DNA of 64,000 nt, from contig OZ247426.1 in the NCBI GenBank assembly GCA_965232835.1, forward strand, positions 1,628,974-1,692,973. Direction: 5' to 3'. The DNA is from Dehalococcoidia bacterium (GTDB lineage Bacteria > Chloroflexota > Dehalococcoidia > Lucifugimonadales > UBA3495). The notes under the pieces were generated by a model. That model ran no database searches. It saw only the letters and a program-made list of their open reading frames with translations, and had not been told where the DNA came from. Of the stretch, positions 1 through 64,000 are shown in pieces; the first letter of the stretch is position 1, and each line of letters starts with the position of its first letter. A program made the position numbers and the translations under genes.

Positions 1-861
1 GGCCAGTCGGCGTCGGTTTGGGGCAGTTTCCTGCAGGACCCGCAGAGCCAGCAGGGAGCGGACCATATCCAGGTCTGCGGCGGGGTCCCAGACGGGCCAG
101 GTAAAGAAGGCATCGCGGCTGCGATTTCCGGAGAACCCGGTGGTGATGGCCGTGCTGCGCACGGGCATTACCGGGAATAGGGGGAGTGCCTCAAAGGCCA
201 GGCGGTTGGCGCCCCACTCGGTCCTGGGTTGCTCGCCCGACGCCGTCGGGTCGCGCCACCTGTGGGCATAGCGGCGGTCGTCCTCCGGGTCCCAGCGCAG
301 CGACAGGCGGGAGTCGCCCCGTTTCCACGGAGCAAACAGACACTTACGGAGATGATCCCGGGTGGTTTTCTGCGCAAGGTCGCGCATGGATCTGAGGAAC
401 TGTGTCTGTCCGGCTCCCAGAGTGCGGAAGGCAGTTTCCTGAGTCTGCCCCTTCCGGTCGGCGGACTGGGCGGAGTCGCAGCCGAAGGCCGCGATGAAAT
501 CCGCCGCTGCCCGTGATTCGGGGGCCGAGTCCGCAGCTTCCGCAGCGCTCAGTGCGTGGCCGCGGAACGCATCCGCGGGGACCGGAAGGTTGTCTCCGAT
601 TTCCAGGGCGTCATGCCCCGGTCGCATCCTCAAGAAACTCTCCAGCCCGTCCAGCGCCTGTTCCTCAGTGGGTTGGCCGCCGGCGGCGTGCAGCATGGGA
701 CGCCAGGTATCCCGCAGGGTCCAGGAGAGGCTGACCGGACGATCCGGCCAGGTCAGTGTGAGACCCCGGAGTACCCCCAGGGCCGCCAGGAAGGCCAGCG
801 GGTTGGCCCCGTCCAGTCCTGGCATGAGCAGGCCGCCATGGGGATGTTCAAGTTCGGTCAT
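1..861 (-). CDS. Csx17/Cas8u-like large subunit of a type I-G (I-U) CRISPR-Cas effector, N-terminal 287 codons; the gene runs off the window
   Basis: Not in the ORF track because no stop lies inside the window. Manual translation of the minus strand from ATG 861..859 is open for all 287 codons down to position 1: MTELEHPHGGLLMPGLDGANPLAFLAALGVLRGLTLTWPDRPVSLSW... The start overlaps the cas3 stop at 858..860 (ATGA). The G-x-NPLA-x-L-x-ALGVLR N-terminus and the position next to cas3 fit Csx17/Cas8u. Confidence 0.55.
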   Translation of the reverse strand, partial: MTELEHPHGGLLMPGLDGANPLAFLAALGVLRGLTLTWPDRPVSLSWTLRDTWRPMLHAAGGQPTEEQALDGLESFLRMRPGHDALEIGDNLPVPADAFRGHALSAAEAADSAPESRAAADFIAAFGCDSAQSADRKGQTQETAFRTLGAGQTQFLRSMRDLAQKTTRDHLRKCLFAPWKRGDSRLSLRWDPEDDRRYAHRWRDPTASGEQPRTEWGANRLAFEALPLFPVMPVRSTAITTGFSGNRSRDAFFTWPVWDPAADLDMVRSLLALRVLQETAPNRRRLA

Positions 862-3800
862 GCTCCCTCTCCTGACTGCTTGTCACGGGTTTTCTGCTCG
901 TCTTCGCTGCAGCGGTGGTCGGCCAGACGCATCAGCGCCTCCAGCCAAGCGAGGCCCCACCACCCGTACCGGCGGACCAGCCGCCAGAAGCGTTCCGGCA
1001 CGCCGCTGTCCAGCCGTTCGAGCCCGGTGGCGCTGCAGGCCGACATGTGATGGCCAAAGGTTGCGTGTTCCACGTGGACCGGTTCATCGTCCGACACCAC
1101 CGGAGCGAAGGGGCGGCAGAACCCGTGGTGGCTGGCCACCAGGTGAAGCACCAGTTCTGGGTCGTGGGCCGACCGCAGCATACCGGGGACGCTCTCAATC
1201 AGCCGGACGGAGAGGAGCTCGTGTCGGCCTGCCACGGGATACCCGCTCTCCCGGCGGGCACGCCGTACTTCTCCCCGGCCGGTGGGCAGGGCGTCAGATT
1301 TTGCGAGGAGCAAACCGGCGGTCCGGGCCGTCCACGGATTGCCGCCGTAGAGCATGGCCTGGAACCTGGGGTCTGATTTGCCCACATCGTGCAGACGGGC
1401 GGCAAGAGCCAGATCATCAGTCAGGAAAGCCGGGAGGCCGGCTCCCGCTGCGAAGTTCCTGGTCCACTCTTCAACGCCATGCAGGTGATCTTCCAAGGGC
1501 ACCCGCACCGTGGCCGAATAGGAATCGTCCTCGCTGGTGGGAGTTGAGGCCGAGACCAGGTACTGCTGTACACGGCGGGATCCCTGTAGCACGAAACCCG
1601 CACCGGTCTCCTCATCATCGCGACCGGGATAGGGAGTCACCCTGGGACGGCGACGGCTACCGTATTCCCCGGCCAGGGCGTGGGCTGCGTCCTTCAGCCA
1701 CTGCCATTGGGGTGCGGCGTCAATTTCCGAAGCCAGCCTTTCGAAGGCTGCCGGGATTTCCGACTCCAGTTCCTCCCAGTCCTCGGAGGAGGCCCGGGTC
1801 CGGGCAGCCTTTTCGAAGAACGTCCGCGCCGGCACTTCCGGCCATTGTGCCACCGTTCGGGAGTGGATGCGCAGGAGCGGTTTGGCCTTGGCCTGAAGGT
1901 GGGCTCGGTCCCCGAGGTCGATGACCGGCTCGCCGTTGTCGGGGCCTGGTGGTATGTGCCCGAAGACCTCGAAGCCCCCCTGATCAGCGGGAATTACGAC
2001 GGTATCGCCGGGGCGCAGGTCTCTGAGTTCCGTTTGACCGACGATAAGATAGCTCTCTTCCGGTCCGCGCCAGCACAGGACCTTGCGTCGGACCTGGCGG
2101 TCATTCCTCGGATCTCCTTCGGTGGGAGCAGGGTTGCCCTCCAGGTCGCTGTCGTCGACACTGGAGTTGATCCCGGATCCTTCGAACCAGCGACGAAGGA
2201 CGTGAATGGGCGTCGCGATGCACTCCGAGGATACGGGCGGGCAGAGGCTCACGACGTCGACCTGCCGGCCTTCGTTCATGTCTCCCTGTAGATCGGCCCG
2301 CCAGCAGACCTGCGCCTCCGGCGCGCCGCGGTGTGGGCCGTGCAGAAACAGGGAAATTTCCGGATCAGGCGACGGTGCGGGCGAGGTCTGCACCCAGGCG
2401 TCGACGTGGGCCGGCAGCATCACTGGGGCGTCCGCCGCCCGCTGCCGCAGCCTGTCCAGCTCCTCCGGATCATCGGGAAGGGTCTCGTCCATGGCGGCGT
2501 ATCCGAAGTCGAACCAGCCCCCATCGGCTCTCTCCTTGAGCCACTGCCACGTCTCCGCCAGGGCCGTGCCGTAAATTGGATCGTCACCCGTTCTGGTCTT
2601 GGGATCGGTCTGGTCAGCCCGAACGACGATTGTGGCCCGCGCTTCTACGTTGTCCCGCCCACCCCGGTTCAAGCGTCCGAAGCGTTGCCGCAGGGCGTCG
2701 AGACTGGCGCACTCGGTGACCAGGCCGTCGAAGTCCAGGTCTGCGCCAACCTCCAGGCACTGTGTGGCGACGACGAAACGTGGAAGTCCATTCCCTGGGT
2801 CCGGTTCTGCCGGATGGCCCTTCGCGGGCTGCGACACCACCTTCTGCCGGGATCCGGTCTTCAGGGACTCGAGATGCCGTACAGTGTCGTCCCGGTCAAG
2901 TGCCCTCATCCGTCCGGTGAGCAGGATGGCGTCCTGTCCGGCAGCGGCCAACCGTTTATGGACCAGGCGCGCCGTGGCAACCCTGTTGACCATTATCCCT
3001 ATGGCCCGGCGCTGGTCATTCACCAGCTTTACGGCTTCCTCCGCGATCCGCACAGACAGGTGCTGCAGTACGTCATCGCCTCTGGTGTCCCCGGCAACGA
3101 CCAGGCTGGTCGGCTTGGCAGCCTTTATGCGGAGGCCCAGGACCGGGTGGTTGTAGTCTTCGGCCGCGGCGGTGAAGGTTCCACTGACGCCCGGTGGGGG
3201 GGTGGCTGACACCAGTGTCAGGTGGAAGGGAACGCTGCCGGGCTGTAGAGCCCAACTGCGATACCGCTGCACTGCGGTCACAGTCTGGCGGAAGGGATTG
3301 GCGCAGTGGGCTTCGTCCAGGAATACCAGTGCATCGTTGGCGGCAAGCCCGGCATGTACGGGCCGCATGCCAGTGCTGGTCCCGTAGCCGCGGAACAACA
3401 GCCTGGAGGCGAACTGGTCAACCGTGGTGACAACCACGGTGGGCTGAAGGGGCGACCGGGCCCAGGCGTCATCGCGGTACATCCCGCCGCGGAGTTGAAA
3501 GCACGCCAGTGGAGGCTCGTCGGGGCTGGGATCCCCGGCCAGCAGCCGCAGCCGGCCAGCCACCTCCTCCAGGATTCCGCCCTGGGCTTGATGCAATTGA
3601 CGCGCCAGTTCCCGGGACCGCTCGAAGGTGGCATCGACTATCACGCGGCGGTCCACCACGAAGAATATGCGGCGGGGAGCTGTGCGATCAGCCGGGAGAA
3701 GGTCAGCCTGGCAGGCCAGGGCGAAGACCGCCATGTCAATGCAGGCGGTCTTGCCGGCTGACGTGGGCAGCGCCAGTGCCTCCGGCCAGGGGGCGACGCC

Positions 3801-3911
3801 CCCTCGAGCATCTGCGACCCGGCGGGCCAGCCGTTCCTGCCAGGGGAATGGTCCATATCCGTATAGGGCCTGGAAGAAATCGGCAAACTGTCCTGAAGTC
3901 AACTCGCTCAT
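858..3911 (-). CDS. cas3: Cas3 helicase-nuclease, type I-U/I-G layout (helicase N-terminal, HD domain C-terminal)
   Basis: ORF track 858..3932. Walker A PTSAGKTA, DEAH box FLDEAH, a helicase C region, and C-terminal HD motifs (LHDVGKSDPRFQ, VASHHG). The ATG at 3911 overlaps the csb2 stop (TAATG) and is preferred over the track start at 3932. Confidence 0.85.
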   Translation of the reverse strand: MSELTSGQFADFFQALYGYGPFPWQERLARRVADARGGVAPWPEALALPTSAGKTACIDMAVFALACQADLLPADRTAPRRIFFVVDRRVIVDATFERSRELARQLHQAQGGILEEVAGRLRLLAGDPSPDEPPLACFQLRGGMYRDDAWARSPLQPTVVVTTVDQFASRLLFRGYGTSTGMRPVHAGLAANDALVFLDEAHCANPFRQTVTAVQRYRSWALQPGSVPFHLTLVSATPPPGVSGTFTAAAEDYNHPVLGLRIKAAKPTSLVVAGDTRGDDVLQHLSVRIAEEAVKLVNDQRRAIGIMVNRVATARLVHKRLAAAGQDAILLTGRMRALDRDDTVRHLESLKTGSRQKVVSQPAKGHPAEPDPGNGLPRFVVATQCLEVGADLDFDGLVTECASLDALRQRFGRLNRGGRDNVEARATIVVRADQTDPKTRTGDDPIYGTALAETWQWLKERADGGWFDFGYAAMDETLPDDPEELDRLRQRAADAPVMLPAHVDAWVQTSPAPSPDPEISLFLHGPHRGAPEAQVCWRADLQGDMNEGRQVDVVSLCPPVSSECIATPIHVLRRWFEGSGINSSVDDSDLEGNPAPTEGDPRNDRQVRRKVLCWRGPEESYLIVGQTELRDLRPGDTVVIPADQGGFEVFGHIPPGPDNGEPVIDLGDRAHLQAKAKPLLRIHSRTVAQWPEVPARTFFEKAARTRASSEDWEELESEIPAAFERLASEIDAAPQWQWLKDAAHALAGEYGSRRRPRVTPYPGRDDEETGAGFVLQGSRRVQQYLVSASTPTSEDDSYSATVRVPLEDHLHGVEEWTRNFAAGAGLPAFLTDDLALAARLHDVGKSDPRFQAMLYGGNPWTARTAGLLLAKSDALPTGRGEVRRARRESGYPVAGRHELLSVRLIESVPGMLRSAHDPELVLHLVASHHGFCRPFAPVVSDDEPVHVEHATFGHHMSACSATGLERLDSGVPERFWRLVRRYGWWGLAWLEALMRLADHRCSEDEQKTRDKQSGEGA

Positions 3912-5370
3912 TACGGGTAGCCCCCTTCCCACCGGAGTGGCCGAAACATCCCATAGCCCCGGTAACGGCCAGCCCCCAGGATGACCGGGCCGGCCACCGG
4001 CTCGGCGAAGGTGACCACCGCATGCAGATGCTGCAGCCGTCCGTTGTCGGGCTTGCGGCGTATGCAGGGGAACGACCGGCTGTGGGGAACGCCCAGATGC
4101 AGGCTCACCTGACTGAGCATCACGTCCAGGGGGCGTGGCAGGCCAATCCTATCGCAGGCTTCCTCCACCATTCGGACTGCCTTGCCCTCTTGGTCGGGGG
4201 CCTTGGGATGGCGGTCGAAGGCGATGGGGGTAACCGTGGCCCACCTGCGGGCGGGGCCAGTCCATGTCCGGGCCTGCAGGGCGGCCGTTGGCGAGTGCCC
4301 CTCATCCATCTGCAGACGCCAGTCGAAGTTGGCTCCGTCGTAGACATGGACTTGGCGTGGGGATCCGTCTGTTTCTAAGCCCAGGACCGGGTTGAGGCAC
4401 CGACCCACTTCGGCCTGCTCAACGTGCCTCGGTACGGCCAGGGCGAAGCCAAGCAGGTGGCCGTCGGCGTGTTGACTGCCGACAAAAGGTAGGGGCAGAT
4501 AGGCGAGATGGGGCATCTGGGAGGGCCAACCGTCCCCGGTATGGCCACTGACCCATTCCGGGACCGGTTCGGGGCAGTGCTTGACCACCGCGTTGCGCAA
4601 TTTCTCGCCGAGCATCAATGTGCTTTCCAGGCCCATCCTCCTTCCCTGTACCCGTCTCAGCGCCAGCAGGCGTTCGTGAAAGACGCCGTGAGGCGTCGGC
4701 GGCGGGTTTTCCGGTTGTGGCGGCGAGTAGGCGACCCACCGTGATCGCTCGGGTCTACGATTGCTCTGGTGCTGGGCCGTCAGGTGATCCAGCCGGCCGG
4801 GACCGGATACCCGCAGCGGACGCTGGGCCACTCCTTCATCCGGTACCAGGTCGGGCTGGGGTGGGGCGTCTTCCACCCAGGCCTGGACCAGAGAAGCCGA
4901 GTGCCCCACCCGGATTACCTTGCTGCAGAGGGACTCCAGTCCACTCCGAACCCCGGACGGAGGGTCGGATGGCCAAGCCAGGTACACCGTGGGGTCCCGA
5001 GGAATGGCCACCGGAAACTGCCGGGCCTGCCGGGAGCGGTTCTCAGGAAGAAGTTGCAGTCCGGCGCGAACCTGCTGAGCCGAAGGTGTCCTGCCTGCCC
5101 TGCGATTGAGGGTGGGAGAGTCATTGACCGGAACGTAAGTGGTCACCGTCTCTCGTCGCGTTGCTTCGCTGGCGTGGATACTGGGAGCTCCCTCCTGTTC
5201 CAGCCACAGTAAAGCCTCCATTTCCGTGTCGTCGCCATTGGTCTCGAAATGGGCGTCGGCCAGTGCCATGAAGATGCGGTCCGGATGGGGCGGCCACTCG
5301 GGGCGGTTCCGGTCGGCGGAGTCGGTGGCCATTGACCACCCGGTAAGGTAGCGTATGCCGATGGCAATCA

Positions 5371-5371
<1 letters not shown>
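3911..5371 (-). CDS. csb2: Csb2 (Cas5-Cas6 fusion, GSU0054 family)
   Basis: 486-aa ORF. The N-terminus MIAIGIRYLTGWSMATD...EWPPHPDRIFMALADAH resembles Csb2. The GTG start overlaps the csb1 stop (TAGTG), and the gene sits between csb1 and cas3. Confidence 0.75.
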
Positions 5372-6567
<1,196 letters not shown>

Positions 6568-6607
6568 GGCGTCAATCCTCCATTTGTTAGAATCGGTTTC
6601 GGCAGCA

Positions 6608-6784
6608 TCAGGCTGTGCGGGTGTGTGGCAGTAATCTAGGACGAACGCCGCCCGTTCTCAGGAATTTGACATGGGCTATGAGGGCGTCCAGATCCGTGCA
6701 GGACATCCGACCGGAAGCAGCGGCTTTCAGCAACAGTTCGTCGGCGACATCGTTCGTGGGAGGATGGGGAGGGGGCGGGTTCAT
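6608..6784 (-). CDS. small hypothetical protein (58 aa), first ORF of the cas operon
   Basis: Below the track cutoff, so translated manually: MNPPPPHPPTNDVADELLLKAAASGRMSCTDLDALIAHVKFLRTGGVRPRLLPHTRTA. It ends 41 nt before the csb1 start and is preceded by an AT-rich promoter-like region. No homology recognised. Confidence 0.3.
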   Translation of the reverse strand: MNPPPPHPPTNDVADELLLKAAASGRMSCTDLDALIAHVKFLRTGGVRPRLLPHTRTA

Positions 6785-6795
6785 TGTTCAACTTC

Positions 6796-6860
6796 TTGCT
6801 ACCCATTGCTACCCAACAAATCTACAAGTATTATAATAAATTCCTATGAACTGATTTCAA
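6796..6860 (-). promoter_or_regulatory. candidate sigma70-type promoter plus tandem 10-bp operator-like repeat upstream of the cas operon
   Basis: On the minus strand, TTGAAA (6860..6855) is followed after 19 nt by TATAAT (6835..6830). A perfect tandem TTGCTACCCA x2 (6796..6815) lies between this promoter and the ATG at 6784. This is the only AT-rich stretch upstream of the operon. Confidence 0.35.
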
Positions 6861-7564
6861 TCTATATGATACCCACGACTCATGTCAACCTCGCTGTAGT
6901 ACTATATGCCTCAATGTCGTCTTAGCATTTCCGCTGCGGCCCAATTGAAGGATAGGCATTTAGTATTAGACGCACAGTTCCTAGTGCGTTTCCATCGCCG
7001 AAAGGCGGTGGCCCCATTGGCGATCAGTCTCAGAGCACACCTTGCCTTGGAAAGGCGCTCGACAAAAATATTCCTGCTCGCTCCGCTTTGGCAGCGGTGC
7101 CGGCGCACTTGGGGATTCTGTTTAGTGGCCCTAAAATTCGCGGGGCACACCCGCATTCCCCACGGTAAAGGCGTTCATTGGGATTTCGGTGAATTTCGCC
7201 ACTTCTTTGCCATGATCACACATTGTGTTCGGGGTTAGGCCGAGAAGAAAATCTCGGAAATGGGAACCTCATCGTCATTCTTCTCGCGCCCGATTAGCTC
7301 CGCTGGTAAATGTAGGCTTATGCCATATGCTGGGACTGAGGTGGAGTTCATTATTCGGACAGGCTGGGAGGCTGGATTGCGCAAGGTCGAGTTTACCTTG
7401 ATCATTAAACGACCTCACAACCCCATCCACATCTCAAATACGGTACTGCCTACCGTCAAGTCAGGCCCACCAAACTGGATAAAATCAAGAACTTTTCACA
7501 TCAGATTCCCGGTGAAGGTGTAACTGGGCCGTTTCTCCGACTACACCCGAAGGAAGATGCTGCC

Positions 7565-7597
7565 AGCCCCTGTCTTGTGAACAGGGGCTTTCCTTTG
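7565..7597 (+). terminator. intrinsic terminator-like hairpin
   Basis: Stem AGCCCCTGT, loop cttgtga, stem ACAGGGGCT, followed by TTCCTTTGG. Confidence 0.45.
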
Positions 7598-7635
7598 GTG
7601 ATTCTGGTGCCTGATCTTGCCGAATTGGCAACTTA

Positions 7636-8720
7636 TTGCTGGGGTTGCGGCTATATGAGACGCCTTTCGACATTTCCCACTCCTTCCCGACAGCAACAGG
7701 CTCCTTTGGTTTAGAGGCAGAACTCTCACATAGCCACCTTTACGAAATTCCGGGTCCACCTCAGGAGCAACCCACCTTTGCCGAATTGGAATACCAGGGG
7801 AAGAAGCGCAAGACCCGTCGGGAGCTGTTCCTGGAGCGGATGGACGGACTGATTCCCTGGCGGAATCTGGAGGAGCGCATCTGGCCCTGCTACCCCCAAG
7901 CCGGCGGGGCCGCTATCCCTACCCATTGCCGGTGATGCTGCGCATACACTGCGTGCAGCTGTTCTACAACCTCAGTGACCCGGGCATGGAGGACTTGCTC
8001 TACGAGTCCGACCCGGTGCGGCGGTTCGTGGGGCTGAAGCTCACCGGCCCCCTGCCCGACGAGACCACCATCCTCCACTTCCGCCACCTGCTGGAGAAGC
8101 ACAACCTGGGGCAGGGCTTCCTGGAGGAGATCAACGCCCACCTGGAAAGCCAGGGGCTGAAGCTCAGGGAGGGAACCATCGTGGACGCCACCATCATTGA
8201 AGCGCCGTCATCCACCAAGAACCGGAACCAGGCGCGGGACCCAGAGATGCATCAGACCAGGAAGGGGAACCAGTGGCATTTCGGGATGAAGGCCCACATC
8301 GGCGTGGACTCGGATACCGGAATAGTCCACAGCATGAGCGCCACGGCGGCCAACGTCCATGACGTGACCGAGACGCGCCATCTGCTGCACGGGGGCGAGA
8401 AGGTGGTGTGGGGAGACGCTGGGTATCAGGGAGTTCACAAGAGGGAGGAGAACCTGGGGTTGGATGAGGAATGGCGGGTGTCGATGCGGCCGGGGAGGCG
8501 GCAGAGGCTGGAACCGGATAGCGCTGTAGCGCTGGTGGAGAAGGCGAAGGCGTCGGTGCGAGCCAAAGTGGAACATCCCTTCCAGAGACTGAAGCGCCAG
8601 TTCGGGTATTGGAAAGTACGCTACCGGGGGCTGGCGAAGAACACGGAGCGGCTGGCCCTGCTCTTCGGGTTGGGCAACCTGTTGACATCGGAAGGACAAC
8701 TGAGAGAACTGAGGGGGTAG
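7636..8720 (+). pseudogene. IS5-family DDE transposase, frameshifted
   Basis: The N-terminal part (TFAELEYQGKKRKTRRELFLERMDGLIPW, ORF 7636..7935) and the catalytic part (YPYPLPVMLRIHCVQLFYNLSDPGMEDLLY...DAGYQG, ORF 7926..8720) lie in different frames. They meet in the G-run near 7905..7925, consistent with a 1-nt indel. There is no canonical start inside the element. Confidence 0.7.
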
Positions 8721-8900
8721 TGTGCCCTGCGGCAACCTTCACCGGCCTTCTATCTCGTGACAAGCTACCAACCGCCCCGAAAAGGGAACGAAATGCCGAG
8801 GTTGGACGAAATCAGACCAGTCAGGGAAGGTGAATCTCGCCCCTTACCCATCGGTCAACCGTAATTCAGGCCACGATGGGCCTTGTTCAGAGTTTCCCTA
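7714..8900 (+). mobile_element. IS5-family insertion sequence, decayed; boundaries approximate
   Basis: Imperfect terminal inverted repeats: GAGGCAGAACTCTCACA (7714..7730) versus the reverse complement of TGTTCAGAGTTTCCCT (8884..8899). The size of about 1.19 kb fits the family, and it encloses the transposase reading frames. Confidence 0.55.
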
Positions 8901-8924
8901 GACGCGCCATCCTAGAGAGAGGCT

Positions 8925-11900
8925 TCAGCTCACATATGATGCCGGCGGGCTGAGGTCTATGGTAATTGCGGCCGCCAGTGCGTCCCTACGGTCTTCGGGA
9001 ACCTCACGGAGGATGAATTCCAGCAGGTCATCCTGGCGGGGCTGGCCGAAAACCATGCGGTAAACCGTCAATGCTTTTCTCAATGAGTCGATACGCGCCG
9101 CATCCCGCGACAGGGGTAAAACCGGTGTGTAGCGCTGGATGCGGGCATCCCCCCCAGTAAAAACCCAGTGAGGAACTCGACCGCCATCATCCTCAAAATG
9201 TTTGTCGGCCAGGTCATAGGCCAAGGTCCAGGGACTTTGGGGTTGGCCGTGGGAGATGCCAAATCGGACTTGCTCTGAAACACGACGTCCAAGTTTCTGA
9301 GCAATGTTCTTACGAATCGCGTGGCCGTGGTAACGATGAACACGTCCCTCGCGTTGCTCCAGGTCCACGGGATTGGAGGGGAGGTTCCAATGGACCACTG
9401 CATGGCAGTATCTGTGGAAGTCCAGACCTTCCTGACCTACTGACGTGGTGGCCAGCACGAAAGGCCAGAAGGGAGAGTTAAACGCGCCGCGTACGGCATC
9501 CACGTGTTCTCCCGCCTGAGGGTCGTAGCTTGTCGTGCGGTCATTTGCATAGCGGCGGGCAAAGTGCTGGCGCATGGGATATGTTTGCCTTTGTAGTCCG
9601 GAATTCCCTGAGGCCCATTCAACAACATCCAAACGTCCTGTCGCCAGTTGCAGCGCCTCGCATAACGCTGCAACCAGTTCCGAGCCGCCAGCCTCTCCTC
9701 TAGCTTCAAGCGTTACGTGAAAGAATTCGTCCAGAACGCCTGACAACCCGCCTTCCGCGCAATAAGCAAGCACCCGTTGCAAGTATGTAGACGTATTGAC
9801 CGGTATGAAAGGACTGTACAGGTTCTGCAATAAACCCTCGGACGTGGGAGACCGGAAGAAAGACCGAAACGCCCACGCCGCCCGTATAGCCTCCTGTTTC
9901 AGGTCATTGCTGGTGGTAGGCGTCCGCGTAACCCTCGAAAGTGCTCGTAACGATGCGTTGGCCGCCGAACTCAGCGCCAACAGCGCCAGCCTCTCCACCA
10001 GATCGTCGGGAGGCCTCCCCAGCGTTGACGGGTTGATCCGTGCATCGGCCAGACGACCAGAGACGTTGGATACCAGATCTCTCCATACCGAATGGTCTGC
10101 ATCATCGACATCGCTCGAGCGTTGTCTTCTCCCGGAGTATTCCACCAGCCACCGCAAGGAGTCCGGAGAAGCACTCTCCAAGAGGAGCGGAGCAACCGCG
10201 TACCATATGTTTTGAGATTGGCCAAAGGTGGGCGCGTTTCTGGTCAACGCATCAACCCGGGGTCGCAACCGCCCCGCGATGGCATCCAGTAGTTGGTCAA
10301 TACCGCCATGCGGGTACCGATATGGTTCGCCAGCTTCGGCCAACACTGCGGTTGGGACCAGCCAGGCGAACAGGGCGTAAGCATCCCGGGTCGCGGCCAA
10401 TCCGCGGGGTACGTACTGATCGGCCCTCACCTGATCAGGGATGTACCGGCGTTCAGCGTCATAACTTGCCAACACCGACACCGCCCTGGGAACCATAGTC
10501 CACGACGAGAAAACCAGCCGTTTGGTCACGGCGCTTGCCCGCGCAAAATCCGGTCCGAGTTCATGCCCAGCAAGCAACGGGGGCAACCAGAGCAAACTAT
10601 GGAAGCCACAATCCTGAAGATCGTTCAAGATTGTACGCATCCGCCCGTTGCCGCCGCCTACCTCAGAGCGCTCTGCAGTGGAACGTCGGGGCAATTGCAA
10701 TCCTGCCCCACTTTCAATCAGCTGCGCTACCTCTCCGCGTGGTGTGTTCGAAACGGCCCTCTGAACATGGTCCGCGAGGCGATACTGCTCCATGAAGGAG
10801 AGCAGGTACGGTGTGGATTTCCAGTATTCCATGATCCCTGGCGAGTTGGTGGCGGCAGCAATGTCCCGCGCGCTTAAATAAGCTTCTACGTCGCTGGTCT
10901 CCAGTTCCACCGCCAATTCCTTGGTCGCCAACATTGGGTCTCCGACTAAGTCTGCACTACGTCGCTCTGTCCGGGACATGACGCGGCTTAGCTCCTGCTG
11001 AATCCGATCCCGATGGACTGTGAGCCGATTGGTTGCATCTATGCCAAAATTTCCTGATCCCGCCACCCGGGGCAGCTCTGAACGAAACTGGCGCAACGCT
11101 TCCTCTAAAGGTTCCACGGACTCCTCGGGTCCCTGGAGGAAATCAACGGTGTCCAGGAAGTCCCTGTAGTGGTCGTCGTCCAGTTCGTGGCTGGCCGTGT
11201 ACATCTTGTAAGGCGTAGCGGAGAGCAGCATCGTACGCACTTTCGTGTGACTGTCTTCATACTCAAACAGGTGCTGCGCCAGTTCGCCGCTCTCGGTCGT
11301 TGGGCTAAGGAGCTCCCTGAATCTTTGAAACTCGTCCAAAATGACTAGGTCAGGCTCCAGAGCGTTCAGGCAGGACTCTGCCAAGAGCCTCCGTAGCGAA
11401 GACACAAAGTAGCGACGATGGGCCAGTATTTCTCCTGTCCGCCTCCCGCGAAGCTCCTCGCTCAGTACCAAGAACTCATTCCAAAGCTTGCCCCCACTGT
11501 CGCCTACCGCCTCAGCGAATCGCCGCATGATCCCGGCGTCGATTGGACGGGACGGTATCCAGCTTTCGTATTGGCGGAATCGCTCGACGGAGCTGATGCC
11601 ACCCAGAAACACCAGGCGGCGGTCCCGAACAATGTCTCCCCAAATCTGGCAAAGCATCCGGAACAGAATGATCCGTTCTTCGGCGATGCCCTCAGCGGAT
11701 GAGGAGTTGAATGACGTGCCCGGCGTCAGCGCGATCAGGTTAACCGGATTTTCCAGCGTCCTCAACCTGTAAGGCAGCAGGGTGATCCGAGAGGCCAGGG
11801 GTTCCGTCTCAATGCCCAAGAGCTGTTTGATGCGGTTGACATTCTGCCGCGCTATGGCCTGATTGGAACAGATATAGATGATGTCCACCCGGGGAGTGTT

Positions 11901-12110
11901 GATCGCCCTGAGGTGCTCCACCGCCAGACTGATCAGTCCGGCCGCCACAAGCGTTTTGCCAAGTCCCACCTCGTCCGCGATCAGGAAACGGCGAGTGCTG
12001 TCCGGAGCCTGGTACAGCCGTTGAAAGGCGTATTCCGCAGTCCGTTTCTGGAAATCTCTCAGCCTGCCCAGCACAGCCGAAGCCGAAACCAGGGTTCCTT
12101 GGTCCGTCAT
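8925..12110 (-). CDS. SNF2/DEAD-like superfamily-2 helicase (about 1061 aa), third gene of a defence-type operon
   Basis: Motif I ADEVGLGKT, motif II LDEFQRF, motifs V-VI QEGLDFH...WNLPSNPVDLEQREGRVHRYHGH. The ATG at 12110 overlaps the PLD gene stop (ATGA). The track start at 12146 is an alternative. Confidence 0.85.
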   Translation of the reverse strand: MTDQGTLVSASAVLGRLRDFQKRTAEYAFQRLYQAPDSTRRFLIADEVGLGKTLVAAGLISLAVEHLRAINTPRVDIIYICSNQAIARQNVNRIKQLLGIETEPLASRITLLPYRLRTLENPVNLIALTPGTSFNSSSAEGIAEERIILFRMLCQIWGDIVRDRRLVFLGGISSVERFRQYESWIPSRPIDAGIMRRFAEAVGDSGGKLWNEFLVLSEELRGRRTGEILAHRRYFVSSLRRLLAESCLNALEPDLVILDEFQRFRELLSPTTESGELAQHLFEYEDSHTKVRTMLLSATPYKMYTASHELDDDHYRDFLDTVDFLQGPEESVEPLEEALRQFRSELPRVAGSGNFGIDATNRLTVHRDRIQQELSRVMSRTERRSADLVGDPMLATKELAVELETSDVEAYLSARDIAAATNSPGIMEYWKSTPYLLSFMEQYRLADHVQRAVSNTPRGEVAQLIESGAGLQLPRRSTAERSEVGGGNGRMRTILNDLQDCGFHSLLWLPPLLAGHELGPDFARASAVTKRLVFSSWTMVPRAVSVLASYDAERRYIPDQVRADQYVPRGLAATRDAYALFAWLVPTAVLAEAGEPYRYPHGGIDQLLDAIAGRLRPRVDALTRNAPTFGQSQNIWYAVAPLLLESASPDSLRWLVEYSGRRQRSSDVDDADHSVWRDLVSNVSGRLADARINPSTLGRPPDDLVERLALLALSSAANASLRALSRVTRTPTTSNDLKQEAIRAAWAFRSFFRSPTSEGLLQNLYSPFIPVNTSTYLQRVLAYCAEGGLSGVLDEFFHVTLEARGEAGGSELVAALCEALQLATGRLDVVEWASGNSGLQRQTYPMRQHFARRYANDRTTSYDPQAGEHVDAVRGAFNSPFWPFVLATTSVGQEGLDFHRYCHAVVHWNLPSNPVDLEQREGRVHRYHGHAIRKNIAQKLGRRVSEQVRFGISHGQPQSPWTLAYDLADKHFEDDGGRVPHWVFTGGDARIQRYTPVLPLSRDAARIDSLRKALTVYRMVFGQPRQDDLLEFILREVPEDRRDALAAAITIDLSPPASYVS

Positions 12111-13945
12111 CGTCTGGCTTCCCTCACTTTCCAAAGCGGCTCCCACACGGCGTCGAAATCCGCCCCAAGTAACTCGGCCCCTGCCTCGGTTTTCCGCAGT
12201 TCAGCCACCAGGGATGCCACTGCGTCCAACCGGTCCGGTCCACGGTGCAGGGTCTCAAGCATTCTCTCCATCAAACCCGGCGACGACAGGCTGGCGGCGA
12301 AATTCTTGCCAAAGTTTCCGAGGGACTGGTCGAATTCAGCAAATGTGAGGTCATCATCGGGCGACAGCAATAGCCAAAGCAATTGCATTAGTTGGGCTCG
12401 GTTGCTCAGCATACCGGCCAGCAACCGTGGGAGGCGGTCTTCAGGTAATCCGTTTAGTTCGATGGGTCTGACGAAGCGTTTGCGCGCGGACCTGCCATTC
12501 AGAGATGCCCGAATCTCTATGGCCAAAAAGCATGACAGCTCAGTGATCAACATTCCAGTAAATTCAGAACCATCTGCGAAAGGCTTGCTATGGGCGTCCG
12601 AGAGGGAAACCGGCCAGCAAGTTACGGTGCCGATAGCGGGTCCCAGGTGCACCGGTTCGGTGATTTCCAACCCTAAGACGTACCGATCTCCGTCTGCCTT
12701 AACCTGTCCCTTGACATCCACCCGCGCCAGGGAAGCGGCACCAGCCTCCATCGTAAGTTCAAGGTTGATGGCGTCCTCGTCCTCTGTAACCGTTCCCAGG
12801 TCCGACTTGTCGAAGGGTTCGATCAAGCTGCGAAAAGTCCCTGCATCGCTGTCCTTGCCGGGATTGAGGAATGTGTCTATGCCGAACTTGCTCTTCCTTC
12901 CCGACAACTCCACCATAAATTCGACATTGCACGGAACCCTGCCCATGGCTGCGGACGTAGAATTACCCGACCCTACAACCAGCCTTACATTCCAGCCGTC
13001 GTCGATTACGAACACCTTTGCATGCAGCCCGCCCAGCGGAGCCAGGTCCGCCTCCCCATCTTCTGGCTCCAGTTCAAGCCCCGCTTTGAAAGAAAAGATT
13101 TCGGTGAAGCCAGATAGGGCGCCTCGGGGAGCGGTCAGCAAAGCGTCGCGCCTACTCACCAAGAATGATTGGGGACGCCTCTCTGCCATAGACCGCAGGA
13201 ACTCCCCTCCCAGGAACGGAGAGACCACCAGAATTGGCCGACTTTTGAGGTCGGGGAAATCGGGGTTGACGCTGCCCAAGCCGAATGACCAGAAGCGTTC
13301 GATCTCAAGACCTTTGGGGGGATGAAACCTTACACGTTGCAGCTCATCTGCGCAGAGTTCTACGAGTTCTCGTTGGGAGCCCGACATGGGCCGGCAAGCC
13401 AACCCAGGAAGCAAGCGGAAGAAGTCCGACAGCGGCCTGTTTTGCGAAAAACCCCTAACCCGGTGCTCCATTAGTTCGCCATCGAGTACGAGCGAAGTGT
13501 CCCAAGAAGCATCGAAAGTAAGGTTGCGTGACTGGCAAACCAGACGGTACCGCGCGGGCTGCTCCTCCGCTAAATAGCGCAACGCCCATACCTTTGGATG
13601 GAACACCGCCTGAGTTTCATCCACCCTTGGCGGTAGCGCGGTTACCACGGACTGTTCCAGGAACGCCAAAGCGGGTTGGCGGGTTCGTGGCACCGATGTC
13701 TGTCCACCGTGGCAAAAAAGTACGATGCGCCCAGCGTGTCGCCGGGCACTCTCCAAAAGAGCCAGCGGGTCTGAAGCCAATTGGCCGTTACGGTCTTGGG
13801 CATCCGCGAATGTGAACGCCAGGGGTACCGACAGCAACGCCAACAGGTCCAGGGTGTAAGTTGTGCCTACGGCTAGATCGAAGGTATATCCTTCGGGAGG
13901 GCGAAGGGATTCCAGGAAGAGCCGACGATTCCCGGGTTCGAGCAT
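12107..13945 (-). CDS. phospholipase-D-family nuclease with two HKD motifs
   Basis: First motif FHPKVWALRY; second motif LHAKVFVIDDGWNVRLVVGSGNSTSAAMG (the HxK..D..GSxN signature). The ATG at 13945 (MLEPGNRRLF) lies 5 nt after the upstream gene's stop. Confidence 0.85.
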   Translation of the reverse strand: MLEPGNRRLFLESLRPPEGYTFDLAVGTTYTLDLLALLSVPLAFTFADAQDRNGQLASDPLALLESARRHAGRIVLFCHGGQTSVPRTRQPALAFLEQSVVTALPPRVDETQAVFHPKVWALRYLAEEQPARYRLVCQSRNLTFDASWDTSLVLDGELMEHRVRGFSQNRPLSDFFRLLPGLACRPMSGSQRELVELCADELQRVRFHPPKGLEIERFWSFGLGSVNPDFPDLKSRPILVVSPFLGGEFLRSMAERRPQSFLVSRRDALLTAPRGALSGFTEIFSFKAGLELEPEDGEADLAPLGGLHAKVFVIDDGWNVRLVVGSGNSTSAAMGRVPCNVEFMVELSGRKSKFGIDTFLNPGKDSDAGTFRSLIEPFDKSDLGTVTEDEDAINLELTMEAGAASLARVDVKGQVKADGDRYVLGLEITEPVHLGPAIGTVTCWPVSLSDAHSKPFADGSEFTGMLITELSCFLAIEIRASLNGRSARKRFVRPIELNGLPEDRLPRLLAGMLSNRAQLMQLLWLLLSPDDDLTFAEFDQSLGNFGKNFAASLSSPGLMERMLETLHRGPDRLDAVASLVAELRKTEAGAELLGADFDAVWEPLWKVREARR

Positions 13946-13950
13946 TGGGC

Positions 13951-15186
13951 CTACTCTAGGGGTTCCAGGATGTCGGCCGCTATCCGCTGCACCTGGGACC
14001 ATCTGAAATTAAGGCGACCGGAAGCGGGATAGCCGCGACGAATGTCCCTAGCATCGTCATAGGTTAAACGGGCCCGTCTTCCCTTCAACGCAAGCTCCCG
14101 TTCACGCAGGAGTCGTTGGACACCGGCCTGTAGTTCGCGCTCCAATCGAAGCCGAGTCATATCCATCACTAATGCGTACCAGCGGTCTGCGAACGCAATT
14201 GTGGCCGTCCGAAGCCGGGGGTTGGCACTCCGTAGGCGCCGCCACATTGCGGCCCGGTCCCACTGTGCCAGGTGGTCCCGGTACTCTTGAACCTCCGCCA
14301 GCCAATTGGCCAAGTCGGCGGTGAATGCACTGATATATCCATCGTCCTCCAACGCTTCAGCCAGCATCACGTTGTACAGGATTGCCGCTCCCTGGTGAAC
14401 CAAAGAGAACAAAGCTGCATCGTCAAGCCATGCCGCCAGCGCTGGCGGGGCTGAGCTCGCCGAAAAATGCTCCCATGGGTAATTCGCTTCCCAAATAGTA
14501 CTAACATCCCCTTCGCGAAATATGTGAGCCAAGAAAGATTGCGGGTGCTTGAGCTCAATGCAGTCCCGAAGGAAACGTCCTTCCTCCTGGGTCAAGTCGA
14601 AAGAGGCCTTCTCAGGAAAGTCTCCGGGAATCGGAGGCAGCGCCGCCCACCGTCCCGGCACTTCATCGGCAGACTCGTACTGCCGGTCTTCAACGGGATC
14701 TGCGGGTGCCCAAGTTGCCCTCATTAAGGCGGTTGGCCGTCGCTGAGTCGGTCCGGATTTTGCGGTGGCTGCGGATTCTTTGCGGATTCCCCACCGTTCG
14801 AGGCCCACCCAATAGATTTGGCTCGGCCAACGGCGCAGCGATGCTCTTGCCTGCCTTCCGATGACCCCGGCGCCCGCGCCGTGGGATTTGTCCAGTGCTT
14901 CGCAAAGTCGCAACTCTAGCTGCCTCGCCAGGCGGTTAGAATTTGTCTCCGCCGTGGCTTCGACCATCTGCAAGATCCATGGTATAAACAGAAAATATCG
15001 AGCGCGGGTCTGGATAGTGCTCGTACCAGGGAAAAGGGTATCCGCGATGGTGTCTCGGATACTGCCGATGCCAAGTTCGTCGAGAGTCCCCGGCTCGTTT
15101 AGCGCGGAAACTAACTCCATTACTGCCCGGCGCTCGCTCTCACTACTGTCCAGCCAGCTGAGTGTCGAGTTGAATGTGGAAGTCAT
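13951..15186 (-). CDS. DUF6361-like protein, first gene of the PLD/helicase operon
   Basis: 411-aa ORF. The N-terminus LSWLDSSESERRAVMELVSALNEPGTLDELGIGSIRDTIADTLFPGTSTIQTRARYFLFIPW matches my recollection of the DUF6361 family, which is usually found with PLD and helicase genes. Confidence 0.6.
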   Translation of the reverse strand: MTSTFNSTLSWLDSSESERRAVMELVSALNEPGTLDELGIGSIRDTIADTLFPGTSTIQTRARYFLFIPWILQMVEATAETNSNRLARQLELRLCEALDKSHGAGAGVIGRQARASLRRWPSQIYWVGLERWGIRKESAATAKSGPTQRRPTALMRATWAPADPVEDRQYESADEVPGRWAALPPIPGDFPEKASFDLTQEEGRFLRDCIELKHPQSFLAHIFREGDVSTIWEANYPWEHFSASSAPPALAAWLDDAALFSLVHQGAAILYNVMLAEALEDDGYISAFTADLANWLAEVQEYRDHLAQWDRAAMWRRLRSANPRLRTATIAFADRWYALVMDMTRLRLERELQAGVQRLLRERELALKGRRARLTYDDARDIRRGYPASGRLNFRWSQVQRIAADILEPLE

Positions 15187-15299
15187 CCTGTGTTAATTCA
15201 CCCCTACTTTTCAATAAGTAACCTCTTCCCTGCCTCACCTGCTCAAGTTTCCCAATTTTCCAGCTATCTTGTCATGTCATGTCAACTGACGTTGTAATC

Positions 15300-16223
15300 C
15301 TAAACCAAACCCAAGGTGGGATGTGCATTTGCCTGAGGTGAGGAATCGTGCTGTGAATTTAGCTGGAGTGCCTGGGCCCTTGACTGCAATACCGTCCGGC
15401 AACGCCGTCTCACCGCGTCCTTCCGGTTGGCCAGACCAGCCAGGAAGTTGCCGACCCTCTCCTGCACCGCTTCCCTGGTCCCCAAGCAGAGATTGCCGGT
15501 GGGCTCCTCTCCCGCCCAGCCCCAGATGGCCTCATCGGCATTGAAGTCCGGGCTGTAGCCCGGTAGATTAACCAACCGTAGGTCAAGTCCGGGCGTCCGC
15601 AGATATTCCCGCACCGCCTCGCCACGGTGGGCTGGCGCGTTGTCCCAGATGATCTTGGGCGGGCCAGGGTGTTTTCTCCGCAGTTGTTCCAGGAAGGTAA
15701 CCGAGGTCCCGCTGTTGCTGTTGCCCTCCAGTTCCATCCATTCCACCTCGCCCGTCTCCAGGCACACCGCCGAATAGTAGCTGGTCTTCTCCCCGTACCT
15801 CGGACTGTTGGAGTTCACCAACGACGGCTGGCCCTGCAGCACCCACTTGCCCCGAAGCTCCGCGTCCGACCGGAAGTGGGCCTCATCAGCGAAGAATATC
15901 CTGGCTTCAGCCTGCCCAGCATCCTCCCTCGGTGCGACGTACTCCGCAACGAAGGCCTCCCGCTTGGCTTCATCCGCCTTGAGCAACCGCTTCTTGGGCC
16001 GCTTGAAAGCAGACCCCAAGCGGTGCAGGTAATTCATGCAACTGCTGTGGCACAGGCTGATGCCGTACCGGTCCGCCGCAAACCGGTGCACCACTTTCCA
16101 ATTCCAATTGGCCAAGCCGATGCCCACGGCCTCAGGCAATTCTTGCACCGCCCCTTTCAGCGCCGCTTGTTGCGCTTCACCGAGGGCGGGGGGCTAACGG
16201 GGGTAGGTTTTTCGCGGCATGTT
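15300..16223 (-). pseudogene. IS630-family transposase remnant: DDE domain intact, N-terminal HTH region lost
   Basis: The 282-aa ORF carries IS630-type DDE region motifs (FFADEAHF, IIWDNAPAHRG, LPGYSPDFNADE). Upstream reads MPRKTYPR-stop-PPALGEAQQAALKGAVQELPEA, so about 90 aa of the usual HTH part are missing. Confidence 0.7.
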
Positions 16224-16433
16224 GATCACTTTGATTTCGTTCGCTGACTCAGACTATCGTTTGCAAACGTAACCACCCGGTTTTCGTTCAGTCTCAAAGC
16301 TGGAGGGAGGCGACACTTGATTCCTGTGCATCCACCTGTTTGGTGCTTGAACTTTAACTGGCACTCCCAATCAGGGGCCTGACGGGAGGCTTCTCTTGTT
16401 CACAGCCCAACACTCACGTATGGTCCGCTTTCA

Positions 16434-17189
16434 TCACTGAGTTAGACCCAGCTGCGCTTCCAGTTCCCGTATCCGCGCCTCGGCGGCTAACCGGGCGGCT
16501 CTCTCAGCGTCGGAACGTTCCTCAGCGGCATTAGCCCGGGCCCACTCGCTGTCGGCGCGGTCGCGCTCGCTCTCCAAACTGGCAATGGGCGCGCCGGTAG
16601 CAGGGTCGTGGAACACTAACTCGCCCTCCTCCCAGCGCAGATGCAGGTTCAGCGCCGGGCTGTACCCCTGCAACACCCCATCAGGCAATTCCTCTATCTC
16701 AACGGGTTCGTACTCGTCGCCCACCAGCCGGTCCCCGGCCAGCCGCGCCTCTGAACTCCGTCCCCTCTCGTCAAATCGCCAGTACTCGCCTATCCCCAAC
16801 CGGGCATAGTCGACACGCTTGTCCACCCGATCCGTGCGCCCGCTGCTGGGCGACACCACCTCCAGTATCCAGTCCGGAGGCTTGCCCTGCTCCGAGATCA
16901 CGTAGGCGTTGCTGGCCCGGTAGGCCTGCGGGTCCGCCCCAAAGGCCACCAGCAGGTCGGGGTAGCGCACTCCCGCCAGGTTGCGGGTGGGCGCCAGGGC
17001 CAGGTAATGCTCTCCCGCCACCAGCGTGGTCTCCGGACTCCCCAAGTGTTCGATGAGCAGGTAAACGTTGCCGTTGGCGGCCAGGCGGTCAAAGCTGGTC
17101 ATCTTGTCGTCCGGGTCTTCCGGCGGATCGGGAAACACGATATGCTTCTCAACCGGAAGCGATTTGGCGAAGGTCTCGGGTGTGCTCAT
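16434..17189 (-). CDS. Uma2-family (DUF820) PD-(D/E)xK endonuclease with C-terminal coiled-coil tail
   Basis: YPDLLVAFGADP...GKPPDWILEVVSPSS...DYARLGIGEYWRFDE, followed by an Ala/Glu/Arg-rich tail. It is a paralog of 28137..28940. Confidence 0.8.
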   Translation of the reverse strand: MSTPETFAKSLPVEKHIVFPDPPEDPDDKMTSFDRLAANGNVYLLIEHLGSPETTLVAGEHYLALAPTRNLAGVRYPDLLVAFGADPQAYRASNAYVISEQGKPPDWILEVVSPSSGRTDRVDKRVDYARLGIGEYWRFDERGRSSEARLAGDRLVGDEYEPVEIEELPDGVLQGYSPALNLHLRWEEGELVFHDPATGAPIASLESERDRADSEWARANAAEERSDAERAARLAAEARIRELEAQLGLTQ

Positions 17190-17435
17190 CTTGCACCTGG
17201 CGCTTGCGGGGGTTGGTAGCCCCGTTGCAACATCGCGGTTTGCCTCCGTTGAGAGGCTTCATGTCATTGTGGAGATTCTACGCCGCCGGCCAGCCGTCGG
17301 CAAGGGAAACGGCGCGCGGGATGGTACCGGTCTGCGACAATTTCTGACCCTAAATGCGGATATTCAAACCCGGTCGTCTCAGGCGCTGATACCTGCCCGC
17401 TGACGGCGGCGTCATCCTGCTGCTACGCTCTTGGC

Positions 17436-17908
17436 ATGGTCCTCTCACGGGAACGTATCCTGGACGCCCCGGCCCAGCGGGTGAGCCACGGCACGGACCA
17501 ATTGCCCTCCAGCCACCGCTATTACCTCGCGAAAAAGGGCATCGCCGCAGGCTCCGGCGCCCTGGGCTTCGACGCGCAGTCGGAGTTCGCGCGGGCCCAT
17601 CCCGTGTCGCGGCAATGTCTGACCCTGCTGCTGCGCCGCCTGGACGCCAGGGCTTCGGTGTACGGCCAGGCGTCCACCCTCTCCCCCGGCGTGGACAGCC
17701 TGGAAACCCGTGTGGAGTTTCACCGCCGGGGCCGGTTGATGCGGTGATCACTCTCCACAATGGCCGCAGCTTCGGCGTGGCACGCCAGGGCCTTGACCAG
17801 CGGCGCCGCTCCCTCTACGACCAGTTGCGGGCCATCGCCGAGTACGGGTACCCGCGCCGCCCCGGCACGGTACTGGTCCTGACTCCAGCGTCTGGGAGCA
17901 GAGGTTGA
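17436..17908 (+). pseudogene. frameshifted fragment of a replication-relaxation-type gene (third copy)
   Basis: Two overlapping frames align to the middle of the 25.2-kb and 30.6-kb genes. HRYYLAKKGIAA...HPVSRQCLTLLLRRLDA corresponds to QRRYFPTDKGVTA...YPVSKQWFRLLSERLDA. ITLHNGRSFGVARQG...GTVLVLTPAS corresponds to ITLSGGRSLGIVRQG...TATLVITHSD. The DNA at 17395..17480 also matches 30296..30380. Confidence 0.6.
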
Positions 17909-18011
17909 CTACCTGGTAAGGACTGCTGCCCATCGGCGGTTTCGGGTTCCTCAACGTGGCCCTTGTCAACGTATCCTGTAGGCGAGAGCTGTTTGCTTGA
18001 CGGCGATCGGA

Positions 18012-18977
18012 CTAAACTCCGCTCTGCTCCGGTTGCTTCAGCAGTGCGGAACAGTCCCGCTCGTTCACCAGGTGGTTCACCGACACCCGGCCGTGGCTGT
18101 CGTAGCCGGTAGCGTAGGCGAATTCCACCTCGGCTCCCCAGGGGACCCGCCCGCCGGTCCGGATGGTGTCGCCGCCCGGCCCGCCGACTCCCTGGACCAC
18201 CACGCCGTTGCGGGAACCCTTCTTCCAGGCCATGACCTTGAGTTCCACGGGAGCAACCAGTTCCGCCGCCGACGGCGCGAACAGCACCTCGTGCAGACGC
18301 CGGAGCACGTCCCCCGAAGGGGTGCGCTGGCCGTTCATAATCTGGGAGAGATAGGAGACACTGATGCCCGCCCGCCGGGCCACCTCATTCTGGCTCCAAC
18401 CGTGAGCATCCATTCGCTCCCACAGGGCCTGAGGGTCCACGGCGGGAAGCTGGGCGGCCTCGACCTTCACGGGAGCCTCCAGGACGGACTCCATCCGTGC
18501 CTGGGCGGCGGGACTGAGGTTGCGCTGGCCCCGCGACACCTGCACCACGTAGCCGTAGCTCAGTCCCGTCCGGTCGGCCACCTGCCGCAGGGTCATGCCC
18601 CGCTCCCTGGCCAGCTCCCGAATGTAGGTGCTTTCACCGCCCTGGACCACGCCGCCCTGGCGGTAGACGATACCCTGACCGGGGACCTCGCCCAGGACCG
18701 CCATGGCCCTCTCCCGCAGCATGGGGGTCCAGGGCCTGCGCCCGTTGGCCACCGAGCACAGGTGGCTGTAGTTGACGCCCATCCTGTCGGCCAGTTGCTT
18801 GAGGGTGAGGCCGTGGCGCCTGGCGGCGGCCCGCAGTTCGTTCTCGGGCTTGCCCTGGCTGTGTCTCTTGTCCGCCGCGCCTTCCGTTTCCTGTGATACT
18901 GGTACCGCCGTGTTCGCGGGGATGTCGTTGCCGTTGTACATTGCCTTGGTGGTGTCGATGCTGGTAGTGGCCTTCAT
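18012..18977 (-). CDS. transcriptional regulator with tandem XRE-type helix-turn-helix domains
   Basis: Several HTH_3-like units (LTLKQLADRMGVNYSHLCSVANGRRPW, MTLRQVADRTGLSYGYVVQVSRGQRNLS, WSQNEVARRAGISVSYLSQIMNGQRTPS). A GGAGG lies 8 nt upstream of the ATG. Confidence 0.8.
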   Translation of the reverse strand: MKATTSIDTTKAMYNGNDIPANTAVPVSQETEGAADKRHSQGKPENELRAAARRHGLTLKQLADRMGVNYSHLCSVANGRRPWTPMLRERAMAVLGEVPGQGIVYRQGGVVQGGESTYIRELARERGMTLRQVADRTGLSYGYVVQVSRGQRNLSPAAQARMESVLEAPVKVEAAQLPAVDPQALWERMDAHGWSQNEVARRAGISVSYLSQIMNGQRTPSGDVLRRLHEVLFAPSAAELVAPVELKVMAWKKGSRNGVVVQGVGGPGGDTIRTGGRVPWGAEVEFAYATGYDSHGRVSVNHLVNERDCSALLKQPEQSGV

Positions 18978-19000
18978 GTCGCTTCCTCCGAAACGCAGAA

Positions 19001-19041
19001 AGCGGGGGCCGGTCTCGAATCGAACGAGACCGGCCCCCGCT
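19001..19041. terminator. strong GC-rich hairpin (17-bp perfect stem), likely a terminator or attenuator
   Basis: Stem AGCGGGGGCCGGTCTCG, loop aatcgaa, stem CGAGACCGGCCCCCGCT. On the minus strand it is followed by TTCTGCGTTT. It lies between the small ORF 19138..19347 and the HTH gene start. Confidence 0.55.
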
Positions 19042-19137
19042 TTGCTGTGAGCTGTGTATTTTCAGTCTTTGGTGCGGCTCACCTTGGGCCGCCGTTGGTT
19101 CACGCCGTCTCTCGCAGGAGAGAGGCGAGGCCTGGGG

Positions 19138-19347
19138 CTATCGTCGGTTCACCCCTTCCTCCGGCATTCCGGTGGTGCAGGGAGAACCCGGGCCAATGTT
19201 CGTGATGATCACCTCCTGGTTCTTGTGGTTGTGGCAGTTGTCGTCGCCGTGGCCGTGATTGCTGCCGGTGGCGACGACGACGGCTGAGCCGTTCCCGTCT
19301 TGTGCCGCAGACGCACCGTGCCCTGGGTCGGGATTGCCATGGAGCAC
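19138..19347 (-). CDS. small His/Cys/Gly-rich hypothetical peptide (69 aa); coding status uncertain
   Basis: GTG-initiated ORF ...GSNHGHGDDNCHNHKNQEVIITNIGPGSPCTTGMPEEG, followed about 100 nt downstream by the strong hairpin. No clear RBS. Confidence 0.25.
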   Translation of the reverse strand: MLHGNPDPGHGASAAQDGNGSAVVVATGSNHGHGDDNCHNHKNQEVIITNIGPGSPCTTGMPEEGVNRR

Positions 19348-19941
19348 GCCGATTTCAGACTTGGCGCAAGGCGCACGTCTCCCACGACAGGTTGACCCAC
19401 GGGAAACGCCGGAAGGGGGGTTGGCGCAAGGCGGAGTCCGGCCAGGGTGTTATTCCGTAGCTGCTGCCTTGGGAATAATGAGGGGAGCAAGGGTGAACGC
19501 GGTCCGGCCAATGGCCGGGTTTTCAGCTACCGACCTGATGGCAACCGTGTTGCAACGTCAAGCGTCCGGGCCGCCGTCTTTGACCGCGAACCGGAGCGTA
19601 GAAATCCTGCGGCGCCGTCGCTGCTATTCGGCAGCTACGCCGCAGTGGTGATGAGCGGCCTGAGCCTGGTGTCGTCCGCTCCGACCGCAGGGTGAAGATT
19701 GCGAAGCCGGTTCAACCGCTCCGCCAGGTGGACCCGGTGGGTGAGGGAATCCGGGATGCCGTGCTGTTTCTCTAAGCCACCTCCTGAACCAGGATAATCT
19801 GCCGTTGGGTGGTATTCCGCGCCTTTGGATTGGGCTGCCTGCAGAAGCGCACCGTGCGCCTCGATGAGTTGGGTAAACCGGCTGGAGCGAAAGCGTCAAC
19901 TGCGCCAACGCCTCAGCTACGTCCCTCGCGGACGGCCATCG

Positions 19942-20761
19942 GGAGAGCAAGGCTCGATCCTTTTGGTAAGTCCAACGCGGGCGGCCGTTCGGAGAGCGAG
20001 GCTCGATCCTATGCGGCCGGACCCGGGTCCAGGGACGGGACCCTCCAGGTTTCTATGGCGGGAAACGCTGGAAAAAGCCTGACAACGCAAATTAGTATCC
20101 GGCCCCGCCCAAGGCCTTGGCAATACCTTCGCGGCCCCGGCGTCCCAAGTGTTGCCTTTATTTGACCCGAACTCTAAGCGCACTTCCGGCGCCGGAGCAG
20201 TTCACCTCCCTGCGTCAGTTCGTTGGATAGGGATACCGCCTTGGGTTTGGATACCGGGTGGAACGCGCCGTGCGCTCCGATTGGGCTGGGTTCCGGCCGG
20301 GACGGGAGTGTCAACCACTACAGCCGCCCCAGCGATGGCGGGAAAGGAAGCATTGCTTAAACGCTCCATTCCCTCCGCCAGTGGCCGGAGCGATCAACTC
20401 CGGTTACCACCTGGCGGGTGCCCAGCAGCCGGAGCGATCAACTCCGGTTACCACCTGGCGGGTGCCCAGCAGCCGGAGCGATCAACTCCAACCGCCGGAC
20501 GGGTGTCCAACGACCGGGGGACCAACGTCAAACCCCGACCGGAGGACTGGACCGAGGACGGAGGACTTGAACACTCCGCCGGTTCGGCCCGCGCTGCCAG
20601 CGGAGAGCAATCTCAAATCCGCAGCGGCAGCATTCCCTCGTGGGCGACCCTTCCGGAGAGCAACCTCAAATCCGTCAGGTCATGCCCGGGCAACAGGGAT
20701 CGTGCCCCCAAGATTTCTATGGCGGGAAACCTCGGAAAAGCCAGACAACGAAATTAGTATC
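19942..20761. repeat. dispersed repeat modules in a non-coding region
   Basis: Two modules of about 240 bp, at about 19925..20165 and about 20580..20830. Each has a pair of 19-nt cores: GGAGAGCRAGGCTCGATCC at 19942 and 19991, and GGAGAGCAAYCTCAAATCC at 20602 and 20655. Each pair is followed by a conserved block TTTCTATGGCGGGAAAC...GGAAAAGCC.GACAACG.AAATTAGTATC (20050..20099 and 20714..20761). Confidence 0.8.
20384..20489. repeat. perfect 44-bp tandem repeat, 2.4 copies
   Basis: The unit GCCGGAGCGATCAACTCCGGTTACCACCTGGCGGGTGCCCAGCA occurs at 20384..20427 and 20428..20471, with a partial third copy. Its first 17 nt resemble the 19-nt cores of the flanking modules. Confidence 0.9.
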
Positions 20762-20888
20762 ACCTCGCCCGACAGCGAAAAGAAAGGGTTTGGGAGCCCC
20801 GGAGCCCAAAGTGTTCAATCCAGTTCATAAAAACTTATACAATAGTTACACAAAAATTTACTGATGCCGTCAGCGGCCCGCAGCGTCC

Positions 20889-21356
20889 CTATCTCCGCCA
20901 TCGCGCCGGGGTGAACCAGCGCCGGACCCTGAGCCAGAATTCCCGCCTGGCCCGCGCCTTCCGGGTGTCGTCCAGCGCCGTCCGGCGCCAGCTTATCTGG
21001 CCGCTGCGGGCGAAACCCCGCAGGGGCCGATGCTCCGGCGGCAGGGTCAGCCCGTGCTCCTCCAGCAGCGCCAGTTCCACTTCCAACAAGCGCTGTTGGT
21101 TATTCAGCCACGCCAGCCCCCTGCCCTTGGTGGGGTGGGAATCCTTCATCTCTCGCCACTCTACGACCAAGGGCCAAACGTCGCCGAACACCTGCGCATC
21201 GTCGTTCGCAGGCTCCAGCGTCGCCAGGTCGGGATACTCCCGCCTCTGCATGTGATTCTTTGTGGCTCCGGCTGGCTCTGCATTGCTCCAGCCTGGGTTC
21301 CCCTGACCAGCGTCTGCGCCGGTCTGTCCGACTCCCTGGTCCTCCCCGGTCCTCAC
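20889..21356 (-). CDS. hypothetical protein; possibly the C-terminal half of one frameshifted gene together with 21360..21723
   Basis: The protein-like sequence YPDLATLEPANDDAQVFGDVWPLVVEWREMKDSHPTKGRGLAWLNNQQRLLEVELALLEEHGL begins at a GTG inside the open frame of the upstream ORF. Confidence 0.4.
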   Translation of the reverse strand: MRTGEDQGVGQTGADAGQGNPGWSNAEPAGATKNHMQRREYPDLATLEPANDDAQVFGDVWPLVVEWREMKDSHPTKGRGLAWLNNQQRLLEVELALLEEHGLTLPPEHRPLRGFARSGQISWRRTALDDTRKARARREFWLRVRRWFTPARWRR

Positions 21357-21359
21357 TGC

Positions 21360-30006: not shown

Positions 30007-30587
30007 GGCGGGAGCGCCCAGACACGCCGGTCAGCCCGTTGAATTCACCCAGCGTTTGACGTGCATGACGCGCCGGAATTGACGCTTGATGACCTGAAAG
30101 CCCGGCCCTCGGATTCGGCCTCCCGGAATATCCTGCGGTTGATGGCGAGGAGATTCTCGCCGCCCTGCCGATCAAGGACCTAATCGTAGAACATCTACAC
30201 GCTGTTTAGCATCTTTGGACCGGCGCTGTCTGGAGGCAGACCCGTACCGCCGACATCCGCGCGTACACCTGCTGCCCATGTGCCCTCCCCGGTGACACCT
30301 GCCTGCTGACGGCGGCCGCCCCCGGCTGCTACGCTGGAAGTACGATTCTTCACGCCAGCGCCTCCTGGACGCCCTGGTCCGGCTGCCCTTTGGTCAACAA
30401 CGGCGAACTGGCCCTGACCCGGGGCGAACGGCCGGCAACGGTCCACGCGCCCTGGCCTTGGCTGGCTGAAAGACGGCCTCGCGCATACCACAAAACTCGT
30501 CCAAACGTAATTCCTTGGAGGGCATCATGTGCAAGCAATTTCTCCCGGACAATGAAACCTTGGCCCATTGCGCCATGAGGAATGCGT

Positions 30588-32609
30588 ATGCAAACGAAGC
30601 AGTCGGCAACGCCGGCGCCGACCAATATCACGAAAGAGGAAGACCAGGGTCTCCACGACGCCACCCGCCGCTACGTGCAGGCCCACCAGCAGCGACACGG
30701 ACAACGGAAGACCGCCGAGGCCCTGGGCGTATCCCGCCACACCCTGTGGCGCTACCTGGAGCGAGGCCAGTCTGGGCGCGCCGTGCCCGCCGCCGTTATG
30801 AACTCCGTGGGCAAGAACGTCCGGGACATTGAGGCGGCCACGCTGGAGATCATCATCGACCTGGAGGGGCTGCGTCCCGACCCGGCCCTGCGCCCCCTGC
30901 GCCGGAGACTGGAGGGCGCGCTGCTGCTGGTGTGCGCCACGCCCCTTGCTACCGTGGATGAACTGGCCCGCTTTGAACGTGTTCCCGCATCCACGCTGCG
31001 CGAGCGGCTGGACAAGCTGGTCAACCGCGGCCTGGTGGATACCGCATCCCACCACCTGGGCGCCCTGGGATCACGCCCCCAGCGCCGCTACTTTCCCACG
31101 GACAAAGGCGTCACCGCCGCCGGCGCCGCCACCCAGGGCCGCAAGCACATGCTGACGGCCTACCCGGTATCGAAGCAGTGGTTCCGGCTGCTGTCCGAGC
31201 GACTGGACGCCGTGGCGGTGCTCTACCGCGTCGCCGCCATGGTGGCCGATGCCGACCAGCATCAAAACCCGGTGCGGGTGGACCACTACCGCCACGGCCC
31301 CTACGATCTGCTGCTCACTCTGTCCGGGGGCCTTACCATCGGCGTGATACGCCACGGACCGGCATTGCCCGGCTCCAACCTGCGCTACCGGCTGCGCAGC
31401 ATCGAGCATCTGCCCAGCGGCGAGAGGCCCTTCCTCACCCTGGTACTGACCCACGCCGACCAGGCAACCCGCCGGGCCGTACGCGCCCTGGGCGACCCCA
31501 CGGAACACCGCCGAACTTTCGTCGCCACCGAGGGAGAGCTGCTGGCCGGGGATCACACCGGCGTGGTCTGGCAGCAGTGCGGTAGCGGCCTGGGCCAGGA
31601 CCCTCCAGTGAACATCGCGCCCGAGACCAGCCTGGCGGCCATCCTGCCGTGGGCGGAGGGACTGCTGGACTCGTCCCACCAATCCCGGCGCGACGACCCC
31701 AGGCCCGACCCCGACGCGATCTATCCCGACGGCGTGCAAGCATCCATGCCGGAGCCCGCCCAGCAACTGGCGTCGTCCCTGGCGGTGCAACTGACCCGGG
31801 CCGAGAAGGACGCGCTGGACCTGCTTTGCGCCTGGCCGTTGTGCACCCGGCAGCAGCTGGCCGGACTGATGGGCGGCGTCACCCTGCGCCGGGTCAACCA
31901 GGTGCTCCGCTCGCTCCGGCAACACGACCTGGTTCGGGAGGACGATTCCCGGCTCACGCTCACCGATCGGCGGCTGACCTGCCTGGCCCGCCGGGACCGG
32001 GCCGCCGTGGGCCTCATCCTGGACCGCTGGACCGCCCAGCCCTCCCTCTCCAACCCATCGGTCTACGCCGGAAGCGCCCTGCGCGCCCTGGCCTCCCAGA
32101 TGAGCCACCACTGCGGCGTGACCAACTTTGCCGCCGGCCTGAGCGCCGAGGTGGCCCGTTCCCAGGATTACGACCTGTTCGACCTGCTGCCGACCCACCG
32201 CGGCAGCATCGGATACCGCTGCCACCGGACCAACTACGTGATCCATCCCGACGCCTCCTTCACCCTGGAGTACAAAGGCAAATGGCTTCCCTTCCTGCTG
32301 GAGTTCGAGCGAAGGGCCACGACACCCCAACGCATTCCCCAGCGGCTGGCGTCCTATCAACGCTACTTTCAGAGCGGCTGGGCCCAACGGGACCACGGGG
32401 GCCGCCTGCCCGTGGTGCTGTTCGTGTTCGAGACTCCGGAGAGCGAGGCGGCCTTCCTGGACGTGTCCGACGGCACGGAGGGGCTGGACGTGATCACCTC
32501 CAACGCGGAGGCACTGGCGGAACGGGGCGTCCTGGGGGAGGCGTGGACATTTCCGCCGCCCCACCCCCTGGACCGTATGCCGGTGGCCGGATTGTACCCA
32601 GTTCCATAA
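30588..32609 (+). CDS. replication-relaxation family protein (copy 2)
   Basis: Colinear with 25181..27202 (LGVSRHTLWRYLERG...IHPDASFTLEYKGKWLPFLLEFERRATTPQRIPQRLASYQRYF...LPVVLFVFET). It is preceded by the same conserved leader of about 100 nt. Confidence 0.7.
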   Translation: MQTKQSATPAPTNITKEEDQGLHDATRRYVQAHQQRHGQRKTAEALGVSRHTLWRYLERGQSGRAVPAAVMNSVGKNVRDIEAATLEIIIDLEGLRPDPALRPLRRRLEGALLLVCATPLATVDELARFERVPASTLRERLDKLVNRGLVDTASHHLGALGSRPQRRYFPTDKGVTAAGAATQGRKHMLTAYPVSKQWFRLLSERLDAVAVLYRVAAMVADADQHQNPVRVDHYRHGPYDLLLTLSGGLTIGVIRHGPALPGSNLRYRLRSIEHLPSGERPFLTLVLTHADQATRRAVRALGDPTEHRRTFVATEGELLAGDHTGVVWQQCGSGLGQDPPVNIAPETSLAAILPWAEGLLDSSHQSRRDDPRPDPDAIYPDGVQASMPEPAQQLASSLAVQLTRAEKDALDLLCAWPLCTRQQLAGLMGGVTLRRVNQVLRSLRQHDLVREDDSRLTLTDRRLTCLARRDRAAVGLILDRWTAQPSLSNPSVYAGSALRALASQMSHHCGVTNFAAGLSAEVARSQDYDLFDLLPTHRGSIGYRCHRTNYVIHPDASFTLEYKGKWLPFLLEFERRATTPQRIPQRLASYQRYFQSGWAQRDHGGRLPVVLFVFETPESEAAFLDVSDGTEGLDVITSNAEALAERGVLGEAWTFPPPHPLDRMPVAGLYPVP

Positions 32610-33060
32610 ATACAATTTCCCTGCGCCGGGGATTTCCTGTAGGGGTGGTCCAACGGCCACGATTGGACAAAATTCCCGCAACTTGCCGCCATCGTGTCCC
32701 GTTACATCCCCGCCACTGCAATGTGTTGCAGGGCCGATGCGTCAGGCCGCCACCGCAGAGATACCATACTCAACCAACCGGGTATGCAATCCAGGTACGA
32801 ATGCCAGCGACAAACACCGGGCCACGGAATCTGTCCGATAGGGACAAGATGACGTCGAGCGTGTCCAAAAGGGTCAGCGGAGCCGTTCCCTGGGCTTCCA
32901 ACAGTGCCCAAAAGGGAAGCCGTTATCATTCCTGTGTCTGCGTGCAACAGGTCGAAAGGGTGCGAAATGTTGCAGGTCGTGGACCCGGCGGACACGCTCG
33001 TCATTCTCCGCCGCCGGCGTGCCGAACATCGGTTGTCCGCTGTCATACAGTAAGACAACG

Positions 33061-33069
33061 TGGTATAAT
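33061..33069 (+). promoter_or_regulatory. extended -10 promoter element for the RHH-recombinase operon
   Basis: TGGTATAAT (TGnTATAAT) lies 21 nt upstream of the AAGGAG RBS of the RHH gene. Confidence 0.4.
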
Positions 33070-33089
33070 TGGTAATGCAAGGAGCGTTC

Positions 33090-33317
33090 ATGGCCCCCCT
33101 GATATCCAGGAACACCGAGACCGTCACTTTCTCATTGCCCCCGCCTATGGCCCAGAGCCTGAGGCAAGTGGCGAAGGAGGAGGAGCGCACCGTGAGCGAG
33201 CTCTTGCGGGAGGCCATCCGCCTCTACATGGAGGAACGGGAGTGGCGCGTGAAGGAGCGGATGCAGCGGCGGTCCCGCCGGGCGAGCGAGGCTGAGACTA
33301 CGGGAGACGAAACATGA
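33090..33317 (+). CDS. ribbon-helix-helix (CopG/ParD-like) DNA-binding protein
   Basis: MAPLISRNTETVTFSLPPPMAQSLRQVAKEEERTVSELLREAIRLYMEE has the classic beta-strand plus two-helix RHH pattern. Its stop overlaps the recombinase start (ATGA). Confidence 0.7.
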   Translation: MAPLISRNTETVTFSLPPPMAQSLRQVAKEEERTVSELLREAIRLYMEEREWRVKERMQRRSRRASEAETTGDET

Positions 33318-35008
33318 ACGAGAGCAGCAAAGGAGGCGAGATGAAAAACCGGCAGTTCCAACCCCTGACCCCGGCGGCCCTCTACGCCCGGGTCTCCAGC
33401 GACCGCCAGGACGTGGACCTGTCCGTGGCCGCCCAATTGCGGGCGCTCAGGGACTACGCCAAGAGCAACGGCTACGCCGTGGCCCGCGAGTACGTGGACG
33501 AGGCCGAGAGCGGCAGAATCGCCGACCGGCCCCAGTTCCGCCGGATGATCGATGAGGGGAGCAAGGCTGCGGCCCCGTTTGAGGTGATTCTCGTTTGGAA
33601 ATTTTCAAGATTCACCCGCAAGCGCGAACACGCCGTGGCCTTCAAGTCCATGCTCCGCAGGAAGGGCATCCGCGTGGTGTCCATCACCGAGCACGCCGAC
33701 GACTCCCCCACCGGCAAGCTGATGGAGGCCATCATTGAGTCCGTGGACGAGTTCTACTCGGAAAATCTTGCCGAAGAGGTAAAGCGGGGGATGCGGGAGG
33801 CCGCCTCCCGGGGCTACTTCCTGGCCTCCAAGGCCCCCTTCGGCTACAACCGCATCAAGGTCAGCGACGGGGTAAAGGACCGCCCCACCCTGGAGGTTGA
33901 CCCGGCGGCCGCCCCCATAGTCAGGGAGATATTCGAGAGCTCCCGCCGGGGCAACGGGCTGGCGGAAATCTGCAAGGAACTGAACGGCCGGGGCATCACC
34001 AACCGGGGCAGGCGCTGGCAGAAGAACGTCATACACTACCTGCTGACCAATGAAGCCTACACGGGGACGGCCGTTTGGGGAGTCAAGAGCAAGGACGAGA
34101 AGGCGGGAGAGCCGGTGCGAGTGGAGAACGCCTGGCCCGCTCTGGTGTCCCGGGAGACTTTCGAGGCGGTGCAGCAGGGGTTGCACCAGCGGGCGCCCAC
34201 GGTGGCGCGGCCCGGACGGGTGGGGAGCCAGTACCTGCTGAGCGGTCTGCTCCGCTGCGGTGTGTGCGGCAAGCCCTATTCGGCCCAGGGAGCCAAGAGC
34301 GGCCGGTTCGCCTACTACGTCTGCGCCAGCCTGTTCCGCGAGGGAGCGGGAGCGTGCAGCAACGGGCGCTACCTGAACGCCACCAAGGTGGAGGACCTGG
34401 TGATCGAGAAGGTCAGGGAGCGGATACTCACCGAGGAGACCATCACCGAGTTGGTGACCCTGGTGGCCGAGGAGATCGACAACCTGGCCGGTGAGGTCAA
34501 CGGCAGGCTGACCGCCATCAACAGCGAGCTATCGGACGTGGACACCCGGTTGGAGAATCTCTACCAGGCGTTGGAGACCAAGCAGTTGCCCATTGAGGTG
34601 ATCTCGCCCCGCATCCTGTCCCTGAAGAGCCGCCAGGACCAGCTTACGGCGGCGCGGGAGGGGGCCGAGGCCCAGTTGGAGCAGCGGCGGGCGGAGTTGC
34701 CCACCAGCAGGGAGATCAAGGGGTACGTGGCTGACTTCCGCGCTCTCTTCCAAGATGGGACGTTCCCGGAGCGGAAGGCCCTCATTCGCAACTTCGTGCA
34801 GGGCATTGAGATCGTGGAGGACGAGGCGGTTCTGACGTACACCATCCCCATGCCGCAGGATGGAGTGACGTCGGAATCGGCCTCGGTTCTTGATTTCGTC
34901 CAGTCCGGCCCAGCTGACTGGGATCGAACTAATGCCCAGTGCTTCAGGGTCGAGGGTCGCGGACCAACCAATCTTCTTCCCAAAACCATTCCGACCTTAC
35001 GGTTATGA
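33314..35008 (+). CDS. large serine recombinase (resolvase N-terminal domain, recombinase domain, zinc ribbon, coiled coil)
   Basis: AALYARVSSDRQD catalytic serine motif, ...VILVWKFSRFTRK, GLLRCGVCGKPY...YYVCAS zinc ribbon, and a C-terminal coiled coil. Confidence 0.9.
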   Translation: MNESSKGGEMKNRQFQPLTPAALYARVSSDRQDVDLSVAAQLRALRDYAKSNGYAVAREYVDEAESGRIADRPQFRRMIDEGSKAAAPFEVILVWKFSRFTRKREHAVAFKSMLRRKGIRVVSITEHADDSPTGKLMEAIIESVDEFYSENLAEEVKRGMREAASRGYFLASKAPFGYNRIKVSDGVKDRPTLEVDPAAAPIVREIFESSRRGNGLAEICKELNGRGITNRGRRWQKNVIHYLLTNEAYTGTAVWGVKSKDEKAGEPVRVENAWPALVSRETFEAVQQGLHQRAPTVARPGRVGSQYLLSGLLRCGVCGKPYSAQGAKSGRFAYYVCASLFREGAGACSNGRYLNATKVEDLVIEKVRERILTEETITELVTLVAEEIDNLAGEVNGRLTAINSELSDVDTRLENLYQALETKQLPIEVISPRILSLKSRQDQLTAAREGAEAQLEQRRAELPTSREIKGYVADFRALFQDGTFPERKALIRNFVQGIEIVEDEAVLTYTIPMPQDGVTSESASVLDFVQSGPADWDRTNAQCFRVEGRGPTNLLPKTIPTLRL

Positions 35009-35067
35009 CCGCGTTGCGAAACGCGAGATTGACCCTTCTCGAGAACATATCCAGTTGCCCTATCGAT

Positions 35068-35394
35068 TCAGGAGCGACTCAACCTCCACCAACGGTCTTC
35101 CTTCACCCAAGCTTCCTGGTCGCGGTTCCATCCGATTTTCTGGATGGTCTGGCGGATGATATCCAGTCGGTACACCCTGTCCCCGAATAGCGTGGCCCGG
35201 ACGTTCAGGTATCCCCTTGCGCCGTGCTTGAGGTGGAAAGTGCACCGAGGCGTTGCTACTGTGTTGGCATACCGGTATCGGCCTCCGAGCGTACCGGTGA
35301 TGTAGAGGCGGCTGTCAATGTCGTGGAACCGTTTTTCCGTGCGGCGGCAATGCCCGGTTTTCCGTCCGGTGGTGGTGTCGATGTTGCGGTCCAA
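35068..35394 (-). CDS. nitroreductase/quinone-reductase (deazaflavin-dependent, DUF385-type) family protein, apparently N-terminally short
   Basis: IDTTTGRKTGHCRRTEKRFHDIDSRLYITGTLGGRYRYANTVATPRCTFHLKHG resembles the TTGRKSG...FH..G..YI.G core of this family. It has a TTG start, with an in-frame stop only 7 codons upstream. Confidence 0.5.
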   Translation of the reverse strand: MDRNIDTTTGRKTGHCRRTEKRFHDIDSRLYITGTLGGRYRYANTVATPRCTFHLKHGARGYLNVRATLFGDRVYRLDIIRQTIQKIGWNRDQEAWVKEDRWWRLSRS

Positions 35395-35483
35395 CTCCAG
35401 GCGGGCCGCTTGGCCTCATCCGTATTCAGTCGCCGCCGTAACCTTCGGGTTGAAGTTCCAAGACGCGTTCCCCTTTCCGCTTC

Positions 35484-36440
35484 TTAACCGGACACTGATT
35501 GAGAAACCTTACCCAAGAGTTCCAGGGTGCGGATAAGGGAACCGTCTCGCTCGACTCCGGCAGCCACGGGGGAAGCCATAACCTCGGTGGCGCCCATTTC
35601 CAGCAATTTCAGCAGCCCTTCCTCTACCTGCTCCTCTGTTCCTGACACCGCGACAGCATCCACCATCCCGGGGCTCCACACGCCTTCCGATACCTCTGGA
35701 AACCCGGCGTTGTTGAACATGTTCCGGTAGAAAGGAGCCCGAGCGAATCCCCTGAACTGTGTTGCGATCGCCTCTTGTGCCTCCCAGGGGTCGTCGTGGA
35801 CACAGACAGGCACGTGCGCGATCAGAGGAGGCATGTCACGGTCAGCCCGTTCGGCGCCGCGCCGCATAGCCGGCAGGGCGACGTCCCTCAGGTACGCCCC
35901 TGGACACACCCAGCTGATGGCGCCGTCGGCTTCAGCCCCGCACATCTCGAACGCACTCTCACCAAGAGCTGCAGCCATCACTGGCACGTCGACTGCGGGC
36001 ATGTTGGTGTGGGCTTCGTAATAGCGCCCGGAGTAGTCCACTGACCCCTCTTGGAGCAACGCCTTGAGGATGTGCACATACTCGCTGAGATGGGCCAACG
36101 GCGCCCGAGAGTTGATTCCTAGGGACTGTTCGACCCCTCCTTGGCCGCTGGTGCCCAGGCCCAGCCGGAACCGGCCGGGAGCCAGTTGGGCGAGGGTCAG
36201 GACCTGCTGGGCGACGGCGATGGGATGTCTCGGGAAGGTCTGAGTGATTGCTGTGCCGAGCAAAACGCTGTGGGTGCGGGTTCCAGCAGCTGTAAAGACT
36301 CCGATGCTGTCTCCCCCGCCCGTACTGCCGCTGGTCATCCAGGCGGCAGCAATACCGCGACTTTCGAGATCCTCCACGGCATTCAGGGCGGCTTTGCTAT
36401 CGCCTGCAGTTACCACCATACCGATTCTCTGCTGGGCCAT
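35484..36440 (-). CDS. LLM-class (luciferase-like) flavin/F420-dependent oxidoreductase
   Basis: LGTAITQTFPRHPIAVAQQVLTLAQLAPGRFRLGLGTSG is typical of luciferase-like monooxygenase-family proteins. Confidence 0.75.
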   Translation of the reverse strand: MAQQRIGMVVTAGDSKAALNAVEDLESRGIAAAWMTSGSTGGGDSIGVFTAAGTRTHSVLLGTAITQTFPRHPIAVAQQVLTLAQLAPGRFRLGLGTSGQGGVEQSLGINSRAPLAHLSEYVHILKALLQEGSVDYSGRYYEAHTNMPAVDVPVMAAALGESAFEMCGAEADGAISWVCPGAYLRDVALPAMRRGAERADRDMPPLIAHVPVCVHDDPWEAQEAIATQFRGFARAPFYRNMFNNAGFPEVSEGVWSPGMVDAVAVSGTEEQVEEGLLKLLEMGATEVMASPVAAGVERDGSLIRTLELLGKVSQSVSG

Positions 36441-36600
36441 GTCATCCCCTTCAATCTTGACGTGGGCAATACTGCCGCTGCCGTGAGTGTAGGAGGGACA
36501 ATCCTGCCGGTCAACAATGCATGGTTCCGCGGGCGGGTGGTTTCAGGGGAGGAGGGCGACTGGGCGATAGCGATTTGCTGGAGATGGAAATCCCCGGTGA

Positions 36601-37443
36601 TCATGGTGCCAGTGTAGTGAGACGGTAGTCGGGTCTGTCCGAATCGGGTAACACGGTGAGGTCGGCGGTGGCGAGCCCCGTGTACACCAGCACGGATGTT
36701 ATTCCCATCTGGTTGGCACCCCGGATATCGGTGCCCGGATTGTCTCCGACCATTACAACATTGCGAGTGCCGCAACGGCTAATGGCTTCCTCGAATATTG
36801 CGGGATGCGGTTTGCCGAGGCGAGCGAACTTTAGGTCCGGCCGGTGCCGGTAGCGCTGGGCCAGGGTTGATTCGAACATTCCCGCCACCGCTCCGCTGGC
36901 GAATGAGTAGCCGTCGCCCTCGGGATAAATGAGGTCAGGATTGGGCAAGACCATGCAGGGAGTCTCTCCGCGGTCGATCTGGCGGAATAAATTGCTGAGC
37001 ACTTTTCGAGTTGCCTTCAGGAATGGGAATCCCTCTTGGTCGCCGATGACAAGCACATTGAATTCATCCGCGAAAGGCACCACCTCGCCGCCGGCCTGCT
37101 GTACGTAGCCGGCACTATCCTCCGTTCCAAGCACGACACACTTGGAGCCGACCAGGTCCATAGTCGAGAAGTAGTCCTTCAGGAGGAGACCGGAGGTAAT
37201 TATCCTGCTTGGGTCGATATCCAACCCCAGCTTTGAGTACCGGACCGAGCGGGTCTCGGGAAGGGCGGAGGCATCATTGGTCAGTACGAAAAAGGGCTTT
37301 CCCAGAGAGTTGAGGTGGGCTATTGCTTCGGGAGCTCCTGGAACAGCGGAAGGCCAGCGTGTCAGCACTCCATCGGAATCGAAAAGGATTACCTCGAATC
37401 GAGCTACCAGTTCTTCCAAAGATGTCAGCGGAATCATCATCAC
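36601..37443 (-). CDS. HAD-superfamily hydrolase, subfamily IIA
   Basis: ILFDSDGVL (motif I), FVLTNDAS (motif II), ...GKPHPAIFEEA...VMVGDNPGTDIRGA (motifs III-IV). Confidence 0.8.
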   Translation of the reverse strand: MMMIPLTSLEELVARFEVILFDSDGVLTRWPSAVPGAPEAIAHLNSLGKPFFVLTNDASALPETRSVRYSKLGLDIDPSRIITSGLLLKDYFSTMDLVGSKCVVLGTEDSAGYVQQAGGEVVPFADEFNVLVIGDQEGFPFLKATRKVLSNLFRQIDRGETPCMVLPNPDLIYPEGDGYSFASGAVAGMFESTLAQRYRHRPDLKFARLGKPHPAIFEEAISRCGTRNVVMVGDNPGTDIRGANQMGITSVLVYTGLATADLTVLPDSDRPDYRLTTLAP

Positions 37444-37627
37444 ATCTCAATCCTCGTGATTTGCAAACAATGGTGGGGGAAGCTGACGGCATGGTGGGAC
37501 ACTTGAAGGCTGGTGGTGTCCCAATGCTCAACGGAGAACGGGCGACTTTGCAAAACAAATACCTGGCGTGTGTTGATTTCCTGTGCTGGACATTTGCTAT
37601 GGGTTTCTATACGGTTGGTTCCGCGGG

Positions 37628-37927
37628 TCATTGCAGCTTGCTTCGGGGAAATCTCGTTTCAGGAATTTGTGGAAGAGGAGTCAGCATTACGGGCCAGCGT
37701 GAAGTTTCCTTTGCGGATTCCACGAGGTATTCCTCCAGGGCAACATCAACGTCGATTTCTTCGTATTCAAAGTTGAAGGCGGCTTTCACGTCCTGGGGAC
37801 AGATGACGCTGGCTGTGGCGTTGTTTTCCCGTCCGATACGGCGCGGTTCCTCCCGTTCTTCGGGTGTCATTTTGAGGCGCCGGTAGCAGCGGGCCGTGGC
37901 GCATTTGACGGATATTTTACGAGACAT
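37628..37927 (-). CDS. small conserved Cys-containing protein of unknown function (copy 1)
   Basis: MSRKISVKCATARCYRRLKMTPEEREEPRRIGRENNATASVICPQDVKAAFNFEYEEIDVDV...RWPVMLTPLP. It is a paralog of 57967..58284. The two copies show conservative, coding-type divergence, and the 5' UTR block TCGCCTGGC is conserved. Confidence 0.6.
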   Translation of the reverse strand: MSRKISVKCATARCYRRLKMTPEEREEPRRIGRENNATASVICPQDVKAAFNFEYEEIDVDVALEEYLVESAKETSRWPVMLTPLPQIPETRFPRSKLQ

Positions 37928-39259
37928 AGGACCTTAGCCAATAATGCCAGGCGATGGTGCAATGCGCCGTCGGGTTCGGGGGCAGATCCAGATGTATTGG
38001 GGGATCGAGTGGTTGCCTGTCCGATCAGGCACTTGGCTATCGGCGCTTTCGGTATAGGTTAAGCTTTCCTCTGTCGAGACGAATGTTATATCGCTGGTTC
38101 TAACCTAGGCACTATTGAGCGCAGTGTCATTATGGGACCATGAGAAAGTCCCAGCCTTGTATACCACGATGATATCGAGAGCAGATACGTCATGAGCGGC
38201 CTATCCCATAGTCCGGTCAAAGTCGGATCTATCGGGTGCGCCGTCGTGGTAGCGGACAACAACGTCAAGCTCGGGCGCCCTGCAGGATTCCTCGCAGTGA
38301 TGGACTTGAAGCTCTATGGACTACTCTCCGCTGGGATAGCCAGCGGATTCCTTGACTTAGATGGCAGGGCGTTTTGAGCGCCCAATTGTCATTTGGTGCG
38401 CCTCCTTTTGTGCTAGTTATAGGGGTGAGGAATGGCCGATATCGCTTGCGTCGACTCGGGAAGCTTTTCATCAACCGCAATCGGACTGTGCTTCCGACGT
38501 CCGCGCGGGTCCGTGAATCTTCAACGGTTTGGTGTCATCCAAGAATGCGGCGCATTCAGCGGGCTGGCTCAGTGGAGGCGAAATGGGGGCACTGCGTTGG
38601 CGTCGGGTGTTGTTCTCTCCTCAGGAGGTATCAATCCTCTGTGAATTGCCTGCTAGGCTCTGTGGCAGTTCAGGCGCGGCCGGTGTCGAGGTTCGGCACT
38701 GGCCACGTCCAAGGAAAATCAGGCCATCAGGGTGTTCGGGTCGATCAGCTAGTACTACAGTTGCATATGGGACAGGCGCCTTACAAAGTCGATTGAAAGG
38801 GAGCTCGTTTATGAGGGGCTGGCCCGCCCGAAGGTATCGTCCCCCCAACATTCAATGTTGCCATCGGGCCGCAGTCCGCAGCTGTGTTCCTCGCCTACGG
38901 TGACCGCCTTGAAGATGCCCGGCGGCGGTTGGTCATTGATGCGACTGGACCCCCAGCATCCTAAATGGCCGCCGTGCCACAATGCACATGAAAATCCCTG
39001 TCCACTGTCCAAGGCCTTGAGGTCGCCGTCAGGTACACTTTCCGGCCCGCCTCCCCATGCTCTCATGGCCAAGGTAGCCTCCTCGTCCTCCCAGCACAGG
39101 TTGGTGCCGTCGGGTTGCGGTTCACAGCTCGTGACCTCTTCGTCCGCTCCTCCCACAATGCCCCCCCAGCACCTGATCTCCCCGTCGGGCCTGAACCCGC
39201 AGGTATGGTAGCCCCCGGCGTTGATGACCTCGAATGGTCCGTCCGGAGGCGTCGCCTGG

Positions 39260-40787
39260 CCTAGCAGCCTGTCCGAGAAACAGAGGCGGCCTGCAGTTTT
39301 GGGTATGATGGGATGAGCACTCAGCCAACGGAGCCGACTGATGAGCAAGACCTATCTTCCCTACGATCCCGGCCAGCAGTTGCTGCTGCCACAGGCTCTG
39401 CAGGAATGGCTGCCTGAGGATCACCTGGCCTATTTCATCTCCGACATCGTGGATCAGTTGGACATCTCGGAGATCACGGCCCGCTACGAGCAGGAGCGGC
39501 GGGGCGGGCCGCCCTACAATCCCCGGATGATGGTGAAGGTGCTGCTCTATGGCTATTGCATCGGGGTGGCGTCGTCGCGCCGCATAGCCACCAGGCTCCA
39601 TGAAGACATCGCCTTCCGGGTGCTGGCGGCCAACAACACGCCGGACTTCCGCACCATCTCGGACTTTCGCAAGGATCACCTGGCGGCGTTGTCGGGGCTG
39701 TTCTTGCAGGTGCTGATGCTGTGCTCTCAGGCGGGGCTGGTGAAGCTGGGCCATGTGGCGCTGGACGGCACCAAGGTCAGGGCCAACGCATCGAAGCACA
39801 AGGCGATGAGTTACAAGAGGATGAAAGAGAGGGAAGGGCAACTGTCGGCGGAGGTGGCGGAGTTGCTGCGCCAAGCCCAGGAGGTGGATGAGGAAGAGGA
39901 CCGCAGGTATGGCAAGGACAAGCGCGGTGATGAGTTGCCGGAGGAGTTGTCCTTCCGGGAGGGCCGGTTGGAGAAGATCCGGGAGGCCATGGCGGCGCTG
40001 GAAGCCGAGGCCCAGGCTCAGGCGGAAGCAGCCGAGGCAGCGGGCAAGGCGCATCCTGGAGTGCCTGGGGACAAGGCCCAGCGCAACTTCACCGACCCGG
40101 AGTCCCGCATCATGCCCGGGCCGGGCGGCAAGGACTTCTTGCAAGCCTACAACTGTCAGGCGGTGGTGGACCATGAGCATCAGGTGATTGTGGCAACCCG
40201 CGCCACCAATGTCGCATCGGACAAGGGGCAGGCGGTGGTGATGATCGAGGAGGCCATTGCCAACACCGGCAGGGTGCCAAAGGAAGTGTCCGCCGACGCC
40301 GGTTACTACTCTGCCCCGGCCGTGGCCGATTTACAGGCCTTGGGCACCGACCCGTACGTCGCGCCGGAAAAGACCCGCCACGGCTACCAACCGCCGCCCG
40401 CGCCCCGGGGACGCATCCCCAAGGCTCTCTCGCCCAGAGACCGGATGCGCCGCAAGTTGCAGACCAAGCGGGGTCGGCAACGTTACGCGTTGCGCATGGA
40501 GACGGTGGAGCCGGTCTTCGGGCAGATCAAGCAGGGCCGGGGGTTCCGGCAGTTCCTGCTGCGGGGATTGGAGAAGGTGCAGGGCGAGTGGTCGCTGATC
40601 TGCACCGGGCACAACCTGCTGAAGCTGTTCCGCTTCGGTGGGCTGGCTCACGGCAAAGGGTCGCCAACCCCACACCCCCGCCACCGTGTTTTTGCCGCGG
40701 CAACATTCAAGCAGAGGGACAGCGTGATCAGTCTTTTATCCACGTTGGTATCAAGCCCCGTCAGCATTCCTCGGACGGGCTGCTAGG
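39260..40787 (+). mobile_element. IS1182-family insertion sequence (1528 bp)
   Basis: Terminal inverted repeats CCTAGCAGCCTGTCCGAGAAAC (39260..) and the reverse complement of ATTCCTCGGACGGGCTGCTAGG (..40787). It contains a single intact transposase gene. Confidence 0.85.
39341..40786 (+). CDS. IS1182-family (IS5-like) DDE transposase
   Basis: MSKTYLPYDPGQQLLLPQALQEWLPEDHLAYFISDIVDQLD...GGPPYNPRMMVKVLLYGYCIGVASSRRIA...ALDGTKVRANASKHKAMSY...DAGYYS. Confidence 0.9.
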   Translation: MSKTYLPYDPGQQLLLPQALQEWLPEDHLAYFISDIVDQLDISEITARYEQERRGGPPYNPRMMVKVLLYGYCIGVASSRRIATRLHEDIAFRVLAANNTPDFRTISDFRKDHLAALSGLFLQVLMLCSQAGLVKLGHVALDGTKVRANASKHKAMSYKRMKEREGQLSAEVAELLRQAQEVDEEEDRRYGKDKRGDELPEELSFREGRLEKIREAMAALEAEAQAQAEAAEAAGKAHPGVPGDKAQRNFTDPESRIMPGPGGKDFLQAYNCQAVVDHEHQVIVATRATNVASDKGQAVVMIEEAIANTGRVPKEVSADAGYYSAPAVADLQALGTDPYVAPEKTRHGYQPPPAPRGRIPKALSPRDRMRRKLQTKRGRQRYALRMETVEPVFGQIKQGRGFRQFLLRGLEKVQGEWSLICTGHNLLKLFRFGGLAHGKGSPTPHPRHRVFAAATFKQRDSVISLLSTLVSSPVSIPRTGC

Positions 40788-41768
40788 AAATCACCGTCGA
40801 ATCCCTGGTCACTGCCCCAGCAGACCACGGTCTGGTCGATGCGGATTCCGCAGGCATGGAATCCACCAGCATTGACTGAGATGTACTCCCATGTCGGCGG
40901 GGTCGGCGCGTCCGAGAGGGAGGCCAAGGGGCCCCAGCACTCCACTTTGTTGTCATCCCTCACCCCGCAGGAGAACATAAACCCCGCACTCACCGATATG
41001 AACCGGCCTTCGGGAGGCTCCCACATGGCCTCCATCATGGCCCTTGCATTGGCAGGGATATCATCGCCCTCTATGAGCATCCTTCCCCAGCACTTCACCG
41101 CACCGTCCAGGCGTATGGCGCAGGAGTTGTGGTGTCCGGCGTCGATCTGTGAAAAGCTTCCTGGTGGAGAATCGAGAAGCCCGGTGGACTCGGTCAGGCG
41201 TTCATCCTCTGCGTGAGCGCCTCAGCAGGTGATGGTATGGTCCGCCCGCAGCCCGCAGGTATGGAACGGACCGGCGGAGACTTGGGTGAACGGAGCGCTG
41301 GAGTTCTGGCTCGGGGCTGGTGCGGGCACTGTCGAGTCTTCGGGCTGCTCCGCGACTTCTTGGAGAGGGATTAATGCCGGCATGGTCGGCGTCTGTACTT
41401 GTGCATCCTGCGTTCCGGCTGTAGACGTGGGCTCCATGGTTGGCAGTTTGGCCTGCGGGGATGCTGGTCCGATTCGGGCGTCCGGTTCGGGAGTTACTGC
41501 CTGGGCGCAACCAGTGAACACGAGTGCCACGATTGCTGCTGTGAGGCAGAGAATTGTCAGGCCGGGTCTCAGCCGTCGGCGGGAAACTGTCATCCTCTGG
41601 CTTGTCCTTTCCCTGCCAAGGTGGTTCCGTTAGTAACGGTCGTGCCCATTATGACGCAAGGGCGGGATCAACCAATGAGCCGACAAATCTCGTAATACGG
41701 TTAACAGTTCAAATCTGCTTTATATGGGCAAGCCAAGCGGGCTGAAAACCATTGAATGTCCTCAGGCG

Positions 41769-42245
41769 CTAGGCTTCGAACCGGCTCATGGTGTTGAGCA
41801 ACCTGGGGAGTCCGCGCCCAGTCCCAAAAGTGACGGCGGCTGTTGTCAGGGTTATGTCTGCTGGCAGGTAGAATATGCCGAATCCGTAGTAGCCCAATGC
41901 GCAGAATACCAGCAGTATTGCCGTGAGGCTCCAGATGACCAGCGCATTTGCGGTTCGCCTTTCCTTCCGGGTCAACATGAATAGCAGTGCCAAGGCGGTT
42001 ACGAGAACAGGGATGAACAGCGGAATCAGAACCAGATAGCCGTCGGCCTGTGTCAGGGTGACGTATTCTACGACGACCGGTCTCTCCGCTGCGCTGTTTC
42101 CGGCAAGGCCGAGCGGACCCGTCGACACGCTCCTCTGAGCGTGGGGTCGAAATACTATCCATAAGTAGGCTGCCCAACTGAGAACGTGGGAAGTAGTGGC
42201 CAAGAATAGGGCGATGTGGTTTATTCCGGCGGAAATATATTTCAT
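41769..42245 (-). CDS. hypothetical integral membrane protein
   Basis: Starting at MKYISAGINHIALFLATTSHVL, there are four hydrophobic segments. GGGAG lies upstream of the ATG at 42245. Confidence 0.45.
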   Translation of the reverse strand: MKYISAGINHIALFLATTSHVLSWAAYLWIVFRPHAQRSVSTGPLGLAGNSAAERPVVVEYVTLTQADGYLVLIPLFIPVLVTALALLFMLTRKERRTANALVIWSLTAILLVFCALGYYGFGIFYLPADITLTTAAVTFGTGRGLPRLLNTMSRFEA

Positions 42246-42759
42246 CTTTAGATTCTCCCTATTCCGAGTGGAGAGCGGTCTCCACTCCCTGTTGGAGCGA
42301 TAGTTTCCTTTGTTGATGTCCGTCTTGGCTGGCCTGCGCGCTGGTGCAGGCGTCTTCAAAAAGTAGGAGGTTGTGGTCGTTCAGCTCCCTCCTGTGGTCC
42401 CTTACTTGTAGCCAGTTTAGGGAGAATTCTTGGAGTTGCAGAGCACGCCGTCAGGGCTGTAAGGGTCATTATGGACAGGATCAGGAGCAGTTTCTGCAGG
42501 CAGGGTCTTCTTTGCTTGGTTCCGGGGCAGTTGAGATTATCCTTGTGTCTCCAGTGTAGTGGTGTATTTCCCGGTTGGGTGGGTGGGCAATGGTGTGGGT
42601 AGCTGCTGAGCTGATTTGCTGAGGTTATGGGGAACTCTCGGTCGTAGAGACAGGGGTGACGCCGCTGGCTGTCAGCGTGTCGCGGCAGAGTACGGTCTCG
42701 TCCGGGGACCATGAGAAGTTGCGGGGCTTGTAGACGACTAGGTAATCGAATGTTGATGT

Positions 42760-43425
42760 CTAATCGGAGCGTTCCCCGCGGGGGCAGGTGCCTGGGACGA
42801 ACACGGCGAGCAGCATTGGTCCGCTGAACACGGACCGACCGGCTTTCTCGTTGTAGATCTCGTAGCTACCCAGGAAGTTACCTTGGCCAACCTGAGGTTG
42901 TTCTTCCGGGTGTTGGCTTATGTCCTGCGGAGGAGGGAAAGGCCATAGCCTGACTATCTCCGAGCTCTTGGTCGACACAGAAAAGCGCAGGAAACGTATG
43001 TTTCTTATGGATGTACGAAACCGGGAACGGACGCTTCTGCAGTCGCGGCCGAGCCACTTGGGCGCGCCGTTCGTCAGCCATGGCCCGCTGCTTTCAACAG
43101 GATCATTCCACTCAACGTATATGTTGATCTGCTGAATCTGGGGGAATTCTCTGACCTCGGTGACTTCCCAGGCTTGGCCACCGCTAATCTGGTCCGCAAT
43201 GGCTGATGTTCGTACTAGGTCTACGGCGGATTGCTTCTGTGCTTCCGTGATGGGCGACTGTGAGTGGTCAGGGGACCCGGGTTGTACAGGGTAGAACTCG
43301 TCCCAGAGGCGCACGGCCAGCAGCTCCGCAGCCAGGAGGAGTAAGCCTGCGAATAGTATCAACCGCCATTTCCTGCGGATGAAAATTGTGAGGGAGGCAA
43401 CTGCCTGTTTGTGTCTCTCCAGCAT
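42760..43425 (-). CDS. hypothetical membrane-anchored or secreted protein
   Basis: 221-aa ORF with one N-terminal hydrophobic helix (WRLILFAGLLLLAAELLAV). No family recognised. Confidence 0.45.
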   Translation of the reverse strand: MLERHKQAVASLTIFIRRKWRLILFAGLLLLAAELLAVRLWDEFYPVQPGSPDHSQSPITEAQKQSAVDLVRTSAIADQISGGQAWEVTEVREFPQIQQINIYVEWNDPVESSGPWLTNGAPKWLGRDCRSVRSRFRTSIRNIRFLRFSVSTKSSEIVRLWPFPPPQDISQHPEEQPQVGQGNFLGSYEIYNEKAGRSVFSGPMLLAVFVPGTCPRGERSD

Positions 43426-44264
43426 TATTGCTGCTTAAGGAATGGGCTTAGCGGCTTCTACGTGTTGGAACGTCGGGTCCGCAATGTAGCGTCTGGTCTG
43501 AAGAGAATGGTGGGTGGAACCCAAAGGACGCGGCCCTAGCTGGCCGGGGCCTGTCGCTTTTGAGTTCGGTTGCTTGGTGTTACAACGCGTCCTGGTGGAT
43601 CCTTGGTTCATTCTTCCGTCCTGGCCATCTCTAGCCCGTAGTTTTTGCTGCGTGCTGCTTCGCCTGCCCGCCGTTTTTAGGTATATCCCTATTTGGTGTC
43701 TTCTCTCAACTCCCCCGTGTTAGACAGTCACGGTTCTTTCACGGGTTCATGTGCATATCAACCGCCTACTTGTGGTCCTTCTGGGCTATTCGTCTGGGTA
43801 GCCGCTGCGTTAACACGGTAGCTGGCGAGGTCTTGACGGCGTTCTGCTTTTGTGTCTCCGTACCATTTCTGGAGGTTGTGTTCGGTCAACTCGCCGAGAT
43901 GTCCCTATGCATCGCCTTGGCCCAGATGTAGGAGCTCCACGCCGTACCGGAGCATCAGGTCCAGCCTGTTTCTGTCATGGAAGTTGTCCCATTCTGGCGC
44001 GACCACCCTGGTGGTTTCCAGAGACGATTTCGATATTGCCACACTAGTCTGGTTTCGTCGCGAGGTTGAATGATTCCATCTCTTTGGGTTCTGTTTTCTG
44101 GTGACTGATTCCGCTCTTTTGGCCGATGTCACAGTCCTACAGTTACGCGGGGCGTCGACCACGATGATGGTAACGGTGGCTTTGCACAGCCACTTTTTTC
44201 ATTCCGGTCTATTGTGCTAGAGTTTTCTTAATCCACTAATCCAGCTCCGGTCTGTCCTGGGTTC

Positions 44265-44345
44265 CTATTCTATCTGGCCAAGGTTCACCGTGAGGTTGAA
44301 GGCGAACCAGCCGTCTCCGGTCCTGAACGCTTGCGGCTTGGCGGT
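44265..44345 (-). repeat. conserved 3'-flank element, copy C1
   Basis: Minus strand reads GCCAAGCCGCAAGCGTTCAGGACCGGAGACGGCTGGTTCGCCTTCAACCTCACGGTGAACCTTGGCCAG. It aligns with 45108..45180 and 46038..46110. Confidence 0.75.
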
Positions 44346-44575
44346 CTGGGCGTCCGTATGATCCCGAACCTGTCGGAAATAGCTCGAAGTCCGCGGTGGA
44401 GTTGTACGTGACAGGAACTTGTTCTGGGGTTCAGCTAAGTACAGGTGCTTGGAGCTAAACTCGAGAAGATTGGTGGTGGCGTGAACTGGCACTTGGGAAC
44501 CAACTTTCTCGCACCCGACGTTGTCGGCAGGGCGAGTCTTTCTGAAAGGGCAGTAATGCAATTATTGTCGGTACG

Positions 44576-44887
44576 CTATCTGCGCTTCTCGAGCGCTATC
44601 CTTTCAGCGATTCCGTAGTAGTCCCTCAGGACTACTGGGAAGCTGTCTTGGCCTCTAAGGACACTAGTTCTCCCATACATGGCTTCCCAACTGCTCTTGG
44701 TTGCCTCAAGAATTTCTTGGGTCATCTTCTGGTCTGCATCTGGGCAGATATTTCTGACAGCTCGCAGGGCGGCTTCATCCAATAAATCAGATTGTTCATC
44801 TGAGTAAGCGTCCCGACCGTCTGAAAGGAGGTCAGCAACCGCGCGATTCCAACGGTTCAATTCTTCTCCGGTACGGTTTTGGGTCAT
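44576..44887 (-). CDS. hypothetical protein (103 aa)
   Basis: MTQNRTGEELNRWNRAVADLLSDGRDAYSDEQSDLLDEAALRAVRNICPDADQKMTQEILEATKSSWEAMYG is a helical, protein-like sequence. The track start at 44977 overlaps the Uma2 fragment. Confidence 0.45.
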   Translation of the reverse strand: MTQNRTGEELNRWNRAVADLLSDGRDAYSDEQSDLLDEAALRAVRNICPDADQKMTQEILEATKSSWEAMYGRTSVLRGQDSFPVVLRDYYGIAERIALEKRR

Positions 44888-45081
44888 GTATATGCCTTCT
44901 CTGTGTGAATTTCTGTGTGGTGGTTGCCCGTCTCGTCGAACCGCCAGTATTCCGGGATTCCCAGCCCGGCGTACCACAGGCGCTTGTGGGCGGTGACGTT
45001 GTCGGCGGTCACGGCGGAGGCTACCTTCAGCGCGAAGTCCGGCGGGTTCCCGTCGGTGGTGCTGTACGTCAGCTTTCTCAA
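44884..45081 (-). pseudogene. Uma2-family endonuclease fragment (C-terminal core only)
   Basis: GNPPDFALKVASAVTADNVTAHKRLWYAGLGIPEYWRFDETGNHH aligns to the core of the two intact Uma2 genes but lacks the N- and C-terminal parts. Confidence 0.7.
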
Positions 45082-45107
45082 CAGCCTGCTTGTTGAGGCC
45101 GGTCCGC

Positions 45108-45180
45108 TACATCTGCGCCAGGTTCGCGGCCCGGCTGTGGGCGAACCGCCCGTTCCCGGTCAGGAATCATCACGGCTTGC
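45108..45180 (-). repeat. conserved 3'-flank element, copy C2 (overlaps the last codons of the GIY-YIG gene in another frame)
   Basis: Minus strand reads GCAAGCCGTGATGATTCCTGACCGGGAACGGGCGGTTCGCCCACAGCCGGGCCGCGAACCTGGCGCAG. Confidence 0.7.
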
Positions 45181-45987
45181 CGCATCCCCGCGGTTTACTC
45201 CCTCGTACTCTCTGATCTTGTCCACCACGAGGCTCAGCCACCCGGTCAGGGCGTCCAGTTGGGACTCGTCTAGCGGCAGGTCGGTCCGGCAGGAGAGGGT
45301 TTTGCCTCTGCCGGCTGGCCTGAACAGTCCCGTGTTCAGGGCCTCCTGCCTCAGAGCATCCACGACGTCGTCCGGGACGCTTGACTTGTAGGCAATTTCC
45401 CCGAACGTCGTGTACATCAGTTGGTTGTAGGAGGTGGCTGGGTACCCGTTGCAGACCGGTATCCGCCCGTTGCCCGACACGACGTTCAGAGTGAAGCTTC
45501 TTGTGGCCCATGTGACCAGCATCCCTTCCTGGCTGCCTAGGGCCAGCACTCTCCGGTAGACGGTGGCCCCGGCTTCGTTGAGGGATTCCAGGAACTCGAA
45601 CTCGTTGGTCCTAGCTTGGCGTTTCTTGTACTCCCTCGAAGCCGCTTGGTCTTCGTCCTGCAGGTCCCCCTCCCGCTCGACACTTTGCGGAGTGACGTCC
45701 CTGCCGGGCATCACTCTGAGGAGGGCTTGGACCTGTTCCGGGTCTATCTGAAAGAACTCCCGGGAGGCGTTCACCCTGTTGGGGCCGAAAGCGGTGTGGA
45801 GGGCTGTTTCTATGTCGAGAGCCCCGCTGTCTTCGATTTCGCGGGCGATGACGCACTCGAAGGGCAGCGGCACTCCGGTGGTATACAGGTCTCTCATCCG
45901 GTGCTGGACGTCGTCCCGGTCGGTCATTCCGATCTTGACCATTCCCGGCATTGCTGGATTGGTCAGGACGTAGACTATGTTTGGCAT
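45160..45987 (-). CDS. GIY-YIG nuclease-domain protein (T5orf172/MUG113 type) with uncharacterised C-terminal domain
   Basis: MPNIVYVLTNPAMPGMVKIGMTDRDDVQHRMRDLYTTGVPLPFECVIAREI...REFFQIDPEQV. Confidence 0.8.
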   Translation of the reverse strand: MPNIVYVLTNPAMPGMVKIGMTDRDDVQHRMRDLYTTGVPLPFECVIAREIEDSGALDIETALHTAFGPNRVNASREFFQIDPEQVQALLRVMPGRDVTPQSVEREGDLQDEDQAASREYKKRQARTNEFEFLESLNEAGATVYRRVLALGSQEGMLVTWATRSFTLNVVSGNGRIPVCNGYPATSYNQLMYTTFGEIAYKSSVPDDVVDALRQEALNTGLFRPAGRGKTLSCRTDLPLDESQLDALTGWLSLVVDKIREYEGVNRGDAASRDDS

Positions 45988-46037
45988 GGCATTTCTCCCG
46001 GTGGAGCGTATGGGTTGGCACCCATCCTCTCACCCCC

Positions 46038-46110
46038 CCGCCAGGTTCTCGGCCAGGTTGTAGGCGAGTCACCCGTCCCCGGTCCGGAAGGACTGCGGCT
46101 TCGCGGTTTC
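46038..46110 (-). repeat. conserved 3'-flank element, copy C3
   Basis: Minus strand reads GCGAAGCCGCAGTCCTTCCGGACCGGGGACGGGTGACTCGCCTACAACCTGGCCGAGAACCTGGCGG. Weaker similarity to the C1 copy extends about 100 nt further upstream. Confidence 0.7.
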
Positions 46111-46274
46111 GAAGTGTTGAATCAGCAGGGCGGCTGCTCTGGAGAGGGTCGAGGCGTAGAAACTAAAAGACCTAGCCGTCGCTGGTCGGGTCTTACAACG
46201 CGACGTCCTCCAATGGTACACCAGCAGGCTCGCTAGGAGGCTGCCGAATTCGCCGAACTGCGTACGCACCGCTT

Positions 46275-46535
46275 TCAGAGGAGTGTGAACCAGTAGACGG
46301 TATCCACGCCCTGACTCGGTCCTGTCTTGTTCAGAAATGTCACCCGGGCTTCCCTTTGGAACTTCTGAGTTTCCAAGACTTGGCAAATGTCGATGATGGC
46401 ATCCGAGTATTCAATAACCATCGCGTCGCGTACATTTCCTGCTCGGATACCGACGCCGATTATCCCAAGCGAGCGGGCACCCTCAACCATCTGGCAGAGA
46501 TAGCGCCGAAATTTTTCTGCGTCTCCTTCAGGCAT
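46275..46535 (-). CDS. small hypothetical protein (86 aa)
   Basis: MPEGDAEKFRRYLCQMVEGARSLGIIGVGIRAGNVRDAMVIEYSDAIIDICQVLETQKFQ... resembles a recurrent family of about 90 aa (..I.AGDVHR..G......P.VC.VL..) with unknown function. Confidence 0.5.
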   Translation of the reverse strand: MPEGDAEKFRRYLCQMVEGARSLGIIGVGIRAGNVRDAMVIEYSDAIIDICQVLETQKFQREARVTFLNKTGPSQGVDTVYWFTLL

Positions 46536-46956
46536 TTCTGCGTGACTCCCACCTCAATAATTCTTTGGTCCCATCGTCAGCTTATACCGCCGGTAATGTC
46601 AACCCTCTCCTATCCTCCCGCATTCCGCGTTGGTTCCAAATCTACTTGGCCTTTATGGGGGTCGCGACGTTCACTTGGGATTAAGTAGCCGGTCCTGCGT
46701 CTCTCGCACTGGAGACTGCGTTAGCGGCGGGGTTCGCCGCTGCGTGGTCTGGCTAGCCTGGCCGGAGCTGCGACCCTTTCGTCCTGACCTGCGCTGTCAG
46801 CCAGCCCTGCTTCGGGCAGAGGCAGCACTCCGTGCGATACTCCTGCGCTTCAGCGGGCCGTGGGAGGCCTCCCGTTTCAGTGCTGCCGTTCAGGCTGAAC
46901 ACTGAGGCCACCGGTATTCCGGTGGCCTCTTGGAACTCACCCTTCTCCGGGCCGCC

Positions 46957-49900
46957 TTACTGCGGGCCTGGGATTGTGATCGAGGTCGAGTTCGACAGCT
47001 TCCGGCCGTCGTCAGTGCAGATGGCCCCGGTGGCGTCGCAGTCCGTGGTTGCGGGCAAGGTGATGGTGATAGCGCCGTTGCTGCGGGGTTCGACGGTGAT
47101 GGTCCAGGTCTGGTTGCTGCCCTGCACCTTCCGTTGCGCCTTGGTGATTGGGCCCTGGTCGTCCTCCGTGAACGCGTGGTCGCGCAGGGTTATGTAGCTG
47201 AGTGGAAAGTTCTCGCTGAAAGCCAGGTCGAAGGTGAATGTTATGCCGTTGCCGTTGTGGCTATCGGGCACGTTGCTGATAGTTGCCGTAAGCGGCGTGG
47301 GCTTGGCCGCCACGGCAACAGTGGCCTCGCTGGTCAGGGTCTCCTCGTTGTCGGCGTCGTCGGTAAAGGTCACCCGCACCTGGATGGTCTTCCCCTGCTC
47401 GCTGCCAGTGAGCTCGTAGGTGGAGCCGGTGGCCCCGGCTATGTCCAACCCTCCGGCCATCCACTGGTAGCTGTAGGTAACGTTGGTTAGGCCGTCGGCA
47501 TCGGAGATTCCGGAGGTGCTCGCCGTCAGGGTCTGGCCAACTTGGGCGGTGGCGCTGATGGTAGGCGCGCCTGTGGCGGGGGAATTAGTGGTTACAGTGG
47601 CTTCGTACGAAGGAGTGCCGCGCCCGACACTGTTCACGGCGATGACCCTTGTCGTGTATTCCGTACCTCTGGCGAGGGCCTGGATAGTGTGAGTCGTTCC
47701 AGTCACGGTTACTTCGGAAACGTCCGACTTCGAGTCCCAGCTATCCGACGCCTCTTTCCACTGCGCTACGTATCCGGTGATGGGAGAGCCACCGTCACCC
47801 CAGGTCTGATCGCCCAGTATCTCACCCGAAATGTCCCACGTGGGCGCTTCCCACGAAAGGCTCAGGTCCCCGGAACTGGTCGGTGAGGCGACAAGGCTCT
47901 CTGGAGCAGCCGGGGTTGTTGCCACGACTGCTGATGTCTTGGCGCTGGTCAGCCACTCATCATTGCCCGCGTCGTCAGTGAAGTACACCTGAATCTTGAG
48001 GGTCTTGCCCAGGTCGCGGCGCGACACCGTGTAGCTGAGATCAGCCCCACGAACAATGAAAGCCCGGGCGTAACCTCCAGTAATTGTGGCATCGGTTCCC
48101 TCGGTATCATTGGCAAACCAATTGCCACCGAACGACGCATTGGTCAACCCATCTGGGTCGGCTATTCCCGACGTGCCCACCGTCAGTGTCTGTCCCACCT
48201 GCGGCGTTCCGCTGATGGTGGGCTCGCCCGTTGGCGCAGTGTTGGGCTTGGCCGCCACCGCCACCGTGGGCTCGCTGGTCAGAATCTCCTCATTGTCCGC
48301 ATCGTCGGTGAATGTCACCCTGACTTGGATGGTCTTGTCCTGCTCGCTGCCAGTGAGCTTGTAGGTTGAGCCGGTGGCCCCGGCGATGTCCGTCCCTCCG
48401 GCGGTCCACTGGTACTCGTAGGAAACGTTGGTAAGCCCGTCCACGTCGTCTATCGGCGAGGTGTCCGCCGTCAGCGTCTCGTCCACCTGGGGCGTTCCGC
48501 TGATGGTGGGCAGGCCATTGGTCATCCTGACGGCGACCTCTTCCTCGTCGGACCAGTCCAGTCCGGGGTCGGCCCACCGGTACTGGATGAGGGAGTCGGT
48601 CGCCTTGGTGGATGCGTCGGTGGAGGCGAATTCAGTTGTCCCAGCCACCAGGACAAACCCGGAGCTCGGTTTGGGCTTCACGGTGAGGATCAGGTCGCCC
48701 TCCAGAACGCCCAGAGCCATGACGGTGTGGCTCTCGTCGTCCGACGTGAAGGTGTCGGCCGAGAGGGCCCCCAAAATGTTGGTTTCGCTGGACATCAGGA
48801 AAGTCGTATACCCGGCGAAATCATCTGTGGTTCCCACCGTCAGGGTCGCGGACCATATAGCCTCTTGCTGCCGTGTTACGGTGCTGTCCGTGTCCTGAAG
48901 TGTCAAGTTCAACTCGACCGTATCGTCCTCGGCCCATTCCAATGTGGTCGGCCAGATGTATGAAATTATCGTCGTGCTCTTCACTTCACTCGCATCGGTC
49001 GAAGCGAACTGGGTCCCGTCAACCGTCAGCACGAAGTCGGTGGTCAGGTGCGGCCTGACGGTGATCGCCACAGAACCGTTCGCTAGCAGGATGCCAGTGA
49101 CTTCAATCGATTGGTCGCCCTCGCTGAAAGTTGTCTCGTCGAGGGTCCCCATCTCATCCACGAACCGGTTGTAGCCCCAGACCTTCTCGCTTCCGCTTCC
49201 GGACACACCCACGGTAAGGGTTGCATTCCAGACCGCGGAACTGTCGCTATCGACGGTCTCCGATCCTTCTTCTCCAGATACCGGGTTGCTGGTAGGGGTG
49301 GCTCTCACCTCGGTGGTTCCGGGACCGTCACCCGCAATGTTGGTGGCCACTACTCTCACCGAGTACTCAACCCCGCCGGTGAGGCTGGTGATGGTGTGAG
49401 ATGTGCCGGTTACTGTGGCCTCGGATACATCGGCCTCCGTGTCCCAGCTGTCTGCCGACTCCTTCCACTGCACCTTGTAGCCGGTGACGTCGGACCCGCC
49501 GTTCGATGATGGGGCCTGCCATGAGACGTCGAGCACTTGGATCTGGTCGCCGGGCGTCACGGTCAGGCTCAAGGGTGCCGTGGGCACCGTGGCGGCCACC
49601 GCCACTGTGGCCTCACTGGTCAGCGATTCCGGGTTGTCAGCATCGTCGGTGAAGGTCACCCTGACCTTGATAGTCCTGCCTGCATCGGCGGCGACCAAGG
49701 TGTAAGTGGAGCTTGTCTCGCCGACTATGTTGCTGTCGGTTCCATTGTCGTTCCGCACCCACTGGTAGCTGTAGGAAACGTTGCTCAGCCCGTCCCCGTC
49801 CTCGATGGACGACGTGTCCGCGGTGAGGGTCTGGTCGACCTGCGGGGTCCCGGTGATGGTGGGCAACCCGGTCGGCACAGTGTTGGACTTGACCGTCACT

Positions 49901-52900
49901 GCCTCTGTCGCCTCGCTGGTCAGGGACTCATCGTAGCCCGCATCATCAGTGAAGGTAACCCGCACTTTGATGACCTTGCCGTTGTCGGATGGCTGAACCT
50001 TGTATGTGGAATTCGTCGCCTGGTCGATCTCGGTATCTCTGCTGGACAGCCACTGGTAGTTGTAGTTCACGCTGTCCAAACCGTCAGCGTCTGAGATTCC
50101 GGATGTGTCGGCCGAAAGGGTCTCACCTACCTGTGCCGTGCCATTGATTGTGGGTTGGCCGACGGCCGGCGAGTTCTCGACTGTAACCGTCACGTAGTAC
50201 AGTCGGCCTGCGTCGGCATCCGCACTTCCCTTGTTGACGCCGATGCCCAGCCGGTTTTCGCCCCGGTTCAAGTTGATCTGAAAGCCGTCTGCCTCCTCGT
50301 CGGCATCGGCAAGCACGATGCCGGTAGTGGTTCCGTTGCCGTAGGAATAGACGCAACCCCTGCCGCAAAGCTGGACTACTCCCCAGATTGGGTTCCTGAC
50401 GAAGTCTGTCTGGTACCCGGTCAGGACGGTCGGGTCCAGGGTGATGACCTCAGTGTCGTTGGACACTTCGGCAGTATACCGGCCTATGCCTCTGTCAAAG
50501 GCGGGGGAAAGTGTCCCCGAACTGATGCCCAGCGCCGTCAGCGGCGCTGACGAGTAAGTGCCTTCCATGAGGCTGGAACGCCACATGGCGATTCCCGTAG
50601 ACGCAATCAGGTCATTCTCGTCAGAGCTGTCATCGAAAGTGCCGCAGTACAACTCCAATTCGACACTCGGGGGTGTGAAGAAGTTGCCTGCCCAAGTGTA
50701 GGATATGGTCTGAGCTGCTTCGGTGCTGCCCGAGGTCACAGAGCCTATGTGGGTGCGGGACCTCTGGTTAGATTTGCTGATTCTCAAATAGGTGTTGTAA
50801 TCAGAAGTGCACTCGTCGGGGTCCGACCATGAGACCGTATCGTCGCCGCTGGTTATTACAACCGTGACGTACGCATCGGGGTCCGGAGCGAGGACCTCAA
50901 GGGTCTGGTCGCCTTGGGGCGTCCCGGTCGCGTCGCTGTTCGAGGAGGTGCTGGGCCCTACCGGCTCAGTCCAGGGACTGTACAGATACTCCAAGTTCCC
51001 GTTGTCGTCGAAGAACTCCGCGGAGACCTTGAGCCGCTTGCCCTCATCGACTCCGCCTATGATGTAGCGTGCATCAAACCTGGTGAGGAGACGTGTTTCG
51101 CTGTCTTCTCTCGCCCAGATGAAATATGCGGTGGAGACCGCGTACTCCACTCCGTCCTCGTCGTCCACGTTGGAGAAGTCGGCGAGGACGGTTTCACCCG
51201 TCCTCAGGGTGCCGGTGATGGTAAGGTCCCCCGACTTTTCGGTGTCGCCGGTCTGCGCCTCGATGGTGGAGCTGGTGGCCACCTTGTGGTCGGCGTTGTC
51301 CGGGGTGGCGTCGTACTCTAGGTCTGCCTTGTTCCCGTTGACGTCGCTCAGTCCGCTCCGGAGGGCGTGGAGCGGGTTGGCCGGGAGGGATATGCCGTTG
51401 TCGTCGTTGTCCCCGTCCACCACGGTGTAGGCGTAGTCGAATATGGTTCCCGTCTCGTCCTCCTGGACGTCCTGGGGATTTCTCTGAGTCCAGTAGGCCA
51501 TCCTGGCCTGGGTGCCCATGTCTAGCCTCAGGCGGGGGAAGGGGAGGCTTCCCATCTTCGGCCTCTCGTTGAAGGTGACCTTGAACCTGATAGTGTCGCC
51601 GGCGGCGTAGGTGTCGTCCTCCCCGGGATCGGAGGTGATCTCAATGGAGGTTATGGTCAGCGGGACCCCGTCAATCCGGACCGAGGGTTTGTCGGCGACC
51701 GCGTCGTGGGTTATGACGGCGTCGTTGCCGGCCGCGTCCCGGAGTGTTCCGCCGTTCAGGTTGAGGGCGTTGACGGGGAGGCCGAGCCCGTTCTCGTCCA
51801 GGTCGCCTTCCTTGACGGTGTAGTAGAACATGATCTTCATGCCCTGGGTCTGGGAGGTGTAGCACGTGTAGGGGTCATTGGTGGACTCTTCCCCCTCTGG
51901 GACCACGCTGGTGAGTATGGGTGTCTCGGCCTCGTCGATTACCCCGTCGATTACAGGGCAGGGGAGTTGGATGTACTCGAATTCGGCGGTCTGATCGCCG
52001 CTGTCCACGTCCACCGTCATGGTGGGCTCGCCGTCCAGGAATATCTCCTCGGTGAACCGTACTGCGACGGGGACGTTCTCTCCGAGAAGGTGCACACTGT
52101 TCCCGCCTCCGATGGTGAAGGACGATACCTTGGGGCGTATGCCGTCGACCTTGTGGCCGCCGTCTGCGGCCAGGGCGCCGTGGGCCAGGTCCGCCGCACT
52201 GTCATCCGCGTCCTTTATGGCGCCGCCGTTCAGGGTCAGGTTGTTCTCGCTTATGGCGATGCCGTCGCTGTCCGAGTCGCCGTCCGCGACCGTGTAGGCG
52301 AATACGATCTCGGTGCCGGCGTTGCTCTCGTGTTCCGCTGCCCTCGATTCTCCGCCGATGTCCAGCTCCAGTTGTGGTTTGCCTGTCACTGTGACGTCGG
52401 CGCTGAAGGTCACTTTGACCTTGATGGCGTCGCCTATGGCGTAGACCTTGTCCTCGCCTGGGTTGCTGCTTATGGCAATTGAGGAAATCGTGGTCGATGA
52501 CAAGCTGCCCAACGTGGTCTGTTCTGAGACGGCGCCGGCGGGCGTGCCGGCCGCTTCTGCGGAGGCTGGGCCGTCGCCCGCTGAGTTGGTGGCGATCACC
52601 CTGACGGCGTAAGCCGTGCCGCCGGTAAGGCCCGTGATGGTGTACGTGGTGCCGGTCACGGTGGCCTCTGAAACGTCTGCTTCCGTGTCCCAGCTGTCCG
52701 CCGATTCCTTCCATTGCACCTTGTACCCGGTGACGTCTGCGCCTCCGTTGGATGAGGGAGCCTGCCAGTACGCAGCAAGCTCCTGGATGTTGTCTCCAGC
52801 CGTTACGGTGAGAGACTGTGGTTGTCCGGGTACCGTCGCCAGCACCGCGGACGTTGCGGCGCTGGTCCGGCTCTCATCGTTGTTCCGGTCGTCGGTAAAG

Positions 52901-53880
52901 GAGACCTTCACCTTGATGGTCTTGCCGATGTCCTCCGTGGAGGGTGTGTAGGTCGCTTTCGTCGCCTGACCTATGTCCGTGTCGTCAGCTGTCCACTGGT
53001 ACTCGTACGAGACCGCGTCCAGCCCGTCCTCATCGCTGATGGCGGCTGTGCCTGCCGTCAGGGTCTGGTTCACCTGCGGAGTTCCGCTGATGGCGGGATC
53101 GCCGGTGGCAGCCCGGTTGGGTGCGGCGGTCACGTTTCCCGTCGCCTCGCTGGTCAGGATCTCCTCGTTTTCGGCGTCGTCGGTGAAGGTAACTTTTACC
53201 TTGATGGTCTTGCCCTGGTCGGCGTAGACCAGTGTGTAGGTTGCCTCGGTGGCTCCGGCAATGTCGCTGTCCGCTCCGTTGTCGCTGCGGACCCACTGGT
53301 ACTCGTAGGAGACGGCCTCCAGTCCGTCCTCGTCGGTAATGGAAGAGGTGTCGGCTGTCAGGGTCTGGTCCACCTGCGGAGTCCCCGTGATCGTTGGTCC
53401 GCCTGTTGCGTCGATGTTGCCTTCCGGCTCTGTCAGCGTCGATGTTCTGACGATGCTAACGGTGACGGTGTCTCCGTCTTTCCAGTCGACCTCGATACCG
53501 GTCCATTTGAAACTGCTTTCCCCGGAACTCCCTGCAGGGAACTTCAGCACAAGGTCGCCGACCTTCAGGGTCATGTCGTCCGCGTCAGGCACCCCGTCCG
53601 TGAACGCTAGGCGCAGGTCGCTGTCCGGGAGGTACGACCATAGTGATCTGATCTGGAGGTTGCCGGTTCCACCAACATTTGAGAAGAGGTCGGCGCTGGC
53701 AGCTCCAATCGAGATTTCTGTGTATTCCACCACCAGCATGTCGGCCGACCACACTGGATCCTCATCCGATCCGCTCCCTTGGGCGGAAATGCCGTTGGGG
53801 ATAACGAGCAGGATGGCAAGGGCCGCTATGAGCAGAAATGGGATCAGGGTCCGGCGGACGTGGGTCCTTGCGGCTTTCAT
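46957..53880 (-). CDS. giant secreted surface protein (about 2307 aa): signal peptide, about 14 Ig-like repeats, 3 fibronectin type III domains and other beta-sandwich modules
   Basis: Signal peptide MKAARTHVRRTLIPFLLIAALAILLVIPNGISAQ (ATG at 53880; the track start at 53976 is upstream). Recurring units of about 88 aa: PTISGTPQVDQTLTADTSSIxDxDGLxxVSYxYQW...GKTIKVxVTFTDDAxNxExLTS. FN3 units: LTVTxGDxIQxLxxxWQAPSSNGGxDVTGYKVQWKESADSWDTEADVSEATVTGT. Modules of the form YTVxxGDxDxDGIxxxxNxLxLNGGxIxDxxxNxA also occur. Confidence 0.85.
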   Translation of the reverse strand: MKAARTHVRRTLIPFLLIAALAILLVIPNGISAQGSGSDEDPVWSADMLVVEYTEISIGAASADLFSNVGGTGNLQIRSLWSYLPDSDLRLAFTDGVPDADDMTLKVGDLVLKFPAGSSGESSFKWTGIEVDWKDGDTVTVSIVRTSTLTEPEGNIDATGGPTITGTPQVDQTLTADTSSITDEDGLEAVSYEYQWVRSDNGADSDIAGATEATYTLVYADQGKTIKVKVTFTDDAENEEILTSEATGNVTAAPNRAATGDPAISGTPQVNQTLTAGTAAISDEDGLDAVSYEYQWTADDTDIGQATKATYTPSTEDIGKTIKVKVSFTDDRNNDESRTSAATSAVLATVPGQPQSLTVTAGDNIQELAAYWQAPSSNGGADVTGYKVQWKESADSWDTEADVSEATVTGTTYTITGLTGGTAYAVRVIATNSAGDGPASAEAAGTPAGAVSEQTTLGSLSSTTISSIAISSNPGEDKVYAIGDAIKVKVTFSADVTVTGKPQLELDIGGESRAAEHESNAGTEIVFAYTVADGDSDSDGIAISENNLTLNGGAIKDADDSAADLAHGALAADGGHKVDGIRPKVSSFTIGGGNSVHLLGENVPVAVRFTEEIFLDGEPTMTVDVDSGDQTAEFEYIQLPCPVIDGVIDEAETPILTSVVPEGEESTNDPYTCYTSQTQGMKIMFYYTVKEGDLDENGLGLPVNALNLNGGTLRDAAGNDAVITHDAVADKPSVRIDGVPLTITSIEITSDPGEDDTYAAGDTIRFKVTFNERPKMGSLPFPRLRLDMGTQARMAYWTQRNPQDVQEDETGTIFDYAYTVVDGDNDDNGISLPANPLHALRSGLSDVNGNKADLEYDATPDNADHKVATSSTIEAQTGDTEKSGDLTITGTLRTGETVLADFSNVDDEDGVEYAVSTAYFIWAREDSETRLLTRFDARYIIGGVDEGKRLKVSAEFFDDNGNLEYLYSPWTEPVGPSTSSNSDATGTPQGDQTLEVLAPDPDAYVTVVITSGDDTVSWSDPDECTSDYNTYLRISKSNQRSRTHIGSVTSGSTEAAQTISYTWAGNFFTPPSVELELYCGTFDDSSDENDLIASTGIAMWRSSLMEGTYSSAPLTALGISSGTLSPAFDRGIGRYTAEVSNDTEVITLDPTVLTGYQTDFVRNPIWGVVQLCGRGCVYSYGNGTTTGIVLADADEEADGFQINLNRGENRLGIGVNKGSADADAGRLYYVTVTVENSPAVGQPTINGTAQVGETLSADTSGISDADGLDSVNYNYQWLSSRDTEIDQATNSTYKVQPSDNGKVIKVRVTFTDDAGYDESLTSEATEAVTVKSNTVPTGLPTITGTPQVDQTLTADTSSIEDGDGLSNVSYSYQWVRNDNGTDSNIVGETSSTYTLVAADAGRTIKVRVTFTDDADNPESLTSEATVAVAATVPTAPLSLTVTPGDQIQVLDVSWQAPSSNGGSDVTGYKVQWKESADSWDTEADVSEATVTGTSHTITSLTGGVEYSVRVVATNIAGDGPGTTEVRATPTSNPVSGEEGSETVDSDSSAVWNATLTVGVSGSGSEKVWGYNRFVDEMGTLDETTFSEGDQSIEVTGILLANGSVAITVRPHLTTDFVLTVDGTQFASTDASEVKSTTIISYIWPTTLEWAEDDTVELNLTLQDTDSTVTRQQEAIWSATLTVGTTDDFAGYTTFLMSSETNILGALSADTFTSDDESHTVMALGVLEGDLILTVKPKPSSGFVLVAGTTEFASTDASTKATDSLIQYRWADPGLDWSDEEEVAVRMTNGLPTISGTPQVDETLTADTSPIDDVDGLTNVSYEYQWTAGGTDIAGATGSTYKLTGSEQDKTIQVRVTFTDDADNEEILTSEPTVAVAAKPNTAPTGEPTISGTPQVGQTLTVGTSGIADPDGLTNASFGGNWFANDTEGTDATITGGYARAFIVRGADLSYTVSRRDLGKTLKIQVYFTDDAGNDEWLTSAKTSAVVATTPAAPESLVASPTSSGDLSLSWEAPTWDISGEILGDQTWGDGGSPITGYVAQWKEASDSWDSKSDVSEVTVTGTTHTIQALARGTEYTTRVIAVNSVGRGTPSYEATVTTNSPATGAPTISATAQVGQTLTASTSGISDADGLTNVTYSYQWMAGGLDIAGATGSTYELTGSEQGKTIQVRVTFTDDADNEETLTSEATVAVAAKPTPLTATISNVPDSHNGNGITFTFDLAFSENFPLSYITLRDHAFTEDDQGPITKAQRKVQGSNQTWTITVEPRSNGAITITLPATTDCDATGAICTDDGRKLSNSTSITIPGPQ

Positions 53881-54585
53881 GTTCGTTACCTCTTGATTCC
53901 GAAGCAGTTGTATGGAGCTGGCATGTTTTGCTGCCGGGAGCCAGGATTCCGCCGGCCGGTGGGCAGAGTCACTCACCAGATATGGTTTTGTACTGTTATT
54001 AGTGATGTATAGGCACCGTGTCTTTGTGACAATACAACATATATTTTATGCTTGCAGCTAGTGATAGGCATAAAATGGCTATCGAGCCGGGTTTGCTTGG
54101 CCAGGAGGCCGGGACGGCGTGCTGACCTAGGATTCAATCTGGCTGCCGTGTTTTGGCGGGGGTGCCGCTCTTGGTTTTCGGGTCTGCCGTGCTCGCAGTG
54201 GCTTGTCGGACCGTGGGATACTCTGCACATTACGGGGCACTTGTAATTGGCCGTTCAACACCTTGGGGCTCGTGGAACCCGTTTGCCTGATTCTGTCCGG
54301 TTGGCGTTCAATAGCCGCTGCTGTGCGGCCTTTTTCGGGTCTCTCCGGGAATGACCTTTATGGTCTTTTGTGCTGGGAGCCGTCTGGAGTCGTGAGGGCC
54401 GTTTCGACTTGTCTCCAGTTTGCTGAGCTCCTTGAGATCTGCGGCGGGCGAATAGAAAAGCCCCACGTCAAAAAGACGTGGGGCTCAGCCACGGGACCGG
54501 GCGCATTGACCGCCGTTATGGCGGCCTGTGGGCGAATGAGAAAAGGTATTTTGCGAAGGGAAATACAACTCGGGAAGCTATCGCC

Positions 54586-55677
54586 ATGAACCACCTAGTC
54601 ATTCAGGATTCGTTAGGACTAATCCTGCTGGTGTTCGTTCTGACCGCGCTTGCCTGTGGGCCCGCCGCCCCCAGCGGCCAGTCCGGGGGCAGGGGCAACC
54701 CCGAACAGACAAAGGCGGAGGAGTTGGGTCAGAAGCCCGGCGAGAAAAGGGCCGAGGTGGCGCCAACGGATGAACCGGCTGAAACGAGGACCGAAGCGGT
54801 GCCAGTGAAGAAGAGGGAACCCACCAAGTTTCAAATTGTCCCGCCGCCGAGCGACGTTGTGGAGGATCCCACTCAGATACCGACAGCCGTGCTGCGAGCA
54901 GTCCCGGCAAACCCGGTTATCAAGACCGGGTACTGCTACGACTACTCTTCCCAGGACCCGTCAACCGACGTTAAGCAGGCGCTGGAGGATGGGTTGTATC
55001 AGAATTGCCTGCCGTCGCTCAGGGCGGACATTGAGGCCGCCTGCGACCTGCGCGACCAAGCCAACAATTCCAGCGGTGATGCGTCCCGGCAGACCTGTTG
55101 GAAGAACTACCTGAGCGGCATCAAGGACTATCACCTGCGCCAGCAATTGGGAGAGGGTTGCGTTGCCGTCGGACACACGACCATTGAGGAGTACGCGACC
55201 TGCCTGGGCGACCTCTCCCGGCAAGACGCGGTGGACCGGGCCAACATCGGCCCAACCGTGGGTTTGGACCTGATGGCGGCCATCGACTCCGACCCGGCCG
55301 TGGTGGCTGCGGAGGAGAACGCATGGCTCTGTTTATCAGAGCATGGGAAAAAGGAACCAGCTCCGGAACTGCTGGACTACTTGGCCGACGACAGGCTCAT
55401 GTTCTGGCTCAGTTGGCGGTTGGATAGGAACGCTGCGCAGAAGTACTACGACCTGGATTCAACTCGGAAAGAGAAAGTTGCCGAGCGGATGAAGCAGGTT
55501 TACCAGTGCGCCCGGAAGGCCGGCGTGTACCAGGCCCACTACGACTCGATGATGCTCTTTCTGCGGGAACTGCTCAAGACAGAGCCGAACCGGCTGGAGT
55601 ACTGGAAACGGACCGGCTGGCTTGACGCACTGGAGGAGTACGGGGCTGACATGATCCGCCCGACATTCAGGGACTAG
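54586..55677 (+). CDS. hypothetical lipoprotein
   Basis: MNHLVIQDSLGLILLVFVLTALACGPAAPSG carries a lipobox (LTALAC), followed by a low-complexity linker and a Cys-containing domain of about 300 aa. No family recognised. Confidence 0.6.
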   Translation: MNHLVIQDSLGLILLVFVLTALACGPAAPSGQSGGRGNPEQTKAEELGQKPGEKRAEVAPTDEPAETRTEAVPVKKREPTKFQIVPPPSDVVEDPTQIPTAVLRAVPANPVIKTGYCYDYSSQDPSTDVKQALEDGLYQNCLPSLRADIEAACDLRDQANNSSGDASRQTCWKNYLSGIKDYHLRQQLGEGCVAVGHTTIEEYATCLGDLSRQDAVDRANIGPTVGLDLMAAIDSDPAVVAAEENAWLCLSEHGKKEPAPELLDYLADDRLMFWLSWRLDRNAAQKYYDLDSTRKEKVAERMKQVYQCARKAGVYQAHYDSMMLFLRELLKTEPNRLEYWKRTGWLDALEEYGADMIRPTFRD

Positions 55678-55844
55678 TATAACAACGACGCTTGCACAAA
55701 TTGATCGGTTCTTGGCCTGAAATAGCTTTGGCAAATACAAGTCTACAAAGCTGTCAAGCGACTGCGCAGGATGTTTTGAAACGCCGCTCAATGCCATTTC
55801 CTTGTCAAGCGTGGTTGTAATACTAGGGGTCAGAGGGAAGCAAC

Positions 55845-56267
55845 TTGAGTTTAGGTAATCATTCACGCCTCAGTAAAATCATTTTTCGTGCAAAGCCGGA
55901 CATTTCATCAAAATGGTGGCCTGGGATTCTGCTTGCTGTTGCCGTTGGGGCAACATCAGCCTTGGCGTCTTGTGGCCCTGCTGAACTGGATCGCTCAGAT
56001 TCCGCCACATTGGGGAAGGAGTATTCTTACGTTCTCCACACTCACTGTGGTGTCAGGTCGGCGGTGTTTGACCGGGGCCAGTGGTGGCGTGCAAACCCAC
56101 CCCTCGACGATGGTCACGGCAACCCTCCAAAAGGCTGGGGCAATCCATTCACTGAGGGCACTATGGTGCTGGCGCAGGAAGACCGGGCAGTATTCACATC
56201 GCGGTCCGGCCAAATAGTTGAGTTTGTCCCATGGCCGCCAGGGTTGAACAAAGAACCCTGCTATTAA
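55845..56267 (+). CDS. hypothetical small lipoprotein
   Basis: WWPGILLAVAVGATSALASCGP is a lipobox-like signal. TTG start with GAGGGAAG upstream. Confidence 0.45.
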   Translation: MSLGNHSRLSKIIFRAKPDISSKWWPGILLAVAVGATSALASCGPAELDRSDSATLGKEYSYVLHTHCGVRSAVFDRGQWWRANPPLDDGHGNPPKGWGNPFTEGTMVLAQEDRAVFTSRSGQIVEFVPWPPGLNKEPCY

Positions 56268-56443
56268 CGAGTCCTGCCCTCCGAGATTCCTCTGATTGAT
56301 TCCTTTCACGACATTCCCGGTTACTAGGCTGGCCGGAATGTCTACAGCTTGGTCATAGGGTCAGGCAAGCCGTACAGGGCCATACCCCACAAGCAAACGA
56401 AACCCCGCGACCCGTTCCGCGTCAGGACCGGATAGCCAAGCTG

Positions 56444-57097
56444 ATGGCGGTGCTGCTTCTCAAGCGGCCGGAGTCCGGCATCGAGGCATTCCGCCCCACG
56501 CTGTATTCGCTGACCCAGAGCACCCGGAATTTCCGGGACGATCTCGGCTCGGGCTTCGTCCCCATCGGCGGCAAGGTGACGCGCCTGCTGTCAGGCAAGT
56601 CCCTCGATGCAGAAGGCCTTTTGGATGTACTGCGTCAGGAGGAATTGAGCCGACAGAAGACAGGCGGCCAGAGAGTGAAATTGGTTCACTCCGTTGAGGA
56701 CTTCTGAATCGAGGATTGAACCACAGACATGGACGAAGGCTGCCGGTGCCTCAGCGGAATCCTGACCCGGGTGAAGTGTGTCGGTTCGGACGGCGACAAG
56801 CTACAGGGGCTGAAATGGTTAATCCCAAGACGTGATGTCGAGGCAGGAAAGGTGTTCGTCTTCTCCGAGGCTGATACCACCATCAAGTACCTGCACCGGG
56901 AACTGAGTCCCAACGGGGAGGACCCGGAAATTGCCGGACTCACTGGCAACAACCGCCACGAGGCTGAAAACATCGTCAAGTGTTGTTCGACCACCAAGGT
57001 TCTCTGTCCAAATAACCGGTTCCGCCTAACAGGAGACAGGAACCGGTTTCCATTCATGCATTCCTGCTGTTACGTCCTGTTAAGTGCCTCGATTTAG
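56444..57097 (+). pseudogene. remnants of a helicase-like gene in two broken frames
   Basis: DGDKLQGLKWLIPRRDVEAGKVFVFSEADTTIKYLHRELS resembles the start of a helicase C-terminal domain (K.LVFSQF..T...L). The two short ORFs have no complete domain. Confidence 0.3.
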
Positions 57098-57564
57098 GTG
57101 TTGTCCAAGGACTTGCCCTGCAGGCTGAAGTCCAGCTCCACAGCTTTCAGGGTAGCCCAGCAATTGAGGCGGGAACCGTTCATCAGGGTTGGGGCAATGC
57201 ATAATATGTTTCCCCCTAACCCTCGCCTGCGTCCAAGTCAACGGCCCGCCCGATTTGCGGAAGGTGGTACCGGCATACCCTGTGATGGCGGGAGTTTGCT
57301 CGGAATTCAGGGTAGGGAGAGCCATCCTGGCGGCCCACCGGCCCACCGGCCCACCGGTGCAGCACTGCGGCGGTGTCCGCCCGGAGGAGCGATGCTTGTC
57401 GATTTACATAGACTTTGATCAACCCAAAAATCCCGCAGTACGGCTTTTCAGGATTCTGTGAGCGGATCAGCCCAACTACCACCAAGATTTTCTACCTCCT
57501 GCGTTCCGCCTGAATTCCCCCGGTATTCCAAGGGAGCAGAACATCCGGCGGCGCAGGCCCCGGT

Positions 57565-57729
57565 TCATCCAGCGGAGCCAATGCGGTATTTGCCTGTGCC
57601 GCACACGGAGCAGACAGCACGCTGGGCGGGGCGTCCGTTTTTCAATGTCACCTGTTCAACATCTCTTGAGCCGGTCTTGGTCCGGCACTTGAGGCAATAG
57701 ATTTCGACGGATTCCGGGGGTGTGGTCAT
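57565..57729 (-). CDS. small zinc-ribbon protein (DUF5679-like, 54 aa)
   Basis: Below the track cutoff, so translated manually: MTTPPESVEIYCLKCRTKTGSRDVEQVTLKNGRPAQRAVCSVCGTGKYRIGSAG. Two CxxC pairs. It is divergent from 57967..58284. Confidence 0.6.
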   Translation of the reverse strand: MTTPPESVEIYCLKCRTKTGSRDVEQVTLKNGRPAQRAVCSVCGTGKYRIGSAG

Positions 57730-57966
57730 AGTCGGAGGCTCCTGTTTCCGAGGCTGTCAAGATTATAGTTAAAAACCCTTCTGACGGATGCGGTGATAAG
57801 ACCCCCATACCGGCCGGTAATTACACCGGGTCTTACATCGCCGCTGTCTGCACACGCCCGCAATTCGTGGCAGCTGTTTTTCACGCCGGCAAAATCAGAT
57901 CCGGCTGACCACCCTGCCCGCACGCCGGAAACTCCCTCGCCTGGCTGTTGTTGTAATATTGGGGAA

Positions 57967-58284
57967 ATGGCCAGAAAAATCCCAGTGAAATGCGCCATTG
58001 CCGGCTGCCACCGCCGGCTGAAGATGACCCTCGCTGAACGCGAGGATCTGAGGCGGGTGGGACGCGAGCACAACGCCACGGCGGGCCTCGTCTGCCCCGC
58101 GGACGTCCGGGCCGCCTTCAACTTCGAATTCGACGATATCGACATCGATGTCCCGCTGGGTGAACTCCTGGTCGAGGCGTCCAAGGACACTCCCCGGTGG
58201 CGCGTGATGTTGACCCCGCTGCCCGGAGCGGTGGGTGGAACGGACAGCCAGCCCACCTCAGGGTGCGGAGAAAGGGTCATTTAG
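57967..58284 (+). CDS. small conserved Cys-containing protein of unknown function (copy 2)
   Basis: MARKIPVKCAIAGCHRRLKMTLAEREDLRRVGREHNATAGLVCPADVRAAFNFEFDDIDIDV...RWRVMLTPLP. It lies inside track ORF 57793..58284. Confidence 0.6.
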   Translation: MARKIPVKCAIAGCHRRLKMTLAEREDLRRVGREHNATAGLVCPADVRAAFNFEFDDIDIDVPLGELLVEASKDTPRWRVMLTPLPGAVGGTDSQPTSGCGERVI

Positions 58285-59367
58285 TTCATCCGCTGGCGTA
58301 GTTCCCGGGGAGATTCCGGCGTGTTCCGGAGAGGTCCGGAGGATGCCCATCTTCCCCCTCCCAGTGCCGGGGCCGTGTTCACGCTCCTCGAGTTGCCCAT
58401 GGCAGCTGCCAAGGGAGGACACCGACCTCATCAAAGAGGAGATCCGATCGTTGCGGCCAGTCCACCGCGGCGATGCTGCCCCGGTCAGGACGGTACGTGG
58501 CGATTCGCACAAGGCCCATGATGGTTTCTGTCGGGATTTTGGGGCACGACTCCATAGTAGTTCCTGAGCTCGTTATGGTCATAGACGAGGCTAGGACAGA
58601 CCTATACACAAGACGGGCTGTCTGGGTGTCCGCCCCGCAATATTTGGGCGCGTCGCAGTTCAATCGCGTCTTGTAACAGGTCGGAGCCATATCGCTCCAG
58701 AATATCGATGTCCCTGCGTAGAATCGGGTCGGACACCTTGACTTTATTCTCCGCCTGACGCAACTCCATTAGGTCGCTGCCTCCGGCACGGCGGGTATTT
58801 CCTGCGCCGAATAGCCACCAGAACGCTAATACAAAGGCTACTACGACAACTAATCCCAAAAGATACAGCATCGTGCTTAACTCCCATCGGCTCATTCCCA
58901 TCATACGGGCGTTTTTGTGCCGGTCCCAAGAGACCAGCCGGCCAACTTCGGCGAACTGCTCAAAACCTGTCCCAAGAATACTCGATGCAAAAAAACACCA
59001 TCGGGGATTTTCGGAGCAGGTGTGGCCCCGGTCCTGGTAAAGCAACACTGGCTGTTTCGTTTACGGAATTCGGACGCGTGAGTTAACGCAGCGATCCCGG
59101 CAACAGGGAACAGCGCAAGGGCCGTTGGAACCTCTCCTCATTGTCGTATCCGCGGGGCACTTCCACTCACTCCTATCTATTCCTTAACACCAGTTCGGCA
59201 TATTGAGCCACATCCTACCGCGTGAATCATGCGTCCATTTACGAAAAACTGGTGGCGGCCACACAAACCGGCAGGTTGAACGGTGGCACGTTCGTCTGGC
59301 GTCATTCAAATGAACGAGACCTTGTGGTAAATTCAGCTACTCCCACTGGCTCGCAGGAGTGCAAGTG

Positions 59368-60762
59368 ATGAATGTCATCTGGATTGTTGCGGACACCTTT
59401 CGTCGTGACCACCTGGGGGCTTACGGCAACAGCACCATCCGCACATCGTCCCTGGACGCCCTGGCGGCGAGCGCAGTGAGGTTCGACAACCACTACTCGG
59501 CCGGGTTCCCGACCATGCCAACCCGGGCAGACCACCAGACCGGGCGCTGGACCATGTCGTTCATGGGCTGGGAACCACTGCCTGCCGGCGTCACCACCCT
59601 GGCCGAGATACTGGCCGGACACGGCATGCACACGGCTGCCTCAGTGGACACCCCCTACTACCTTCGGGGCGGCATGAACTACGACCGTGGCTTCCAGTCC
59701 TTTTTCATGAACACGGGGCAGGACACCCTCTGGTCGCTGGTTCCAGAACCCGGCTACCACAACGAGGCCCTGGACGTCCGGGCCGCCTGGCGCAGCGAGG
59801 CAGACAGGAACGCTCCCAAGACCTTCATGTCGGCCATGCGCTGGCTGGAACAGCATTACAAGGAGGACTTCTTCCTCTACGTGGACACCTGGGACCCCCA
59901 CGAACCCTGGGATGCGCCGGCCTACTACACCGAGCTCTACTGGCCGGGGTACGACGGCGAGTTGGTGCTGCCGGTCTACGGCAACTGGCACGACGTGCCC
60001 GGATATCGAGAGGAGCAGCTCAGGAAGGGACACGCCACCTACTGCGGCGAGATCACCATGGTCGACACCTGGGCCGGGTTCCTGCTGAGAATGGTGGAGA
60101 ATATGGGTCTGGCCGAAAATACCGTCGTCATATTCACCACCGACCACGGCTTCTACTTCGGGGAACACGGCGGCCTGTTCGGGAAGATGAGTTCCGACAA
60201 GTACCCCGACGGAACCCTGCGCCCCTACGACGAGCCCGGCTCGCAGTGGAGCTACTCTCCGCTCTACGAGGAAATAGTCCACCTGCCCCTGATGATACGT
60301 GCGCCCGGCGTCCCTCCGGGCAACTACACCGGCATGAGTTCCGCCGTGGACGTGATGCCCACGGTGCTGGACCTGCTGGGACTGGACATCCCCGGCTTCG
60401 TGCAGGGACGCTCGCTGGCTCCGGCGCTCCGCGACCCCATGACGCAGGGACGTGACTTCGTGGTCAGCAGCCTGCCGTTCGCCAACGTTGGCGACCCAGT
60501 GCACTCCGTGGACAACCTGCTGCGGGTCCTGACGGAGCCGCCCGTCACTACGGTGACATCCGGAAGCTGGAGCCTGCTGTACAGCCCCCTGCCAGGGGTA
60601 TCCACGCTCTACAACCTCACGGACGACCCCACGCAGTCGGACAACGTCATAGAGCGCAACGTGGACGTGGCCACCGAACTGCACCGGAAGCTGGTCCGCT
60701 TTATGCGCGAGACCGACGTACCGGAACGCCTCCTCAACCCCCGGCTGGAACTGCGGATGTAA
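59368..60762 (+). CDS. sulfatase-like alkaline-phosphatase-superfamily hydrolase with Thr at the nucleophile position
   Basis: MNVIWIVADTFRRDHLG...YSAGFPTMPTRADHQTGRW aligns with the C/S-x-P-x-R sulfatase signature but reads T-M-P-T-R. ...IFTTDHGFYFGEHG. The ATG at 59368 follows AGGAG. Confidence 0.75.
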   Translation: MNVIWIVADTFRRDHLGAYGNSTIRTSSLDALAASAVRFDNHYSAGFPTMPTRADHQTGRWTMSFMGWEPLPAGVTTLAEILAGHGMHTAASVDTPYYLRGGMNYDRGFQSFFMNTGQDTLWSLVPEPGYHNEALDVRAAWRSEADRNAPKTFMSAMRWLEQHYKEDFFLYVDTWDPHEPWDAPAYYTELYWPGYDGELVLPVYGNWHDVPGYREEQLRKGHATYCGEITMVDTWAGFLLRMVENMGLAENTVVIFTTDHGFYFGEHGGLFGKMSSDKYPDGTLRPYDEPGSQWSYSPLYEEIVHLPLMIRAPGVPPGNYTGMSSAVDVMPTVLDLLGLDIPGFVQGRSLAPALRDPMTQGRDFVVSSLPFANVGDPVHSVDNLLRVLTEPPVTTVTSGSWSLLYSPLPGVSTLYNLTDDPTQSDNVIERNVDVATELHRKLVRFMRETDVPERLLNPRLELRM

Positions 60763-60873
60763 CTCCCTTCACATATTGCTCTCCGTGGGAACCCTGGGTA
60801 GGTCCACAAACAGTCTTGCATGGTGTGATATAAGGCCTGTGAGAATGGTTTGTGACGAGGGGGCAGCCAGCGA

Positions 60874-61581
60874 TTGTTGCTCGAAGGCAATGTGGCACTC
60901 ATCACCGGCGCGGGCCGCGGCATAGGGCGGGCCATTGCCCTGTGCTTCGCCCGTGAAGGCGCCAGAACCGTCCTGACCGGACGGGACATGGACCGTCTGC
61001 AGCGGGTGGCGCAGGAGATAAGGGCTGCTGGGGGTGAGGCTGCAGCCTTCCACTTGGACGTGACCCGAGACGATGAAGCAACCCGCGTAGTGGATGAGGT
61101 CGTCGCGACCTGGGGGCGGATAGACGTGCTGGTCAACAACGCCGGGGTGATCACCTACGACACACCGCTGTGGGCGACCACCCTGGACCAGTGGGATGAG
61201 GTGATGAACACCAATCTGCGGGGAATGCACCTGGTCAGCCGGGCCGTGGTTCCCCACATGATGCAGAGAGAACGCGGCGTCATAATCAACATAGGGTCGT
61301 CCTCCGGCCGTCGGCCCGACAGCGAATACGGCGCCTACGCCACATCGAAATGGGGCGTCGTGGGATACACGGTTTCCCTCGCCGATTCGCTCCGCCCCCA
61401 CGGAATCAGGGTTAACGGCATCAATCCCGACTGGGTGCATACCGATATGGCACGGGCTTACAATCCCTCCGGAGATGCGGACTGGATTTCTCCGAAAGAG
61501 GTGGCCCAAGCCCCGCTGTACCTGGCGACACATGAGCCCGGCGCGATGACCGGGCAGTTCATCGACCTTTTCGGCAACTGA
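60874..61581 (+). CDS. short-chain dehydrogenase/reductase (SDR)
   Basis: VALITGAGRGIGRAIA (TGxxxGxG), NNAG, and YATSKWGV (YxxxK). TTG start. Confidence 0.85.
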   Translation: MLLEGNVALITGAGRGIGRAIALCFAREGARTVLTGRDMDRLQRVAQEIRAAGGEAAAFHLDVTRDDEATRVVDEVVATWGRIDVLVNNAGVITYDTPLWATTLDQWDEVMNTNLRGMHLVSRAVVPHMMQRERGVIINIGSSSGRRPDSEYGAYATSKWGVVGYTVSLADSLRPHGIRVNGINPDWVHTDMARAYNPSGDADWISPKEVAQAPLYLATHEPGAMTGQFIDLFGN

Positions 61582-61611
61582 TTCTTGATCCTTAATTGTG
61601 GCGGTCCAGCG

Positions 61612-62304
61612 ATGAGCACAGCCCCTGATTATTCCGAGTCCTTTTACCGGCGGCACGCGCAGCGCTATGCCGAGGTGAGCCACAATTTTATCCAGTCGGT
61701 CTATACCGATATGTCCCATCCCATGCTCAGGGGCGACAGGGACCTCATGGACCGCGTCCTCGAGCTTGTCCCGCCGGGCTCCCGGGGGCTTGACGCAGGC
61801 TGTGGCGCAGGGGCACGGGATGTGTACTTCTACTGGCAGAACGGATACGACATATACGGTGTCGACGCAGTGGAGGAGAACATCCTGGAGGCCCGCAGGC
61901 TCCACCCCGAGATTGCTGACAGAGTGGAGGTGGCTGACTTGCGCGAGGCGCTCAATCACCCCGAAGGCTCTTTCGACTTCGTCCTGTGCAATGCCGTGAT
62001 CCAGCATATCGAACCGGAAGTCACGCTGGGAACGACAGTGCCAGAGCTGGCCAGGGTACTGAAGGCCGACGGCATTCTGCAGCTCATGTTCAAGTATGGG
62101 GACGGGGTCGCAACGGTGTACGACAGGGACTACGGCGCGGACCGGACCTTCCAGCTATATGCGGTTGACGAGGTGCTGGCCGTGCTGGCGGAAGAAGGAT
62201 TCAGGGTGGTCCCCGAGGAAAGCGGGAAACTCGGAGGGATCATGTACTTCAAAGACCCCAAGCCCATGGACCACTGTGTTTTCTTCGCCCGAAAAAACTC
62301 ATAA
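61612..62304 (+). CDS. class I SAM-dependent methyltransferase
   Basis: GLDAGCGAGARDVYF (motif I), FDFVLCNAVIQHI (motif II/III region). The ATG at 61612 lies within track ORF 61585..62304. Confidence 0.75.
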   Translation: MSTAPDYSESFYRRHAQRYAEVSHNFIQSVYTDMSHPMLRGDRDLMDRVLELVPPGSRGLDAGCGAGARDVYFYWQNGYDIYGVDAVEENILEARRLHPEIADRVEVADLREALNHPEGSFDFVLCNAVIQHIEPEVTLGTTVPELARVLKADGILQLMFKYGDGVATVYDRDYGADRTFQLYAVDEVLAVLAEEGFRVVPEESGKLGGIMYFKDPKPMDHCVFFARKNS

Positions 62305-62352
62305 GCGCGCAGGTCCCCTGCCAGGGCCGGTCAAGCGGCTTTCCGAATTGAT

Positions 62353-63450
62353 ATGAGCGGACTGACAGTTCCCGAAAGCCTTTCAGATATCACGTCGTGC
62401 TGGTTGACCCAAGCCCTCAACGCCGGCCGGAGTTCCGTAGGCACGTCCATAACCGGCTACTCGGCCGAACCCCTCGCCGATGGCAAGGGATTCATGAACC
62501 AGCTGTTCCGCCTGAGGCTGCAATTCGACTCCGGTACCGCAGATCGACCCGATACGGTCATAGCCAAGCTCCCTTCAGCCGACCCTCTGCTCAGGACGGT
62601 CTTTGACAGGCTGGGACAGAACCGACGCGAGGTCGGGTTTTACCGGAATCTGGCAGACAGCCCCCACATGCCGGTCCCTCGCGTTTATCACAGCGCAATG
62701 GACCCAGGCACCGGTAACTCGGTCCTGCTGCTGGAAGACCTGGGCTCCCTGAGGCAAGGCGACAGCGTCGCCGGCTGCACCCTGGACGAGGCCCGCCTCT
62801 GCATCGGACAACTGGCCAGGTTCCACGCATCCTGGTGGAACAGCCCGCTCCTGGACCGCCTGGACTGGTTGCCGCTGAGGGAGGACGATGCTGACGCCCA
62901 TGAGCAGATATTCCCCGGCGCCTGGGCTGCCCTTGTCGAAAAGGCCGGCGAGGGAATGCCTCCCGGCCTGCGCGTTCTGGGCGATCATCTGATCTCCGAC
63001 ATGCGCAGGATCAAGACCCGTCTGTCGCGCCCTCCCCTGACGGTCGTTCATGGAGATTACCGGCTGGACAATTGTTTCTTCTCCGAGGGTGCCTCCTCTC
63101 AGCAGGCGGTTGTCATCGACTGGGAATTCTGCACGAAGGGCCGTGGCGCCTACGATGTGGCGACCTTCGTCAACGAGGCATTCTGCGCGGAACGCCGAAG
63201 GGAGGTGGAGCTGGGCCTCCTGAGGGGGTATCACTCCACCCTGGAGGAAAGCGGTGTCCTGGGCTACACGTTCGAAGAGTGCCTGTACGACTACCGGCTT
63301 TCCATGCTGGAAGTGTTCGTGTTCTGGATAATCACGGGAGGCCACTCTAATTACGAAGGCGAGCGGGCCGCCGTATACCTGCGAAACACCCTGTATCGAC
63401 TCAACACCGCGATATTCGACCTGGCCTCTGCCAAAGCGGCTTATCCGTAA
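62353..63450 (+). CDS. phosphotransferase/kinase of the aminoglycoside-phosphotransferase (APH/EcKinase-like) fold
   Basis: LTVVHGDYRLDNCFF (catalytic HGDxxxxN loop), VIDWEFCTKGRGAYDV (DxE/D metal-binding region). Confidence 0.75.
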   Translation: MSGLTVPESLSDITSCWLTQALNAGRSSVGTSITGYSAEPLADGKGFMNQLFRLRLQFDSGTADRPDTVIAKLPSADPLLRTVFDRLGQNRREVGFYRNLADSPHMPVPRVYHSAMDPGTGNSVLLLEDLGSLRQGDSVAGCTLDEARLCIGQLARFHASWWNSPLLDRLDWLPLREDDADAHEQIFPGAWAALVEKAGEGMPPGLRVLGDHLISDMRRIKTRLSRPPLTVVHGDYRLDNCFFSEGASSQQAVVIDWEFCTKGRGAYDVATFVNEAFCAERRREVELGLLRGYHSTLEESGVLGYTFEECLYDYRLSMLEVFVFWIITGGHSNYEGERAAVYLRNTLYRLNTAIFDLASAKAAYP

Positions 63451-63726
63451 TGAAACGAAATCCTCGCACGGGACGGAGGCGGGCGACCGGACGTGAATAC
63501 CACTACCGGCCTCCTGTCATCATTACCAGGGGAGGTTCGGGCAGCACAATCAGCACACAGAGGAGCTGAAGACAGCCAGACCAAGCCTTGAGATTACCCT
63601 CTGGGTCGCCCCGCAGCGATGATTCGATCTCCTGGGGAATCATGATGCTAGTCTGCATGAATGCCACCCGCCAACTGGAATGGGCGAGATTATAAATTCT
63701 ACCGCGGTCCGGTGGACCATGGCGGG

Positions 63727-64000
63727 CTAATGTTCCGGGACCGGTGAATAGGCACCATTTCCGCGAAGCGTCTCTTCAATCACACCAGGGTATCTCCATA
63801 GGCGCCGCCTTTTGCTCATGGCGAGGTGCCTGCGGTGGATCGGCTCAATACCGTAGGCACCTGTCCCGCCGCACGTGGCCCGGCCAATTCCGCCCTCTGG
63901 CCACAATGCCAAAGCGTACACGTCGGTGCCGCGTGCGTGCCTGGCTCCGGCAGTTGTAGCCGAGTCTCCCGGAGCCAGCATGACCATGTCGCTTGAGCGG
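63727..64000 (-). CDS. C-terminal part of an unidentified gene that starts beyond the right edge
   Basis: The frame is open from the window edge to the stop at 63727. No family assigned with confidence. Confidence 0.25.
   Translation of the reverse strand, partial: RSSDMVMLAPGDSATTAGARHARGTDVYALALWPEGGIGRATCGGTGAYGIEPIHRRHLAMSKRRRLWRYPGVIEETLRGNGAYSPVPEH

Follow-up and report, generated by a model that had tools for sequence, protein, structure and literature searches.

The first 7,023 nucleotides of the window (the whole stretch of DNA analysed, 64 kb in length) are best explained as coming from a normal type I-G CRISPR-Cas locus, of the variant with a short Cas8g, probably in a Dehalococcoidia genome: they comprise its effector half, accompanied by an RNA-based control element of its own. 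We put the probability of this explanation, which includes a mini-array that is functional rather than debris, at roughly three in four. Judging from comparison across related loci, the system most likely switches itself off, using a mini-array guide that matches the promoter of its own operon. The features are as follows.

1 to 861, minus strand: cas8g, short variant, truncated at the window edge, with its first 287 codons (of 314) inside (NF049934, PADLOC PDLC01514)
858 to 3932, minus strand: cas3g, helicase N-terminal, HD nuclease C-terminal (TIGR02621, PADLOC Cas3g)
3911 to 5371, minus strand: csb2, Cas5-Cas6 fusion, which processes crRNA (TIGR02165, PADLOC Cas56g)
5371 to 6567, minus strand: cas7g (csb1), backbone subunit (TIGR02570, PF09617, PADLOC Cas7g)
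6608 to 6784, minus strand: 58-aa ORF, first gene of the operon, behind the promoter predicted to be targeted
6796 to 6815, strand not applicable: perfect tandem TTGCTACCCA x2 (Tandem Repeats Finder), in the 5' leader from the target site to the 58-aa ORF
6812 to 6850, minus strand: predicted target of the crRNA-like RNA, comprising a TTC flank (6850-6848) and a 36-nt protospacer-like site (6847-6812)
6860 to 6830, minus strand: promoter-like pair TTGAAA (6860-6855) with TATTAT (6838-6833) or TATAAT (6835-6830), from a promoter scan and direct reading
6888 to 6861, minus strand: promoter-like pair TTGACA (6888-6883) with TATAGA (6866-6861), also conserved in L001 and L002
6916 to 6951, plus strand: psi-R1, degenerate repeat, 20/36 identical to the array repeat, with the 3' end GGCCCAATTGAAGG
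6952 to 6987, plus strand: spacer-like sequence of 36 nt, ATAGGCATTTAGTATTAGACGCACAGTTCCTAGTGC, single copy in the window
6988 to 7023, plus strand: R2, near-intact repeat, GTTTCCATCGCCGAAAGGCGGTGGCCCCATTGGCGA, 32/36 identical to the array repeat of L001
7636 to 8720, plus strand: IS5-family transposase split over two frames, bordering the locus and outside the system

The operon is a type I-G (formerly I-U) effector operon, reading 5' to 3' on the minus strand as the 58-aa ORF, cas7g, csb2, cas3g and the short cas8g. The preliminary description had recognised five such ORFs as an I-U/I-G-like operon, and both the ORF coordinates and the curated models agree with it, apart from the Csx17 label given to the last gene. 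Cas7g matched TIGR02570 at 70 bits (cutoff 38), PF09617 at 181 bits and PADLOC Cas7g at 169 bits, while Csb2, the Cas5-Cas6 fusion that is the signature gene of type I-G, matched TIGR02165 at 312 bits (cutoff 45; model positions 1-491 of 492) and PADLOC Cas56g at 449 bits, supporting the original calls of Csb1 and Csb2. Cas3g matched TIGR02621 at 742 bits (cutoff 400) and PADLOC Cas3g at 806 bits, and its domains (cas3_core at residues 294-444, cas3_HD at 813-943) place the HD nuclease at the C-terminus, as had been described; its start is either GTG at 3932 or ATG at 3911, the latter being more likely. The last three junctions overlap, reading directly as TAGTG, TAATG and ATGA, of which ATGA is the cas3g/cas8g overlap.

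The last ORF is a Cas8g-type large subunit, a short variant at half length. It matched NF049934 ('type I-G, Cas3-extension family') at 228 bits and PADLOC Cas8g PDLC01514 at 255 bits, and the full-length protein P0044, of 314 aa, is 100% identical to it across the windowed part. The best PDB match of its AF2 model (pLDDT 88) was the 649-aa chain, taken here to be Cas8g, of the type I-G effector entry 8b2x (E 7e-6, probability 1.00, 15% identity); there was no PDB match at the level of sequence, even with a family profile. Identity with the Csx17 family was rejected: no Csx17 HMM in NCBIfam matched this ORF even at E<=10, and its length is 314 aa against an expected 600-700 aa.

The gene order, initially regarded as non-canonical, is so only in relation to the Geobacter/Thioalkalivibrio reference (cas3-cas8g-cas7-csb2; PMC10482374). 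By comparison of loci it is the regular order of a widespread I-G variant, and no anomaly: 32 of the 40 related loci, which span more than ten phyla (Chloroflexota, Planctomycetota, Latescibacterota, Acidobacteriota, Verrucomicrobiota, Proteobacteria, Nitrospirota and Cyanobacteriota among them), have cas7g-csb2-cas3g-short cas8g, and the order csb1-csb2-cas3-hypothetical-cas1-cas2 has already been published (PMC10333696).

The adaptation half is missing from the window. No homologue of the I-G Cas4/Cas1 or Cas2 proteins was found in the 64 kb by tblastn, bearing out the earlier statement on cas1, cas2 and cas4, and Tandem Repeats Finder detected no CRISPR array there. These absences would suit an orphan interference module, repurposed such that the crRNA-like RNA is its sole guide, as would a flank rich in mobile elements able to break the locus, and the layouts of two relatives, L010 (array present, adaptation genes absent) and L011 (rearranged). 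Such a reading is nevertheless improbable, as the operon continues past the window edge, which removes only 27 codons of cas8g, Cas3g retains its helicase and HD model matches, and 13 of 15 Dehalococcoidia relatives go on directly after the short cas8g with cas4/cas1, cas2 and a 36-nt-repeat array within 2.5 kb. The same is true of L045, an 84%-identical metagenomic locus, and all 15 Dehalococcoidia loci have an array within 10 kb; in L001, the closest relative, Cas4g/Cas1g (NF049935, 789 bits), Cas2 and an array of 44 repeats come after the operon. Because 13 of the 15 relatives carry them in this position, cas4/cas1, cas2 and the array are most likely to be found to the left of position 1, no more than about 2.5 kb away.

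The region from 6785 to 7635 has a GC content of 49%, against about 66% in the cas genes. It had been described as only AT-rich non-coding DNA, which fails because a mini-array occupies it, and the claim that no CRISPR repeats occur anywhere in the 64 kb falls with R2 and its partner, psi-R1, one 36-nt spacer apart. This mini-array (6916-7023, plus strand) is divergent to the operon, sits 130-240 nt upstream of the first ORF, and consists of a degenerate repeat, a spacer that differs from that of L001 at 2/36 positions, and a near-intact repeat, for which L001 supplied the array repeat used in the comparison. The 3' end of psi-R1 keeps the 8-nt crRNA 5' handle ATTGAAGG, and the handle ATTGAAG is retained in nearly all of the 14 aligned loci (alignment A1). 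In R2 the last four bases are degenerate and the hairpin is intact, being present in the minimum-free-energy fold. Over 14 loci, pairing in this hairpin stands at 99% and five of its eight pairs have changed in a compensatory way, a covariation matched by none of 500 shuffles, and slid registers fall to about 30-47% paired. In both the window and L001, psi-R1 has lost the canonical hairpin register, with an alternative hairpin predicted at a one-base shift, such that 5' processing of the crRNA-like RNA is not assured.

A mini-array with this position and orientation is found in L001-L008, L012, L014 and L015, with cas8g proteins 59-81% identical to that of the window, in L041, L043 and L045, and also in two Verrucomicrobiota loci, L034 and L039. 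Across loci, conservation covers just what a single crRNA needs: the first repeat retains its 3' handle and the second its hairpin, while the second repeat is decaying at its 3' end. Four Dehalococcoidia relatives (L009, L010, L011 and L013) are without the mini-array, which is thus dispensable.

The predicted target of the spacer covers the TATTAT/TATAAT -10 hexamers of the operon's promoter-like pair, reported earlier as TTGAAA/TATAAT and found at 6860-6830. Promoter calls here are consensus matches, the promoters of this phylum being poorly known. Spacer and target match at 14/18 of positions 1-18, with mismatches at positions 6, 12, 16 and 18, and at 6/18 of positions 19-36. Among 200 shuffled spacers the highest score was 13, which the observed 14/18 only just exceeds, and the case therefore rests on comparison between loci. 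A co-varying target site with a TTN flank was identified in 11 other loci, such that in 12/12 loci where a target can be recognised, the match is 12-17/18 over positions 1-18 and at the level of chance (3-6/18) over positions 19-36. Spacers and targets vary between lineages, yet stay matched inside each locus. Positions 6, 12 and 18 are mismatched in 67% of cells, against 12% for the remaining positions, which is the periodicity of every sixth base that characterises Cas7 backbones. The flank at every target (12/12) is TTN, the published I-G PAM (PMC9638904), and in most loci its first T is the final T of the -10 hexamer. The perfect 10-bp tandem of TTGCTACCCA noted earlier in the upstream DNA was recovered at 6796-6815, and it is specific to the window's genome rather than conserved: L001 is without the duplication, and its gap from target to ATG is 3 nt, against 27 nt in the window.

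The two repeats could instead be what a rearrangement or the IS5 insertion left of an earlier array, its end now decayed, with a promoter match arising by chance. R2 has decayed at its 3' end, as the terminal repeats of arrays commonly do, an IS5 lies 600 nt away, and the seed match in the window is only 14/18. That transposase runs through 7636-7935 (the N-terminal part) and 7926-8720, the latter matching NF033581 at 287 bits over model positions 37-284 of 285; it is split over two frames, and its designation as dead in the preliminary description is unproven, the single frame break being one that could be an assembly error. Decay is already disfavoured, and very improbable, given that at least 14 loci, with cas8g proteins only 59-81% identical to that of the window, carry a two-repeat unit at constant orientation and distance. 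Nor would decay account for the compensatory substitutions in the hairpin, or for spacers and targets that co-vary with TTN flanks and a 6-nt mismatch periodicity.

The mini-array and its target pairs, as read from this comparison, are the signature of a CreR-type (Cas-regulating RNA) crRNA-like autorepressor, because spacers and targets co-vary, the flanks are TTN, mismatches fall at positions 6, 12 and 18, and changes in the hairpin are compensatory. Autorepression could be achieved in the following manner. Firstly, the mini-array would be transcribed from the plus strand, and Csb2 would cut the transcript into a crRNA-like RNA with the 5' handle and a 3' repeat hairpin. Secondly, this RNA would enter the Cas7g/Csb2/Cas8g complex and direct it to the operon promoter. 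Thirdly, pairing would end after about 18 nt, such that no full R-loop would form and Cas3g would not cut. Fourthly, the bound complex would obstruct RNA polymerase, repressing the whole operon. The outcome would be a CreR-type negative feedback, easing when ordinary crRNAs or anti-CRISPR proteins occupy the complex. To our knowledge, no demonstration of repression by a type I-G complex in the manner of CreR exists, and for this subtype CreR has only been predicted.

The first gene behind the predicted repressed promoter, the 58-aa ORF, is a genuine and conserved gene that had not been annotated. Its family comprises 40 protein clusters of 48-73 aa, without a Pfam domain or name, and its substitutions by codon position number 652/397/895. 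The preliminary description had left the conservation of this ORF to be checked; it is present in the window, L001-L007, L014, L015 and L041-L046, always directly upstream of cas7g. The family is confined to Dehalococcoidia I-G loci, where it always neighbours a mini-array of this kind; loci of this variant from other phyla do not have it.

The mini-array and the 58-aa ORF might together form a CRISPR-repressed toxin module of the CreTA/CrePA type, in which the crRNA-like RNA silences a toxic or growth-arresting protein that is made, halting growth, when the effector is lost or blocked by an anti-CRISPR. Such a module would be compatible with cas autoregulation at the same time, and we regard it as a minority possibility. 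It would fit the position of the ORF, the ribosome-binding site of which lies inside the PAM-distal part of the target in several loci, as well as the confinement of the family to mini-array-bearing loci and its dispensability, the ORF having decayed in L008 and L010; protein toxins repressed by CreA are also published (10.1101/2024.01.05.574328, PMC12737573). However, nothing in the sequence hints at toxicity, the AF2 model (pLDDT 72) being a soluble two-helix hairpin with no hydrophobic segment and no family or structural match. Furthermore, the ORF lies 40 nt from cas7g and is apparently co-transcribed with the cas genes, whereas known creT and creP genes have their own promoter, and the mini-arrays of L012, L034 and L039 are without an ORF of this type. 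A broader proposal, which we offer tentatively and think unlikely to hold, is that the family is a new CRISPR-controlled accessory, either a CreP-like growth-arrest or anti-anti-CRISPR factor, or a small partner making up for the missing Cas11-like half of the short Cas8g; with the mini-array it would constitute a cassette for 'autoregulation plus safeguard', one restricted to type I-G systems of Dehalococcoidia. The gene family is in itself a concrete and testable candidate accessory.

What had seemed odd, a permuted and possibly orphan I-G operon, becomes an ordinary locus. It would add a well-supported natural example of RNA-guided cas autoregulation in type I-G, where previously there was only a passing bioinformatic mention. 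Taken as a mutagenesis series provided by nature, the co-varying spacer-promoter pairs indicate that the I-G complex would need PAM-proximal pairing over about 17-18 nt, positions 6, 12 and 18 being free, to bind without cutting, a pairing rule useful for CRISPRi-style applications of the compact four-protein I-G system.

The effector genes resemble those of the Thioalkalivibrio sulfidiphilus and Geobacter sulfurreducens I-G systems (PMC9638904, PMC10482374) in Cas7g, the Csb2 fusion and a Cas3g with a C-terminal HD, and in a TTN PAM and 36-nt repeats yielding an 8-nt 5' handle. Unlike the window, those loci are ordered cas3-cas8g-cas7-csb2, and their Cas8g has 649 aa and a C-terminal Cas11-like domain, against 314 aa matched by fold only. 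Mycobacterial I-G loci (PMC10333696) and NF049934 share the order found here, with an unnamed protein of about 310 aa after cas3, whereas the mycobacterial paper describes no upstream mini-array or small ORF. The control element is closest in form to CreR, the degenerate mini-CRISPRs that autorepress I-B, I-E and V-A cas operons (Liu et al., 10.1101/2023.03.10.532045; PMC12737573), creA-like elements for I-U having been found by manual search (10.1101/2023.03.10.532045). As in CreR, a degenerate repeat-spacer-repeat unit adjoins the effector genes, its spacer is predicted to pair, through its PAM-proximal part alone, with a site at the cas promoter that has a PAM beside it, and there is no separate toxin promoter; unlike CreR, this is a Dehalococcoidia I-G system of the short-Cas8g variant, its control element predicted from sequence, with a conserved 58-aa gene heading the predicted repressed transcript. 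As Cas3 is a stable subunit of the I-G complex (PMC9638904), avoidance of self-cleavage may depend even more on short pairing in this type. The arrangement also recalls CreTA and CrePA of the Haloarcula hispanica I-B system (10.1101/2024.01.05.574328), in that a crRNA-like RNA of partial complementarity would bring the effector to the promoter of a small gene in the cas locus. However, the known toxins of those modules are either an RNA acting by sequestration of a rare tRNA or a protein of phage origin that has a promoter to itself, whereas the small gene here shares its promoter with the cas genes.

What makes this locus worth reporting is an overlooked CRISPR mini-array upstream of a type I-G effector operon, and a small gene linked to it. 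The operon comprises five consecutive open reading frames (ORFs) on the minus strand of positions 1-6784, the last of which is cut by the window's left edge:

6608-6784, minus strand: ORF call of 58 aa
5371-6567, minus strand: Cas7g/Csb1, 398 aa (TIGR02570, 70 bits; PF09617, 181 bits)
3911-5371, minus strand: Csb2, a Cas5-Cas6 fusion, 486 aa (TIGR02165, 312 bits, full model length)
858-3932, minus strand: Cas3g, 1024 aa (TIGR02621, 742 bits); helicase core, residues 294-444; HD domain, residues 813-943
from 861 to the left edge, minus strand: short Cas8g, 287 codons visible

The preliminary description annotated these genes largely correctly, and the junctions it gave (TAGTG, TAATG and ATGA) can be read directly from the sequence. 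The region upstream is AT-rich, as stated (49% GC at 6785-7635; the genes have about 66%), and contains the promoter-like pair TTGAAA ... TATTAT/TATAAT (6860-6830). It is the framing of the locus as non-canonical, and possibly an orphan, that fails.

The cut ORF was matched by NF049934 ('type I-G CRISPR-associated protein, Cas3-extension family', 228 bits) and by the PADLOC Cas8g model (255 bits); it had been called Csx17-like, yet no Csx17 model matched it even at E<=10. The full-length short Cas8g of the source genome was present in the protein database (P0044), 100% identical across the visible part and 314 aa long, and hence only 27 codons of cas8g lie beyond the window. Searches of PDB chains with this protein, or with a 21-sequence profile, returned no match. 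Its AlphaFold model (60 homologues; pLDDT 88, pTM 0.90) had a sole significant PDB match, to the 649-aa chain of 8b2x, 'Structure of the type I-G CRISPR effector' (E 7e-6, probability 1.00, 15% identity), followed by a weak match to a chain of the type I-B Cascade entry 8h67. We take the 649-aa chain to be Cas8g, and this structural match indicates that the window's last protein is distantly related to the I-G large subunit and half as long, in agreement with the three size variants in which Cas8g exists (PMC9638904).

A scan for short Cas8g proteins across one genome per prokaryotic species returned 40 loci, 32 of which share the window's order, cas7g-csb2-cas3g-short cas8g. These come from Dehalococcoidia (the class to which the window evidently belongs, with Cas8g 59-81% identical to the window's), Planctomycetota, Latescibacterota, Terriglobia, Verrucomicrobiota, Gamma- and Alphaproteobacteria, Nitrospira, Cyanobacteriota and others; the remaining eight comprise four truncated by contig ends, two without any cas7g or csb2 match, one ordered cas3g-cas8g-cas7g-csb2, and one with an inversion. 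The order is therefore non-canonical only relative to the cas3-cas8g-cas7-csb2 reference of Geobacter and Thioalkalivibrio (PMC10482374), and a 'csb1-csb2-cas3-hypothetical protein-cas1-cas2' order has already been described in mycobacteria (PMC10333696). The window's locus is an ordinary representative of an I-G variant that is both known and widespread. Some related loci (denoted by L numbers) are disrupted: cas3g of L012 (L012:5181-9923) is broken by an insertion of about 2 kb, cas4/cas1 of L005 (L005:11426-12755) by one of about 1.3 kb, and the csb2-cas3g segment of L039 is inverted (L039:5750-9063).

The 64-kb window contains no I-G-type cas4/cas1 or cas2 homologues elsewhere. In the relative L001 (81% identity), Cas4g/Cas1g (NF049935, 789 bits) and Cas2 are encoded after the short cas8g, and an array of 44 repeats (CTTTCCATCGCCGAAAGGCGGTGGCCCCATTGAAGC) comes next. 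The same succession of cas4/cas1, cas2 and array is found in 13 of the 15 Dehalococcoidia loci, with one further locus having the array only and one being rearranged, and the metagenomic locus L045 (84% identical) has a full adaptation set and 28 repeats. Because relatives carry these components, it is improbable that the window holds an orphan module; if it does not, cas4/cas1, cas2 and array repeats of type GTTTCCATCGCCGAAAGGCGGTGGCCCCATTGAAGC would be expected to its left. In the rearranged locus L011, what is left of cas2, together with an array of 13 repeats (L011:2913-4246), lies directly upstream of cas7g, where the mini-array otherwise sits, and two repeats follow cas8g (L011:10955-11061).

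On the other side of the operon, an IS5-family transposase gene (7636-8720, plus strand) switches reading frame once, near 7926-7935, and is thereby split in two; no terminal inverted repeats of this IS5 were found. The contig names of related genomes resemble those of long-read assemblies, and hence the break may be an assembly error rather than the mark of a dead gene. A complete three-gene Zac set (8925-15186, minus strand) lies right next to the CRISPR locus, which marks the region as a defence island:

13951-15186, minus strand: ZacA (PADLOC, 376 bits)
12107-14002, minus strand: ZacB (PADLOC, 516 bits)
8925-12146, minus strand: ZacC, SNF2-like helicase (PADLOC, 941 bits)

The mobile-element gene cluster at 15300-35008 suggests an integrated element or hypervariable region:

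15300-16148: IS630-like DDE_3 transposase
16434-17189: Uma2 nuclease
18012-18977: HTH protein
21969-23324: IS110 transposase
30582-32609: replication-relaxation protein
33314-35008: large serine recombinase

A perfect 44-bp tandem repeat (2.4 copies, score 212) occupies 20384-20489, and a giant surface protein is probably encoded at 46957-53976 (minus strand), where an ORF of 2339 aa contains several fibronectin type III and Ig-like domains.

The assertion that the 64 kb lacked CRISPR repeats proved wrong, because reading the DNA upstream of the operon, and scanning it with the relatives' repeat, located a mini-array at 6916-7023 on the plus strand, divergent from the cas genes:

6916-6951, plus strand: psi-R1, a degenerate repeat (20/36 identical), exactly 36 nt upstream of R2
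6988-7023, plus strand: R2, a near-intact repeat (GTTTCCATCGCCGAAAGGCGGTGGCCCCATTGGCGA), 32/36 identical to the L001 repeat, with differences in the first base and the last four bases

The 3' end of psi-R1, GGCCCAATTGAAGG, retains the 8-nt stretch that becomes the crRNA 5' handle. What the mini-array keeps corresponds to the needs of a single crRNA: the 5' handle, a spacer of 36 nt and a hairpin on the 3' side, with little besides. Mini-arrays in the same orientation, 150-450 nt upstream of cas7g, were found in L001-L008, L012, L014 and L015, and likewise in two Verrucomicrobiota loci (L034 and L039) and the metagenomic loci L041, L043 and L045. Across an alignment of 14 units, the R2 hairpin was 99% paired, with compensatory changes in 5/8 pairs, and the first-repeat hairpin 76% paired, with such changes in 4/6 pairs. 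The observed covariation was reached by none of 500 shuffles, pairing fell to about 30-47% in slid hairpin registers, and the R2 hairpin was also present in the minimum-free-energy fold of the window's sequence. Together these comparisons indicate that the mini-array is under selection as an RNA, and is not the decaying end of an array.

Candidate mini-arrays also lie upstream of cas7g where this I-G variant occurs in other phyla (L029, L033, L037 and L038, from Lysobacterales, Nitrospira, Latescibacterota and Cyanobacteriota), each with a handle-like GGCCYCATTGAAG and then a spacer-length gap, which in L033, the one examined for it, is followed by a recognisable second-repeat hairpin. No Rfam family matched 6500-7700 at E<=1, and the mini-array/array repeat was not found in viral contigs, hence there was no sign of phage mimics. 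Two ORFs over the mini-array (6906-7238, plus strand; 6911-7156, minus strand) were rejected as genes, because they are translations that read through the repeats. Likewise, the genes annotated as 'SWIM' at L041:3476-3973 and L042:3398-3973 are truncated upstream genes running through the mini-array's reverse complement (...AAFNGATAFRRWK...), an annotation trap that conceals mini-arrays. Past the mini-array (7024-7312), similarity to L001 continues at an identity of about 80%. Farther on, 61 nt at 7462-7522 match L005:3598-3658 with 90% identity, but inverted with respect to the cas operon, and may therefore be a small mobile repeat.

Positions 1-18 of the spacer match a cas-sense-strand site at 6847-6812 at 14/18 bases, against 6/18 for positions 19-36; 200 shuffled spacers gave 13 at most. 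An initial guess at 6913-6878, beside the first repeat, was dropped when a systematic scan gave this better, conserved site, flanked by TTC (6850-6848). It spans TATTAT/TATAAT, starting 4 nt past TTGAAA; just upstream is a second, better conserved promoter-like pair, TTGACA (6888-6883) and TATAGA (6866-6861). Targets were recognisable in the window and 11 other loci, with 12-17/18 proximal matches against 3-6/18 distal ones, and the flank was TTC, TTT, TTG or TTA in 12/12, which is the TTN PAM published for I-G (PMC9638904). All targets share one strand, and in the Dehalococcoidia loci their distance from cas7g is fixed at about 220-290 nt. Spacers and targets vary between lineages, yet are matched within each locus. 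At positions 6, 12 and 18, 67% of cells were mismatched; for the remaining positions from 1 to 17 the figure was 12%. This is the every-sixth-base periodicity expected of a Cas7 backbone and established for type I complexes; in that of type I-G there are seven Cas7 subunits (PMC9638904). In L003-L008, L014 and L015, a TTGACA-like -35 is accompanied by a TAnnnT -10, and the flank begins at the last T of the -10. A plus-strand promoter-like pair, TTGCTA (6806-6811) and TATTAT (6829-6834), would lie under the target, and might, speculatively, drive the mini-array. The perfect tandem of TTGCTACCCA x2 is present at 6796-6815, as first described, but was rejected as a conserved element, being absent from L001 and L002; it is a duplication in the leader, specific to this genome.

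Every examined copy of the 58-aa gene lies between the target site and cas7g, which it directly precedes. The window's ORF matched nothing in NCBIfam, Pfam or PADLOC, and its homologues (48-73 aa, 40 clusters, none annotated or with a Pfam domain) share the core D-x-L-L-x(3)-A-x-S-G-R-I-S-x(2)-D-L-D-x-L-x(2)-Y-V-x(2)-L-R, with substitutions falling mainly at third codon positions (652/397/895). This core, the third-position bias and the constant location mark the ORF as a real gene. Its occurrence is confined to Dehalococcoidia loci with a mini-array, two of which (L008 and L010) have it in decayed form; outside Dehalococcoidia, no locus with this short Cas8g has it, a distribution that excludes a universal effector subunit and identifies an accessory protein. 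It was modelled as a two-helix hairpin (pLDDT 72), for which a structural search gave no meaningful fold match, such hairpins being uninformative; the protein could be a CreP-like (CRISPR-repressed) toxin, a regulator or an adaptor. The window's copy starts MNPPPPHPP (6766-6778, minus strand; MNPPLAHPP in L001), with a polyproline run that is not conserved in the family.

The observed anatomy and co-variation of the mini-array strongly support its prediction as a CreR-like autorepressor. It would be transcribed into a crRNA-like RNA, processed in a Csb2-dependent manner to roughly 60-70 nt, from ATTGAAGG (6944) to the R2 hairpin, which, once loaded, would guide the effector complex to its own promoter. 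As pairing is confined to the PAM-proximal part, the complex is proposed to bind without cutting, thereby repressing transcription. Mini-arrays were recorded by Shmakov et al. in 4% of 235 I-G loci, without discussion (PMC10120712), and only creA-like elements from a manual search have been mentioned for I-U/I-G, in the work that demonstrated CreR experimentally for types I-B, I-E and V-A (10.1101/2023.03.10.532045).

Follow-up and report, generated by a model that had tools for sequence, protein, structure and literature searches.

A Dehalococcoidia genomic island that may have been assembled from accreted, partly decayed integrative mobilizable elements

The region 17200-35070 of the window (the whole 64-kb stretch of DNA that was analysed) probably makes up the right-hand two-thirds of a genomic island of 27.4 kb that runs from ~7468 to ~34915 (Table 1). 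As we read the sequence, integrative mobilizable elements (IMEs) belonging to a family that is abundant in Dehalococcoidia accumulated here by accretion and partly decayed, and thereby formed the island, with passive cargo included. We give this explanation as a whole, with the limits of the island, a probability of roughly two-thirds. The composite built by accretion appears to be real; excision, nicking and transfer are predicted. An earlier note on this DNA had also considered tandem accretion of related small integrative elements, besides a single element with internally duplicated replication modules, but could assign neither pattern to a described element family. However, IMEs built by accretion are a described architecture, and insertion into a resident's att site is the usual route of accretion.

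The sole apparently complete mobility core lies at the right end (30290-34936). It contains a captured promoter, the 673-aa protein RR2, a 460-nt non-coding region, a CopG-like RHH gene and a coupled large serine recombinase (LSR). The remainder of the island consists of an RR1 module that lacks an LSR, two 5' remnants of a distinct family (RR'), an XRE module of a third type, three IS copies and cargo (ZacABC, two Uma2 genes and PNPOx).

Table 1. Features of the proposed island and their positions in the window
Feature	Position	Strand	Evidence or details
Left att-type site	7442..7493	.	GGTACTGCCTACCGTCAAGT (Y') - CAGGCCCACCAA (core) - ACTGGATAAAATCAAGAACT (X')
IS5-like DDE transposase	7926..8720	+	Pfam DDE_Tnp_1 102.5 bits, DUF772
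ZacC-ZacB-ZacA candidate defence operon, cargo	8925..15186	-	PADLOC ZacC 940.8, ZacB 515.6, ZacA 375.6 bits
IS630-like DDE_3 transposase	15300..16148	-	Pfam DDE_3 78.9 bits, HTH_33
Second Uma2 paralog	16434..17189	-	Pfam Uma2 60.9 bits; inverted repeats I1-I4
Promoter-like conserved sequence (17384-17429), then frameshifted 5' RR' pseudogene	17384..17908	+	tblastn
XRE regulator, three to four HTH_3/XRE units	18012..18977	-	Pfam HTH_3 89.2 bits
Two conserved ORFs (155 and 207 aa), same remnant module as the XRE regulator	20889..21723	-	tblastn, 7-8 loci
IS110-family transposase	21969..23324	-	Pfam DEDD_Tnp_IS110 113.8 bits, Transposase_20 85 bits
Two paralogous small basic ORFs	23636..25011 (23636-24022, 24607-25011)	+	Both end GLRILARxIARAHLxRQ
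RR1, 673 aa, MOB_C-like (Replic_Relax), separate sub-lineage	25181..27202	+	Pfam, identity comparison
Conserved region 3' of RR1	27210..27569	+	TTCCTGTAGGAG at 27218-27229, candidate oriT box
HTH_17 excisionase-like ORF, 42 aa	27441-27569	+	25.8 bits, just below cutoff 27
Uma2 (28062-28940) and PNPOx (28950-29558), cargo	28062..29558	+	Pfam
RR' promoter and 5'-end remnant, now 5' of RR2	30290..30480	+	Repeats D7, D12; tblastn
RR2, 673 aa, MOB_C-like putative relaxase/nickase	30588..32609	+	HTH, two winged helices, PD-(D/E)XK core
Conserved non-coding region between RR2 and RHH (~460 nt)	32610..33089	+	13-locus alignment
RHH (CopG-like)	33090-33317 (alternative start 33069)	+	Pfam RHH_1 31.6 bits; PHROG CopG-like repressor
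LSR, X flavour, 564 aa	33314-35008	+	Pfam Resolvase, Recombinase, Zn_ribbon; YARVSSDRQ serine motif
Right att-type site	34885..34936	+	GGTTCTTGATTTCGTCCAGT (X, within LSR ORF) - CCGGCCCAGCTG (core) - ACTGGGATCGAACTAATGCC (Z)

Recombinase sites and limits of the island

The RHH and LSR ORFs overlap via ATGA, in agreement with the translational coupling described earlier, and the expected domains and serine motif of the recombinase were found. Homology to six close relatives breaks off at 34912-34929. These breakpoints show that the island ends inside the LSR ORF, whose 3' end is made up of one arm plus the core. About the first 533 residues of the LSR are element-encoded, and the last ~30 are read from flanking DNA.

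The relaxase-RHH-LSR trio was found in ~80 loci of Dehalococcoidia MAGs, with gene order kept and with an RHH gene in 65 and an LSR in 74 of the 80. The trio family, which gave >1184 matches, is multi-copy in many MAGs and occurs in many contexts and at different tRNA genes. At 16 junctions, the LSR ORF runs into an intact tRNA gene (ARAGORN) and terminates within its CCA end, read antisense; seven anticodons are represented, for Lys, Ala (two), Val (two), Ile and Met. The crossover position lies within the LSR ORF. The att sites come in two mirror-image flavours, X and Y, with tail-to-tail and head-to-head junctions, and Y-flavour relatives show directly that the same arrangement adjoins intact tRNA genes. 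The recombinase site appears to span ~52 bp, with two 20-bp inverted arms and a core that copies the tRNA 3' end (GGCCCACCA). A TCGAAC box in the target arms lies 6 bp nearer the core than a GAAC box in the element arms; such an offset between attB and attP is known for serine integrases.

Only two sites of this kind (X/Y) occur in the 64-kb window, at 7442-7493 and 34885-34936, and these define the 27.4-kb island, ZacABC included. The left limit of 17200 given earlier is therefore abandoned, as it has no att site. We propose that the left site is a candidate attL of an X-type island, at which this island meets, head to head, the left end of a leftward-pointing Y-type element. Each of its arms would be expected by chance 0.00-0.01 times, and the same class of site is present in seven other loci, among them L002, L049 and L052. 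X' and ~20 nt of interior (7494-7512) resemble the left end of L048, a complete 16-kb X-type element that extends from a tRNA-Ile 3' end and X' to an X arm and core. At the right site, the TCGAAC of arm Z is in the same register as the T-loops of the tRNAs targeted in relatives; arm Z is not a tRNA, and the whole window gave no tRNA or Rfam match. The core of this attR deviates from the family consensus at three of its 12 positions, a possible sign of decay. The att sites are the sole ground for placing 7468-17200 in the same unit, and the difference in G+C, 0.58 against 0.64, counts against its belonging with the remaining DNA of the island.

The island is missing from relatives with the same right flank (HAD, luciferase-like oxidoreductase and F420H2 genes) and is thus not conserved core DNA. 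These relatives gave no clean empty site: at the corresponding place they have an additional gene, for an amidohydrolase, and a 180-nt remnant of an LSR. The circular junctions that the earlier note proposed to look for were not found either: the attP sequences predicted for the X and Y flavours had zero exact matches in JGI metagenome contigs. The predicted junction after excision contains GTCCAGTCCGGCCCACCAAACTGGATAAAATC.

It is very unlikely, in our view, that X and Y modules instead form a two-recombinase composite, a single circle that carries a pair of attP-like sites (X-core-Y and Y'-core-X') and can insert via either of them. Only the right half would then be visible in the window; the Y half would include the type I-G cas genes on the left, and its recombinase and tRNA would lie before the window start. 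The tail-to-tail and head-to-head junctions, with element-type arms on both sides and the same core orientation, do resemble reciprocal products; the DNA that precedes 7442 is similar to the interior of Y-type left ends in L049 and L052; most resolved tail-to-tail pairs have RR670 in one partner and RR' in the other; and CcrB, the named family nearest to this LSR, operates with a second recombinase. However, stepwise insertion into a resident's tRNA-proximal att site yields the same junctions. Single elements with both ends also occur, as in the X-type L048 with its tRNA at the left end, Y-type left ends in two other loci adjoin unrelated DNA, and cas homologs are found in 0/80 loci.

The Replic_Relax proteins and adjoining non-coding DNA

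The earlier note had described two colinear paralogs of 670 aa. Both were confirmed, with a length of 673 aa. They are 55% identical and carry HTH, MarR-like and Crp/TrmB-like winged-helix matches at their N-termini and a PF13814 match at their C-termini; the profile score is above the cutoff of 25.3 bits for RR2 (37.5 bits) and below it for RR1 (22.6 bits). P554-D555 and L571-E572-x-E574-R575-R576 of RR2 are invariant, and this PD...ExERR pattern is kept across both the 673-aa and RR' families. The C-terminal part of RR2 gave a confident model (pLDDT 82), whereas that of the full-length protein was poor (pLDDT 51). In the PDB, the C-terminal model is closest to the restriction enzyme PaqCI, although this match is weak (E 5.7e-3). 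RR2 has relatives in other genomes that are 79-92% identical, but RR1 is only 55% identical. Thus, the pair is not a recent internal duplication. RR1 lacks RHH-LSR genes of its own; RR1-like genes in two other loci are followed by an RHH gene and, in one of them, by an LSR as well.

PF13814 has a PD-(D/E)XK fold and is the MobC relaxase class of CONJscan. The MOB_C prototype combines a winged helix with a site like that of an endonuclease, and relaxosomes typically have RHH proteins as helpers. With members of this family, the region does contain a relaxase-like gene. In line with the earlier note, no coupling ATPase or phage structural gene was found, nor was a second recombinase; the note's view that no relaxase is visible was not upheld. 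Other elements are known to encode a MobC relaxase together with a coupling protein of their own, and in two relatives RR' overlaps a TrwB_AAD_bind/TraG-D_C gene, which encodes a coupling-protein-like ATPase. The family assignment and this coupling argue against AICE- or satellite-like replication modules.

A related possibility, in line with the earlier note and in our view rather improbable, is that the 673-aa proteins initiate the replication of small integrative replicons resembling AICEs or plasmids, with three modules at one recombinase site and no mobilization. The Pfam label of the family is replication-relaxation, a survey of PD-(D/E)XK proteins (its Table 1) includes plasmid replication among the reported roles, RR2 matches phrog_9381 'replication initiation by nicking' (E 1.6e-5), and the window has no transfer genes. 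Against this, besides the relaxase class and the coupling of RR', the hallmarks of AICEs (an FtsK/TraB translocase, a Rep of the RepSA or prim-pol type) are absent, the third 'module' is of a different family, and a recombinase accompanies just one of the modules. Replication and transfer are compatible roles, because relaxases of integrated elements often start rolling-circle copying as well. As a probable MOB_C-type nickase or relaxase, RR2 could have its role in replication instead of transfer.

The region that follows RR2 has many invariant columns in the alignment of 13 loci. TTCCTGTAGGGG at 32634-32645 is followed by a hairpin with compensatory changes, and the region as a whole showed no overall RNA structure. 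It also contains GTGYCCAAAAGGG twice, an inverted repeat TGCAACA/TGTTGCA (32943-32974), an extended -10 TGGTATAAT (33061-33069) and a ribosome-binding site AAGGAG (33079-33084). We propose that this region is a candidate oriT/operator and the RHH-LSR promoter. The excisionase-like HTH and the duplicated small ORFs with palindromes were both recovered. The small ORFs share a 52-nt stretch that is 90% identical, and the palindrome lies at 24643-24690. Their family is found just 5' of RR670 genes in many loci, with tblastn matches at ~9600-9760 in at least 12 loci.

Remnants, cargo and decay

The fragment at 17436-17908 had been taken for a third, frameshifted copy of the same module. It is decayed, but it resembles the N-terminus of RR', a distinct Replic_Relax family of ~545-590 aa, at 52-74% identity, and is only ~30% identical to RR1 and RR2; its assignment to the 673-aa family was rejected. 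The RR' protein of one relative matched the fragment in two frames by tblastn (52% over 151 aa, 74% over 54 aa), and matches to this stretch in 13-16 loci fall within full-length RR' genes. We read it as a probable remnant of a partner-type element. The upstream similarity noticed earlier corresponds to repeats at 17384-17478 and 30290-30383. The second remnant has an RR' tblastn match at 30294-30446 (47% over 51 aa) and contains a -35-like CTGACG and a -10-like TACGCT, 17 nt apart; homology to L002 and one other relative begins at 30293.

Pfam found all of the multi-XRE regulator, Uma2, PPOX (PNPOx) and IS110 genes listed earlier at 18012-29558. In four relatives, the XRE regulator accompanies the ORFs of 20889-21723 beside a third type of LSR; these ORFs had zero matches in Pfam, NCBIfam, PADLOC or PHROG. 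The Uma2 gene at 16434-17189 is 73-80% identical in nucleotides to that at 28276-28762, in inverted orientation. The Uma2-PNPOx pair also lies 5' of RR670 in four loci, and Zac homologs adjoin a decayed RR670 gene in one. The IS110 is missing from the stretch of L002 that is colinear with the window. One 7.2-kb relative contains a restriction-modification pair and the trio only.

Decay of this extent would also suit a dead relic, a fixed defence island in which recombinase, relaxase-like genes and att sites are non-functional and the architecture dates from ancient events. Three IS copies, two pseudogene remnants, a recombinase-less module, the degenerate attR core and the failure to find circular junctions in the JGI contigs agree with this. 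We nevertheless consider it unlikely: the ORFs of RR1, RR2, RHH and LSR are intact, contain catalytic motifs and show a strong G+C bias at third positions, and relatives of RR2 at 85-92% identity lie in different contexts of other genomes, which implies movement on a recent timescale.

Proposed model

We propose that the LSR would recombine the ~52-bp site and thereby excise the island. The relaxase would then nick the conserved non-coding region, and the circle would be replicated and/or handed to the transfer machinery of a helper. A helper would be needed because the window lacks a coupling protein and a secretion system; neither transfer machinery nor a helper is visible within 64 kb. The RR1 module, RR' remnants, XRE module, IS copies and cargo would be carried passively between both att sites. 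Elements of this family normally encode a relaxase-like protein that is predicted to nick DNA, a small protein similar to repressors and an LSR, which in relatives inserts at the 3' ends of tRNA genes.

Relaxase-like proteins and their conserved partners

RR1 and RR2, the two 673-aa Replic_Relax (PF13814) paralogs of the window, are 55% identical and share one Pfam layout: an N-terminal HTH, a MarR-like winged helix, a Crp/TrmB-like winged helix and a C-terminal PF13814 domain. The Replic_Relax assignment suspected in the earlier note was borne out for RR2, which scored 37.5 bits against a cutoff of 25.3, but RR1 stayed below the cutoff at 22.6 bits. Members of RR', a separate Replic_Relax family, scored 33.9-40.3 bits. 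The winged helix ahead of the catalytic core matched HTH_Crp_2, TrmB and MarR at residues 420-463 (Pfam) and is also seen in the structural model. P554-D555 and L571-E572-x-E574-R575-R576 (RR2 numbering) were invariant in 37 sequences drawn from RR' and from RR670, the family of RR1 and RR2. A model of the C-terminal 279 residues (pLDDT 82, pTM 0.84) places these P-D and L-E-x-E-R-R motifs on neighbouring strands; the full-length prediction was too poor for use. When the C-terminal model was searched against the PDB, the top match was the restriction enzyme PaqCI (E 5.7e-3, a weak match), followed by many MarR-type winged helices, and no match reached E 0.001 or better. Ten ORFs were compared with PHROGs and only two found matches: RR2 is related to the family 'replication initiation by nicking', and the other match was to CopG/Arc-like repressors. 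An internal duplication of a nuclease module within RR670 was considered and rejected, as the likeness detected is limited to the winged helices (E 7e-4).

PF13814 has been placed in the PD-(D/E)XK nuclease fold (PMC3424549) and corresponds, within Pfam, to the CONJscan MobC relaxase class (PMC5357655). The MOB_C prototype, TraX, combines an N-terminal winged helix with an endonuclease-like active site, and the usual relaxosome helpers are RHH proteins (PMC12857230). MobC relaxases are typical of mobilizable elements that have their own coupling protein (PMC5704250). TraX of pAD1 and MobC of CloDF13 resemble the proteins described here in their PF13814 match, a putative PD-(D/E)XK-type active-site pattern, the winged helix before the catalytic core and the RHH gene close by; the pairing of the sister family RR' with a coupling protein is a further likeness. 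Compared with TraX and MobC through the PF13814 profile and its description, our proteins are much longer and carry an extra, apparently inactive winged-helix module. We conclude from homology and anatomy that the 673-aa proteins are probably site-specific nickases of the MOB_C type, which may serve transfer, rolling-circle copying or both. This corrects the annotation habit of reading 'replication-relaxation' as purely a replication function, and it brings in thousands of long MOB_C-like proteins from a phylum that plasmid datasets do not usually cover.

Homologs of RR2 of ~670 aa number more than 1184, and the few with a name are listed as Chloroflexota replication-relaxation family proteins. 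Scanning species-representative genomes gave 79 loci (loci of relatives are numbered L001-L084), almost all in Dehalococcoidia MAGs and often two or three to a genome. Some of the MAG names (RHO, APA, SB) suggest sponge-microbiome bins. With the window proteins as tblastn queries, RR670, an RHH gene and a large serine recombinase (LSR) formed a conserved unit of constant order and spacing, RHH being present in 65 of 80 loci and LSR in 74. A small basic protein ending GLRILARxIARAHLxRQ often lies immediately upstream of RR670. Beyond it the content differs by locus and is often defence-related: Mrr/ResIII genes in L001, a methyltransferase with a NotI-like endonuclease in L028, and ZacABC in the window and L062. 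In L062 the ZacABC copy is 54-60% identical and adjoins a frameshifted RR670 gene. L077 (JAPPMC010000026.1) comes from a MAG labelled Bryobacterales (Acidobacteriota). Judging by its name, this MAG may come from a sponge-derived series shared with one Chloroflexota MAG. Its RR670 gene is 55% identical and accompanied by convergent recombinases, and reflects either cross-phylum transfer or a binning error.

The window's LSR has the Resolvase (117.7 bits), Recombinase (78 bits) and Zn_ribbon_recom (54.2 bits) domains and the serine motif YARVSSDRQ. Pfam confirmed the RHH gene overlapping the start of this 564-aa protein. The spacer between RR and RHH is strongly conserved in 13 loci and contains a TTCCTGTAGGGG box, a hairpin with compensatory changes, more repeats and a TATAAT promoter. 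We propose this spacer as a candidate oriT or operator; a structured RNA was rejected here on its weak energy and little covariation. The RHH protein and an HTH_17 ORF are candidate directionality factors. The activities of LSR, nickase and RHH protein are those expected from homology and gene anatomy.

RR' proteins are ~545-590 aa long, or ~662 aa with an extra XRE domain, and gave more than 3190 matches. Their identity to RR1 and RR2 is only ~30%. Complete RR' genes in relatives overlap the end of a gene for a coupling-protein-like ATPase (TrwB_AAD_bind and TraG-D_C matches). A fragment in the window that had been counted as a third copy of the 673-aa family belongs with RR' instead, being 52-74% identical to the N-terminus of the RR' protein of L006. 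A second, shorter RR' 5' remnant lies upstream of RR2 with the promoter-like sequence that also precedes the first, which explains the repeat seen on first reading.

Attachment sites, tRNA targets and junctions between elements

Nucleotide homology between the window and its six closest loci ends at 34912-34929, 80-95 nt short of the LSR stop codon. The site at this point consists of a 20-nt arm, X (GGTTCTTGATTTCGTCCAGT), a 12-nt core and a second arm. Most loci have an LSR of a second flavour, with an arm Y' (GGTTCTGTCTACCGTCAAGT, like X at 13 of 20 positions) and a core NTGGTGG.... In 16 loci, the Y' core is formed by the CCA end, in antisense, of an ARAGORN-called tRNA gene, the tRNAs at Y' junctions being Lys-ttt, Ala-tgc, Ala-ggc, Val-tac, Val-gac, Ile-gat and Met-cat. 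Thus, these elements insert at many tRNA 3' ends and leave the tRNAs intact. The LSR ORF of the tRNA-inserted elements continues into whatever DNA follows. In the X flavour the core is the same but oppositely oriented (GGCCCACCA). L048 holds a complete 16-kb X-type element, whose left end shows a tRNA-Ile 3' end, the core and X', and whose LSR end shows the X arm and core.

The core of these att-type sites is asymmetric. Element-derived arms carry GAAC at positions 16-19, and target arms (tRNA T-loops and the window's arm Z) carry TCGAAC, with GAAC at positions 10-13. Serine integrases are known for such an offset, roughly half a helical turn, between their attP and attB half-sites. A recurrent third arm type, AGCGTACYGAAYTGCGAACT followed by TTTCGGTGGGAG, takes the place of a tRNA beside Y-type recombinase ends (L018, L019, L031, L044, L047 and L064). 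In the literature searched, whose coverage is incomplete, we found no description of the family that unites RR670, RHH and LSR or of serine-recombinase elements targeting tRNA 3' ends.

Elements of the two flavours also meet each other. Nine or ten junctions are tail-to-tail (X-core-Y), with two convergent, overlapping LSR genes, and eight are head-to-head (Y'-core-X'). Most of the resolved tail-to-tail pairs have RR670 in one partner and RR' in the other. Both classes are the products expected if one flavour inserts into a resident att junction of the other, and insertion into a resident's att junction is ordinary accretion (PMC5704250). Additionally, at seven loci (L001, L022, L030, L035, L059 and L063 at ~12.7-14.7 kb; L076 at ~15.3-17.4 kb) the LSR gene is interrupted after ~100-160 codons, each time by an element whose LSR is of a third type (26-30% identical). 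Integrase genes of other such elements are therefore targets as well.

Limits and composition of the island

A search of the window for X, Y', core, T-loop-like and W-type sequences gave only two complete sites, X-core-Z and Y'-core-X' (see table). The chance expectation for each arm of the latter is 0.00-0.01. The arms of the two sites match as inverted, and GGCCCA, shared by both cores, would fit a crossover point common to the two. Similarity to the left end of the L048 element, a complete analog, covers the X' arm of the left site and the following ~20 nt, and the 35 nt left of Y' resemble Y-type left-end interiors in L049 and L052. We therefore propose ~7468-34915 (27.4 kb) as the extent of the island; the left boundary of 17200 in the earlier note should then move to the left site. 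Judged by these sequences, the island would lie head-to-head with a putative leftward-pointing Y-type element, on the side of the type I-G cas genes. For attP we predict X-CCGGCCCACCAA-X', for the target Y'-CAGGCCCAGCTG-Z, for the circle junction GGTTCTTGATTTCGTCCAGTCCGGCCCACCAAACTGGATAAAATCAAGAACTTTTCAC and for the healed site GGTACTGCCTACCGTCAAGTCAGGCCCAGCTGACTGGGATCGAAC. Metagenome scans for the predicted attP junctions with exact-match patterns, perhaps too strict, gave no match and thus yielded no circular form.

No tRNA or tmRNA was found at the window ends or within the window, and there was no Rfam match. The Z region was rejected as a tRNA, as its stems, folded by eye, do not pair. 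A smaller unit was also considered: homology to L001 and L002 starts at 30293, which could mark a 4.6-kb 'mini-element' (30293-34929). Its left junctions, however, lie ~10 nt apart and have no recombinase-type arm; module exchange at a conserved promoter is the more likely explanation.

Features of the window (strand in parentheses where recorded)
Feature	Position	Remarks
Type I-G/U CRISPR-Cas effector genes	858-6567 (-)	Cas3g (805.9 bits), Csb2 (Cas_GSU0054), Csb1 (Cas_GSU0053)
Att-type site, left	7442-7493	Y'-core-X'
ZacA-ZacB-ZacC	8925-15186 (-)	complete candidate anti-phage operon between IS5-like and IS630-like transposases
RR' fragment	17436-17908	
Tandem repeat	20378-20489	perfect, 44 bp, 2.4 copies, between XRE regulator and ORF 20889-21356
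ORFs beside XRE regulator	20889-21723	
RR1	25181-27202	
Conserved box downstream of RR1	27218	TTCCTGTAGGAG
Excisionase-like HTH ORF	27441-27569	HTH_17, 25.8 bits (cutoff 27)
Second RR' 5' remnant	30290-30480	
Right-end core	30290-34936	
RR2	30588-32609	
RR-RHH spacer	32610-33060	candidate oriT/operator
RHH start	33090	best-supported ATG, after AAGGAG site and extended -10 box
LSR	33314-35008	
Att-type site, right	34885-34936	X-core-Z
IS5/IS1182-like transposase	39341-40786 (+)	DDE_Tnp_1_6, DUF772
Fibronectin-III and Ig-like repeat protein	46957-53976 (-)	2339 aa
Sulfatase	59359-60762 (+)	

Likely genes were chosen by third-position G+C bias (window G+C ~62%), and Pfam bore out the gene inventory drawn up on first reading: two Replic_Relax proteins, RHH and LSR, the multi-XRE regulator, IS110, Uma2 and PNPOx. 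The duplicated small ORFs, the palindrome and the excisionase-like HTH are likewise all present. The recombinase is confined to the right-end core. RR1 has its own small basic genes, a conserved box downstream and the HTH_17 ORF, and is without RHH-LSR; RR1-like genes elsewhere are followed by RHH in L008 and L075, and in L008 also by LSR. The XRE regulator and the ORFs beside it accompany the third LSR type in L022, L035, L059 and L063 and stand without a recombinase in the window, which yielded no second recombinase remnant and no coupling-protein homolog. IS5-, IS630- and IS110-type transposases interrupt the island. L002 is colinear with window positions 18066-25406 joined straight to 30293-34929, so neither the RR1 body nor the Uma2-PNPOx block is indispensable.

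Relatives of the right flank, with HAD, luciferase-like oxidoreductase and F420H2 genes ~77% identical, lack the island and carry an amidohydrolase gene and then a 180-nt LSR 3' remnant in its place. Thus, the locus is a recurrent landing place. The remnant lies at ~9.4-9.85 kb in L081-L084, is 80-84% identical and lacks the X arm; L082 (1-60) has a further X arm and core 6 kb from it. The comparison with related genomes proposed earlier succeeded in finding relatives without the island but not in obtaining a clean empty site (attB), the right-flank orthologs giving synteny.

Copies of the IS5/IS1182-like transposase, 45-47% identical, occur in the RR670 loci L012 and L075, and the right flank therefore also carries mobile DNA. 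The same flank encodes the fibronectin-III/Ig-repeat protein and the sulfatase, a content typical of sponge symbionts. On the left, the cas genes lie just inside the apparent left end of the leftward Y-type element, so they might be cargo; the window has no CRISPR array.

Relation to known elements and a proposed model

Integrative mobilizable elements (IMEs) with MobC (PF13814) relaxases have been described, and some of them also encode a VirD4-type coupling protein (Guedon et al. 2017, PMC5704250; Coluzzi et al. 2017, PMC5357655). Serine-recombinase IMEs resemble the elements described here in having their own site-specific recombinase, a relaxase, cargo genes and no mating pore, and in tandem accretion, in which newcomers enter the att sites of resident or decayed elements to form composite islands (PMC5704250, PMC5357655). 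Complete relatives of the window element, at 7-16 kb, are of IME-like size. An IME has a relaxase and/or oriT and no complete conjugative pore; MOB_C-type genes are present, and no transfer genes emerged when the remaining ORFs of the island and its surroundings were scanned with Pfam. The earlier note had reported no FtsK/TraB, relaxase or phage genes, and this holds for FtsK/TraB and for phage structural genes but not for relaxase-like genes. Hallmarks of AICEs (an FtsK/TraB-type translocase; RepSA, RepAM or prim-pol Rep) were absent from the scanned island ORFs in Pfam, NCBIfam and PHROGs, and Pfam scans gave no structural matches to prophage or satellite genes (capsid, terminase, portal, tail). 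The region is probably a set of serine-recombinase IMEs with MOB_C-type relaxases, piled up by accretion. The reading that several related elements had accreted was right, and its functional label, the family of its third copy and its left boundary needed correction.

Described serine-recombinase IMEs mostly insert within protein genes and disrupt them (PMC5704250). In contrast, the window's relatives use the 3' ends of many tRNA genes and leave them intact. They also differ from described IMEs in their host phylum, Chloroflexota, and in a 673-aa relaxase with an extra HTH and two winged helices. What is unusual here is the targeting of tRNA 3' ends, an att arm and crossover within the recombinase ORF, and two mirror-image att flavours.

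The ssrA islands of Dehalococcoides, with the CcrB-like recombinase DsiB (McMurdie et al. 2011, PMC3146451), come from the same bacterial class. Their recombinase is ~540 aa, with its closest named relatives in the Ccr group, as here; their target is likewise the T-loop/3' end of a tRNA-like RNA gene; and they form tandem stacks at the site, some without integration genes, which were interpreted as mobilizable elements (PMC3146451). They use a single tmRNA gene and leave 20-bp direct repeats, and their six-gene module contains DsiB, the small recombinase DsiA and RecF-, ParB- and Mom-like genes without Replic_Relax (PMC3146451). Our elements, unlike these, use many tRNA genes and have one recombinase per element with a relaxase and RHH as conserved partners. 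The window has no tmRNA or tRNA and a single recombinase gene, and Pfam scans did not detect the remaining families of the module.

Phage-type large serine integrases (phiC31, Bxb1, A118/LI, SPbeta SprA) share with the LSR its domain set and catalytic serine motif, ~50-bp att sites with inverted half-sites, and an outer recognition box whose place in element and in target half-sites differs by half a helical turn. They differ in that the targets here are tRNA 3' ends and other elements' junctions, not one protein-coding gene, and in that an att arm sits in the integrase's own coding end.

Based on these results, we propose a model to which we give slightly less than even odds (about 0.45). The elements would form a large, undescribed mobilizable family of Chloroflexota in which the serine recombinase's own coding end supplies half of the att site and the core copies the tRNA ...GGCCCACCA end. 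The universal T-loop box would be read as the target half-site, hence entry to many tRNA genes without damage. The two mirror-image flavours would insert in opposite directions and also use one another's junctions and recombinase genes as docking sites, self-assembling into head-to-head and tail-to-tail arrays that collect defence genes (restriction-modification, ZacABC, Uma2 and possibly CRISPR-Cas). Such a serine integrase lineage, with a generic natural target (tRNA T-loop and CCA end) as against the usual one-gene specificity, would be relevant to integrase engineering. Almost nothing has been known of gene transfer in these Dehalococcoidia, many of them apparently sponge symbionts, and the model offers a concrete, testable account of how defence-rich islands may be built in these uncultured bacteria.
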